Assembly: GCA_038087875.1 (NCBI GenBank)
Contig: CM075994.1
Coordinates: 124,001 to 188,000 of the forward strand
Reading direction: 5' to 3'
Length of the DNA: 64,000 nt
Origin: Malacoraja senta
Taxonomy: Eukaryota
The stretch's first letter is position 1; each line of letters opens with the position of its first letter. Shown piece after piece: positions 1-64,000 of the stretch. Below the pieces are notes generated by a model. The model made no database searches and was not told the origin of the DNA. It worked only from the letters and a program-made list of their open reading frames with translations. The position numbers were made by a program, and so were the translations under genes.

Positions 1-679
1 AAGGGAGCATGGGGAGGTTAATTGGCAAATAGGTAGAAAAGGCAACAAAGACTGGGGTGAATGTCAATAGATATTTTTAACAGAGATTGACAAATTCTAG
101 ATTTAAGGGTGTCAGAGGTTATGGGGCGAAGGCAGGAGAATGGGGTTGAGAGGGAAAGATAGATCAGCCATGATTGAATGGCGGAGTAGACTTGAGGGGC
201 CGAATGGCATTATTCTGCTCTGAGAACTTATGAAGTTATGACATGATCAACTAGCACAGTGCAACATCATCATCATTTGCATTTTAACAGGCGTGTACTG
301 AACTTCAAGCACTTACACAATTGCATGAAGGGGTGAAATGTAAAGCCGGAGGAAGGGGTATAGGTGGAAGGGGACAGGGGGAAATGGGATATAAGAAGGA
401 AATGGAGACTCAGAGTTGAAGATAAGGGATAGAAAGGGAATGAGGAGGAATGTCATCAGCCAGAGGGTGGTGAATCTGTGGAATTAATTGCCACAAACAT
501 CTGTGGAGGACGTTATTGGGTAACTTTAAGGTGGAGATTGATAGAGTCTTGATGAGTACAATTGTCAGCGGTTATGGGGAGAAGGCAGGAGAATGGGTTC
601 AAGAGGGAAAGAATGACGGAGTAGACTCCTTGGGCCGAATGGTCTAATTCTCGCATGACTTAGCAATTCTCGCATAACC

Positions 680-1612
680 AATCAAATCTGTTTAACCTTA
701 CCCACTGCCTCGAGGATATAAAGTGTTGGATGGCCAGAACTTCCTCCAACTAAACGAGAGTAAGTCTGAGGTCATCCTTCTCGGCCCCTCGGACTCAATC
801 AAAATGATAGCAGGCAGCCTTGGAAGCCTTACCCCACTACTCAAACCTCACGTCAAAAACCTTGGCGTGATATTTGCCTCAGCACTGAAATTTGACAAAC
901 AAGTCAATGCCGTGGTAAAAGCTAGCTTCTTTCAGCTTCGGACGATAGCTAAAATAAAACAATTCCTCCAGTTTGATGACCTGGAAAAGATCATCCACAC
1001 ATTCATCTCCTCCCGCCTAGATTACTGCAACTCCCTTTACACTGGCATCAGCCAATCTTCCCTGTCCCGCCTGCAACTGGTCCAAAACGCCGCAGCGAGA
1101 CTCCTGACGGGCACCCGAAAAAGGGACCGCATCACCCCGATCCTGGCCTCTCTCCACTGGCTCCCTGTGCGGTTCCGTATAAACTTCAAGATCCTCCTCC
1201 ATGTCTACAAAGCCCTCAATGGGCTTGCCCCCACCTACATAAAAAGTCTTCTCACCCACCACTCCACCTCCAGGTCCCTCAGATCCACCGACTTGGGGTT
1301 GCTGAATATCCCACGGGCTAGGCATAAGCTCAGGGGTGACCGCGCCTTTGCGGTTGCAGCCCCTAGACTGTGGAACAGCATCCCCTTTCCCATCAGAACT
1401 GCCCCCTCCATCGACTCTTTTAAGTCAAGGCTAAATACTTATCTATACTCCCAAGCCTTTCCTGACGTCCTCTGAGTGAGCGCTACATGTATATATGTAT
1501 GTAGTTTGTTTTGTTTGTGCTATTCTTATAACAAATGTAAAGCAATTTGGCCAACGAGAGTTGTTTTTTAAATGTGTTATATAAATAAATGTGACTTGAC
1601 TTGACTTGACTT
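680..1612 (+). mobile_element. L2 LINE, 5'-truncated 3' fragment
   Basis: ORF 723-1475 has L2 ORF2 C-terminal motifs (SRLDYCNSL, LQLVQNAAARL, LHWLPV, PRLWNS); ends in a (GACTT)n tail. Confidence 0.9.
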
Positions 1613-1619
1613 ATGAACA

Positions 1620-2790
1620 TGAAATGCAGGAAGGAGGGGGTAGGAGCAGAGTGACCAAGGGGGAGGGATAAGGTGGGAGGTATGCATGGGAGTGGGGACG
1701 GGGAAATATGGGATGATTGGAGGAGGTGCTATTTGAATTTTGAAAATTCAATGTTCGTACCATTGTCTTGCAAGCCAAGGAGTTTTGTGCATGCATTTGT
1801 GAAATTGCAAAACCATTGGCGATTTACAGTGGGGTACAAGTAATTTTCTTTGAAGTTAGACACAAAATGCTGGAGTAAGTCAGCGGGGACGGGCTGCATA
1901 TCTGGAGAGAAGGAATGGGTGACATTTTGGGTCGACACCCTCCTTCAGCCTGTCAGCAGAGAGGGAGACACAGAGGTAATGAAGTATAAGGTGTGAAAAC
2001 GAGAGATCAAATGGGACAAAGCTCAAGGAAAATGTGGAATGGATCATTGTTAGCAGAGGGGAAGGTGACAAAGAGGCATACAATGTCAAATTTATCCAGG
2101 GGACAGTGAAGAATTGGGGGAGAAATGGAGAGAGAGGGAAAGCAAGGGTTACTTGAAGATAGACATAAAATGCTGGCGTAACTCAGCGGGACAGGCAGCA
2201 TCTCTAGATAGAAGGAAAGGTAATGTTTGGGTCGAGACCCTTCTTCAGTATAAAGAAGTATCTCGACCCAAAATGTCACCCATTCCTTCTATCCAGATAT
2301 GCAGCCCGTCCCCGCTCAGACCAAAGGGTCTCGACCCGAAATGTCGCCTTCCTTCTATCCTTAGATGCTGCCTGCCCCGCTGAGTTACTGCAGCATTTTG
2401 TGTCCATCATCGGTGTGAACCAGCATCTGCAGTTCCTTCCTACACAAGGGTTACTTGAAGTTAGAGAAATCAATGTTCATACCGCTGGGGTGTAAGCTGC
2501 CCAAGCGAAATATGAGATGCTGTACCTCCAATTAGCGCTGGGCCTCACTCTGACAGTGGAGGAGGCCCAGGACGGAAAGGTCAATGTGAGAATGGGAAGG
2601 GGGAGTTAAAGTGTTTCGCAACTGAGAGATCAGGTAGATTTGAGCGAAGGTGTTCAGCAAAACGATCGCCGAGCCTGCGCTTGGTCTCACCGACATACAG
2701 AATTCCACACCTGGAACGGCGAACACAGTAGATGAGATTGGAGGAGGTGCAAGTGAACCTCTGCCTCACCTGTAAGGCAGGGAGTTCTGA
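1620..2790 (-). mobile_element. Penelope-like element fragments (GIY-YIG end plus pLTR copies, partly inverted)
   Basis: FTCTSSNLIYC..C..LYVGETKRRLGDRFAEHLRS on the minus strand; several hammerhead-type pLTR motifs. Confidence 0.85.
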
Positions 2791-2874
2791 GCGTGTATGC
2801 ATGAAATTGCAAAGCCATTGCTGGTGTTTTGCCAAGGGGTTGCAAGTTATTTTCTGTTCCTGGGCCTCTTAACA

Positions 2875-3450
2875 TAGAAAATGGTGGCTGTTCGAGCCAG
2901 CACCACCATTCAATATGACCATGGCTGATCATCCAAAATCAATTCTCCCCATATCCTGCTTTCTCCCCATATCCCTTGATTCCGTTAGCCCTAAGAGCTA
3001 AATCTAACTCTTGAATACACCCAGTGAATTGGCCTCCACTGCCTTCTGTGGTAGAGAACTCCACAGATTGACAACTCTCTGGGTGAAAACGTTTTTCCTC
3101 ATCTCAATCCTAAATGGCCTACCCCTTATTTTTAAAACAGTGACCCCTGGATCTGGAATCCCCCAACATCTGGAACATTTTTCCTGCATTTAGCCTGTCC
3201 AATCCGTTAAGAATTGAATATATTTCTATGATCTCCTCTCATCCTTCTGAATTCCAGTGAATATACTGTAAACCCAGTCGATCCGTTCTTTCATCATATG
3301 TCAGTCCTGCCATCCCGGAATTTAGCCTGGTGAACCTATGCTGCATCCCGGAATTTAGCCTGGTGAACCTATGCTGCACTTCAATAGCAAGAATGCCCTT
3401 CCTTGTAATTAGGAGGCCAAAACTACACACAATACTCCAATTGTGGTCTT
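2875..3450 (-). mobile_element. CR1 LINE 3' fragment with an internal 34-bp tandem duplication
   Basis: CR1 C-terminal motif FTQRVVNLW and CR1 3' UTR. Confidence 0.85.
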
Positions 3451-4883
3451 ATGGGCCTCGGTGTGGGAAAGTGAGCAAACCCTATATTTGCATTTCACCC
3501 TACACTTGTGAACTTAGCATCGACACTGGGCGGCACGGTGGAGGTTATTGGTTTCAAAGCACTTTAAAAAATTGAACTATCTTTTCAAACTGTTTTAATC
3601 TTTTAAAAAACAGGGTCTTTTTAAGCCTTAACTTGTTTGTTTATTTTGCATATGTTGTGTCAAAGCCATTAAAATGACCTGCGCTGTTATAAAAGCTCTT
3701 TGAGTATATTTGAATATATGCAAATATTTGCAGGGTTTTTCTGGGTGTGGAGGAATATCTCAGATGACTCTCAGTCTGAAGTAGGGTCTTGACCCAAAAC
3801 ACCGCCTATTCCTTTTCGCCAGAGATGCTGCCTGTTCCGCTGAGTTACTCCAGCATTTTGTCTATCTTCCATGTAAACAAAAGACAGCTGTGGTATCATT
3901 TTACTGACATTAGTTTTATGAAAATACCTCATCCTAGGCAGGCTCTCTTGTTAGAAACCTGGAGAATTCTCTGGTCAGAGCCTGATTATGAGAGACTGCT
4001 ACTTCACAGAAAGACATTGAGTTATATTGAAGGTTATTAGGGGTGGAAACACAACTGACAAACTAAAACATGATGATCATCTGATTTCCCATTGTGTGCC
4101 TTCTTGTTACTTGCTTGCATTCTGTTTTGTTCCATGGCTGTACAATCTCACTTTAATCACACAGCCTGCTTTGTCAATGCTGTATCAGCATTGAAAATGC
4201 TGTATCAGCATCAAAAATTATTGGCTTACCCCTACCATCCCTTGAATCACTTTATCACAAACGGTCACTGCACAGAGCCCGCAAGATCATCTCTGATCCT
4301 ACCCACCCTGCACACTATGCCTTTCAGCTACTGCCCTCTGGGAGGCGTTACAGGTCAATTGCCTCCAAAACAAGCCGCCTCAAAAACAGTTTCATTCCCA
4401 CTGCAATTAACATTTTAAACTCTGTACGGTGAGGAATAAGAATAAGCATGGCACTTATGTATTATGTAATGTGTCTGTCTGTATGTACATCTATGTTATA
4501 AGTTTAATGTTGATGAAATGTTGGAACCTGTACCGAGCTGTACTGATAACAAATTCCACCAGCCTGGCTGTGTGGTCATTAAAATATACAATACAATACA
4601 ATACAATCTTAATTTTCAAGTTCAGTCAAAATGGTCTTTATTAATGTAGGTCTTGTGATACCGATACACCGTTGTTTCTTTTTAGCATTTTGTGAGTCAA
4701 CCAGTTAACATAACAAAGCAATTTATTAGTAAAATATATATAGATAGGCAGTGCTTTTATACCCTGTGTGCTATTCACATGAAGCAGCTTCATCCACCAC
4801 AATATAGTAAGTATATGGAGAGACTGGTAGGTAATGGGGCAGAATTCCTAAAGAAACATGCATTCCAATATTACATAAGCCAA

Positions 4884-5190
4884 GGGCGGCACGGTGGTGC
4901 AGCAGTAGAGTTGCTGCCTCACAGCACCAGAGACCTGAGTTCGATCCTGACTACGGGTGCTGTCTGTGCGGAGTTTGTACGTTCACCCCATGATCTGCGT
5001 GGCTTTTCTCTGAGATCTTCAGTTTCCTCCCACACTCCAAAGATGTACAGGTTTGTAGGTTAATTGGCTTGGTATAAATGTAAATGATCCCTAGTGTGTG
5101 TAGGATAGCATTAGCGTGCAGTGATCGCTGCACGGCACGGACACGGTGGGCCGAAGGGCCCTTTTCCACACTGTATCTCTAAACTAAACA
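4884..5190 (+). mobile_element. tRNA-derived V-SINE (HE1-like). Further copies at about 13425-13710, 14082-14388, 28829-29160, 31775-32102, 33035-33320, 33915-34350(-), 38335-38630, 40123-40428, 41770-41990(-), 42138-42860
   Basis: tRNA-like head with A/B boxes (GGTGGCGCAGCGG, GTTCGATCC), V-domain core, CR1-like tail ending in (TAAAC)n. Confidence 0.9.
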
Positions 5191-5267
5191 ATATATTACA
5201 TTTTACTCAGCGATTAAGAAACTACTAGTAGAGATACGCATTTCATGCAGCTTGTTCCAAGGAATAG

Positions 5268-5727
5268 TCAAGTCAAGTCAAGTCAAGTGAGTTTATTGTC
5301 ATGTGTCCCTGATAGGACAATGAAATTCTTGCTTTGCTTCAGCACAACAGAACATAGTAGGCATTGACTACAAGGCATTCTATAAATATATACACACATG
5401 AATCAATATACTGATAAAGTGCAAATAACAGTATTGGCTAATAAAGTTCAGTGTTATGTCCGAGCCAGGTTTAATAGCCTGATGGCTGTGGGGAAGTAGC
5501 TATTCCTGAACCTCGTCGTTGCAGTCTTCAGGCTCCTGTACCTTCTACCTGAAGGTAGTAGGGAGATGAGTGTGTGGCCAGGATGGTGTGGGTCCTTGAT
5601 GATACTGCCAGCCTTTTTGAGGCAGCGACTGTGATAGATCCCCTCGACGGAAGGGAGGTCAGAGCCGATGATGGACTGGGCAGTGTTTACTACTTTTTGT
5701 AGTCTTTTCCTCTCCAGGGCGCTCAAG
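5268..5727 (-). mobile_element. Rex1/Babar LINE 3' fragment, split by the Crack-like LINE and resuming at 10479-10560
   Basis: RLQKVVNTAQSIIG...DPHHPGH..LPSGRRYRS..RFRNSYFP; the sequence joins across the insertion as gcgctcaag|ttgccgaacc. Confidence 0.85.
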
Positions 5728-8700
5728 CTCGGAGCCGAGTGGTACCAGGCCGGGCCGGTGTGTGTGTGTGAGAGAGACAGACTAGCCAGCCGAGAGCAAG
5801 CCCGGGCTTGCCGGGCGCTACCAGGCCGGGCCGGTGCGACAACCGCGGCGGGAGAGAGAGGGAGAGAGAGAGAGAGAGAGAGAGGCGACCCGAGAGCCCG
5901 GGAACAGGCAACAGGCAACAGGCAACAGGCAACAGGCGGCGGGCCGGGCCGTGCGGTGGCGGCGGCGGCAGCAGTTTATGGAGAGAAATGACGTGAACAG
6001 TCAAATGGGAGACTGTCAGAATTAAGTGTTAAGAGTTAAGAATTAAGCAGGAGATGGCGGCGGCCGAGCACGAGCGCATCCTGCAGGAGATCGAGAGCAC
6101 AGAGTCGGCTTGCATCGGGCCCACGCTCCGTCTAAGGAGAGCGATTATCCGAAGCTGAAAGAAGTTGAAGGCTGAAGGCTGTGTCGTCGCTGCGGACAGA
6201 CGGACGGACGGACGGAGCTGAGCAGTCAAAATGCCACCAAAGAAGAACGAGGAAATTGAGGATATAAAGAAGGCGCTTGATTTTCTGTCTGAGGAGATGG
6301 CTACTGTCTCTAAGCAACAGAAAATGATAATTAATTTGATGAGTGAAATTAAAGAACTGAAAAAACAAAATGAGGAGAAGGATAAGAGGATCGCCAGCCT
6401 AAAATGCCATGTAACAGACCTGGAGCAGTACACCCGCATGAATGACATTATTGTCAGTGGACTGGAGACCAGGCCCCGGTCCTACGCCAGGGCGGTAACA
6501 GCAATGGCCGATGGGGAGCCCACCGCTCCAGACATGGACTCCGTGGAGCAACAGGTAACTGCTTTCTTTCATAGCAAAGGCATATCCATATCCAACACAG
6601 ACATTGAAGCATGTCATCCTTTACCTCGAAAAAACCAAAGTGTCAAACCAGCCATAATAATTCTTTTTACGAAAAGAAAACACAAAAATGCATTGCTCAG
6701 ACAATGGAAAAAGCTCAAGGGATCTGATGTTTATGTGAATGAGCACCTTACAAAAAAAATGCAGATATCGTCAGAAGCGCACGCATCCTAAGGTGTTCAT
6801 AAAGCTAAACGGATCAGCAGAGGAGGCTAAAGTGCTGACCATAAGATACATCGAGGAGCTGGACAAGTACCAGTGACTCCAGAACAGTGACTGTGTCTAT
6901 CAGTGGGATTGACTTGAACTATTACGATCATGGACTCTTGTGAAGAGTTTGACTGTTTAAACTTGATAACAGCTGGAAATGAAAGGGACAATGATGACTG
7001 TGATGGTTGGAACTTTAAATCATTTAAATTCACTGATCATAATATGCATGATTTTGAACAAGATATTGACCCTGAAAATAATTTTCTTAATAATATAAAC
7101 AATAACTGCTGTTATTACTCTGAAGATCAATTCAACATGAACATAAAATCAGATCATGGAATGTCAATAATTCATTTCAATAGAAAAAGTTTATATGCAA
7201 ATTTTCACAACATCAAGGATTACTTAAGTCATCTAAACAAACCATTCAATGTGATAGCCATATCTGAGACCTGGCTTAGTACTGAAAAGGGTGTGGATTT
7301 TGAGTTAAATGGATATGAACTGAATTACATAAATAGGAAAAATAAAAAAGGAGGAGGGGTGGCTTTGTATGTAGATAAAAGATTAAATTATAAAATAGTG
7401 GAAAATATGACAACTAATATTGATGATGTGATGAAGATTATTACTGTAGTAATCTACCTGAAAAAAAAGAAAAATGTACTTGTAAGTTGTGTATACAGAG
7501 CACCTGGTTCCAATATTGAAATATTTAAGAATAGTATGGAAAGATTGTTTGCCAAGAAAGATCACAGAGTTGTGTTCATTTGTGGGGATTTTAATTTAGA
7601 TCTCTTAAATCCCAACAAGCACAGACAGACTGATGAATTTATCGATGTATTGTTCAGTATGAGTTTTTTTCCACTTATCACCAAACCAAGTAGAATAACA
7701 TCTCACTGTGCAACTCTAATAGACAACATATTTACAAACAGTATGGACAACAACATAAAGAGTGGGTTACTATTAAATGACATCAGTGACCATCTACCGG
7801 TTTTTGTAATGTTTGTTTGTGATTCTGTTAAGTGTAAGGATGTTAATAAGATTAGATACAGGAGAGTAAGAACAGAAGAATCTATAAATAAATTTAGAAA
7901 TGTATCACTGACCCAAAATTGGAAACATGTGTTTAAAGAGGCTGATACCAACAAAGCGTATGAAACATTCCTGATAATATTTAAATCATTATATGATGAA
8001 CACTGTCCTTTGAAACTACACAACAAGAAGCAAAAATATATAGATAGGCCATAGATGACAAAAGGACTACAAAATGCATGCAAAAAAAAGAATATCTTGT
8101 ATAAAGAATTCATAAAATTCAGAACTATAGAAGCAGAAATTAAATACAAAAGATATAAAAACAAATTGACTAGTATTATGAGGACATGTAAGAAAGATTA
8201 TTATAATAAAATATTAAACGATAATAAAAATAATATCACGGGCATATGGAATGTGTTAAATAATATTATCAGGAATGGATCAATGAATATAAACTACCCT
8301 CAGTATTTTGAAGACAATGATACAACAGTAAGCGATATGAATGATGTGGTTAATAGGTTTAACAAATTTTTTGTAAGTGTGGGACCAAAACTGGCAGAAG
8401 AAATCGATAATCCACAGTCAGAAGAAGGAGAGGGGAAGGTTGTGGATTTGTTAGACAGCAACCCAAACTCAATGTTTTTGAAAGCAGCTGATGAAAAGGA
8501 GATTATTTACATTGTTAGTAATTGTAAGAATAAAAGGTATCTACAGACTGGAATGACATTGATATGGCTTTAATCAAGGTAGTCATTGGTGTAATTGTAA
8601 AACCCTTAACTTATATTTGCAATTTATCTTTCAAAACTGGTGTATTTCCATGTAAAATGAAAACTGCCAAAGTCATCCCACTATACCAAGCTGGAGACAG

Positions 8701-10478
8701 AAATCAATTTACAAATTACAGGCCGGTGTCGTTACTCTCTCAGTTCTCAAAAATATTAGAAAAACTGTATGTAAGTAGATTAGATAACTTTATCGAGAAG
8801 CACGAATTGCTAGTTGATAGTCAATATGGATTCAGGTCAAACAGATCGACATCCATGGCATTAATGGAGTTAATTGAAGACATTACCAGTTCTATAGATA
8901 ACAAGAAATATGCAGTGGGTGTATTTATAGATTTGAAAAAAGCATTCGATACGATTGATCATCATTTGCTAATCAAAAAACAGGAAAAGTATGGAATCAG
9001 AGGGGTTGTACTAGAATGGATGAGAAGCTACATAAGTAAAATACATCAGTTTGTGCAAATAGGGGACTGCAAATCAGCATGCTTAGAAATAACTTGTGGA
9101 GTCCCACAGGGGTCGGTTTTGGGCCCCAAATTATTTATTTTGTATATTAATGATATATGTAGGGTGTCAAACCTCTTGAAATTTGTGTTATTTGCAGATG
9201 ACACTAATATTTTCTGTGATGGGGACAATTTGCAGCAGCTTTTGGAGGTGGTCACAGCAGAAATGAGTAAACTAAAAACATGGTTTGATTTGAATAAATT
9301 ATCATTAAATTTAAACAAAACCAAACTTATGTTGTTTGGAAAATGCAAAATAAATACACAAGTAAAAGTAATGATAAATAATGTTGAAATAGAAAGAGTG
9401 TATGAAAATAAATTTCTGGGTGTGATTCTTGATCACAAAATCTGCTGGAAACCCCATATAAAACATGTGAGAGCAAAAGTAGCACGGAGTATTGGAGTGA
9501 TGGGGAAAGCAAGGCATGTTTTGAATGAGAGAGCACTGTATATTCTGTACAGCTCACTTGTGTTACCGTATTTAAATTACTGTGTGGAAGTATGGGGCAA
9601 CACCTACAAAACCACCTTACAATCACTAAGCACACTACAAAAAAGAGCTATTCGTATAGTAAACAATGTAGGATATCATGAACACACCAATATACTGTAT
9701 TTAAAATTACACACCTTAAAGATTAAGGATCTGGTAGAATTTAAGACTACACAAATAATTTATAAAGCAAAAAATAAACTGCTACCTGTAAACATACAAA
9801 AACTGTTCAGAGACAGAGAGGGGGGTTATAACTTTAGAGGGAAACTAAACTTGAAACAGCATTATGCTCGGACCAATTTAAAAAGTATGTGTATTTCCAT
9901 TTGTGGGGTGGTTTTGTGGAATGGTCTTGACGAAACGATTAAACAAAGTATGAATATAATGCAATTTAAAAAAATGTACAAAAGATATATCTTTGAAAAG
10001 TACAGTAATGAGGAAGGAGAATGTAAATCTCACAGATGTTAATGGTGCTTGTTCTTTTTGTTCTTTTCTTTTTTTGTTCTTTTTTTCTTAATAGCTTGAT
10101 TGGAGTAGTTTTATTTGAATTGTCTGTTTAGTTTATTTTATTGAATTTTGCATTTGTTAATGGTGAAGAATGGGGGTAGGACTTGACAAGCATAGGCTTC
10201 TTCCTATCCCTTTTCGAACGAGTCTGTGTATTATGTTGAAATTGTCTTTTGATTTTTTAATTTATGTATGTACATATATGTTATGTATATGTGCATGTGT
10301 GTATATGTATGTATGTATATATGTACATGTATATGTATGTATGTGTGTATGTATTTATGTATATATATATATGTATATATATAATTTTCCTTTATTTATT
10401 ATTCATTTTCATCTTTTCTTTTCTTCTTTTTTTTAATCGTTCGAAAAAAACACAAAAAAACAACAACAAAAAAAGAAA
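5728..10478 (+). mobile_element. Near full-length Crack/Daphne-like (L2-group) LINE: GC-rich 5' UTR, ORF1 6231-~6876, ORF2 (APE endonuclease plus RT) 6930-10042, 3' UTR and A-rich tail
   Basis: ORF1 coiled coil and LEQYTRMNDIIVSGL; ORF2 motifs SETW, GGGV, GDFN, IDNIF, SDH, QYGFR, DLKKAFD, GVPQGSVLGP, FADD. One stop at 8052 and frameshifts near 6750 and 8540. Confidence 0.9.
6054..6158 (+). pseudogene. EXOC6B: Captured EXOC6B/EXOC6 (Sec15) first-exon fragment forming a uORF in the LINE 5' UTR
   Basis: Translates as MAAAEHERILQEIESTESACIGPTLR, versus recalled vertebrate EXOC6B AAEHERILREIESTDTACIGPTLR. Confidence 0.8.
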
Positions 10479-11079
10479 GTTGCCGAACCAGGCCACGATG
10501 CAACCGGTCAGCATTCTCTCTACTGTGCACCTGTAGAAGTTAGAGAGAGTCCTCCTTGACCAAATAGTTCACATTGATAACATTTGCTTTGTCTGTCTGA
10601 ATAGTTAGCAGGGCTATTTTGCTTTTATTGCATTTACAGTATTTGCATCTGACGAATAGCAGGACCAAGCATATTTCTCACTCCAGTGATGTCAAGCAGC
10701 TGAGCTAATAATTGTTTTTTTCTTCCCCCAAGTGTGATTTTCCAGTTGTTGCAGGGTGTGGGATGCAGAGCAAGATGTAGTCACAAATCCATACAAAGGC
10801 GTGGGTTTTCTCCGAGTGCTCCGGTTTCCTCCCACACTACAAAGGAAGAAGGGTTTCGGCCCGAAACATTGCCTATTTCCTTCGCTCCATAGATGCTGCT
10901 GCACCCGCTGAGTTTCTCCAGCATTTTTGTGTACCAAAGGATATATATAACCTGTTTCCGCCCTGTATCTCTAAACTAAACTAAACTAAACTAAAGCTCA
11001 TGACATCAGTCCGGGCTCACCCTCCAGTAATTGGCCCTGAGTTGGTTAATGGTTTATTTATTGTCTTTTGGACCAACCC

Positions 11080-11356
11080 CTTTTCCGGGGTTACGTCCGT
11101 GCACGGGTGGTACTGGAGAGGGACTACACGCAGTCTACGGGCACCCTGGGGAATTTTCGGGACTGTTGGGCACCGCAGTGGGTGGAATGCATCCTTGACA
11201 TCGATTGCAATATAGTTGTGTAATACTCCGTATATTTGATATTTAAGAAGATCTGTTTTACTTACACGAAAGTGGTGGGTTTGTTTGAATTGTTTAGTAT
11301 TATAAATATTGTAAATAATTGAATAAATCTAATTTTGGTTTAAATTAAAAAAAAAA
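11080..11356 (+). mobile_element. Tx1-clade LINE 3' end; a second copy at about 12530-12806
   Basis: LFRGYVRARVVLERDY..STGTL..FRD.WAP C-terminal motif, AATAAA and A tail; the two copies align to each other. Confidence 0.7.
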
Positions 11357-11974
11357 CAGAACCAACCTTCTACGAATACCCTTAACGTACATAATGCCAC
11401 TTAGAAAATAACATTTGGTATTATCTTTAAAAATGTCTGTGTCCTTTGACCGGCTCAGACTGGCCCATAGAAAGTTGAAAAGTATGTTTTGGTACGCGAA
11501 AGAAGAAATGGCACTTACAATAAAATGAAGATAGGCACAAAAAGCTGGAGTAAGTCAGCGGGACATCTCTGGAGAGAGGGAATGGGTGACGTTTTAGGTT
11601 GAGACCCTTCTTCAGACTGGTTAGGGATAGGGGAAACGAGAGATACAGGCGATGGTGTAGAGATATAAAGATCAATAAATGAAATATATGCAAAAAAGTA
11701 ACGATGATAAAGGAAACAGGCCATTGTTGGCTGTTTGATAGGAGAAAACGAGAAGCTGGTGCGATTTGGGTGGGGGAGGGATAGAGAGAGGGAATGCCGG
11801 AGCTACCTGAAGTAAGAGAAATCATGAAACTAGATCTAAAGGGTAACATCTGCCTCACTGTCACTGGGTGCGATTGAAATGCATTTGCTAATCCGTATCT
11901 TCCTGAGGTGCCTGATCTATGATTATCGTTGGACCATCTGAAAAGGTTAAAGGCTCGATGGCCTGCAGGAAAGG

Positions 11975-12500
11975 TAATCACGGGCAGGCGGTTACTGGCT
12001 TTCGTTACCGGAAGCGGGGACCGTGCGGCTACCGCGGGAGCGCCACGCGGATTTGTCCCACGAGCATGTGGTAAGTTCAATCTTACCGGAAGCTGTTGCC
12101 GCGCGTATTCCGGGTGGTCACCGCACGGCCTGTCCCACGGGCCAACTGGAATGGATGTCGCGCGGCGTCGGCTGAAGACGTCATCGCATCAACGCAACGC
12201 GCTACGTGATGACGTCGAGACGGCTCGCGGCACACTGGCGGTGCTCGCGGTGCTCGTGGCGCACTGGCGGTGCTGTGGCAGTGCTCGTGGCGCACTGGCG
12301 GCGGCTGTGCGGAAGGCCAACATTTTTGAACGGCGTCGACTTTTTGTGAGCACCGCGTGGTGTTGAGACCAACTACATACGGTCCCGGCGGTGTGCGTGG
12401 GACCGACCCCGCGGGCCATGCGCGGTCTCTGGTGGTCCACGAGCGTTCCCAACTTCCTGCTACACTGCCAGTAACCGCATACCCGTGGGACAGGCCTTTA
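11975..12500. mobile_element. GC-rich non-autonomous DNA transposon (PIF/Harbinger-like MITE)
   Basis: Imperfect terminal inverted repeat (cacgggcaggcggttactggc versus gccagtaaccgcatacccgtgggacaggcc-tta) and an internal copy of ggcctgtcccacggg. Confidence 0.5.
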
Positions 12501-14789
12501 AGGGACACCATGCACATCAAAGGGAGATTCTGTGCCACTTTGCCGGGGTTATGTCCGAGCCCGGGTGATACTAGAGAGGGACTACGCACTGTCCACGGGC
12601 ACTCTGGGGGATTTCTGGGACCGCTGGGGACCGCGGGGATGGAATGTATCCACAATAAGAATTGTATTATAGTTATTTGATTGATTTAGTGCATAAGATA
12701 ATTTGGTGATTTTGTATTATGGTGGTGGGTGGATGTGTTACCACGGTTTTAGTTTGTAAATATTATTTTGTATCGTAACAGAATAAATTATTTTTGATTA
12801 AAAAAAGTGAGATTCTGTATAAAGTATCCTATGTATACAATGTCCTAGATTGCTCCGAGTGATCACTGCATTTGACACTCTTAAATCCACAACATGCTGG
12901 AGTAAATCAGCGAGACAGGCAGCATCCCTTGCGAGAAGGAATGGGTGACGTTTTGGGTCGACACCCTTCTGTAGCTTTCCCCTCTCTCTGCAGCGTTCAG
13001 CCCTTGGTACAAATTGCCTTTGGTATAAATGTAAATTGTCCCTAGTGTGTGGCGCATATTAGTGTGCGGGGATCGTTGGTCAGGACCAGTTTCCGCGTTG
13101 TATGATCTAAACTAAACTAAACTAAACTGAAGTTTGCAACTATGTATTTCTCATGGCCTTACACCTGATTCTATCTTTAGCCTGAGTCCAACACTCTGGC
13201 TATCAGGGAACCCCCTCGCCTGAGGTCATCTTTTGCCGGCCATGTTTACTCCGATCCTTCACTCTTCCAGCTTTCAGTCCTGCTCCCACCTCTGAAATGT
13301 CACCAACCCATTTCCTCCTGAGATGCTCCCTGACCCGCTGAGTAACTCCAGCATTTTGTGTATATCTCTGGTATACAGGGGAATGCAGGCCATTGAGTTC
13401 AATACACATTGATGTATACATTTGGGCAGCACAGCGGCAGAGTTGCTTCCTTAATGCGGCAGAGACCCGGGTTCGATCCTGACTATGGGTGCTGTCTGTA
13501 TGGAGTTTACACGTTCTCACGTGACCTGCGTGGGTTTATAGCAGGTGCTCCGGTTATCTCCCACACGCCAAAGACATGCAGGTCTGTAGGTTTATTGGCT
13601 TTGGTAAAAAAAGTAAAATTGCCTGCAGAATATTGTTAGCGTATGCGATAATCGCTGGTCGACTCGGTAGGCTAAAGGGCCAATATACGCACTGTATCTC
13701 TAAAGTCTAACCATCATCACCATTCTGGTGTCCATCTTACCCTTAAATATCCATCGTTCCCATTTCTAAGGAATATCTACCCCGTTAAGAATTTGTTCCA
13801 GTGATAAACCAATGTTTATGCTATTTCTGCTGCCTGCACAGCAGTGTTTACTGTAAATATATCGTGCTCTGTGTATATAAATTATTATATATAAATATGT
13901 GCTGTTGCCAAACCTGCCTAGGTTCCACTGAAGAAGGATCTCGCCCTGAATCGTCACCCATTCCTTCTCTCCAGAGATGCTGCCTGTCCCGCTGAGTTAC
14001 TCCAGCTATTGTGTCGATCTTAGGTTCCACTCTTCTCCCTCCTAGATCATGAACATCAATGAACAGTAAAGAATCAATTATGGGCGGCATGGTGGCGCAG
14101 CAGTAGAGCTACTGCCTTGCAGCGCCAGAGACCAGGATTCAATCACGACTACGGGTGCTGTCTGTAAATTCTTCCCGTTACCTGCGTGGGTTTTCTCCAA
14201 GTACTTCAGTTTCCTCCTACACTCCAGAGACGTGCAGGTTTGTAAGTTAATTTGCTTGGTATAAAATGTAAAATGGATAGAAATTGTGTGTAGGGTGGCC
14301 TTAATGTGTGGGGATCGCTGGTCGGTGTGGACTCGGTGGGCCGAAGGGCCTGTTTCCATGCTGAATCTCGAAACTAAACTATACTAAGCTGATCTTGGGG
14401 CAATCCACGACTTGCATCTTTTCAGCCTGAGAAAGACCAGTTTCTTCTGTTTTTATAACCCATGCTAACGCACTTTCCCAGATACCGTGACTTCTTATCT
14501 TGTGCAGGAAGGAACTGCAGATGCTGGTTCACAGCGAAGATAGACACAAAAGGGTGGAGTAACTCTACGGGACAGACAGCATCTCTGGATAGAAGGAATG
14601 GGTGACGTTTTGGGGCAAGACCCTTATTCGGATCTTGATCCATTCGGTCCATCTCTGCCATACAATCATGGCTGATCTATCTTTCCCTCTCAACCCCATC
14701 TTGTTCACCAGGCTTGTCACATCCCTTCAGAAAATGGTCCATCTTCTCTCGGGATCCCCTGTTTCCAGTTGGAATAACTTTCCGCGGAG

Positions 14790-16890
14790 TTTAGGTATGC
14801 AAAGAGGAAAACATTAGTTAAGACCAAAGTTGGACCCGTGAAGACTGAAAAGAGTGAATTTATTATGGGGAACAAGAAAATGGCAGATGAGTTGAACAGG
14901 TACTTCGGATCTGTCTTCACTAAGGAGGACACAAGCAATCTTCCTGATGTACAAGTGGGCAGAGGATCTGGGGTGACGGAGGAACTGAAGGAAATCCATA
15001 TTAGGCAGGAAATGGTGTTGGGTAGAATGATGGGATTGAAGGCTGATAAATCCCTAGGGCCTGATGGTCTGCATCCCAGGGTACTTAAGGAAGTGGCTCT
15101 GGAAATCATGGACGCATTGGTGATCATTTTTTAATGCCCAATACATTCAGTATCAGTTCCTGTGGATTGGAGGGTAGCTAATGTTATCCCACTTTTTAAG
15201 AAAGGCGGGAGAGAGAAAACGGAATTATAGACCAGCTAGTCTGACATCGGTGGTGGGAAAGATGCTGGAGTCAATCATAAAAGATAGCAGTAACAGAACC
15301 GGTCTGTCAGCGTGGATTTACAAAGAGGAAATCATGCTTGACTAATATTCTGAAAATTTTTGAGGATGTAACTAGGAAAATGGACAAGGGATAGCCAGTG
15401 GATGTAGTGTACCTGGACTTTCAGGACGCATTTGATAAGGTCACACATAGGATATTAGTGGGCAAAATTAGGGCACATGGTATTGGGGGTAGAGTGCTGG
15501 CAAGGATAAAAAAATTGGTTGGCAGACAAAAAACAAAGAGTAGGGATTAACGGGTCCCTTTCAGAATGGCAGACAGTGACTAGTGGGGTACCACAAGGCT
15601 CGGTACTGGGACCGCAGCTGTTTACAATATACATCAATGATTTACATGAATGGATTCAAAGTAACATTAGCAAATTTGCAGATGACACAAAGCTGGGTGG
15701 CAGTGTGAACTGTGAGGAGGATGCTATGAGAATTCAGGGTAACTTGGACAGGTTGGGTGAGTGGGTAGATGCATGGCAGAGGCGGTTTAATGTGGATAAA
15801 TGTGAGGTTATCCACTTTGGTAGCAAAAACAGGAAGGAAGATTATTATCTAAATGGTGTCAAGTTGGTAAAAGAGGAAGTACAATGGGATCTGGGGGTCC
15901 TTGTTCAGTCATTGAAAGTAAGCATGCAGGTACAACAGGGAGTGAAGAAAGCGAATGGCATGCTGGCCTTTATAACAAGAGGAGTTGAGTATAGGAGCAA
16001 AGAGGTCCTTCTGCCGTTGAATGGGGCCCTAGTGAGACCACACTTGGAGTATTGTGTGCAGTATTGGTCTCCAAATGTGAGGAAGGACATTCTTGTTATT
16101 GAGGGAGTGCAGCGTAGGTTCACAAGGTTAATTCCTGGGATGGCGGGACTGTCATATGCTGAGAGAATGGAGCGGCTGGGCTTGTATACTCTGGAAGGCA
16201 AGGTGTATGCCCATCGAGGTTGGATGCAGAGGTTTCGCAGGGCAATCGCTCTACAAAGCCTTGAGTGCACTGGGCATCAACGGAGTGGCGAGGAGAAGGA
16301 CCATCAAGAACACCACAGAGGCAGCGGAGAAGGCCTCGAGATGGCTCTGGATCAGGAGAGGAGGTCCATGGGGAGGAGCGAATGCCACCTGAACACAAGT
16401 CGTGGTCTGATCAACCACGGCTGGGTCGCCTGGGTGAGGGTGTCTGATGTTGAAAGACCCGAAACACCCAATGACCCCAGGTTACACCACTGATGATGTG
16501 TTCAGGAGCATCTATAGGTGTATTTGTATCAATTAAGGGTTTGGACATGCTAGAGGCAGGAAACATGTTCCCGATGTTGGGGGAGCTCAGAACCAGGGGC
16601 CACAGTTTAATAATAAGGGGTGAGCCATTTAGAACAGAGATGAGGAAACACTATTTCACACAGAGAGTTGTGAGTCTGTGAAATTCTCTGCCTCAAAGGG
16701 CAGTGGAGGCCGGTTCTGTGGATACTTTCAAGAGAGAGTTAGATAGAGCTCTTGAAGATAGCGGAGTCAGGGGATATGGGGAGAAGGCAGGAACGGGGTA
16801 CTGATTGGGGATGATCAGCCACGATCACATTGAATGGCGGTGCTGGCTTGAAGGGCCGAATGGCCTACTCCTGCACCTATTGTCTATTGT
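14790..16890 (+). mobile_element. CR1 LINE (RT through 3' end), degenerate, interrupted by a Hero fragment
   Basis: GPDGLHPRVLKE, GVPQGSVLGP, FADDTKL, LVRPHLEYCVQ, CR1 3' UTR. Confidence 0.9.
16192..16530 (+). mobile_element. Hero (R2-group) retrotransposon 3' end inserted in the CR1
   Basis: WKARCMPIEVGCRGFAGQS...AAEKASRWLWIRR C-terminus plus structured 3' UTR; CR1 resumes after a short deletion. Confidence 0.75.
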
Positions 16891-19334
16891 GTACTGAGTG
16901 AAATGAAAAGGTTGTTTAAATATCTGCCATATATTGAACTGCTGCATTACTTAGTGTAGTGGCCATTTGGCTTTATTTAGTGTGTCATTAATTATGGCAT
17001 TTTCCTTTAAATTTTAGTCTGCCCGTAATTATGTGGGTGGGATTTATTACGTAGTCAGTGGTGTGTTTGCTGCTGGGCTTTTTGCGCTGAAGCTGTTTTC
17101 TAGTTAGTTTAGTTCGGAGCTACGTGGCTGAAGGTATAACTTTTTGACCATTAGAGTTTTCTAATGTTTCTAAGCCTTCCCTCACAGTGGGAAACTTTTA
17201 TTCCACTGTGTGGGGATGTTTATGTTAAAGACTATCATGTTCTGTGTTGTTTTTTTATTTGTATGGCTGTATGGTGACCCCAAATTTCACTGTACCAATT
17301 GGTGCATGTGACAATAAATGTCTCTTGTCTCTTGTCTCAATAAGCTGAAGTTTGACAAAGTTTAAAATAGTAAGATTAAACGAGAACTTACCAGTTTGAA
17401 GTTTGATCTGTATTTTATGAGGTTACGATGAGGGATTACGTGAAGAGCCCGTCCAGCACGCATGCGCGACATTCTTCAAAGCAGCGGTGTGGAATCACAG
17501 GAAACACAACAATTGAAATAAACATAGTAAAGAAAAGGAGAACTGAGATACTAGTTGATCTCTATATTTGAGGGTGGGAGCGGAGGGCATGTAATCCCTC
17601 ATCGTAACTCCTCATAAAATACAGATCAAACTTCAAACTGGTAAGTTCTCGTTTAATCTTACTATTTTACTTCGGAGTCACGTGAGTGACTACGTGAAGA
17701 TTTTAAAGCTCTGTGATTTCAAACCGTGTAACAGTTCATACTTCACTCGCTGCCGAAGTGTTTCAAGGGAGGAAGTATGTTATCGTAATCAACCATGAAT
17801 CTGTTTGTAAACAATAATGGTATTTATTAAACAATAACAAAAGAAAAATGCTCCCCCGGGCTTAAATTATATATTTGCAGATTCTAAAATTCTTTCTGCA
17901 AATAACACGGGTTCTGCTAGCGTCTTGTTGTAGAACGTTTGGAACGTTTTCTCCATGGACCACCCCGCTGTAGCCAGGATGTGGTTCAGTGGTACGTCCA
18001 TCCTTTTAGCCGCCGATGTGGATGCTGCCCTAGTGGAGTGAGATGTATATATGTCAGTATCTACTCCAGCAGCTCGCAGTACCTGCTTTAGCCACCTTGA
18101 GATGGTTTGGCTCGACACCCGACCATGTGGTTGCTTGTGGCTGGCCCATAAGGCTTTTTCTCTCCCTCGGGAATCTCTTGTTGTGTTGATGTAAGTCAGT
18201 AGGTGAGTCATGACACACATCCGCGAGTCAGGTGGGTATGCCCGGAAATCCATAACTAGGCCTGAAGTTCCTGGCCTGCTCTGCTTTACCAGCTCCTGAA
18301 TGGTGAATGATACCCGGTCTGGTGTTATAACCATGTTGTCCAGTCGCAGTAAGTAGAGGGACTGGACTTTGTGCTGAGACTAGTGCCATCAGCATGACCG
18401 TTTTCAGGGTTTGCTGTTCCAGAGTGAGAGACCTGGCTGGTGACCATCCCCTTAGGTATGTCAGGACCACACTGACATCCCAGATTCTGGTGTACCTAGG
18501 TCTAGGGGGGTTGGAGTTGAATATACCCCTCATGAGTTTAATCACCAGCGGGTGAGATCCTATAGCCTGTTGTCCTGGTACTTGTTTTAAATAGGCTGAC
18601 AGAGCACTTCTGGCAGTATTGATGGCACTGTAGCTCAATCCTTCATTATGGTGAAGGCCAGCCAGGAACTCCAGTAGATTGGTTATGGTTGCAGATGAGT
18701 ACGTTGTCCCAGTAGTCGAGCAGTATCTTTCCCACTTCCTGATGCTCGATAGGTATTGTTTCCTGGTGGACATACGGTGTCATCGTGTTGATGGTCCTGT
18801 CAGACAACCCCAGGCCCAGCAGTGGTCTTTTCATAACCTGCAACCCAGTAGGTTAATTTTGTCATGGCATGGATGACTTATGGGTGAGTCAATAGGTCTG
18901 GGCTACTGGGGAAGGTCATAGGAGTTTCAATGACCATGTCGAGGACCACTGGGAACCATGGCTGTGTAGGCCAGTCGGGTACTATCAATTTACCTGAAGC
19001 AGAGTCCATCTGTATTTTGCGTAGTACCCTACTGATGAGGCAGAAGGGGGGGAAAGCATAAAATAAATAGTTTCCCCAGTTCAGCGCGAATGCATCTATC
19101 GCTGCTGCCTCAGGGTCTGGTTCCCAAGCGACATACATTGGTACCTGGTGATTTAGTCTGGATGCAAAGAGATCGATATCTGGTGTGCCATATTGCTTTG
19201 TAATTTTAGCAAAAGCTCTAGGATTTAACATCCATTCGGTGTTATCATTGAATTTGCGTGACCTGGTGTCTGCCACTGTATTTAGCTTACCTGGTAGGTA
19301 AGTTGCTGATAGCCAAATATGTCTATCGACACAC

Positions 19335-20898
19335 ATGAGGGAAGTTAGTGTAGAAATAGCAGGGGCTATGACAGAAATATTTCAAATGTCATTAGAAACG
19401 GGAATAGTGCCGGAGGATTGGCGTACTGCGCATGTTGTTCCATTGTTTAAAAAGGGTTCTAAGAGTAAACCTAGCAATTATAGACCTGTTAGTTTGACGT
19501 CAGTGGTGGGCAAATTAATGGAAAGGATACTTAACAATAATATATATAAGCATCTGGATAAGCAGGGTCTGATTAGGAACAGTCAACATGGATTTGTGCC
19601 TGGAAGGTCATGTTTGACCAATCTTCTAGAATTTTTCGAAGAGGTTACTAGGGAAATTAATGAGGGTAAAGCAGTGGATGTTGTCTATATGGACTTCAGT
19701 AAGGCCTTTGACAAGGTTCCTCATGGAAGGTTGGTTAAGAAGATTAAATTGTTGGGTATTAATGGTGGAGTAGCAAGCTGGATCAACAGTGGCTGAATGG
19801 GAGATGCCAGAGAGTAATGGTGGATGGCTGTTTGTCAGGTTGGAGGCCGGTGACTAGAGGGGTGCCTCAGGGGTCTGTGTTGGGTCCACTGTTGTTTGTC
19901 ATGTACATCAATGATTTGGATGATGGTGTGAAAAATTGGATTAGTAAGTATGCAGATGAACTTAAGATAGATGGTGTGGTGGATAATTAAGTAGATTTTC
20001 AAAGTCTACAGAGAGATTTGGGCCATTTGGAAGAGTGGGCTGAAAGATGGCAGATGGAGTTTAATGCTGATAAATGTGAGGTACTACATCTCGGCAGGAC
20101 AAATCAAAATAGGACATACATGGTAAACAGTAGTGAATTGAGGAATGCAGTTGAACAGAGGGATCTAGGAATAACAGTGCATAGTTCCCTGAAGGTGGAA
20201 TCTCATGTAGATAGGGTGGTAAAGAAAGCTTTTGGGGTGCTGGCCTTTATAAATCAGAGCATTGAATATAGAAGTTGGGATGTAATGTTAAAATTGTACA
20301 AGGCATTGGTGAGGCCAATTCTGGAGTATGGAGTACAATTTTGGTCGCCTAATTATAGGAAGGATGTCAACAAAATAGAGAGAGTACAGAGGAGATTTAC
20401 TAGAATGTTGCCTGGGTTTCAGCAACTAAGTTACAGAGAAAGGTTGAACAAGTTAGGTCTTTATTCTTTGGAGCGCAGAAGGTTAAGAGGGGACTTGATA
20501 GAGGTCTTTAAAATTATGAGCGGGTTAGACAGAGTTCACGTGGATAAGCTTTTTCCATTGAGAGTAGGGAAGATTGAAACAAGGGGACATGACTTGAGAA
20601 TTAAGGTACAGAAGTTTAGGGGTAACATTAGGGGGAACTTCTTTGCTCAGAGAGTGGTAGCTGTGTGGAATGAGCTTCCAGTGGAAGTGGTGGAGGCTGG
20701 TTCGATTTTATCCTTTAAAAATAGATTGGATGGGTATATGGACGTGAAAGGAATGGAGGGTTATGGTCTGAGTGCAGGTAGATGGGACTAGGGAGAAGTA
20801 TTTTTTTTTTTTTTTAAATTAAAAAAAAATTGTTCGTCACGGACTTGAAGGGCCGAGATGGCCTGTTTCCGTGCTGTAATATGTAATATGGTTATATG
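19335..20898 (+). mobile_element. CR1 LINE, 5'-truncated, inserted in DIRS with a 7-bp TSD
   Basis: RT ORFs 19335-19796 and 20018-20791; GACACAC at 19328-19334 and 20899-20905. Confidence 0.92.
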
Positions 20899-22068
20899 GA
20901 CACACCATTGCCAGATTTTGTTGACCAAATTGTCACATGATATCGATTTTATTCCGCCCATATGGTTAATATAGGCCAACACCATGGTATTATCAATTTG
21001 TAAACGAACATGCAAATGGTGCATATCCGTAGAATATGCTTTTAAACCATAAAACGCACCCAACATTTGCAAGTAATTTATGCCCAGTGTTTGTAGTAAA
21101 GATGATTCTAGGTAGTCCATCTACCACCTGTGCTGGATATGGTATTAGTTGCTCCCCAGCCTTGAGCACTGGCATCTGTTTGTATAATTAATGTTGGGTT
21201 ATTGATGATGATAGGGCTGGAACTATGCCAAATGTGTTCTATCCACCATTGTAACTCTGATATTGCTTCAATGGGTAATTTCATGGTTCGGTCAAAGTGA
21301 CCTGCATGTTGTTTCAACGGCTGTACATTTGTCCTTTGTAGGTTCTGATAGTGCCGGGGTCCAAATTGTGTAGCTGGAAATGCTGCTACCATTTTGCCAA
21401 TTACTCTTGCCACTTGTCGGATGGTTGGTCGATGGCTAACCATTAAATTGTTGCACGTCTGTGCCAATTCTGCTGCTTTACCTTTTGGCAACGTTACAGA
21501 CATGTGGACTGAGTTAATTGTGAATCCCAGATAGTCCATAGTTGTGGATGGCGTCAACTTAGATTTATCTGGATGTATGACAAATCCCAGGGTTTCAAAC
21601 AATTGTTTGGTAGCTAATACAGCTGATTTCTACTCCATGGTGTTGCCTACTATTAGGACATCATCAAGGTATGCCATGACAATATGTCTTTGTTTTCTTA
21701 ATGTTGCCAAGGCTGGTTTTAATATCTTGGTAAATAGTCTAGGGGCTGATGTTAACCCATTAGGCAACGCTTTATACTGCCATAGTTGCCCCATCCAGGT
21801 AAATTTCAGGTATCTGCGATGACCCTTATGAATGGGTACTGAATAGTAGGCATCTTTTAAATCAATGCTTGCCATAAAGTATACTTTGGAAATCAGTTGT
21901 TTGGCAGTTACAAATGTTTCCATTTTGAAATGTACATACTTAACAAAGGTATTTAGCGAGGTTAAGTCAATGATGATGCGACATCCACCATCTTTTTTGC
22001 TTTTGGTAAATATATTTGAGACAAATTCCAAAGGTTCATGTTTGGATTTCTCAATGACACCCTTTGTA

Positions 22069-25000
22069 GGGGAGATCAATAATATGCCAATTACGCTGGT
22101 AAACATATATGCGCCCAACTTTGATAACCCTCAATTTTTTAATAAAATTCTGAATATAATTGCAGAATCTAATTATCAAAATGTTATAATCGGAGGAGAT
22201 TTTAATTGTGTTTTAGATCCTTATTTAGATAAATCGATGCAAAAACAAAAAGGTCAGACGAAATCTAAAACCAGTGAACTCTTACACACATATATGGAAA
22301 ACACAAATATAACAGATGTATGGAGGATTGCAAACCCGACGGGAAGGGATTACTCGTTTTATTCAATGGTGCATAAAACATATTCACGGATAGACTATTT
22401 TCTTGTGGATACAAAATTAATTCCGCAATCTCTGAATCCTAAATATCATATTAATGCGATCTCAGATCATTCTCCGTTAACTTTTGTTCTAAAACTAGAA
22501 GGAATGTCTATGAATAAACCGTTCTGGAGGTTTAATTCACAAATTTTAAAAGACCCTCAAGGGAGTATCTATCTAAAAAAACAGATGGATCTATTTTTTG
22601 AGTTAAATGATACACCAGAGATATCCCCCACGTTATTATGGGAATCCTTCAAAGCATTTATAAGAGGAGTCATTATTTCATTTCAAGCTTATCAAAATAA
22701 AAAGAATAAGAATGAACAAAGACACTTAGAAGATCAAATAAAACAGTTAGATATAGATAATGCTAAAGACCCAACTATGGATAAACATAATAAAATACTA
22801 CTACTGAAATTTCAGTTAAATAAATTACTGTCAGAGAAAGTTATAACATTATTTCAAATCACAAAACAAGAACACTTCGAATTCGGGGACAAACCCCACA
22901 AACTTCTAGCACGACAACTTAAAAAACGGGAAAAAGAGAATGCAATATTAAAGATTAAATCAGATAGAGGGGAAGTATTAACACTACCCAAGGATATTAA
23001 TAAAAGATTTGCTCAATTTTACCAGAATCTATACACATCTAAAACGTCAATAGACAATAATAAAATCTCAGAATTTTTAGATAATTGTAATCTACCACAA
23101 TTAGAACGCAGGGAACAAGAGGAACTGGGAGCACAAATTACTTCTAAGGAGATAGAAGACACAATAAAAACACTAAAAAATGGAAAAACACCAGGACCAG
23201 ACGGATTCAGTAATGAATTTTATAAATCTTTTTATGATATAGTTACTCCACGATTACAAAAAATGTATACATATGCTTATAAAGAGCAAAACCTACCTGA
23301 AACACTAGCAGAATCAACGATCATATTAATACTTAAAAAAGATAAAAATATAGAAGAACCAGGATCATATAGAGCTATTGCTTTGTTAAATACGGATCAG
23401 AAAATAATAGCAAAAACATTAGCCAATAGATTAAGCAAGTATGTTAGTAGACTAATACATGAGGATCAAACAGGATTTATACCTAAGAGACACTCATTTA
23501 ATAATTTGAGACGTTTGCTTAACATAATGCATTCACATAAATCTTATGACCAAGAGTTAGCTATCATCTCACTGGACGCAGAAAAAGCGTTTGATCAAGT
23601 AGAATGGGACTATATGATCAAAGTATTGCAAAAATTCCAATTGGGAGAAAACTTTATTGCATGGATAAAACTACTATATAACAAACCTACGGCTAGAATA
23701 CTAACTAATAATATATTATCTTCAAAATTCGAATTATCTAGGGGCAACAGACAAGGATGTTCACTATCACCGCTGTTATTTGCTTTGGTAATTGAACCCC
23801 TTGCTGAAAAAATAAGAACACACTCGAATATTCACGGTTATAACACAAAATATTCAAACAACAAACTATCCCTATATGCTGATGATGTACTACTGTACAT
23901 CACAAAACCACAAATTAGTATACCAAATATATTAAACTTAATTGAGGACTTTGGATCCTTTTCAGGATATAGAATAAATTGGAACAAAAGTGAAATTATG
24001 TCGATTAAACCAAAAGACTCAACACATCTCAGGAAATTCCCTTTTAAAATAGCTATGGAAAAATTCAAATATTTAGGAATTGAGATTACTAGAAATTACC
24101 ATGATATGTTTAAAGCTAATTATAATCCCCTACTTAAGAAATTAAATAATTTGATTAAATTTTGGAAAACACTTCCGATGTCCTTAATAGGTAGGATAAA
24201 TGCTATAAAAATGATTTTCTTACCACAAATCCTTTACCTATTTCAATCAATACCTATATATCTCCCAAAAAAGTTTTTCAAAAAACTGGACTCAGACATT
24301 ACAAATTTTATATGGGATTACAAATCCCACAGAATACAAAGAACACACCTTAACAAACGAAAAGAGTTGGGGGGTCTAGCGCTCCCTAACTTTATGTATT
24401 ATAACTGGGCAGTAAATATTAAAAATATGATTCACCTGCTGGACAATTCTGCCCAGCAGGTGGACTGGATTATAATGGAAAAAGGGGATTGCTCCCCGAA
24501 TAATATAGGAGCGATTATTCTCTCTCCAATAAATTTGAATAATAAAAATTATAATAAAAATCCAATTATATATAGCACTATTAGAACATGGAAGCAAATA
24601 AAACAGAATCTAAAATTAAGAAACCTATCTCTCTTAATACCAATAGTCAATAACCCATCGTTTAAACCTTCAATCATAGATAAATCATTTATACAATGGG
24701 AAAGAATGGGAATCAAAACGCTCGAAGATCTGTATGAATTAGAAAAATTACTATCATTTCAACAACTACAACTGAAATATAATTTGAAAAATAATCAATA
24801 TTTTAAATATCTACAAATCTGTGACTATTTGAAAACACACACAAAAGATTATTATAATATGCCTTCCGACTTACTAGATGAAGCAATGAAGACAAAGGCG
24901 GAATCAGTTAATTTAATATCATACTTATATAATATCATCTTAAACATAGAAATACCCACAACAGATGGAATTAGAAGAGATTGGGAACAAGATCTAGGTA

Positions 25001-25976
25001 TAAAAATTTCAAAAGAGAGTTGGGATAATCATTTATTACAGGTGCATAAATGCTCGATCAACGTACGACATACGCTTATCCAATTTAAAACATTACATAG
25101 ATTATATTATTCAAAAACCAAACTAAATAAAATCTTTCCTAACGTCTCACCAATCTGTGATAAATGTATATGTCAAGAAGCTACCATAGCACATTCTTTT
25201 GTTTTTTGTACAAAAATCCAAAAATTCTGGTTTGAAATATTTGATATTTTTTCAAAATTAATCAAAATAAAACTGGTACCAAAACCAGAATGGATTATTT
25301 TTGGAATATCGGAAGGTATTCCTGAATTAAACGTGTATCAGAAGAATTTACTCAATTATGGGCTAATAATGGGAAAAAAGCTTATACTTAAATTCTGGAA
25401 AAATGCGCCCACACCAACAATAAAAATGTGGACATCAAATATGTTGGAAACATTACATCTGGAAGAGATGAGATTCCTCCTAGTAGGCAAAGTAGACCAA
25501 TTTCAAAAGACGTGGTCTACGTTTTTGGACCTATTACAAGCATGAGGTGCAATAGTAATTTAGAAAAACAAATAAATAAATAAAAGGTATCTGGACCTGG
25601 TAATGGGAGGTAAAACAAAAACAGACTTGGTTGGTAGTTCCTTCTCTATGAAGTATGTTATAAGAGTTATAATAGAGCGATTGTTCCTTCTTTCTTTCTC
25701 TTTCTTTTCTAGGGTCTATTTTCTAACTTTACTTCCTTCTCTAACTTCTTTTCTAAGGGGCTTTCTTTTCCCAACACTCTTTTGCACTTCACAACCTTTG
25801 CGCACTTTCTTCACTTTTCTTACTTCTTTCTTTTTCTTTCTTAAAGTTTAAAAAAGTGAAGCGGTACAAAAAATGTATTAATATATACGTGTTGTACATT
25901 ACTGTAATCTACCGTACTTCTATTAAAAAAAATATTTTTAAAAAAAAAGTATATTAAAAAAAAAAGATAAAAATAA

Positions 25977-26011
<35 letters not shown>
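22069..26011 (+). mobile_element. L1 LINE, 5'-truncated within the endonuclease, with an uninterrupted ORF2 remainder and poly(A), inserted in the DIRS RT
   Basis: LVNIYAPN, GGDFN, SRIDY, SDH, PGPDGF, LDAEKAFD, RQGCSLSP, YADD and a CCHC-like C-terminus; stop at 25545; long A tail. Confidence 0.95.
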
Positions 26012-26014
<3 letters not shown>

Positions 26015-28269
26015 AGAAACCTCACCAGTTCTGCTTGAGCCTCTAGTTTCTCTTTAACTGAGAGGGTAAAGACCCTTTGGGGTACGTGCTGAACTGGTGG
26101 CATGTTTTCTTGAATGAACTCTATTTTGTATCCCAGAATACTGTTAAGTATATAACTATCATTCGTGAGAGACCTCCATGCTTCAATGAACAGGTGTAAT
26201 CTCCCCCCTGTTAGTACAGTCCTCCCACTTTTTATATGCTGGTAGGAACCAGACCCACCTACCTCCATAGTTATGGGAGTGCTCATTGCTTCTGTTTCTT
26301 CTTCCGCCGTTGTACTGCTGGATGTCCTGTTGGTTGGGGGTGGCGCATTTTCCATGGGGTCCGCTCTGGGCCCTGGCCTAAAAAAGGCTTTCGGGGATGG
26401 AATGCGGACCCCGAGCTTTCACCAGTCCTGAATGTTTGTCGTCGACTGGTGGACGCGGTGGGGTACTGCCGTCTGGGTTGTGTGGGTCTGCTCGTTCCGG
26501 GGCCTGCCCTCATGAGGCCAAATGCTTTGGCCTATTCCTCCAGGTCTTTTACTTGTTTTGTTAAGTCTTTCCCGAATAACAGGATCTGTGGCTCTGAGGC
26601 CGGTGTTTTACACAGTCCTGCATACCTGGGATTGAGGGCAGGTCTGATTATCTCCTTGCGGAGGTTGTTGATCTCGTATTGGGTGTTGCACAGCAGAGCC
26701 AGAGTGTCTTGCTGGTTTGTGGTCATATCCACCCCATCCACGGAACGAGCATAGGATGTTATCGCTGTTGTCAGGAGCTTGAGGATGCGTTGTAATTTTA
26801 TACTCTGTCCAACATACGCCCAGATTTGGCAGTTAACGGCCGGTACATTAAGCTAACTGCAGTTCTCCGGAGGCGAGTAGATTTCTAATGCCTCATTAAG
26901 TACCTGATCTTGTAGGGGTTTGAGGGACAGGTGGTTAATGCTGGCCGCCAGTTTTGTCTCCAATGGCCGCCCTGCTCGTGGTGTAGCCACGTAGCGATTC
27001 ACCACACCCAGCAGCTCTTCCTGGTCCTGTACCCCAAGCATACTCCCGATATCTTCAGCCAATGACCCCTGTTCCTGACCAGCCCAGTCCTGGTCGCCAA
27101 TGCTGCCCTCGGCTGAGGGGGAAGCAATGGCCAGTGCATTGTAAGGCACTGCTGTGGGAGTGCCTGAACCCCCTTTGCGAGACTGCTCCAGCTCCTGAAG
27201 CAAGTCTCGCTGGAGCAGTTGCTCCATGAGCCTTTCCATTCGGCTCAGGCGGCTACCCCTTCCGCTCTCAAGCGGAGCCTCCTCATCGGAGTCAGACATA
27301 ACCGGCCGGTCTGTTTTTTGTCTTGATTTGCCTCCAGCCCGCTGCTGCTCCTCAGGCTGCGCTAGCAGTACTGGGCTTGGTTCGGTCTCGATGAGGGTGG
27401 ACCGCAGCATGTGCGGTCCAGGTGCCGCCTCTCGCCCCCCACTGATGGGACCCTCCGGTTCTGTTGAAGTCGAACGGGGGGCGGTTTTCTTTGCTTGCCG
27501 TGCTTTACTCATTTTCCCAGTTTTACCTGGAATTACAGAGCAGAGGAAGCTTGCTATTACGACCTCAGAGTAAGTACTTACCTGATGGTCCGCTTTTTAA
27601 ACTTGTAGCGGGAGCGCCTTGTACTCCCGTTCGTCGCTGTTGCACTGCGTGAACGCTAATGTCGCGCATGCGTGCTGGACGGGCTCTTCACGTAGTCACT
27701 CACGTGACTCCGAAGTAAAATGTACAAGTAAAAGAAGGTCGGATGAATATCTTACTGTTTTTCTTCAACAATAAAGAACTATTAATCAAAAGACTGTGTT
27801 ATGAAGATTTATCTTTCGAGAAGCTTTGAGCTCGAAGGACATGGAGCTTGCATACGTATCAAAACGACATAATAATAATAATAATAATAATAGATTTTAT
27901 TTATATAGCGCTTTTCAGGCATCCTCCTCATAAAGCCATGTTTTCTCCCGAGTGGCTAGAGAGATAATGGAGTGATATCTTGAACGATATAATAATCTGC
28001 CACTACACTTAGGGTGAAGCTGTTTTCACAGTTTAGCTTGCCAGATAGTTCCAGGGTCTCATTCCAGCTGTGCTGAAGTTATAGCGAAGGGGACCAACAT
28101 TGCGACATCGTGAACTGGAGTGGAACGGAGAGATGGTGATGTTCCAATGTACCTGTCCCTCTTGTCCCAGTGAGTAGAGGGGCTTCATTTATTCAAGAAG
28201 TCGGTCCAAGCTGTGGGAATCAGAATATCAGTATTAACTAATGCTCAGGTTAAATGTACATGGCCTCAA

Positions 28270-30145
28270 TAAGTCATGGGAGCAGAATTAGGCCATTTGG
28301 CCCATTGAGTCTACTCCACCATTCTATCATGGCTGATCTATCTTTCCCTCCTAACTCCATTCTCCTGCCTTCTCCCTATAACCCCTGACACCATTATGAA
28401 TCAAGAATCTGTTAATATCCACCTTAAAACTACCCAATGACTTGGCCTCCAGTGCCATCTGTGGCAATGAATTCCACAGATTCACCACCCTCTCGCTAAA
28501 GAAATTCTTCCTCATCTCCTTTCTAAAGTTATATATGTCCTTTTATTCTGAGGTTATGCCCTCTGGTTCTAGACTCTTTCACTGGTGGAAACATCCTCTC
28601 CACATTCACTCCATCCAGGTCTTTCACTATTTGGTAAGTTTCAATGAGGTTTCCCCCTCGTCCTTCTAAACTCCAGCGAGTACAGGCCCAGTGCAGTTAA
28701 ACGTTTATCGTACGTTAACCCACTCATTCCTGGGATCATTCTCGAAAACCTCCTCTGGACCCTCTCCATTGCCATCACATCATTCCTCAGATATGGGACC
28801 CAAAACTGCTCACAATGCTCCAAGTCATAGGGTGGCCGCTGTGGCGCAGCTGTAGAGTTGCTGCCTTACAGTGCTTGCAGCGCCGGAGACCCGGGTTCGA
28901 TCCCGACTACGGGGGCTGCTGACTGTTAGGAGTTTAAGTACGTTCTCCCCGTGACCGCATGCATTTTCTCCGAGACCTTCACTTTCATCCTACAGACGTA
29001 CAAAGACGTACAGGTATGTAGGTTAATTGGTTGGAGTATGTGTAAATGATCCCTAGTGTGTATAGGATAGTGTTAATGTGCAGGGATCGCTGGTCGGTGT
29101 GGACTCGGTGGGTCGAAGGGCCTGTTTCTGCGCTGTATTTCTAAACTAAAAAAACTAAAAAGTGCGATCCGACCAGCGCCGTATAAAGCCTCAGCATTAC
29201 ATCTTTGTTTTTATATTCTCGTCCTCTCAAAATAAATGCTAACATTGCGCTTGCCTTCCTTACTACTGATTGAACTTGCAAATTACCCTTTTGGGAACTG
29301 CACCCGCACTCCCAAGTCCCTTTGCACCTTCGATTTCTGAATACAATCCCCATCTAGAAACAAGTCTGCGCCTTTATTTCCACCCCTAAATTGCATGACT
29401 GTACACATTGCTACACTGTTATCCATCTGTCTTCCAAAATGAGAGGCTCTGAATTCTGCACTCATTACTTGAAGGTCGAGTCACAGGTAGATAATGTGGT
29501 CAAAAAGGCTTTTGGCTCTTTGGCCTTCATCAGTCAGAGTATTGAGTATAGAAGTTGGGAGGTCATGTTGCAGTTGTATAAGACATTGGTGAGGCCGCAT
29601 TTAGAATATTGTGTTCAGATCTGGGTACCATGTCATAGGAAAAATATTGTCAAACTTGAAAGGGTTCAGAAAGGATTTAGGAGGATGTTATCAGGACGAG
29701 AGGGTGTGAGTTATAGGGAGAGGTGGAGTAGGCTGGGTCTCTATTCCATGGAGCGCAGGAGGATGAGGGGTGATCTTATGGAGGTGTATAAGATCATGAG
29801 AGGAATAGATCAGGTAGATGCACAGAGTCTTTTGCCCAGAGTAGGGAAATCGAGTACCAGCGGACATAGGTTCAAGGTGAAGGGGAAAAGATTTAATAGG
29901 AATCCGAGGGGTAACTTTTTCACACAAAGGATGGCGTGTGTATAGAACTAGCTGCCGGAGGTAGTTGAGGCTGGGACGATCCCATCGTTTAAGAAACAGT
30001 TAGACGGATAGGACAGGTTTGGAGGGATATGGACCAAGCGCAGGCAAGTAGGACTAGTGTAGCTGGGACAATATTGGCCGGTGTGGGCGAGTTGAGCCGA
30101 AGGGCCTATTTCCACACTGTATCGCTCTATAACTCTCTATGACTC
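28270..30145. mobile_element. Two CR1 3' fragments in opposite orientations (28270-29400 minus with a SINE inside; 29465-30145 plus)
   Basis: CR1 ORF2 C-terminal motifs and 3' UTRs. Confidence 0.85.
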
Positions 30146-30738
30146 CAAGATGCACATTTGAGCAGTGGAGTGAGGCAGTCCAAACACAGACAGATAGTAG
30201 AGAGTTAACAGTGCATCTCTCTCTAAACTGCAGATATTTCCCTGTGAATGAACTATTATGAATGAATACTTTATTGTCACAGTGAAATACTTTCCAAGGT
30301 ATGGAAATAGTCGCCGGAAAGGGCACTTACAAAGTATCGCACGCCACATCCCCCTTTGTTGTTCCCCCTCCCCCCACCTACACGGCAGTCCCCCCCATGC
30401 CGGGTCCTCCTTTGTTCTTCCACAGCCCCCCTCCCACCACCACCATGGCAGTCCCCCCACGCCGGCTCCTCCTTTGTTCCTTTCCTCGGCAACGGCGTCC
30501 TCACTTCCACGTGGTCCATCCTCGTCTGTCGGTCAGCGCCATCATCGCCGGCTGCACAGACCTCTCCACTATTGCTGCTGGGTCCTCTCCGGACGTCTCC
30601 GTGGCACCGCCTCATGCCCACTAAATGGCTATGACACTAAAGGGCCCTTCTGCCCCCATTGAAAAAATATTACAGTGATAGCACAGGAGAACGGATTATA
30701 CTTTGTTCCTGGGGACATGTGTAATATTTCTCCCTCAC

Positions 30739-30781
30739 CGATATCCAAACAGATTGCCACACAGCCATTTGCAGGATCTGA
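30739..30781 (-). CDS. Candidate small exon 5 of the Ig receptor; two AGs 4 nt apart give SDPANGCVAICLDI or ILQMAVWQSVWIS
   Basis: Non-repeat island with donor G|gtgagg but a weak acceptor; reading frame ambiguous. Confidence 0.25.
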
Positions 30782-31382
30782 CTGGTCACAATTGTTCATA
30801 AGTGATATGAGCAGAATTGTGCAGGAAGGAACTGCAGATGCTGGTTTACACTGGAGGCAATGCAAAATGCTGGAATAAGTCAGCAGGGCAGGCAGCATCA
30901 CTGGAGAGAAGGAATGGGTGACGTTTTGGGTCTGAAGAAGGGTCTCGACTCAAAATGTGACCATTTCCTTCTCTCCAGAGATGTTACCTGTCCTGCTGAG
31001 TTACTCCAGCTTTTTGCTTCTATCTTCAACACACACACACACACACAGACAGGCTTCGGTTTCCTTCACGTTTCGGATATGTTTCGGTTCGAGACCCTTC
31101 TTCTGAAGAACTCAATGGCCTGCAATGACCAGTATACCGCTGAGTTACTCCAGCATTTTGTGTCTATCGTAGGAGCAGAATTAGGTCATTCAGCCCAGCA
31201 AGCCTACTCTGCCATTCAATCAATCATTCCCTCTTAACGCCATTCTTCTGCCTTCTACCACTAACCCCTGACACCCGTACTAATGAAGAATCCATCTCTC
31301 TCTCCCTTAGATTCACCACCCTCTGACTGACTCCACACCACCACATACAAGGACATGGTTTTACCAGAGAATGAATACTCAC

Positions 31383-31477
31383 CATGTACAACAGAGCGCT
31401 AAACACGAGAACCGCTGTGATCACTAAGATAATGGCTGGGTACAATCCAACCCGAGATCTGGGATTGGGTTCATGAT
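31383..31477 (-). CDS. Ig receptor exon 4: stalk plus transmembrane helix DHEPNPRSRVGLYPAIILVITAVLVFSALLYM
   Basis: Acceptor ttattttgttgtag in phase 1, about 20 hydrophobic residues, strong donor ATG|gtgagt (phase 0). Confidence 0.8.
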
Positions 31478-32354
31478 CTACAACAAAATAAATCACCTTT
31501 GGTTACTTATTGTAGATTTTAATTTAAATGTCTATGACATATGGCATATGACCTTTGTATTCAATTCAATGATTCAGTGATATTATATTGTCACATATCA
31601 AGACACAATAAAGTTCTTTGATTTTGGTGTACAATCCGTAATCACACAGCAGACTTCTCCTGGGCAATACACAAAGAGTCGCCAAGTTTCTGCCACAGAC
31701 AATGTTTCAGAAGTTCTTAGTGCAGTCTTATCTTCTCGCAGCAGCAAACTAGGGCTGTTGTTGCAGGTGCATGGAGCACGATGCACGGTAGTGCAGCGGT
31801 AGAGTTGCTGCCTCACAGAGCATGCAGCGCTGGAGACCCGGGTTTGATCCTGACTACGGGTGCTGTCTTTATGGAGTTTGTATGTTCTCCCCATGCCTGC
31901 TTGGGTTTTCTCCGAGATCTTCAGTTACCTCCCACACTCGAAAGGCATACAGGTATGTATGTTAATTGGCTTGGTATAAGTGTAAATTGTCCCTAGTGTG
32001 TGTAGGATAGTGTTAATGTGCGGGGATCGCTGGTAGGTACGGACTCGGTGGGCAGAAGAGCCTGTTTCCACGCTGTATTTCTGAACCTAACTAAACTAAA
32101 CCAAACGTGGACAACCCGAGACTCGCAGAAAACCTGGGTCTCTGACGCTGTAAGTGCTGGAAGGCTGCAACTCTACCGCTGCGCTGCCATGCCGCCTTGT
32201 TGGACATTTGTTCCTATCTTGCTTCCCCACGATGCATTCTCTTGGGTTAAACAGATTAAAAACTACTTATCTTCCTTATAATTTTCAAAATTCCCTACAT
32301 CACGTCTGGAGAGATATTTATCCACAGGGAATACGGAATGTGAGATCATGTGAA

Positions 32355-33830
32355 TTATAGAAAAGATGTTGTCAAGCTGGAAAGGATATAGAGAAGATTT
32401 ACAAGGATGTTGACAGGGGTAGAGGGTCTGAGCTGTAGGGAGAGGGTGAGTAGGTTGTGACTCTATTCTTTGGAGAGCAGGAGGATGAGGGGTGATCTTA
32501 TAGAGGTGTATAAAATCATGAGAGGAATAGAGTCTCTTGCCCAGAATAAGTGAATCGTGGACCAGAGGACACAGGTTTAAGGTGAAGCGGAAAAGATTTA
32601 AGAGGAATCTGAATGGTAACTTTTTCACACAAAGGGTGGTGGGTGTATGGAACAAGCTGCCAGAGGAGGTAATTGAGGCAGGGGCTATCCCAACATTTAA
32701 GAGACAGTTGGACAGGTACATGGTAGAACAAGTTTGGAGGGATATGGAGCAAACGTAGGCAGGTGGGAAGAGTGTAGCTGGGACAGGTGGCCAAGTTGGG
32801 CCGAAGGGCCTGTTTCCACACTGTATCACTCTATGACTCTATGACACTAAGAATAAGATAGTCATCCATTTCAATCAGAATTTAGGGGGATGTTATATGT
32901 CTGGAGAGTACTTGGAGTGTAGAATGACATACGCTGATAAGGACAGATAACAAGTGTGGAGAGGGGCTCTTGTGTAGCATAAACATCAACATGGGACAAA
33001 TGGCCAGCATCTGTGCAATAGACCTTTACAACTTGGGTTGCACGATAGCGCAGTGGTTGAGTTGCTGCCTTCCAGTGCCAGAGACTCTGAGTTCAGTCAT
33101 GACTACGGGTCCTTGTCTGCACGGAGTTTGTACGTTCTCCCAGTGACCTGCGTGGGTTTTATCTCACACTCTAAAGACGTGGAGGTCTGTGGGTTAATTG
33201 ACTTTGGTATAAATGTAAATTGTCCCTCGTGTGCAGGATAGTGTTAGTGTGCGGGGATCCCTGGTTGGTACCGACTCGGTGGACAGAAGCACATGTTTCC
33301 GTGTTGTATCTCTGTATTTAGGGGAGGAATCTGCCTACAGACAGGAAGTGTCACAGCTGGCATCCTGGTGCCATCGCAACAACCTAGAGCTCAATGCTCC
33401 AGAGCTCAATGCTCTTTGGCTGCAACCTTCCCTCCATTGATGAATTGTACACTGCAAGGGCCAGGAAGCGAGCGGGCAAGATCATCTCTGACCCCTCTCA
33501 CCCTGGCCACAAACTCTTTGAATCACTTCCCTCTGGAAGGCGACTCCGGACTGTCAAAGCTGCCACAGCCAGACATAAAAACAGTTTTTATCAACGAGTA
33601 GTTGCTCTACTCAATAGCCAAAAATCTGTAGCCTCCCTTTGATCTGGAATTTTGTTGGTTCACATGTTGATCAATGGTGTTTTATCATTAATGTTTTATT
33701 ATTATTAATGTTTAGTGTTTTCTGAGTCATTTGTAACTGTCACTGTATGTCATGTTGTTACTTATGGGCGGAGCACCAAAGCAAATTCATTGTATGTGAA
33801 TACTTGGCCAATAAACGTACTTACTTATAA
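32355..33830 (+). mobile_element. CR1 3' end (32355-32845), a SINE, and a Rex1 3' fragment (33315-33830)
   Basis: FFTQRVVGVWN; DPSHPGH..LPSGRR. Confidence 0.8.
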
Positions 33831-34411
33831 ACTAAACTAGAAGTTAAACACACTAGGGAGAACGGAGTGATATCTTATGCTGATAAAGTCAGATAACAAG
33901 CGTGGGGAGGAGATATTTAGTTTTATTTAGTTTGGTTTCGATCTACAGCGCAGAAACAGCCCATTGAGTTTGCACATACAACCGATTCCTGCTCATTAAC
34001 ACCATCCTACACATGGAATCTATTTGTTTAATGTTGATACCAAGCCAATTAACCAACAAACATGTACATCTTGAGTGTAGGAGGAAACCCATGCAGGTCA
34101 CAGGGTGAACTTATAAACTCCATACACATGTTTAAGGAACGTCTTTCCCCTGACTCTCAGTCTGAAGTGTCTCGACCTGAAACGTCAATATTCTTTTTCT
34201 CCAGAGATGCTGTCTGACCGGCTGAGTTATTCCAGCTTTCTATGTTTATCCTGTATTATTTAATACGGCTCGTAGCCAGGATCGAACCTGAGTCTCTGAC
34301 GCCGTACGAGCTGTGAGGCAGCAACTCTACCACTGCACCACTGTGCCACTTCTTGTGTAGCATAAACAATGTGGGTCAAATAGACCTTTGCCAATACCGT
34401 GACAGACTTAC

Positions 34412-34681
34412 CATCGTTGACCAGCTGGCAGGTGCTGTTGGTTCGACTGACTTGGTTTTCCATGCTGCACGTGTAACAGCCAGAGTCTGATTTCTCTGCG
34501 TTCCAAATGGTAAATGTTACATTCCCATCAGACAGGGACTGCCATAGGCTCACTGGGAGGACAACTCCTTCTCTGCTCCACAGAATGGAAGTAGCTCTCC
34601 CTCTCTGCACCGTGCAGTTCAGCACAGCCGTGTGGTTCTCAGGGTTGTAATCACAGGAGATGGATGGTGTGGAGAGAGGAT
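34412..34681 (-). CDS. Ig receptor exon 3: C2-set domain DPLSTPSISCDYNPENHTAVLNCTVQRG...ILWSREG...DSGCYTCSMENQVSRTNSTCQLVND
   Basis: 270-nt open phase 1-1 exon, acceptor ttgttctccag and donor G|gtaag. Canonical C-W-DSGxYxCxxxNxVS pattern, extra cysteines, and N-glycosylation sequons NHT, NCT, NVT, NST. Confidence 0.9.
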
Positions 34682-35224
34682 CTGGAGAACAACAGAGTCA
34701 ATGAGTCAAGACACAAACGCCCTTTTTTAGACCTCAAGTATACAAAGGTAAATCCAGATTTATTAAAGGGATCTAATAGAGTCACTGCCTCAAAAAGGCA
34801 GCCAGCATCATCAGAGACCCACACCACCCTGGCCACGCTCCTTTGCCTTTTGAGGAGGTAGAGGTGTTGGCCTGCTTTCTTGGCCATTGCTGCGATATGG
34901 GTGGTCCTGGACGAGACACTGGTGATATTTACTCCTCCGAACTTAACATTTTCAACCATCTCTACTTCGGCCCCATAATTGCATACTGGGGTATGTGAAC
35001 CGCTTCCTTTCTGAACTCCATCACTACCTCAAAGGTTGTTGTCTTGATACCAGGTCACGAGGTCCTCACCCCCATCTCTCTTACACCCCATTGAGGTCTA
35101 TGCTCTCTAGGTTAGGTGGACACTTCTCAAACATATCCCACAATATAAAGATTCACATTTCTCATCCACCATCCGCCATCTGCCTGATTATATACCACCA
35201 GGATATATAATCAGCTGATAATAC

Positions 35225-35980
35225 CACCAGGGGCGCCGCATGATTGGCAGCCTCACCAACAGTCTGTCTGTTTTTTCATTTTTCTTTGTGTTATTTTTAG
35301 TGTGTTTTAAAGTTTGTGTAAATGTTCTCCGGTTTGTTTTATGTGGGGGTTGGGGGGAATTGTTTTTCAGTCTCTTACCTCGCCAGAGATGCGATTATTT
35401 TCCGGGTTGTATCTCCGGTCGCTCTGCAGCCTAACATCATGAAGCTGGAGGCCTCGCTCGGGACTGATTATGGACTCTACCGCGGGGCGTGGACTTACCA
35501 TCGGAGCCGATCCTGGGATTGCCTGGGATTATATTGCCTGGGATCGATGCTCCAACCGCGCTTGCGGACTTTAACATCAAGGGCTCGCAGTCTCCGGAGA
35601 GACCGAGTCAGGAGCTCCAACGACGCAGAAAGTTCATCAGACCCAACCCGGGGTCCGATCGTTTGGTGCGGGGGAGCTGATATCCCCCCGATACAGGAGC
35701 TTGATCACCCCGACGAGTAAGATCGTCCCGTCAACAGAAGGCTCGAGGCTCCCAACCACGGGAGAACAAGGGAAGAATGAAAGAGATTGAACTTTTTTTT
35801 TCCGCCTTCCATCACAGTGAGGAATATGGAGGAGTCACTGTGGTGGATGTTTAGGTTAAAATGTATTTTGTGTGTTCTATTGCTTTTTATTTGTATGGCT
35901 GACTTGGCAAATGAAATTCCTCATATGTTGCAAAACATACTAGGCTAATAAAGTATTATTATATTATTGTATTGTATATT
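35225..35980 (+). mobile_element. GC-rich non-coding retroelement, family copy A. Relatives at 49713-50688(-), 51440-52185(-), 58995-59650(+), and a 3' part at 17170-17340(+)
   Basis: Shared layout, two conserved hairpins, LINE-like 3' tails, no ORF. Confidence 0.7.
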
Positions 35981-36789
35981 ATTTTCATGTCCATTAATTA
36001 CATTCCATTGACTCGATCTACACCACGCTGCCTCGGCAAGGCCACCAGCATCTTCAAAGACGAGTCTAACCCTGGACACTCCTTCTCACATCAGAAATGA
36101 TACACAGAATTGTGAAACACCTATCTCCAGATTCAGGGACAGTTTCTTCCCACATGTTATCAAGCAACTGAACCATCCTATCACCATCTAGAGTGGTCCT
36201 GAGCTACCATCGACCCTCAAACTGTCTTTATTCAGACTTTACTAGACATTATCTTGCACTAAATGTTATTCAATTTATCCTGTAAGTGTACACTGCAGAC
36301 AGCTTGATTGTAATCATGTATAGTCTTTTGGCTGACTGGATAACATGCAACAAAAAGCTTTTCACTGTACCTCGGTACATATGACAATAAACTAAACTAA
36401 AGTAAACTAAACTTCACAAATCAATGTTTCTAGGTTTGCTCATTGTCAGATTTAGGGATTACATCATATAAACTTAAATTGCAATTATTAAAATGTGTTC
36501 AAGAACATAGTAATCCCAGCAGGTTAGTCATCTAAAATTGGAGAACACAATGTTCATACATTAGCTTGTAAGCTCCTGTCAAGTCCAATAATCAACCTTT
36601 CACGCTGCCACTTAGGTATCTTAGAACCCAATGGTATGAACATTAAATTCTCCAATTTCAAGTAATAACCCCCCTACCTACCTCCCCCTTCCCTGTGACA
36701 CCCCCCCCCCCTCACCCCAGTACATGCCCATTTCACCCAGTAACTCCCATCCTCCCAGTCACCGTAATCTCCTCGTTGACACCCCATAT

Positions 36790-37580
36790 CCCCCCAAACC
36801 TGTCCTATCCATGTACCTAATTGTTTCTTAAATGTTGCAATAGCCCCAGCCTAAACTACTTCCTCCGGAATCTCATTCCATACCCCTACCAGCCTTTGTG
36901 TGAAAAAGTTACTCTTCAAACTTCTATTAAATCTTTCCCCTTTCACGTTAAACCAATGCCCTCTGGTTATCGATTCCCCCACTTTGGGCAAGAGACTGTG
37001 TGTCCATCCGATCTACTCATTTCATGATTTTATACACCTCCATAAGATCACCCCTCCTCCTGTACTCCAAGGAATAGAGTTCCAGCTGCTCAACCTCTCC
37101 CTAAGGCTCATATCCTCGAGTGTTGGCAACATTCTCGTAGAACCTCTCTGTACCCTTTCCAACTTGACAACATCTTTCCTGTAACATGGTGCCCAGAACT
37201 GAACACAATAGTCTAAATGCAGCCTCACCAATGCAACATGACCTCCCAACTTCTATACTCAATACTCTGACTGTTAAAGGCAAAATGTGCCAAAAGCCTT
37301 TTTGACCACCTTATCAATCAGTGACTCCACCTTCAACAAACTATGTACCTGCTCTCCTAGATTTCTCTGCTGTACAATACTCCCCAGAGCCCTACCATTC
37401 ACCGTGTAGGTCCTGCCCATGTTAAACCTTCCTAAATGCAACAACTCACAAGTCTCTGTGGTAAATTCCATCAACCATTCCTCAGCCGACCTGGCCAACC
37501 GATCAAGATCCTGTTGCCATTTTTGACATCCATCTTCACTATCTGCAAAACCACCCACCTTTGTATCCTTCGCAAACTTG
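36790..37580 (-). mobile_element. CR1 LINE fragment
   Basis: LVRLHLDYCVQFWAP; degenerate KFA.DTK. Confidence 0.85.
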
Positions 37581-38745
37581 CAAAGTCTATTCACTTATTT
37601 GGCTTAACAAAATTTTTACAAAGGCCTGTGGATATGGCTGCCTTCAATATGTGTAGAATGCATAAATAGTGGGGACCATCTTAATGATAAAATCCTTAGT
37701 ACAGAGTAATTTAGTGACCTGTTCAAAAAGAAAATCCTCACCTGCGCTTCCTACCATGGAGTAGAAAAGGTCAAATAAATATTGCAGATAGACACAAAGT
37801 GCTGGAATGACTCAGCGGGTCAGACAGCATCTCTACCGGGATCTTCTCTCCTCTCCCATCGGGAAAAAGGTATAGAAGTGTGAAAACGCACACCTCCAGA
37901 TTCAGGGACAGTTTATACCCAGCTGTTATCAGGCAACTGAACCATCCTACCACAACAAGAGAGCAGTCCTGAACCACTATCTACGTCGTGGTAACCCTCG
38001 GACTACCTCTAATCGGACTTTACTGGCTTTACCTTACACTAAACATTATTCCCTTATCATGTATCTGTACACTGTGGATCGCTGGATTGTAATTAAGTAT
38101 TGTCTTTCCACTGACTGGTTAGCATGCAACAAAAGATTTTCACTGTACCTCAGTACACGTGACAATAAACTAAACTGAACTGAACTGGATGCTGAGTTGG
38201 TGTGAGGAAAGAGGGCAAAATTGAGAGTGGGAATGCGTGATGGGGAAAAAGCAAGGCATACCCACAGATATTTGGGATCAAGCACAAACATTTATTACAT
38301 TGTGTTTTATGTCACATACAACATTGCTTCAGATCAGCGGTAGAGCCACAGCTTTACAGCGCCAGAGACCCGGGTTTGATCTTGACTACCGGTGCTTGTT
38401 TTCCCCGTGACCTGCACGTTCTCCACGTGACCTGCGTGGGTTTTCTCAGAGATCTTCGGTTTCTTCCCACATCCCAGAGACGTACAGGTTTGTAGGTGAT
38501 TTGTTTTGGCATGAATGTAAAATTGTCCCTAGTGTGTGCAGGGTAATGTTAATGGGATCACTGGTCGGTGTGGACTCGGTGGGTCAAAGTGCCTGTTTCT
38601 ATGATGTATCTCTGAACTAAACTCAACTTACAGTAATTGAGCTTCAAGGCAATTAATACAGGAAAAGAAATCATGCTTGGAAAATGTCGACTCAGCACAC
38701 TGTCACCATCTCATTTAAATAATTACAAATTCTCTGGCTACTTAC

Positions 38746-39042
38746 CAATGACTTCAAGAGTTAGAATTCTGGTCCTCTGTGGGTCTAGGTCCACCGTCAT
38801 TTTATAGTGGCCACTGTCTGCTTTACGTACATCTTTTAATTGAAAGGATCCATCTGATATGTTAACTTTAATTCGATTCTTGTACTTTTCATATATGATA
38901 TTTCTTTCATGCACATTGGTAATGGGGAGATTCCTGCTGGAATCTGAGAAGTCCCAGTTCAAATTGTTGAATTCCTTATCAGTTCCCGGGAATGGAATGG
39001 AGGAGCCTGTGGCAGCCAGCTTGCTGTCTCTTGTCCACTGAG
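38746..39042 (-). CDS. Ig receptor exon 2: cysteine-less V-set domain AQWTRDSKLAATGSSIPFPG...LNWDF...YKNRIKVNISDGSFQLKDVRKADSGHYKMTV...LTLEVI
   Basis: 297-nt open phase 1-1 exon, acceptor ttgtcttgcag and donor G|gtaag. V-set motifs present (C-strand W, R-I, LxxVxxxDSGxY) with no Cys, as in CD2/CEACAM N-domains. Confidence 0.9.
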
Positions 39043-39084
39043 CTGCAAGACAAATGAATTAATTCAAACAGTATCACACCTGAG

Positions 39085-39325
39085 ATATGTAGGAAGGAAC
39101 TGCAGATGCTGGTTTAAACCAAAGATTTACACAAAAAGCTGGAGTAACTTAGTGAGTCAGACAGCATCTCTGGAGAAAAGGAATAGGTGACATTTCGGGT
39201 TGAGACCCTTCTTCAGACTCCTGAAGACTCCAGAGTCTGAAGAAGGGTCTAGACCCGAAACGTTACCTGTTCCTTTTCCCCAGAGATGCAGTCTGAGCCG
39301 TTGAGTTACTCCAGGTTTTTGTGCC
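39085..39325. ncRNA. Palindromic Penelope pLTR pair with a minimal hammerhead motif on each strand
   Basis: CTGAAGA-A-GGGTCTAGACCC-GAAACGT at 39237-39263 (+) and its inverted copy at 39188-39217 (-). Confidence 0.65.
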
Positions 39326-41329
39326 ACATCTGAGATAGATGAACACACACACATAGATGTTCAGTGTTTACCTTAGCTACCACACAGTACTAATAGTAAA
39401 GAAAGTGTATAGTATGCTTCCCCATTGGTTGGGGCATTGAGTATAAGAGTCATGAAGTCAGCTTGCAGCTTTATAAAACCATTGTTAGGCCACATTTGGA
39501 GTATTGCATGTAGTTCTAGTCACACCTTGTACAGGAAGACGAGATTGGACAAACTTGGATTATTTTCTATGGTACATCAGAGGTTGATGAGAGACCTGAT
39601 TGAAGTATCTAAAATAGTGAGAGGCATTGATAGGTTAGACAATCAGAACCCTTTTCCCCCAGGTGGAAATGTCAAAGACTAGAGGACATAGCTTTAAGGT
39701 GAGGGGGGGACAAAGTTTAAAAGAGATGTGTGGGGCATGGTTTTTGACAACAACCTATCCCTCAGAGTCAACAAGACAAAAGAGCTAGTTATTGACTTCA
39801 GGAAGTACATGCCCAATCAGCTACAAGACAATCAATTAATTTAAACAGTATCACACCTGAGATATGTAGGAAGGAACTGCAGATGCTGGTTTAAACCGAA
39901 GATTGACACAAAATGCTGGAGTAACTCAGCGAGTCAGACAGAATCTCTTGCGAAACGGAATAGGTGACATTTCGGGTCGAGACCCTTCTTCAGACTTCTG
40001 AAGACTCCAGAGTCGGAAGAAGGGTTTCAACCCGAAACGTCACCTATTCCTGAGTACATGCCCAATCAGCATCAATGGTGCTGAAGTGGAAATGGTTGAA
40101 ACTTCATCTTCCTAGGTGTAAAGGGCAGCAGGATGGCACAGTGGTAGATTTGCTGCTTTACAGTGCCAGAGACCCGGGTACGATCCTGACTATGGATGCT
40201 GTCTGTACGGCGCATGTACATTCTCCCCATGGGTTTTCTCCAAGAACTTCAGTTTCCCCTCACACTCCAAAGACTTACAGGTTTGTAGGTTAATTGGCTT
40301 GATATAAATGTAAATTGTCTCTAGTTTGTGTCGGAAAGTGTTAATGCGAGGGGATCGCTGGTTGGCGTGGACTCGGTGGGCCGAAGGGCCTGTTTCCGTG
40401 CTGTATCTCTAAACTAAACTAAAACTAAATATCTCCACCAATTTTTCCTGGACTAACCAACCACATTGAAGATTGTAGATTTTGATTAAAATGAAAATGA
40501 AAGTTGAAGATGGAAGAACAAAGTAGCACATCATCACCTCCACTTCTTCAAGAGACAAAGGACACGTTCAGTCTATCTCCAATAACTCTTATCAATGTCT
40601 ACAGATGCACAGTATAAAGCATACTATCAGGTACAAATTAGTCATCGGCAGCTGAGGGAATACCTGATAGAAGTTTGTAAAATTGTGAAAGGCATACAGT
40701 GCCCTCCATAATGTTTGAGACAAAGTCACATTATTTATTTATTTGCCTCTGTACTTCACAATTTGAGATTTGTAATAGAAAAATCACATGTGGTTAAAGT
40801 GCATATTGTCAGATTTTAATAAAGGCCATTTTTATACATATTGGTTTCAACATGTAGAAATTACAGCAGTGTTTATACATATTTCATTGTATAAATCAGT
40901 GGTTAAAGTGCATATTGTCAGATTTTAAGGGCACCATAATGTTTGATACACAGCAATGCAGGGCCCTCACTTAACTTTTTTTCCCTGTTGCCAGTCGGGC
41001 AACCTCGGCAGGTTTTTAGGTTGCCAAATGACAGTTTAGGTGGTAATTTAAGACGGCTTGCATGATGCGTGAAATAATGTGCTCGGACGAAGTGCGTAGT
41101 TACCAGTCGGAATTATGGTCAATGAAGCAATCACATATTATTTCTGCTTCAAATAAATTCACAAACTAAACATATTCACCAATCAAGACATGATCTATAC
41201 CACAATGACATGCAGTAAAATTAAAATACAGTATCTCATCTCTTTTTACACGTGCAATTAATGCAATGCTATTATTTCTTTCCACTTCCAAACAAAAATC
41301 TGGTTGGATTATTCAGCGTTTGATCAACC

Positions 41330-41765
41330 TTGGTGAGACCAAGTGCAGGCTTGGCGATCGCTTCGCATAACACCTCCATTCAGTTCGCCATAACCAACCT
41401 GATCTCCCGGTGGCTCAGCACTTCAACTCCCCATCCCATTCCGAATCCGACCTTTCTGTCCTGGGCCTCTTCCATGGCCAGAGTGAGGCCCACCATAAAT
41501 TGGAGAAGCAGCACCTCATATTTTGCTTGGGTAGTTTACACCCCAGCGGTATTAACCTCCAATTTCAAGTAGTCCCTGCTTTCTCCTCCACATCCCAGCT
41601 CTCCCTCAGCCCTCTGCCTCCGCCTCTTCCTTTCTTCTTCCCGCTCGCCCCCCCCCACCTCACATCAGTCTGAAGAAGGGTCTCGACCCGAAACATCGCC
41701 TATTCTCTTTGCTCCATAGATGCTGCCTCACCCGCTGAGTTTCTCCAGCATTTTTGTCTACCCAT
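41330..41765 (+). mobile_element. Penelope-like fragment with a hammerhead motif at 41670-41697
   Basis: GETK.RLGDRF / VAQHFNS..HS GIY-YIG region followed by a pLTR. Confidence 0.85.
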
Positions 41766-42478
41766 TCACACAAGTTCTGTTATCCCACTTTCCTCACCCA
41801 CTCCCGACACATTCGGGGCAATTTTACAGAGACAAGTTAACCTACAAAGCCAATGCGTCTTTGGGATGTGGGAGGAAACCCACACGCTTGCAGGGAGAAT
41901 GTGCAAATTCAACACAGACAGTGCCTGAGGACAGGATCGAACACAGATCTCTGGCGTGTGAGGCAGCAAGTCCACCAGCTGTGCCACTATATTTTATTTT
42001 CCAACACACACAAAATTATACGTTGATATCTTTGGTTACAAAAAAAAAGAAACTATCCATTTTCAGTCTTAAATATCTAAGTGACGCTATGTCCCCCCTT
42101 TACAGCTACTATATGTTTTAATTCAGTTCAAGACTATGGGGCAGTACATTGGCCATAAAGTTGCTGCCTGAAATTGCCAGAGACTCAGAATTGATCCTGA
42201 ATATCGGTGCTGTCCGTATGGAGTTTGCTCCTTTTCCCTTTGATCGCATGGGTTTTCTCCGGGTGCTCTTGTTTCCTTCCACATTACAAAGGTGTGCAGG
42301 AACCTTTTTCAGACCCAACCCAAAACGTAATATTTTCTTTTTGTCCAGAGATTCTGTCCGACCTGTTGATTTACTCCAGCTTTTTGTGTCAATCTTCAGT
42401 TTAAACCAGCATCTGCAGTTCCTTCCTACATACACAATACTATTCGATAGAACTTTATTAATCCCAGGAGGGAAATTG

Positions 42479-42509
<31 letters not shown>

Positions 42510-42511
42510 CC

Positions 42512-42645
<134 letters not shown>

Positions 42646-44784
42646 TATATAGTTACATATTCATATATAAGTACTATGTTTACATATTCTGTTGTGCTGC
42701 TGATAGTAAGGATTCCGTTGTTCTAACTGGGACACGAGAGAATAAAACTCTTGACTTATGTCGGTAATGTGTGGGATAGAACTAGTGTACGGGTGGTCGG
42801 CGCGGACTCGGTGGGCCCAAGGGCCTGTTTCCACGCTATATCTTTAAATTAAACTAAAAACACTAACACCAGAGGAAATCTAAAGAAAGGTCTCTACCCG
42901 AAACGTCACCCAATTTCTTCTATCCAGAGTTGCTGGCTGCTCCATGGAGTTCCCCCGCACAATTAAAGCATGGAATAGTCTTCACCCTACTATAGTCACC
43001 CAACCAGACGCAACTAAATTTAAGGTCGCTCTTGTTTCCCCCAAGAACCCTTTTTTGCTTTAGTCCAAGTCAAGAGTCAAGAGAGTTTTGTTGTCATGTA
43101 TCCCAGATAGGACAATGAAATTCTTGCTTGCTGCAGCACAACAGAATATGTAAACATAATACAGAACAGGAGATAAAAGTCCAGTGTGTTTATATACCAT
43201 AGACCATATATATACACAATAAATAAACAGATAAAGTGCAATAGGCTGTTATTTTTCAGTGTTTGGAGTTTGGTGGTGGTGGGTCCATGACAGTTTAAAT
43301 TCCATTTGGAATATTTTTGGATAACCAGGAAACCAAGAAGCAAGAGTTACTCCAGGGAGTTACTCCAGCTCCAGGGAGTGATTCTGCGTTGGTTTTCAGC
43401 GGTCGCGGCGAGGCGGCAACCGGACAGCAATGGTGGCCAGATCTCCCACAATGCAAAGGGAGGGAGAAAGTGCCCAACGCCGACCAGTTGCCGTGGCAGT
43501 GCGCATGTGCAGGGGCGGCACATGCGCACAACCACGGTCGATGATGTGCTGGCCGTGGTTGTGCGCATGTGCAGGGGAGGATGTGCAGGCCGTGGCAGTG
43601 CGCATGTGCAAGGCGGCCGGCCGTGCCGGCGGATGAGAAGCGAGCGGAGAGCGGACACCCGGACAGGGATACGGATGGCGTGCAGAGACGGAGAGTGACA
43701 GACAAGAGAGATAGAGAGGGGGACCCGCTCAGAATTAAACGATAGGTGTCCTGGGTGCTTGCCAAGCCGGGCAATATTACACGAGTTTTATGTTGCCCGG
43801 CAGGATGTTAGGTCGCCATTGGCACCCGGGCAACCGCTAACTTCGAGCCCTGCAATGCCATGAAAATGAAAGTAGTCATGTTCAGTATTTTGTTGCATAC
43901 CCTTTGCCTGCAATGACTGCTTGAAGTCTGCGATTCATGGACATCACCAGTTGCTGGGTCTCTTCTCTGCTGATGCTCTGTCGGGCCTGTATTGCAGCCA
44001 TCTTCAGCTTATGCTTGTTTTGGGGGCTTGTCCCCTTCAGCATATAACAGGCATGCTCAATTGGGTTCAGATCGAGTGATTGACTTGGCCACTCAAGAAT
44101 TGACCATATTTAAGCTTTGAAGAACTCCTTTGATGCCTTAACAGTATTTTTCTTTAATAGAGAAAATTCTTCTGTCATCAGCTGTGGAGTCTTCCTTGGC
44201 CTGCCAGCCCTTTGTGATTAGTAAGCTCACCAGTGCTCGCTTTCTCTTATGATGTTCCAAACTGTGGATTTTGGGAAGCCTAAGGTTTGGCTGATGTCTC
44301 TGACAGTTTTATTCTTGTTTCTCAGTCTCATAATGGCTTCTTTGACTTTCATTGGCACAACTCTGGTCCTCATGTTGATAAACAGCATAAAAGTTTCCAA
44401 AGGTGATGGAAAGACTAGAGGAAAGACTAGGTGCTGAGAGCTCTCTTACACCTGCATTAAGGAGGCATTTGAACACACCTGAGCTATTACAAACACCTGT
44501 GAAACCATGTGTCCCAAACATTATGCTGCCCTGAAATGGGGGGACTATGTATAAACACAGCTGTAATTTCTACATGGTGAAAGCAAAATGTATTAAAAAA
44601 CATTTAAATAAAATCTGATAATGTGCACTTTAACCACATGTGATTTTTTTCTATTACAAATCTCAAATTGTAGAGTACAGAGGCAAATAATAAATGATGG
44701 GTCTTTGTCCCACACATTATGGAGGACACTGTAAGTAGACAGACAGAACCTTTATTCCTAGGGTGCAAATGTCAAAGACGAGTA

Positions 44785-45385
44785 AACATGACTGGTCCAG
44801 GAACGCTGAGGCCCTGTACAAGAATGGACAGAGCCGGCTGTACTTTTTGAGAAGTCTCTGCTCCTTCAACGTCTGCACTAACATGCTGCGGATGTTATAC
44901 AAATTGGTGGTGGCCAGTGCCATCTTCTTTGCTGCCATATGCTGGGCCAGCAGGGCAAGGCCACGGACGCCAACAGGTTTAACAAGCTCATCAGGAAGGC
45001 TGGCTCCATCCTGGGCATGGAGGTGGATTCATGGATGAGGTCTTGGAGGGAAGGATGCTCCTCAAACTGTGAAGCATCTTGGACAATACAGCTCATCCTC
45101 TCCATGACACACTGGGCAACCTGAGGAGCACCTTCAGCAACAGACAGGTTCACCAAGATACAGTACAGAATGCCACAGGAGATCCTTCTTTCCTGTGGCT
45201 ATCAAACTGTACAACTCTTCCCCCTTCTGTCGTGAGCTAGACTGACTCTCCCTCCACCCCCAATCTTTCCACATCCCCAATCCTTTCCACTTCACCTTAA
45301 TTTCATGTTTCATGTATCTTGTGTTTTATGACTGTTGGCAGATCAATTTCCCTCCTGGGATAAATAAAGATCTATCGTATCGTAT
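44785..45385 (+). mobile_element. Rex1/Babar LINE 3' fragment; a related copy at 59645-60140(-)
   Basis: GQSRLYFLR.L.SFNVC..ML...Y..VVASAIFFA. Confidence 0.85.
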
Positions 45386-45622
45386 CGCAGAGGACTGAGT
45401 GTGAAGGGCAGATGGGGAAAGTTTCACGAAGAAAGGATTAGTTTAATTTGGGATCATGTTTGACACAGACATCAGGCCCTAACATCAAGGACCTGTTCCT
45501 ATGCTCTACTGTTCAATTTAGAATTATATTTCTGCAAATGCATTTTCTTTTTTCCCAACTTGAACAGTCTTGAGCCAGATTGCAGTCACCGCCTGCTTAC
45601 AGAGACTCAGAAGTAATTTTAC

Positions 45623-45683
45623 CTGAAACTCTGTTGCTGAGAAGTTGCAGAAGGCAGAGGATAGAACAGCCGAAGGTCATCAT
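45623..45683 (-). CDS. Ig-superfamily receptor (CD2/SLAM/CEACAM-like), exon 1: signal peptide MMTFGCSILCLLQLLSNRVS
   Basis: ATG at 45683, 20 codons of leader-like hydrophobic sequence, then a phase-1 donor (TCAG|GTAAA) matching the phase of the V exon. Confidence 0.75.
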
Positions 45684-45811
45684 TATGTAGAGGAGCTGGT
45701 GCTGTCAGCTTATTCAAATAACGGAATTGGTCACGAAGGTAGCCTGGTAACTTCATCTGAGAACTGAGAGAAGGAAAAGGAGCAATATATCATACATAGC
45801 ACACATTATAA

Positions 45812-45817
45812 TTTATA
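45812..45817 (-). promoter_or_regulatory. Possible TATA box (TATAAA) of the Ig receptor gene
   Basis: TATAAA on the minus strand about 130 nt upstream of the leader ATG, in non-repeat sequence. Confidence 0.3.
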
Positions 45818-46544
45818 TTTAGTTGAGAGGAACTCAGAGGGTCGGGCATATGTGGAGGGAGTGGGGAGATGGTGTTTTGGGTGGGACTGTTTTATTGATG
45901 AGGGCAGTGTTGCTGATATGATTTACATGGGCTTCTGCGAGGCCTTCAACAAGGACCCACACACGGAAGACTGGTTGAAAAGATTAGAGCCCATAAGATA
46001 CGGCAAGTCGTCATTTTCAATCAAAATACTAGTGCGGTGAAGGAGACAAAGGATAAAGGTGGAGATGCAAGAACTACATCTCCATCTGCATCAACTGCAT
46101 CTGAACAAAACCATGCTGACTATCCCTAATCAGCCCTTGTCCATCTAAATGCATGTATATCCTATCCCTCAGAATACTCTCCAGTAACTTTCCAACTACA
46201 GATGTTAAGCTCACTGGCCTACAGTTCCCAGCCTTTTTCCTGCAGCTCTTCCTGAATAGGCACAACATTTGCCACTCTCCAGTGTTCGAGCACCTCTCCT
46301 GTATTTAATGCCGACATGTCAATTTCAGCCCGGGCTCCTGCACTTTTCACTCCAGCTTCCCTCAGTGTTCTTGGATATATCGGATCAGGCCCTGGAGATT
46401 TGTCCACCTTCATACACGTCAGGACCCTCAGCTCCTCTTCCTCTGTAACACTGACTTTTCTCAAGACATTTCCAGTGACTTCTTCAAGCCTCCTGTCTTT
46501 GTCCATGGTAAAAACAGAGAGAAATACTCATTGAGGACCTTGTC

Positions 46545-49213
46545 CATCTCTCTCCCCCCTTCTCCCCTCCCTCTCCCTCTCCCCTCTTTCCCCCCTCTCC
46601 CCTCTTTCCCCCCCCTCCCCTCCTTCCCCCCCCCTCCTTCCCTCCCCCCCCCTCCTCTTTCCCTCCCCCCCTCCTCTTTCCCTCCCCCCCCTCCTCTTTC
46701 CCTCCCCCCCCTCCTCTTTCCCTCCCCCCCCTCCTCTTTCCCTCCCCCCCCTCCTCTTTCCCTCCCCCCCCTCCTCTTTCCCTCCCCCCCCTCCTCTTTC
46801 CCTACCCCCCCCTCCTCTTTCCCTCCCCCCCCTCCTCTTTCCCTCCCCCCCCTCCTCTTTCCCTCCCCCCCCTCCTCTTTCCTCCCCCCCCTCCTCTTTC
46901 CCTCCCCCCCCTCCTCTTTCCCTCCCCCCCCTCCTCTTTCCCTCCCCCCCTCCTCTTTCCCTCCCCCCCTCCTCTTTCCCTCCCCCCCTCCTCTTTCCCT
47001 CCCCCCCCTCCTCTTTCCCTCCCCCCCCTCCTCTTTCCCTCCCCCCCCTCCTCTTTCCCTCCCCCCCTCCTCTTTCCCTCCCCCCCCTCCTCTTTCCCTC
47101 CCCCACCCTCCTCTTTCCCCCCCCCCCGCCTCCTCTTTCCCCCCCCCCCCCTCCTCTTTCCCCCCCCCCCTCCTCTTTCCCCCCCCCCCTCCTCTTTCCC
47201 CCCCCCCCCTCCTCTTTCCCCCCCCCCTCCTCTTTCCCCCCCCCCTCCTCTTTCCCCCCCCTCCTCCTCTTCCCCCCCCTCCTCCTCTTTCCCCCCCCTC
47301 CTCCTCTTTCCCCCCCCTCCTCCTCTTTCCCCCCCCCTCCTCCTCTTTCCCCCCCCCTCCTCCTCTTTCCCCCCCCCTCCTCCTCTTTCCCCCCCCTCCT
47401 CCTCTTTCCCCCCCCTCCTCCTCTTTCCCCCCCCCTCCTCCTCTTCCCCCCCCCTCCTCCTCTTTCCCCCCCCCTCCTCCTCTTTCCCCCCCCCCTCCTC
47501 CTCTTTCCCCCCCCCTCCTCCTCTCTTCCCCCCCCCTCCTCCTCTTTCCCCCCCCCTCCTCCTCTTTCCCCCCCCTCCTCCTCTTTCCCCCCCCCTCCTC
47601 CTCTTTCCCCCCCCCTCCTCCTCTTTCCCCCCCCCTCCTCCTCTTTCCCCCCCCTCCTCCTCTTTCCCCCCCCCTCCTCCTCTTTCCCCCCCCCTCCTCC
47701 TCTTTCCCCCCCCCTCCTCCTCTTTCCCCCCCCCTCCTCCTCTTTCCCCCCCCCCTCCTCTTTCCCCCCCCCTCCTCCTCTTCCCCCCCCTCCTCCTCTT
47801 TCCCCCCCCCTCCTCCTCTTTCCCCCCCCTCCTCCTCTTTCCCCCCCCCTCCTCCTCTTTCCCCCCCCCCTCCTCCTCTTCCCCCCCCCTCCTCCTCTTT
47901 CCCCCCCCCTCCTCCTCTTTCCCCCCCCCCTCCTCCTCTTTTCCCCCCCCCTCCTCCTCTTTCCCCCCCCCTCCTCCTCTTTCCCCCCCCCTCCTCCTCT
48001 TTCCCCCCCCCCTCCTCCTCTTTCCCCCCCCCTCCTCCTCTTTCCCCCCCCTCCTCCTCTTTCCCCCCCCCCTCCTCCTCTTCCCCCCCCCTCCTCCTCT
48101 TTCCCCCCCCCTCCTCCTCTTTCCCCCCCCCTCCTCCTCTTTCCCCCCCCCTCCTCCTCTTTCCCCCCCCCTCCTCCTCTTTCCCCCCCCCTCCTCCTCT
48201 TTTCCCCCCCCCTCCTCCTCTTTTCCCCCCCCCTCCTCCTCTCTTTCCCCCCCCTCCTCCTCTTTCCCCCCCTCTTTTCCCCCCCCTCTTTTCCCCCCCT
48301 CTTTCCCCCCCCTCTTTCCCCCCCTCTTTCCCCCCCCTCTTTCCCCCCCTCTTTCCCCCCCCCTCTTTCCCCCCCCTCTTCCCCCCCCCTCTTCCCCCCC
48401 CTCTTCCCCCCCCTCTTCCCCCCCCTCTTCCCCCCCCTCTTCCCCCCCCTCTTCCCCCCCCTCTTCCCCCCCCTCTTCCCCCCCCTCTTCCCCCCCCTCT
48501 TCCCCCCCCTCTTCCCCCCCTCTTCCCCCCCCTCTTCCCCCCCCTCTTCCCCCCTCTTCCCCCCCCTCTTCCCCCCCCTCTTCCCCCCCCTCTTCCCCCC
48601 CCTCTTCCCCCCCCTCTTCCCCCCCCTCTTCCCCCCCCTCTTCCCCCCCCTCTTCCCCCCCCTCTTCCCCCCCCTCTTCCCCCCCCTCTTCCCCCCCCTC
48701 TTCCCCCCCCTCTTCCCCCCCCTCTTCCCCCCCCTCTTCCCCCCCTCTTCCCCCCCCCTCTTCCCCCCCCCTCCTCTTCCCCCCCCTCCTCTTCCCCCCC
48801 CTCCTCTTCCCCCCCCTCCTCTTCCCCCCCCTCCTCTTCCCCCCCCCTCCTCTTCCCCCCCCTCCTCTTCCCCCCCCATCCTCTTCCCCCCCCTCCTCTT
48901 CCCCCCCCTCCTCTTCCCCCCCCTCCTCTTCCCCCCCCCTCCTCTTCCCCCCCCTCCTCTCCCCCCCTCCTCTTCCCCCCCCCTCCTCTTCCCCCCCTCC
49001 TCTTCCCCCCCCTCCTCTTCCCCCCCCTCCTCTTCCCCCCCCTCCTCTTCCCCCCCCTCCTCTTCCCCCCCCTCCTCTCCCCCCCTCTCTTCCCCCCCTC
49101 CTCTTCCCCCCCCCTCTTCCCCCCTCCTCTTCCCCCCCCCTCCTCTTCCCCCCCTCTCTACCCCCCCCTCCTCTTTCCCCCCCCCTCTGCCCCTCTCCCC
49201 CCCCCTCCCTTTT
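46545..49213 (+). repeat. 2.7-kb homopyrimidine (C/T) minisatellite with successive unit types, lying between CR1 minus-strand pieces (46100-46545 and 49240-49530)
   Basis: Almost no purines on the plus strand; units of about 20, 21, 12 and 15 bp. Confidence 0.95.
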
Positions 49214-49569
49214 TCTTATTATGTACTTATTAAATCTCTAGCGATTATCAGCTGCCTATTAGTGGCCAAGCCTCCTTACTCTTGACCAGAGCCTCAATTT
49301 CCCTAGTCAGCCAAACTTCCTTCCGCTCACCTGCCTTGCCCTTAACTCAACAGGAATGTGCATGTCCTGGACTCCTGTCAGCACACTTATAAAAACATCC
49401 TACTTCCTGACATTCCTTTTCCTTCAAACAACCTACTCCAATCAACGATAGGGTCCCTCTCTCAGACCCTCAAAGTTGGCCTTACCACAATTCAGCATTT
49501 AACTTGTGGGCCCTCTCTGTCCCTATCCATAACTATCTTGCCCTCTCCTGTGTGGGGCCCTCCCATATT

Positions 49570-51040
49570 GCCTTCGAGCCTGCACCGCCATTCAATATGA
49601 TCATGGCTGATCATCCAACTCAGTATCCCGTACCTGCCTTCTCTCCATACCCCCTGATCCCTTTAGCCACAAGGGACACATCTAACTCCCTCTTAAATAT
49701 AGCCAATGAACTATAATAATAATAATATAATAATAATAATAATCATTTTATTTACTGGCGCCTTTCTAAAACCCAAGGACACCTTACAACGCATAGAATC
49801 ACAACAAAAAAAATACAAAACACATAATCGGAATAATTAAATATAAAAACACCACAGTACACAAATCAAGGACAGAATTCAATTTCAAGAGCACCAAAAG
49901 AAAATAAGAAACACAATTTGAGGAGAGAGCAGCAGCGACCAATTCGCGCCAGCGTCCACTCTCCCCTCCGACCGCCATCTTGTACACAGACTAACAGGCA
50001 CAGCACACAGAAATCATCCCCCCACAATGACCACCACTGTGGGGGAAGGCACAATGTCCAGTCCCCAAACCCAGTTCTCCCCAGAGTCAGGCACATCGGG
50101 GCCACCACAGTTGCCTCTACGGAGGCCCAATGTTCCTGGCCGTCGGGAGAGTCCTCGCAGCGGCTGGAACGGCTGGTTTCCAGCGGAGTCGATGTCACCT
50201 GAAGCCGACAAGGCCGCGCCGATTTGGAGCCACGAGGCTCCCGATGTTGGAGTCGGCGCCGCCGCCCGCGGCTGGTCGCTCCGCAGTCCCACAGCCCGGA
50301 GGTGTTGATGTCGGCGGTCAGCGCATTCTGGAGCTCCAGCGCGTCGATCCAGCGCGGCGACCCAGGAAAGGCATCGCCCGCTACGCTCTCCGATAGCGCT
50401 CCAGCGCTGTGCCGCCAACGAAGCTGAAGGTGCTGGGCGGCCCCCGTCAGGAAACGGCGCTCCATGCCCACTGGTAGGCCACGAGGACGGGTCGACGAGG
50501 CAGCCTGGAGAAAAAGCTGCCTCACCGACCAGGTAGGGACCTAGAAATAGTTTCCCCCTTACCCCCTACATTAAAAGTCAAAACCCCCAAACAAACAAAG
50601 AAATAAAAAACACAAAAACTAAAGAAAGAGTGAATTTGACGGACGGCTGCTGTTTAGCAGCCGTTCCTCCAGGATGGCGGCTCCTCCTGGCCTCAAGTAC
50701 CCTCTGTGGCAGAGAGTTCCATAGATTCACCACTCTCTGTGTGAAAATGTTTTTCCTCATCTCGGTCTTAAAGGATTTCCCCCTTATCCTTAAGCTGTGA
50801 CCCCTTGTCCTGGACTTCCCCAACATCGGGAACAATCTTCCTGCATCTAGCCTGTCCAACCCCATAAGAATTTTGTACGTTTCTATAAGATCCCCTCTCA
50901 ATCTCCTAAATTCTAGCGAGTATAAGCCAAGTCTATCCAGTCTTTCTTCATATGAAAGTCCTGACATCCCAGGAATCAGTCTGGTGAACCTTCTCTGCAC
51001 TCCCTCTATGGCTATAATGTCCTTCCTCAGATTTGGAATT
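49570..51040 (-). mobile_element. CR1 3' fragment split by a non-coding element at 49713-50688
   Basis: CR1 joins as gccaatgaact|ggcctcaa across the insertion. Confidence 0.85.
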
Positions 51041-51380
51041 ATATTAATATAATTTGAACTGCACTGACTGAAATAAATAAAGATAAAGAGACACAATAGA
51101 AACTGCAGATGCTTGATTGTTCCACAAAAAATAAAGTGCTGAGTAACTCAGCAGGTCAACCACCATCTATAGAGGAAATAGACTGGTAATGTTCAGGCCA
51201 GGACCCTTCTTCAGAATAAGATGTTTAAATAAAACACAATATTTTAATATTTAATACAGATTTAGAAGCCAGTCTACAGGAGACAAATCTTAAACATTTA
51301 CATCCGACGAGGGACTAACATTTTATCTCTGATTTGTTGTCAGCTTCTCCAAGCTAACAAGGATATCTATCTAGATAGAC

Positions 51381-51429
<49 letters not shown>

Positions 51430-52185
51430 GATAGATACATTTATTTGGCACAGTGAAATGTGTGATCACCATACAGCCATACAATAAAAATAAAGAACAC
51501 AACACTCGATAGAGTTCAACATAAAACATCCCCACACAGCAGAATCAAAGTTAGCCACTGTGAGGGAAGGCACCAAAGTCAGTCATCTTCCTTTAATGTT
51601 CCCCAATGTTCACCCGTGGTCGGGGCCTCCCTGAGCCACCGCAGTCGCCGCTACGGGCGGCCCGATGGTCAGGCCGCTCGCTGAGGTCATGTAAGTCCGA
51701 CATCGGGGCTGGGGGACCTCAGCGGCCTGGACTTCAGAGTCGGCCCCCTCCTACCAGAGTCCGCGGCTCCCAAAGTCCGCAGGCCGCGCTGGCCGGAGAT
51801 TCAACGCTGACGGACCTCGGTAAAGGGCCCCAGGACTCCGCGATGTTGTTCAGAACCGGCCGCGCTGGAAGCTCTCCCAAACCGCAGCTCCACGATGTTG
51901 GAGCAGCGGCCAACGCTCCGGAGCTCCAAACGGCGATCCAGGTCGGCATCGCCCGCTCCGCGGTGAATCCAGCGCTGCGTCGCTGCTGTTGCAGCTCTGG
52001 TCCGGTTCCCGGCCCCCGGCAGGAAAGGCCGCTCCGATCCAGGTGGGGGGCGAGGACGCGACTTAGAGAAATAGTCGCGTCCCCGCCAGGAAGCGACTGG
52101 GAAACAGTTTCCCCCTTACCCTATCCCCCTCCCCACATAGAAACGTTAAAGTTTCCCCCAAAAACAGACTTTAAACTAACTAAAA

Positions 52186-52385
52186 NNNNNNNNNNNNNNN
52201 NNNNNNNNNNNNNNNNNNNNNNNNNNNNNNNNNNNNNNNNNNNNNNNNNNNNNNNNNNNNNNNNNNNNNNNNNNNNNNNNNNNNNNNNNNNNNNNNNNNN
52301 NNNNNNNNNNNNNNNNNNNNNNNNNNNNNNNNNNNNNNNNNNNNNNNNNNNNNNNNNNNNNNNNNNNNNNNNNNNNNNNNNNNNN
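52186..52385. other. Assembly gap (200 N)
   Basis: Seen directly. Confidence 1.
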
Positions 52386-53215
52386 CAAATCATTAAATAT
52401 ATATATATATATTAAAATAGCTGGGGTCCCAGCACTAAGCCTTGTGGTACCCCACTAGTCACTGCCTGCCATTCTGAAAAGGACCCGTTTACTCCTACTC
52501 TTTGCTTCCTGTCTGCCAGCCAGTTCTCTATCCACATCAATACTGAACCTCCAATACCGTGTGCTTTAAGTTTGCACACTAATCTCTTTGGTCATCCTTT
52601 TGTAATGATAAACGCTCATCCATTCCTCATACAATACACAAAATAGATTGCAGTAAAAGCAGAACAGCCTTGAAATTTTACATTTTTAAAAAGCTCTCGG
52701 GTTTAATGAGTACTGCAGAATGATTGGAGTCGTTAATTACTTCATTCCTCTGAGTCAAAAACAATGTGTTCACTGTCACTGTTATGGCTTGTTAACTGCT
52801 GCTGTTAACATCGTATTAACACTGTTGTTTCGATGTGTCACCAACTAATACGTCGCTATGTATTCCTCAGAAAATATAATTGTGTTTTGATCTTCAAGGG
52901 TCATTAAGGGATCCGGCGGTCGAGCTGGTATACAGGTATCGCCCCTCATTCACCCACATTATTTAGTAATTTTTACCCATCATTTAGGGATGTTATATGA
53001 TTTTTTTTTAAGTAAGTATGTTTATATATATTTTTGTTGGTTTATCAAAAGTTTATTTATGTATGTTTTTGTTAGTTTGTGAAAAGTTTATGTGTTGATT
53101 TTTTCTCTCTCTCCCACTCTCTCCAACTCTCTCCTGTAAGGTTGGTTCTTCTGTTTGACTTTATTTGCTTCAGTTTTATTTAGTGTTATTTATCACGTTG
53201 TATCTTTTGAAAGAT

Positions 53216-53453
53216 TTAATCCGGTATCGAACCGTTCGGACGGTCATTAAGGGTCCGGACCGCGAGCATGTGCTTCCTGACGTGCAGGTATAGTCCCTCA
53301 TTCACCCACATTATTTAGTCATTTTCACCCATCATATTCCCTAAATGAAGGGTAAAAATTACTAATTAACGAGGGTGAATGAGGGCATCTACCTGCATGC
53401 CAGGAAGCCCGTGCTCACGGTCCGGCCTTAACGACCGTCCAATACCCGCTTAA
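53216..53453. mobile_element. Foldback/MITE with long imperfect inverted arms; a half copy lies at about 52900-52990
   Basis: ggacggtcattaagggtccggaccgcgagca... versus ...gtgctcacggtccggccttaacgaccgtcc. Confidence 0.6.
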
Positions 53454-53518
53454 CTCTTGCAAAAGCTACAACTGAATAGAACTGAAGCAAATAAACGTAA
53501 ACAGAAGAACTAACCTTG

Positions 53519-53690
<172 letters not shown>

Positions 53691-53756
53691 AACAACACAT
53701 GTAAACTTATCACCAAACTAACAAAAATATATAAAGAAACTTTTGATGGGAGGAGA

Positions 53757-55003
53757 TAAAATAGAAAGATTAAACGAGAACTTACCGTTTGAAGTTTGAT
53801 CTTTATTTTATGAGAAGTTGCAGTGAGGGATACGTGAAGAAGCCTGCCTGCCCGCATGTGCGTCAATCTTGAAAGTAGCTGTATGAAACCACAGAATAGT
53901 TGCCTGACCTAAGCTATAGGAAGATTAACGAAATTAGAACTACCGAATGATCTTTGTGAGAAGTAGGGTTGGGAGTGGAGGGCACGTAATCCTTCACTGA
54001 AACTTCTCATAAAATAAAGATCAAACTTCAAATGGTAAGTTCTCGTTTAATCTTTCTATTTTATTTCAAATACGTGAAGATTTCAAAGCTCCGTGGTTTC
54101 ATGCAGTGAGACAATCTGTGTGTGAAACACTAAAACAGATAAACCATTAATGGTAGGAAAAAACATGACGCTCAGTTGCATACATGGCCATTGCTCTAAA
54201 CTGGCATGTAATAGTCCCAATAGACTGTTGAGTTAGACAATAACTTATGCAACAATGTGCATAAATCTATCTGCAAATATCCAGACATATTCCACCAAAT
54301 TAATAATTTATTAACCCGCACTGTGTAAACCTCATGCTATATGATGAACGGGAAATCCATTGGATTGGCTGCAAATGAGCCATCAGCAATATCTTGAGAC
54401 TATTGAAACAAGAGAACTATCTTCCATTTCAATGACAACCCTGATCTCTGTTCTGGTGGGTATGCTGTCAACCTCAAATGTACGCAATCCTGCTCATTTG
54501 CTTATGAGATTATTTCTATAACAAGCTACCCTTATGTCAGTATGACGTGGAGACTAAGCCAGAGATTGAGTAAAGGCTGTATTCTTTATGCTGAGATCAG
54601 CTGATGAAAGCATAATCATCTTAAGATACTGGTCCCACTAGGAAATTTTTAAGGAATATTTTGCATAACAATTAACTCATATATATCGCACATTACAATG
54701 AGTGTAGGCTATTAGAATGGTCAAATAAAAGACACCCTGCATAACATTAGAGAATATTGGGTGAAGAACCAATCATTTATGTCCCACTTCTGGTATTACA
54801 GAAATGATAAAGCAGCACAAGCAATGTCAATTGTGCCATCCCATAAAGTTTCTCTCGGCTCAAACTGGAAGCCACACAACCCTCTGTTACTTCCGTATAA
54901 AATTGACTCACATATGTTGTTCACAAGCTTCTCATACAAGCGTGCAGAGCTAGATGCCCAAGAAGACAGGCTGTCCCAGCCGTCACTCGTGACTGAGTAA
55001 ATA
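53757..55003 (-). mobile_element. Older, internally deleted DIRS relative (terminus, ICR and recombinase remnants)
   Basis: 53757-53870 and 53985-54090 align to the first DIRS terminus and ICR; 54584-54626 aligns to 18367-18410; probable other terminus gtcactcgtgactgagtaaat near 54982-55002. Confidence 0.75.
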
Positions 55004-55059
55004 AGAGTTGCTTCAGCTTTGTTATTAAACAGCAGAATCTGTGCCTTATGTGTATAGAT

Positions 55060-57890
55060 ATGATGGAGTATGCAACTACAAGATCGATTCTCTGAGTCAG
55101 TTAAATTGCAGACACCCAATTCATCTGGGATGGAAGAAATGCTTGAAAATCCCCAACCCAGGGCCCCGAATTGACCAGATTCAGTCAAGAGGAAGGTCAA
55201 ATCAGTCGGATGAAACTCAGTGGCAGGAAGAAAATCCACAGTCCGCAGAGCATCAGCACCCTACGGGATGTGGCAGAAGTTTCAGGCAACAGTCCAAGAC
55301 ACAACCAGGCACGTCATAAAGTGGAGAACATGCAAGGACGTAAGTCGTTGGTGAAATAGCCAAAGTCTAATAGCAAGGAGTGTGAAACCATCATGCAGAT
55401 GTGAGCTTAATCTCAAGTGGAATCCAGGGATCAGCAGAAAAGAAGTTGGAGAAGATGGGTGATCTAGTCTACAGCTATGGAAAGGAGAGATTTGGTGAGA
55501 AGGAACAACTCAGCAGAAAAGACAGGCCTCCTTTCCCCAAGTCCCGTCTTCTCCAGGAAATCCAATGACTTGTTAAAGAAAGAAGAGGCCTGAGAAAGGC
55601 ATGGAAAATAGCAACAGCAGAAGAAAGGGAGGGCATCAACCTCCTTCACGAAGACCTAAAACAAAGGCCCTCGAAGCTGAGCAGAGCGGAGAATTTAAGG
55701 AAACAACGCAAAAGAAGGAAAAAGCAAGAACAGACTTCTACAAAGATCCCTTTAAGTTTGTGAAAGGCATTTTCACAAAAGAGAAAAGCGGATCCCTGAA
55801 AGCGTCAAAAAAGGAGGTTGAAGGACACATCAGAACCATCCACACTGATGAGTTAAAAGATGAACGGATTTTTGTCCCACTGACATCCCACCAATCTCAT
55901 CCCAAAACATCAATTTGACATCAGCCCTCCCAAGCTGAGTGAGGTAAGAAGAAGTAGTGAGGAAGGCAAGAACGGCCTCTGTACCAGGCCCTAATGGTGT
56001 TCTATTGTGTCTACAAGAATGCCCCAGATATTCTGAAATTCCTCTGGAGGAACATGAGGGTTGCGTGGGAAAAGCAGTCATCCCAAAGCCTGGCGAAGAG
56101 CGGGGAGAGTGGTGATCACAAAATTAAAAAAATCATCCACTATCGAACAGTTTCGGCAAATAAACCTTCTTAACATAGATCTTTTCAGTGTGGTGGCGAA
56201 AAGACTTACAAAGTATCTGAAACAAAACCATTTCATTGATACGTCAATCCAAGAGGCTGCCATAGCAGGCTTCTCGAGATGCCTTGAACATACCAGCATC
56301 ATATGGCATCAAATCCAGATTGCTGAGAAAGAACGAAAGAATCTGCATGTCTTGTTCCTTGACCTGGCCAACGCCTATGGATCAGTTCCTCATTTCGCTA
56401 CTGTGGACTGCTTTTCAATTCTTTCAGGTGCCTGCAATAATAACAAATCTGGTCAAAAACTACTTCCAGGATCTGCAATTTTGTCTCACAACATCAGACT
56501 TTACCACAGCGAGGCAACTACGGGCAGTAGGCATCATGGCGGGGTGCACCATCTCCCCATTGACCTTCTCTATGGCAATGGAGCTCATTATCAGAGCATC
56601 AAAATGGGTTGTGGGAGGAAAATGGCTACAGTGTGGTCAGCGGTTACCACCTATACGAGCCTATGTGGATGATATAACAACACTAACGACAACTGTCCCC
56701 TGCACCAAGAGACATCTGGAAAAACTTCATCAAAACATCACATGGGCAAGGATGAAGATTAAACCCAGCAAGTGCAGAAGCATCTCCATTGTCAAAGGTC
56801 AAGTCAAGGATCAAAGATTTCATATTGACGGAATACCTGTTCCAACTGTTTTAGAAATGCCAGTGAAGAATTTGGGCCGATGGTATGATGCAAAGCTCAA
56901 GGACACCGAGCAATTTGAACAACTCAAAAAGATACAAGCACATAGCTCGCATCAACAAGACCTTGCTACCAGGAAAACTCAAGCTGTGGCGCTTCCAATT
57001 TGGCATACTACCAAGAATCATGTGGCCTTTAACTATGTATGAAATCCCCATCAACAAAGTGGAAAAAGCTAGAAAGAATGGTCAGCGCACATGTGAAACA
57101 GTGGCTTGGACTTCCACGATGCTTAAGTGCTGTCGGACTGTACGGGAGTGGCAAATTTGAATTGCCCATTGCAGGACTTGTGGAAGAGTTCAAATGCACT
57201 AAAGCAAGGTTGGTCATGACCCTCACTGAATCTGAAGATACTGTTATTCGAACAGCGGCCCCAGTGTGGCAACGGGGAGGAAGTGGACCCCATCTGAAGC
57301 CGTTCAGAGTGCTAAGTCTGCACTTCAGTTCCAGGATATGGTTGGCCAAGTTCAACACGGGAGACCCGGACTCGGGCTCGTCCCAAAAACTCCTCAATGA
57401 CACAAGGCAACATCAGTGCAGAAAAGACGGGTCATGGTGGAGGAGGTGAGAAGATGGGAGGAGACAGAGCGACATGCCAAGGCCGTCTCAATGGCCAAGC
57501 AGGGCCAATGGACTAACTGGGAGAGCCTGGAAAAGAGGAAACAGCTGGCGTGAAATCTAGCAAATGGAAGGATCTCGGCTACGTTTTGTCATCAGAGCCA
57601 CTTATGATGTTCTACCATCACCCCAGAACCTGAAGCAGTGGTTCGGAGAAGACCCCACTTGCTCCCTTTGCCAAGCACCTGCATCACTAAGGCACATTTT
57701 AACAGGATGCACTATGATCCTCGCCCAAGGGTTACACTTGGCGGCATAACCAAGTTCTCAGACAGCTAGCATCAATCCTGGAACAGAGGCGAATGATCAC
57801 AAATGCTGCCCCACAAACATCGGCAGGAAATGTCCACTTCACAACATTTGTACCAGCAGGCCAACCTCCAGAGCACCAGATAACATCAGT
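55060..57890 (+). mobile_element. Degenerate Hero (R2-group) non-LTR retrotransposon, truncated before the restriction-like endonuclease
   Basis: DPFKFVK, GF.RCLEH, LDLANAYGSVPH, GIMAGCTISP, RAYVDD, KPSKCRSISI, C..C...SLRHILTGC, spread across frameshifts. Confidence 0.85.
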
Positions 57891-58168
57891 GAGCCGACTC
57901 CCCCCCTCACCAAAGGTCCGGCTCCCAGGTCAGAGACAGATGGCAGCTGCTTTGTACAGACTGTACTTCCTGCTGCAGGCCAGGACCGCAGAAACCACAC
58001 GGCGGCAGCTGGGGCCACACACGGATCTGACCATCCAGCGGTGGAGATTCGCACCGAGTTGTGCCCTGAGAGGGACAGTGGGGGTGGGGACTGAGTGTGA
58101 ATGGGAGGGGTGGTGGGGAGAGGGTTTGTGTGTGGGGTGAGTGCAGAGTGTGGATGTGTGCGAACGAT

Positions 58169-58269
<101 letters not shown>

Positions 58270-60144
58270 AAGAAAAAGGCTGTGTGTGAGAGAGGAAGAT
58301 GGGCAGAGGGAGGGGGCTTTATTCAGTATTTGCACTTTACAGTGTAACAGAAGGAACAAAGACTGTCAATAGTCACATTACATCAGGTGGTCATTATAAC
58401 ACAATAGTCCCATTTTTGTCTACATACACTCGAACCCCTGCGGCGACCAGTATTCACGGAAGGCCTCCAGAGTCCCCGTGGACACCGTGATTTCCCTCTC
58501 GAGGGACACGCGAGCACGGACATAGGCCCGGAAGAGGGGCAGGCAGTCGATGCTGGTGTGACCAGTGAGGGAGACTGTGTGTGTGTCTGAGAGAGAGAGA
58601 GACTGTGTGATAGATAGAGAGAGAGGCTGTGTGTGAGAAATAGGGAGAGAAACTGAATGTGTGTGAGAGGGAGAGACAGAGAGAGAAAGAGAGAGAGATG
58701 GAGCGTGTAAGAGATAGATGGAGAGTGTAAGAAAGAGGGACTGTGTGTGTGGAAGACAGGGGAGAGAGAGACTGTGTGGGAGAGAGAGAGACAGTGTGGG
58801 AGAGAGAGAGAGAGAGAGAGAGGAGACAGGGGAATGTGAAGCATATAATCTGTGTCATGTGGGGCAAACGGGGTGACATCAATGCGTGGAATGAGTTGCA
58901 AGTTGTCTCTCCACAGCTGCCAGTGCAACGTGTGAATCTGGTGCAATGGTTGCTTGCAATACATAAGGCAACAAATGGTTGATCAAAAAATGGTCTATCA
59001 GCAATGGCAGCCTCACCAACAGTGTCTGTCTTTTCATGTTTTTTGTTATTTTTGGTGTGTTTTAAAAGTTTGTGTTAATGTTCTCTGGGTTGTTTTATGT
59101 GGGGGGTGGGGGAGGGGGTCGGGGGAATCGTTTTTTCCGTCTCTTACCTTGCTGGAGATGCGATTGTTTTCCGGATCGTATCTCCGGTCGCTCTGCGGCC
59201 TAACATCATGGAGCTGGAGGCCTTGCTCGGGACTGACTTTGGTGTGGACTTAACATTGGAGCCTATGATCCCTGGCCTGGGATCAACGCTCCAACCGCAG
59301 CCTGCGGATTTCAACATCGAGGAGCTCGCAGTCTTGGGTAGAGACTAATGTTGGGAAGCTCCGAACTGGGGTCAGATCGCCCGGGGCTCGGAGCTGACAT
59401 CCCCAGATGCAGGAGCTTGATCGCCCCGACGCCGAGGGCCTGACCTCCGGCTACGGGAGCCAAGATCATCCCATCAACGGAAGGCTTGAGGCCCCCGACC
59501 GCGGGAGAACAAAGAAGGGAGGAGATTGAACTTTATTTTTCCCTTCCATCACAGTGAGGAATGTGAAGGAGACACTGTGGTGGATGTTTATGTTTAAATG
59601 TATTTTGTGTGTCTTGGTGCTTTTTATTGGTATGACTGTATGGCAAATGTATGGGGAAGGGGAGTCAGTCTCAGTCTACCCCATGACAGAAGGGGGAGGA
59701 GTTTCACAGTTTGATAGCCACAGGGAAAAAGGATCTCCTGTGGCGTTCTGTGCTGCATCTTGATGGAACCAGTCTGTTGCTGAAGGTGCTGCTCAGGTTG
59801 ACCAGTGTGTCATAGAGGCTGCATTGTCCAGGATGCTCTGCAGTTTGAGGAGCATCCTCCGCTCCAAGACCACCTCCCATGAATCCACCTCCGCCCCCAG
59901 GATGGAGCCAGCCTTCCTGATGAGTTTGTTGATGCTATTGGCATCCGTGGCCTTGCTGCCGCAGCACACGGCAGCGAAGAAGATGGCACTGGCCACCACC
60001 GATTGGTAGAACATCTGCAGCATCTTACTGCAGACATTGAAGGAGCGGAGCTTTCTCAAAAAGTACAGCCGGCTTTGTCCCTTCTTGCATTTCTGGACCA
60101 GTCCAGTTTACGGTCCAGGTTCACTCCCAGGTATTTGGAACCCG

Positions 60145-60785
60145 TCGATAGACACAAACTGCAGGTGTAACTCAGTGGGACGGGCAGCATCTCTGGATAA
60201 AAGGAATGGGTAATGTTTTGGGTTGCAACCCTTCTTCAGACTCAGGGGAGAGGGAAATCAGAGATAAGGAAGGGTAAATTGTGTGAAAACGAGATATCAA
60301 AAGAGATGGGGATCAGGGAAAATGTAGAATAGATCATTGTTATCTAGGAGAAGGTGTCCACAAAGCAAACAGATAACATGTAATCGGGGACAGTCAGACT
60401 GGTCGGAGAACTAGGAAGGGGGAGGGATGGAGAGAGAGGGAAAGCAAGGGTTACTTGAAGTTCGAGAAGTCAATATTAATACCGCTGGGGTGTAAGCTGC
60501 CCAAGTAAAATATGAGGTGCTGTTCCTCCAATTTGCGCTGGGCCTCACTCTGACAGTGGAGGAGGCCCAGGACAGAAAGGTCAGTGTGGTAATGAGAGGG
60601 GGAATAATGTGTTTAGCATCCGGGTGATCAGGTACGTCTAGGCTGACCGAGTGGAGGTGTTCAGCAAAATGATTGCCAGCCTGCGCTTGGTGTCGCCAAT
60701 ATACAGTACAGTAGTCCACACCTGGAACAGCGGAAAATTAGATGAGGTTGGATGAGGTGCAAGTGAACCTCTGCCTCACCTGAAA
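60145..60785 (-). mobile_element. Penelope-like fragment; others at 11530-11825 and 62000-62240
   Basis: QRFTCTSSNLI, FAEHL, pLTR hammerhead motif. Confidence 0.85.
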
Positions 60786-60974
60786 ACTCCATTTCCTCAC
60801 TTCACAAGTTCTGAGGCAACTATTAAACATAGACTGCAGAGCTTTAAGAAGACAACAAGGCAGAGGGACAGGTGGAATGCCTAAAAAATGCTCAAAGCCC
60901 TCTTCATGTGTCATAATAATTCTGTGCTTCAAAGAAGGACTTAGCACGTACTACAGTCTTAGTAACATTTTGAA

Positions 60975-61470
60975 CATTATAGAAACATATATATTTCTTA
61001 AAGGTTTGGACTGGCTAGATGCAGGAAACATATTCCCCATGTTGGGGGAGTCCAGTACCAGAGGTCACATTTTCAGATAGACACAAATGCTGGAGAAACT
61101 CAGCAGGTGAGGCATCATCTATGGAGCGAAGGAAATGGGCAATATTTCAGGTCAAAACCCTTCTTCAGACTCAGAAATCACAGTTTAAGAATAAGGGGTA
61201 GGCCATTTAGGACTGAGATGAGGAAAAACTTTTTCACCCAGAGAGTTGTGAATCTGTGTAATTCTCTGCCACAGAAGGCAATGGAGGCCAATTCACTGGA
61301 TGGTTTCAAGAGAGAGTTAGATTTAGCTCTTAGGGCTAAAGGAATCAAGGGATATGGGGGGAAAGCAGGAACAGAGTACCGATTTTAGATGATCAGCCTT
61401 AGATGAATGGCTTCAAGGGAGGAATGGCCTACTCATGCACCTATTTTTCTATTAGTCTATGTTTCTATGT
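60975..61470 (+). mobile_element. CR1 3' fragment with a pLTR inserted
   Basis: HSLRIRGRPFRTEMRKNFFTQRVVNL. Confidence 0.85.
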
Positions 61471-62240
61471 CTACTTTAGTTAGTTTCTGTTCTCTGTTGT
61501 TAGAGAACAAATGGCAATTGTAAAATAATCAAAATTAGGTTGAAGGGTAGCAGGACTTTGCTTATCTACCATGGGGTGGGATTGGACTGTGTTTATTAAT
61601 CTGTGTCTTTCAGAGGTGCATGATTTATAATTGTTCTTAGACCATTCTGAAGAATGAAAAAATGCCTAAGTGCCTGTTACAGTAAACAACACCTCAAAGC
61701 AAAATGTTGTATATAAGGAGCAGATGAATGTTTGTTCGGGAAACAATCTGCTTGTTCCCAGCGATCGTTCCATTCGCCGTTCTTAAATAAAGTCTCGATT
61801 GTCTTGCCCGAAGTTAGTGGTATGTTTTAAAGTTTCCTTCAACACAACGTGGTCACTTCAGGACCAAAACACGTCATCAGAAAAGTGAGGAAACAAGTTA
61901 ATTTGCAGCAGCAGAGAAGGCAGGTGAGGGAATGGTAAGAACAGCAGATGGGATATGGGTTTGACCAGATATGTATGTATTTGCACAGTACTTGTTATGT
62001 TTAGATAGACACAAAAAGCTGCAGTGACTCAGCAGGACAGGCATAATCTCTGGATAGAATGAATGGGTGATGTTTCGGGTCGAGATCCTTCTTCAGACTG
62101 GTTAGGGATAAGGAAAACAAGAGATATCGACGATGATGTAGAGAGATAAAGAACAATGAATAAAAGATATGCAGAAATGTAACAATATGCAGAAACAGGC
62201 CATTGTTAGCTGTTTGTTGGGTGAAAACGAGAAGCTGGTG

Positions 62241-64000
62241 CAGGGCCGGCCTTAGGAGGTGCGGGGCCGAATTGGGAACAATTTTCATAGAAATATAAAT
62301 ATATAATTTTAAATGAGTCATATTCAGGCATGAGTAATATGACAGTCAGAGTCGGCTTAAAAAAATCTTAAACCGCGCATGTGCAGATTGTTCTCCTCTC
62401 CATAAAAATAAAAATACAAATAAATAAAGTAACAATTCAATTTGCCCAAGGCTTCCAAGTCTCGTTCATTCTGAATTACTGAATGGGTGGGGGATGGAGG
62501 GTGATGGGAGATGGAATGGTGGTGGGAAAAACGGGAGCACACCGGTACAACATGAATCAGTTGTCATCTTATTCAATGACTATACTAGTTCAAGGGACCA
62601 ATTGGGGGGAGAGTTCCTTTCACAGCGTGTGGGGAGTCTGGCCCGGGGTAAAGTTGCGGGGAGGGCAGGAGCAGTGAGAAGGAGTGGGTCGGGGTTCATG
62701 CCAGTAACCCACTCACTCACCGCTACTGCGGCGCTCCGGGCACGGAGCCACCGCATTGTGGCCGGGGAGGGAAGCAGCTCGCGTGGCTATGAGCGGCCAG
62801 CGGCCAGTGGCTATGAGCGGCCATCACCGGACAGTGGAACCAACTGCCATCTCAGCGCCTTCTGCCGGCCCGCTCACCTCTGGGAGTGCTCTCCATCTGA
62901 ACGGTGAGGGGACCCGCTCAAGAGCAAAGATCATAAGCGGAGTGGGTCAGCGGGTGATGAATAACATCACAGCGGGCGGTGGAGCTTACTCCTGTGTCAG
63001 CGCAAACAAGAGATCGATTGAGGTTACTCACACTGATATATGGAGGAAGCTCCACCGCCAGCTGTCCTGTTATCCATCGCCCCCTGACCCGCTCTTGAGC
63101 TGGATGCTGGCATGATCCCCGACCCCCTCCTTCTCAATGCTCCTACCCTCCCCGCAACTTTACCCCTGGCCAGACTACCCACAGGCTGTGAAAGGAACTC
63201 CCCCCCCCAGCAGCGCTGACCTTTTACAGCCGCTTCACACTTTACAGCCGCTTCCCATCAGCTTCTAGCAATGAGGGATAGACTTGGCTATCCCTCGGTA
63301 TAGCAACATCGTGCTTGATGTTGCTGTCCTGAGGGATAATGATGTCTATCTTTCTTGGGTAACAACCTAATTTTCGGCCTCCAAGATGCGGGTACATTTA
63401 CTAGCAATGTTACAAAATTTTGAGATTTTATAAATCAAGTCTGGAATTTATCCCACCAGATAAAGCATAAAAAGAAGTCTAATTTGACACCTAATTCACT
63501 TTCATATCTTCAGTATTAAAAAAGTTATGGCCATTTTAATACTCGGAAATTAGCATCTTGTTCCCAATCGCTTTTTCATTGACTTAACACAAAACCTGTG
63601 ATCGAGGACAGTCAAAAGCCCATAACTTTCTTAAAACTTAAGAGAACTGAATTAAATTTTCAGTTATTATAGATTGAAGCATTCTCAAACAAATATAAAA
63701 CATCTTACTTGGATGACCTGAAATTAAAGCATATAATTAGTTAGTTACCAAATTGTAGTTAATTACAAAATTGACCGTTGTGACGGAAATAGTAATAAAC
63801 ACCCAGACAGCCTTGAAAACTATAAAATGTGATATTCTCAAGATCAGAACTTTAATATTATTGTATTATGTGCTGTAAGTCTGCAACAGATAGGTAAATA
63901 TATTACAATTTCTAGCAATAGACCAAGTCTTGATGGAGAAGACATAACAATGTAGCTGGTACATTGGCATATCATAATCAGTAGCATTCATCATACTCCT
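62241..64000. mobile_element. Probable hAT-type DNA transposon left end interrupting a Penelope copy, followed by foldback and AT-rich transposon-like sequence
   Basis: CAGGGCCGGCCTTAGG terminus at the break in the Penelope sequence; the right terminus is not in the window. Confidence 0.45.

Follow-up and report, generated by a model that had tools for sequence, protein, structure and literature searches.

Structure of the insertion and its target site

The window, a 64,000-nucleotide stretch of the Malacoraja senta assembly (C18:124001-188000, contig CM075994.1; assembly total 1.94 Gb), contains one LINE insertion at positions 5728-10476 that is placed inside another repeat. The left half of the interrupted repeat occupies 5270-5727 (minus strand), and its right half, preceded by an AAG, occupies 10477-10560 (minus strand), as placed by comparison with empty copies. 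This target repeat, which we take to be Rex1-like, has at least 40 copies in the genome, and the empty ones continue directly at the base equivalent to 10480. All six flanking-repeat copies without the insert read TCAAG/TTGCC, with a single AAG, whereas the filled site has an AAG at 5725-5727 (plus strand), which may be the left-hand repeat of a 3-bp target-site duplication, and again at 10477-10479. The AAG on both sides means that the flank rejoins across 5727/10480, and the change from one AAG to two delimits the insert as 5728-10476, with a duplication of at most 3 bp that merges with the A-rich tail; the right AAG could belong to the tail instead. An earlier note on this DNA had described an insertion into a Rex1 repeat rejoining at 5727/10479. 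The insertion into a repeat holds, with the right coordinate at 10480, and a Pfam scan of the target-repeat frame gave no match that would support the name Rex1.

Read on the plus strand, the insert consists of a GC- and CpG-rich leader (5728-5975), a 72-nt AT-rich piece (5976-6047), the 3' coding part of what is supported as EXOC6B exon 1 (6048-6130), and a near-full-length LINE. The LINE part opens with the remainder of a 5' UTR that we call type A (6131-6230), which in alignment with native copies lacks the first ~69 nt. ORF1 (6231-6876) is broken by a ~43-nt deletion at a TAAGG microhomology (6789-6793). ORF2 (6930-10042), which encodes an AP endonuclease and a reverse transcriptase (Pfam Exo_endo_phos and RVT_1), is broken by a stop at 8052-8054 and, in the window copy, by a frameshift near 8530-8570. 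Both ORFs are broken in all three copies of the insertion present on C18, with the same ORF1 deletion and with the ORF2 open frame ending at the same place. The insert closes with an A-rich tail (10444-10476) in place of the GATATC and short repeat with which the family usually ends. The exon part lies on the same strand as the LINE ORFs, that is, the host first exon is in sense orientation, and the shared boundaries, the A-rich tail and the AAG on both sides indicate that the two parts arrived by one retrotransposition.

The leader is built of GA, GCAACAG and GGC repeats with an internal 18-nt direct repeat. It is 71% GC, with a CpG observed/expected ratio of 0.87 vs 0.28 in ORF2 and 0.41 in window 1-5000. 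A genome search (40 of 97 candidates scored) returned, simple-repeat matches aside, the three C18 copies only, and beyond these the leader's parent sequence was not found in the assembly. We presume that 5728-5975 is the 5' portion of the host first exon, and we infer that all of the insert before 6048 stems from the gene that supplied the exon part. The CpG-rich leader reported earlier is thus present, but it does not run unbroken up to the ATG: the AT-rich piece interrupts it (35% GC) and occupies the place of the native N-terminal codons of EXOC6B. A pattern search with this piece matches only the three chimeric copies, an Rfam search gave no match at E<=1, and a suspected hairpin was discarded (folding no better than shuffles, z -0.48). 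The AT-rich piece replaces native codons, and the insert may have been put together from more than one source. At its very beginning it agrees with the start of the native type A LINE at 12 of 13 positions (2/2000 shuffles equal), but this comparison was post hoc, one of the bases may belong to the flank, and the stretch coincides in part with the direct repeat inside the leader.

The ATG at 6054-6056 (plus strand) opens a 34-aa frame that stops at 6156-6158, with the ORF1 start at 6231, 177 nt downstream of the ATG; all three readings of the earlier note are borne out by the sequence. Its "strong ATG" is ACG in the copy at C18:66.9 kb, the most distant of the three. The ATG stands on a CpG-transition site, where most orthologues have Thr before AAE/ASE and Mobula has Met, and most orthologues begin ~8 codons upstream of it. 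Because one copy has ACG and most orthologues have Thr, the start of this 34-aa uORF is probably the decay product of a Thr codon. A lineage-specific EXOC6B start at MAAAE may also exist, the proteins retrieved including no skate N-terminus. Pfam gave no match for the 34-aa peptide or for 4 leader-spanning frames (4 of 13 frames scanned), and a PDB search gave none.

Elsewhere in the window, a 1231-codon open frame at 21850-25545 (plus strand) has endonuclease, RT and weak zf-RVT matches and is L1/Tx1-like; it lies in stretches missing from both duplicated segments, which makes it a later insertion. An integrase SAM-like domain match below the cut-off and an RT-like frame, at 18231-18779 and 21111-21629 (both minus strand), suggest a DIRS-type element. 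A 2.7-kb low-complexity tract of C and T only, with ~20-nt periodicity, spans 46547-49210.

The exon segment and the host EXOC6B locus

The peptide of 6060-6131 is identical at 23 of 24 positions to EXOC6B of Narcine and Hypanus (tblastn). In a search of 5.8 billion sequences with the 41-aa frame, 9/14 candidates passed, with E values of 2e-4 to 9e-4; all are Xenopus EXOC6-family proteins, and 8 bear the name EXOC6B. The proposed EXOC6B match is confirmed by both comparisons, and in a comparison with 17 proteins from sharks and rays the TES motif of the insert agrees with the form that rays have. Within the insert, EXOC6B identity is demonstrated for 6048-6130 alone, and no other EXOC6B exon was found in the 64-kb window.

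The single mismatch is a Q for R in ILQE. Among 52 related proteins, Q goes with the EXOC6-type CVGP in 15 and R with the 6B type in 37, so that this one residue would point to the paralogue EXOC6 as the donor. Against such a derivation, which we consider barely credible, the insert's AAE and CIGP are 6B-type residues, as is the batoid TES motif. If the parent codon was CGG, a single CpG transition would have turned it into CAG, and family searches of the assembly gave one EXOC6-family gene only, with no separate EXOC6 gene found. These features together support the segment as EXOC6B exon 1.

The host gene is fragmented in this assembly, with pieces at C1:395.76-396.01 Mb, where one exon is inverted, and on C3455 (four exons); its exons carry residues common to rays, not sharks, which points to a batoid. 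Exon 2 (C1:395.756 Mb) has a one-base frameshift that is probably an assembly error, and a further piece lies at C1:395.867 Mb. DNA, peptide and degenerate-pattern searches of the assembly for the parent exon 1 returned only the three C18 copies. The 20 kb upstream of exon 2, interrupted by an assembly gap at 16.5 kb, holds neither exon 1 nor a copy of this LINE.

The LINE family and the splice-exact junction

The 3' part of the family yields 938 candidates in the genome. Copies differ from the majority base by 0.75-2.4% and the chimeric ones by 1.2-1.6%, a divergence by which the family is young. We take the element to belong to the CR1/L2 group and to be Daphne/Crack-like. Its ORF2 combines an AP endonuclease with an RT, and its native copies end in a short repeat, not poly-A, both of which fit a Daphne/Crack-like LINE. 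A survey of tails at the 25 top-scoring loci (3 unreadable, 1 the chimera's duplicate) left 21 readable others, and 20 of these carry the GATATC and short-repeat end to which the chimeric copy is an exception. Clusters resembling ORF1 are unnamed or FP-domain-like, a lead only. Every species-named relative among the best 120 of the RT at window 8564-10039 is from a teleost (50-70% identical) and none is from a shark or ray, a distribution that we note as a lead towards horizontal transfer from bony fish.

The ORF1 start is kept in 22 of the 40 scored 5' copies (79 candidates), which reduce to 14 sites by shared flanks. Nine copies at four independent sites have the type A 5' end, and four copies at three sites have a second, unrelated native 5' UTR, type B, on the same core (C18:9.33-9.34 Mb, C7:20.71 Mb and C259:226 kb). 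The chimera accounts for three copies at one site, and six copies are truncated or inverted within the UTR. Type B is ~190 nt long, begins TGCGCCTGCG, contains a repeated subunit and joins the common core at about window position 6178, with no AG at the join. Native 5' ends thus stand on seven other independent full-length insertions, the chimera being one of eight. Four of the type A copies represent one insertion lying in other sequence, presumably LTR-retrotransposon pol-like, and are cut at the equivalent of window 6771 by another insertion.

By its alignment with these copies the chimera is derived from type A, and the junction lies at 6130/6131 (plus strand), where the donor end of exon 1 meets the base after a LINE CAG with one shared G. 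On the host side, exon 2 starts after AG with G-TCG-GTG and so supplies the last base of an Arg codon, which means that exon 1 ends after the CG of that codon. The window reads CG and then TCTAAGG, so that similarity to EXOC6B stops inside the Arg codon, with 6130 as the last exon base. The relatives agree: among the 52 tallied of 54 matches (one unrelated protein and one further entry left out), 39 follow TLR with Tyr, Cys, Trp or the protein end, as read-through into a GT intron gives; another 6 read on into exon 2, and the remaining 7 follow neither course. The earlier proposal that the similarity ends at the end of exon 1, within this Arg codon, is upheld by the phase of exon 2 and by the read-through relatives. 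The host segment therefore ends at a splice donor whose phase comes from exon 2 and the relatives; the assembly lacks the parent exon 1 on which the GT of this species could be read directly.

On the LINE side, the AG predicted to precede TCTAAGG is present in 9/9 native type A copies (4 independent sites), where it forms a CAG some 69 nt into the 5' UTR. Ranked as a potential acceptor, it comes out best of the 75 AGs that one native copy has in its initial 800 nt, with 13/20 pyrimidines (tied top; the host exon-2 acceptor has 14/20) and the longest AG-free zone (39 nt). The join is thus splice-exact on both the host and the LINE side.

We found no source element that would fit this junction. 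None of the 40 scored LINE 5' copies (79 candidates) lies near EXOC6B, which counts against an intronic source, and the full set of ten chimera-private variants occurs in none of 12 native copies, with seven of the variants common to none; the private variants include those at 6317, 6813, 6817, 6928, 7434, 7450 and 7479. That 6771T also occurs in four copies probably reflects the edge of the alignment where an insertion interrupts them, and 6458T is a CpG site. Two loci were tried and rejected as source copies: C4312:72.7 kb, which matched an A-run tail pattern, keeps the usual GATATC end, and C9:14.41 Mb has an A-rich tail that differs in sequence.

Origin of the chimera and its relation to known systems

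The splice-exact join on both sides makes reverse transcription of a spliced EXOC6B-LINE RNA the most likely origin, as the earlier note had proposed in part, with host exon 1 spliced onto a LINE. We propose, with a probability of roughly 0.8, that such an RNA was reverse-transcribed once on C18, and that the copy then decayed and was duplicated, leaving a dead fossil. A transcript from the EXOC6B promoter would have had its exon-1 donor spliced to the cryptic CAG ~69 nt inside a type A 5' UTR, most likely in cis from a full-length type A LINE in the first intron, although trans-splicing may instead have produced it, the assembly showing neither parent exon 1 nor an intronic source. The chimeric RNA would have comprised the host leader, exon 1, the near-full LINE and an A-rich tail, and would have been reverse-transcribed once into the presumed Rex1-like repeat. 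Decay of the insertion would have followed, and segmental duplication of the region around it would have added two further copies. Both the RNA intermediate and the source element are what we infer from this geometry. The splicing model does not account for the AT-rich piece, the absent N-terminal codons, the atypical tail or the 12/13 start match. The RNA may have been polyadenylated and mobilised by a foreign RT; an L1-type ORF2 is present in the window, and nothing ties it to the chimera's A-rich tail.

A broader reading, which we regard as unlikely, is that this young LINE family swaps its 5' ends to renew its promoter and that the type A acceptor traps host first exons, the EXOC6B copy being a snapshot of that process. 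Trapping might then proceed by trans-splicing, and the EXOC6B copy could combine parts of two or more transcripts and have moved as a polyadenylated RNA through the RT of another element.

It is similarly improbable that the splice-like appearance is a coincidence and that the LINE RT jumped near the 5' end onto EXOC6B RNA, by template switch or after RNA ligation. The one shared G at the junction, the composite look of the insert and the fact that the family has exchanged its 5' end at a type B join that shows no AG would suit such a jump, and one or more extra jumps could explain the AT-rich piece and the leader. However, both ends of the join fall on splice sites, for which random switching gives a rough chance of 1e-3 (any AG) to 5e-5 (good acceptor), presuming a 3-kb mRNA with 21 junctions. 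A switch at the GTC common to the host mRNA and the LINE would, moreover, leave two Gs where the join holds one, which excludes the 3-nt microhomology register; the one-G microhomology that is left keeps a template switch formally possible.

The number of insertions bears on a further reading, in which the CpG-rich EXOC6B exon became an internal promoter or uORF for the family or a subfamily, which then multiplied with it in the manner of SVA_F1 and the MAST2 exon. The exon was found at three places, all on C18, by DNA (40 of 97 candidates scored), peptide and degenerate-pattern searches. Across the element, the copies at these places have 98.7-99.6% identity to one another, that at C18:66.9 kb being without the 3' end, and they share flank blocks of 13-15 kb at ~98% identity, so that they represent one insertion multiplied by segmental duplication. 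Counting the exon-carrying LINE copies, as had been advised to tell promoter capture from a single transduction, therefore returns three copies at one site, the mark of a single event, and not an exon spread over many independent insertions. The surrounding region, C18:52-325 kb near the contig start, is made of three ~98% identical segments, each >40 kb, with many insertion differences; the assembly gap at window 52186-52385 lies between two of them, and one could be an uncollapsed haplotype.

The CpG-rich leader, the existence of three copies and the two different native 5' ends already in the family all lend adoption some appeal, and GC-rich first exons seem under-assembled, so that copies could be missing. 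Against it, the three copies are one insertion and the exon stands at 1 of the 14 independent sites keeping the ORF1 start. The ORFs are broken, 5 of the 10 substitutions among the three copies in 5728-6130 are CpG transitions, and the ATG, itself on a CpG site, is absent from one copy. The earlier suggestion of adoption as promoter or uORF is thus not supported, and we consider it very unlikely. This CpG decay argues against the captured exon as a driver of transcription, and the chimeric LINE copy is, to judge from its broken frames, dead and without likely function.

That the EXOC6B promoter region was simply misplaced in assembly and joined to the LINE has next to no probability. The lack of the parent exon, and the broken and in part inverted state of the EXOC6B locus, would suit such an error, but no trace of the intron is left at the join, the same junction recurs in three copies differing by 0.4-1.3%, and the repeat that the insert interrupts has an AAG at either edge. 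Among sequencing runs, one of unspecified kind contains 51% of the sequence words and may come from the assembly's own sample, so that it is no evidence for the junction.

The single spliced insertion that we favour has close counterparts among human mRNA/L1 chimeras, of which 17 are listed in Law and Burns 2026 (PMC13174262), 15 of them sense and six ending at donors. Some of those reported there, such as PALLD and CREM, are joined at acceptors inside the L1 5' UTR; 15/17 loci are given as having no intronic L1 source, and the RAP1GDS1 chimera was multiplied by segmental duplication. The skate insertion resembles these in its sense host 5' exon ending at a donor, its near-full-length LINE, its single insertion, its acceptor in the LINE 5' UTR, the lack of a found source and its multiplication by segmental duplication (PMC13174262). 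It differs from them in that the element is CR1/L2-group-like, not L1, the host is a cartilaginous fish, and the target duplication is 3 bp as against 12-17 bp in the human cases shown (PMC13174262). EXOC6B has no match in six supplement files of PMC13174262.

SVA_F1 (MAST2 exon 1) and pt_SVA_D6 (STK40 exon 1) are described as having arisen by splicing of GC-rich first exons and as having reached 84 and 94 copies, respectively, with promoter activity shown for the MAST2 exon (PMC6139936, PMC4859970). Here, too, a GC-rich first exon is joined at an internal acceptor and replaces the native 5' end, but unlike those subfamilies we find one dead insertion, and SVA itself is non-autonomous (PMC6139936, PMC4859970). 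The insertion therefore has the sequence features of spliced mRNA/LINE chimeras and lacks the copy number of an SVA_F1-type subfamily. With the CR1-group elements Daphne and Crack, whose hosts are limited to 10 teleosts, the little skate and lamprey in PMC13343379, the element shares an ORF2 with APE and RT, a non-esterase ORF1 and, in native copies, a short-repeat tail. Its chimeric copy departs from them in having an A-rich tail, poly-A tails within the CR1 group being given in the same source as unique to Zenon. Searches of open-licence PMC and bioRxiv listings found no EXOC6B/LINE chimera and no spliced host-exon capture by a CR1-group element in fish, which is weak evidence.

Exon trapping followed by retrotransposition, known for primate L1 and SVA, would thus also have occurred with a non-L1 LINE in a cartilaginous fish. 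The insertion keeps an EXOC6B exon 1 that is otherwise lacking from the assembly, and it could therefore mislead gene annotation. One dead insertion does not show recurrent promoter gain by LINEs, but repeated exon trapping by this acceptor, or an origin of the join in trans-splicing, would offer a testable route by which LINEs may gain promoters.

Follow-up and report, generated by a model that had tools for sequence, protein, structure and literature searches.

An anchored, tail-less V-C2 immunoglobulin-type protein of the skate Malacoraja senta belongs to an elasmobranch family and may act as a CD48/CD58-like surface ligand

A membrane-distal IgV domain without cysteines is common to the CD2/SLAM, CEACAM and HEPACAM proteins and is not diagnostic of any of them. 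In HEPACAM this domain is followed by a C2 domain and another Ig domain, and the protein has a long tail. To our knowledge, a tail bearing ITSMs or proline-rich motifs is missing also in CD48, SLAMF8/9 and CD58. SLAM receptors are described as signalling through the cytoplasmic tail and CD48 as GPI-anchored and tail-less (PMC4718992), and CD58 occurs both in a GPI form and in a form with a 12-residue tail (PMC8218816). The tail of zebrafish Cd58 is long and its gene sits in a defined synteny block, with IGSF3, PTGFRN, TTF2 and NHLH2 among the genes that neighbour CD58 (PMC5990624), and the CEACAMs have undergone repeated changes from transmembrane to GPI anchorage through truncated anchors (PMC13212111). 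CD58 and CD48 are placed among mammal-restricted groups in PMC13262535, and PMC4079198 mentions a little-skate EST that was called a CEA homolog by BLAST. A literature search with most subscription journals outside its coverage found no paper on a CD2/CD48/CD58/SLAM-type gene in cartilaginous fish.

We describe here a gene on the minus strand of a 64-kb window (the whole stretch of contig CM075994.1 that was analysed, 64,000 nucleotides in length) from Malacoraja senta. Its product is probably an anchored glycoprotein of an elasmobranch family within the CD2/CD48/CD58-CEACAM-HEPACAM Ig group that works like CD48 and CD58, a reading that we hold with modest confidence. The gene is composed of the following features:

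45684..45763, minus strand: probable 5' UTR portion of exon 1, predicted from the sequence
45623..45683, minus strand: exon 1, first coding exon, 61 nt coding; ATG, 20-residue signal peptide and phase 1 donor, with matching leaders in relatives
38746..39042, minus strand: exon 2, Cys-less IgV domain, 297 nt, phase 1; one N-glycosylation motif
34412..34681, minus strand: exon 3, IgC2/I-type domain, 270 nt, phase 1; Cys 129, 142, 188, 191 and 204; four N-glycosylation motifs
31383..31477, minus strand: exon 4, 95 nt, phase 0; a short stalk of basic residues, then the hydrophobic anchor
28193..28210, minus strand: coding part of exon 5, five uncharged residues and TGA
27896..28192, minus strand: 3' untranslated region, with its probable end at a candidate AATAAA (27901-27896)

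This five-exon gene is real and intact. The first-pass annotation had proposed four in-frame exons of 61, 297, 270 and 95 nt in phases 1, 1, 1 and 0, and these were confirmed by canonical sites on the minus strand, with AG acceptors before exons 2-4 and GT donors after exons 1-4. Ahead of the probable 5' untranslated part there is a polypyrimidine tract, with AG acceptors at 45764 and 45757, and no non-coding exon was located further upstream. The gene extends over more than 17 kb and its introns are packed with repeats. Contigs from four runs of relatives, presumed to be RNA, were matched at 85% likeness to positions 27700-39300, a range that spans exons 2-5, and a 929-nt contig (X11) of one such run joins exon 2 straight to exon 3. 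The four-exon gene is not a product of chance, since individual proteins in the databases align to its four exons one after another and a contig contains the exon 2-exon 3 junction. Exon 2 is one codon shorter than in related skates, and a relative's contig aligns to it with a 3-letter gap.

The exon list was right as far as it went and missed the fifth, terminal exon at 28210, beyond the interval that had been annotated. This exon was found by tblastn of 17 relatives against the window, in which the C-terminal part of a little-skate protein matched 28223-28047; a relative's contig (X1) matches 28010-28212, the match beginning at 28212 after 117 unrelated letters, and the AG acceptor is located at 28212-28211. 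Further tail exons were ruled out, as the stop and the AATAAA follow. Compared with most copies in related skates, exon 4 appears to be shorter by a single base. Relatives enter exon 5 in phase 1, as seen in NCBI isoforms P0022 and P0023, which skip the anchor exon and join C2 to exon 5 in frame; the frame that they use has eight more codons and then a stop. Since exon 4 ends in phase 0 in the Malacoraja senta copy, exon 5 is read in another frame, with five residues before the stop. The identical shifted frame closes an annotated copy from thorny skate (P0016/P0039), indicating that the shift is not an assembly slip. The tblastn searches found one copy of the gene in the window. No other host gene was detected when 137 of the 196 window ORFs, chosen outside the gene span, were scanned; the matches were confined to domains of retroelement type and a single short hit to ALKBH8_N.

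The gene belongs to an elasmobranch V-C2 family that extends from rays through sharks, often with two or more copies, and is already present in databases. Among the matches listed from V and C2 searches (the best 16 of 77 and 12 of 84 candidates, with best identities of 91% and 90%), every named one is a skate, ray or shark protein, in agreement with the original description of a lineage-specific adhesion-type V-C2 gene; the closest relatives are at best 86-91% identical per domain. Of the best 52 of 5222 profile matches, 26 belong to the elasmobranch family, 25 come from birds and one is a CEACAM-like protein of a shark; a search of 50% representatives was dominated by long multi-Ig proteins. 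In the V+C2 tree the Malacoraja senta copy falls in a skate clade (100/100) inside a ray clade (100/99). The gene had been called unnamed, which is true of this copy, but its relatives are in NCBI under automatic names (CD48-, CEACAM-, HEPACAM-, A33-, JAM-A- or PSG-like); the family is named inconsistently there, in five different ways, which the present gene at the least corrects. Two or more copies share a contig in each of thorny skate, a stingray and sawfish, and in the first two of these the accessions are consecutive. The suggestion of a cluster is supported in this way for related genomes, and the window contains a single copy.

Close relatives in related skates are shown to be expressed by short transcript-like contigs. 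The closest protein cluster has 32 members, 15 of them listed, and 10 of its 12 listed Logan members are full proteins of 249-250 residues whose contigs measure 0.9-1.4 kb and, for a gene of more than 17 kb, must be spliced. The exact Malacoraja senta copy was found in no listed sequencing run, the best share being 0.19. That share, together with an exon 4 phase unlike that of most skate copies and a Cys188 present in one of 24 relatives, would suit a decaying and perhaps silent duplicate in which the exon 4 shortening, the lost V codon and an odd cysteine are signs of relaxed selection. We think this quite improbable: the frame is open, all 14 invariant V columns are present, the end branch of 0.05 is like those of its neighbours, and the shifted frame is shared by the thorny-skate copy.

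The product has 246 residues, consisting of a signal peptide, a Cys-less IgV domain, an IgC2 domain and a C-terminal hydrophobic anchor with no cytoplasmic tail. Exon translations and Pfam bear out the leader, the Cys-less V, the C2 with five cysteines and the anchor as they were first described; in Pfam the C2 exon matches ig at E 4.5e-11 and the V exon matches V-set at E 0.0019, below the cut-off. An uncharged run of 28 residues extends to the C-terminus, with no charged residue inside the anchor, and neither frame of exon 5 encodes a signalling tail. Skipping of exon 4 would yield a secreted form of 217 residues. The anchor is, we judge, somewhat more probably a tail-less membrane helix, and GPI anchorage is a serious possibility that falls just short of an even chance. 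The copy has a strong hydrophobic segment and a basic spacer, which would fit GPI addition, but no clean small-residue GPI site by the rule given in PMC2064130; a good site of this kind occurs only in the manta copies.

The C-terminus varies among relatives, and the skate copies themselves end in differing frames. In 27 rows, isoforms included, four to five basic residues lie past the segment in horn shark, sawshark, bamboo sharks and a single sevengill gene. In stingrays, mantas and sawfish the segment is weak and interrupted by Arg, ending five residues later, and this C-terminus reads like a GPI signal. A rule that sharks are tailed and rays tail-less was rejected, as three shark proteins have only two to three residues after the anchor. 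In P0010 and P0013 the long tails correspond to repeats found in other parts of the window and have the appearance of artefacts of the gene models. Human CD58 presumably resembles these proteins in their stalk-anchor motif, R-x-R-[YF]-G-L-[IF]-P, and in the RKP/RRP with which the shark tail starts.

These C-termini bear on the proposal in the first-pass annotation that the gene encodes a receptor or co-receptor. The V-C2 architecture and the likeness of V to the CD2 family would fit an immune receptor or co-receptor that signals as CD2 or SLAM proteins do, and so would the basic tail of 13-57 residues kept by some sharks, one with a tyrosine, and the tails of about 50 residues in two skate gene models. 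However, the Malacoraja senta copy stops five residues into exon 5, and no ITSM, ITAM or CD2-type proline motif was found in the last 90 residues of the 33 proteins scanned. An ITIM-like pattern had seven matches in the 33 proteins, of which five were in the ectodomain, one in the anchor and one in a predicted long skate tail. With no tail, none of these motifs and no charged anchor residue, the protein is unable to signal in the manner of SLAM receptors; a signalling role is very improbable, and this part of the proposal was not upheld.

The cysteines were also examined as a possible mark of the family. The V exon has none, and the same is true of 22 of 24 relatives. The canonical C2 pair is widely kept (Cys142 in 22 of 24 relatives, Cys191 in all 24). 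The extra C2 cysteines had been thought to mark the family, but Cys129, Cys188 and Cys204 are kept in 9, 1 and 3 of 24 relatives, respectively, and therefore the five cysteines are a trait of the Malacoraja senta copy rather than a family signature. Cys129 lies in the A strand and Cys204 in the G strand of C2, and all three relatives with Cys204 carry Cys129 (p 0.04, two of the three being congeners). This pattern would fit an optional A-G strand disulfide like the second disulfide described for the CD2 C2 domain, zebrafish Cd58 having only one (PMC5990624).

The two domains appear to disagree in their affinities: by sequence, V is nearer to the CD48/CD58 group and C2 is nearer to CEACAM A domains. 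The likeness to CD2/SLAM that had been claimed for the whole ectodomain thus holds for V, which is closest to the CD2/CD48/CD58 group, and less well for C2. Against PDB, CD48 is the best single domain for the V sequence (21.7 bits), and a V profile of 11 sequences gives 36.7 bits for CD48, best by 13 bits, followed by JAML (23.1), CD58 (19.9) and CEACAM15 (17.7). The V model (pLDDT 86) compares best with nectin-1 (Z 14.8), CD58 (Z 14.6, rmsd 1.6 A over 91 aligned residues), JAML (14.3), 2B4 (14.2) and CD48 (14.0), all of which are tied by fold, with CEACAM15 at Z 12.2. The structural and HMM comparisons that had been proposed therefore do place V with CD48, CD58 and 2B4, albeit with nectin-1 and JAML also tied by fold. 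Foldseek with the V model gave a mixed list, and a weak two-domain model of a relative (pLDDT 64) returned PD-L1, JAML and antibody light chains in fold searches, an uninformative set. By its Atlas features, a little-skate relative (90%/86% identical) is close, at 0.94-0.96, to clusters of generic Ig, of Ly-9/SLAMF-like and of HEPACAM-like proteins, the HEPACAM-like one at 0.95 and the Ly-9/SLAMF-like ones near the top. The V homodimer prediction scored 0.29 against a mark of 0.32.

The C2 domain matches the A domains of CEA and CEACAM1 best (33.3 and 29.8 bits), and no CD2/SLAM chain is among the best 60 of 146 C2 matches. A divergent CEACAM (N + A) serving in epithelial or leukocyte adhesion or as a pathogen decoy, with a transmembrane anchor replaced by GPI in the way known from primate and pig CEACAMs, would account for this. 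CEA and CEACAM1 also rank first with the whole-protein profile, a type of scoring that favours long multi-domain chains. R56 and D75 of V are invariant in 11 sequences, a pair that is general to V sets and recalls the Arg-Asp salt bridge of the CEACAM N domain (PMC4079198). CEACAM1, 5, 6 and 8 and pig CEACAM60 share with the skate protein the Cys-less V with this pair, an A-type C2 with one disulfide, tandem copies and anchor variation by small changes, and GPI anchors have arisen repeatedly among CEACAMs (PMC13212111). On the other hand, the skate V matches CEACAMs poorly, over only its last third, and the family has no B domains. Sharks possess other, multi-domain CEACAM-like genes, and the family is split from shark and teleost CEACAM-like rows with SH-aLRT 99 in an unrooted tree of 22 of 43 rows, some long branches being omitted, and with 83/55 in an unrooted tree of all 43. 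The phylogeny that had been suggested was obtained on the CEACAM side, with comparison rows that carry automatic names and without CD2, CD48, CD58, SLAM(F) or HEPACAM rows. Family member and CEACAM-like genes also lie on different contigs in zebra shark (31.9 vs 19.0 Mb) and electric ray (376 vs 258 Mb). A CEACAM identity is accordingly unlikely in our judgement.

We return to a CD48/CD58-like surface ligand or adhesion role, which by analogy is the most likely function. The V domain would bind a counter-receptor on another cell, putatively through the GFCC'C'' face and perhaps among immune cells, and any signal would come from the partner, with the protein itself non-signalling. Variation among eight related skate sequences is concentrated in C-C'-C'', where 21 of 28 positions vary; the figures are 27 of 70 for the remainder of V (p 0.0016) and 32 of 88 for C2 (p 0.0004), with the C-C'-C'' boundaries fixed after the alignment was seen. 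This face is the one used by CD2 and CD58 (PMC5990624). CD48 (SLAMF2) is alike in its Cys-less V and C2, its length of about 245 residues, its lack of a tail and its V, which is the best match by sequence and reaches Z 14.0 by fold; it is unlike in that the skate C2 is CEACAM-A-like and its extra cysteines are not conserved, and GPI anchorage is a feature of CD48. CD58 (LFA-3) gives the lowest V rmsd (1.6 A, Z 14.6) and has a short-tail or GPI anchor after one hydrophobic exon (PMC8218816), but its V sequence score is only 19.9 bits. Several points count against the CD48/CD58-like reading: nectin-1 (Z 14.8) and JAML (14.3) tie with CD58 and CD48 by modelled fold, and by sequence C2 prefers CEACAM A domains and the nearest outside kin are multi-pass proteins, not named CD48 or CD58 genes. 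The HEPACAM-like Atlas cluster at 0.95, the poor small-residue GPI site and the finding of the exact copy in no listed run weigh on the same side.

As judged from sequence, these nearest outside relatives are V-C2 proteins, so far uncharacterised, whose membrane segments number about five; they point to a multi-pass Ig family in sharks and birds. P0199, P0216 and P0221 have the nearest ectodomains outside the family. With the V+C2 profile, shark P0164 and P0199 score 149-158 bits and bird proteins 113-143, vs 85 bits at best for CEACAM-like rows, and profile-profile comparison of the family with the multi-pass kin gives a probability of 100 over the ectodomain. The skate protein may represent a separate lineage that belongs neither to the CD2 family nor to the CEACAMs, either a one-anchor offshoot of these proteins or a homophilic adhesion protein of HEPACAM type with a role outside immunity. 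HEPACAM-like is the automatic name of many relatives, and the Atlas cluster at 0.95 agrees with that name. We find a separate lineage doubtful: the family anchor does not align to the first multi-pass segment. Hydrophobic segments number four to five in the full-length kin, vs one in the skate protein, and the kin share an extra C2 cysteine that is invariant among them. A separate lineage is, moreover, compatible with the CD48/CD58-like reading, the bird members being auto-named SLAMF8- or CD48-like as well.

Just as tentatively, the family could be the hitherto unrecognised cartilaginous-fish counterpart of CD58/CD48, a CD2 ligand of the earliest T-cell synapse, in which a basic-tailed anchor in some sharks gave way to a GPI or tail-less form in rays and skates; its sister would be the V-C2 five-segment family, with an Ig-to-loop disulfide like that of CD47 and retained from sharks to birds. 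If this were so, the CD2-ligand adhesion axis would be dated to the jawed-vertebrate ancestor, and the protein would be a reagent target for elasmobranch T-cell work. Pfam and Atlas searches of the multi-pass region gave no match to the CD47 membrane domain. The multi-pass kin have, besides the extra C2 cysteine, a conserved Gly-Cys ahead of the last segment, and the two presumably recall the long-range disulfide of CD47. In horn shark and catshark, the family and multi-pass genes are found on contigs of equal size, which favours a separate lineage of one-anchor offshoots.

The closest relatives of the elasmobranch V-C2 family to which the gene belongs are uncharacterised multi-pass Ig proteins found in the databases for sharks (P0199, P0107 and P0164) and birds (P0215, P0216, P0221, P0227, P0230, P0235 and P0248). 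These proteins contain a V domain without cysteine, followed by a C2 domain and up to five hydrophobic segments, a topology that recalls CD47. The KSDCG cysteine is invariant among them, and Gly-Cys precedes the last hydrophobic segment. Within the family itself, members from stingray, sawshark and little skate (P0005, P0006, P0007, P0008 and P0040) have duplicated domains, in the orders V-V-V-C2, V-V-C2 and V-C2-V-C2. Such arrangements represent either exon duplication, for which SLAMF3 provides a parallel, or fused gene models.

The last exon is open for about 50 codons in the softnose skate (P0037) and little skate (P0017) gene models, and in other skates an early stop cuts its frame. Judging by an apparent likeness, this exon may come from the 3' end of an old LINE.

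28210-27880, minus strand: last-exon region, with AATAAA and an ATT run at its end

Retroelements occupy other parts of the window, where the LINE-like element with the 1231-codon frame apparently sits as an insertion within the broken tyrosine-recombinase retrotransposon.

21850-25545, plus strand: LINE-like frame with endonuclease and reverse transcriptase, 1231 codons, uninterrupted
25956-26012: poly(A) of this element
about 17870-27600, minus strand: tyrosine-recombinase retrotransposon, broken
6918-10042, plus strand: a second region of LINE type, with endonuclease and reverse transcriptase, split among three frames

Two further features lie upstream of the gene.

46575-49209: C/T minisatellite of 2.6 kb, period 20, 138 copies
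52186-52385: assembly gap of 200 bases

Immediately after the second upstream acceptor there is an out-of-frame ATG (45756-45754, minus strand), whose frame overlaps the main start codon.
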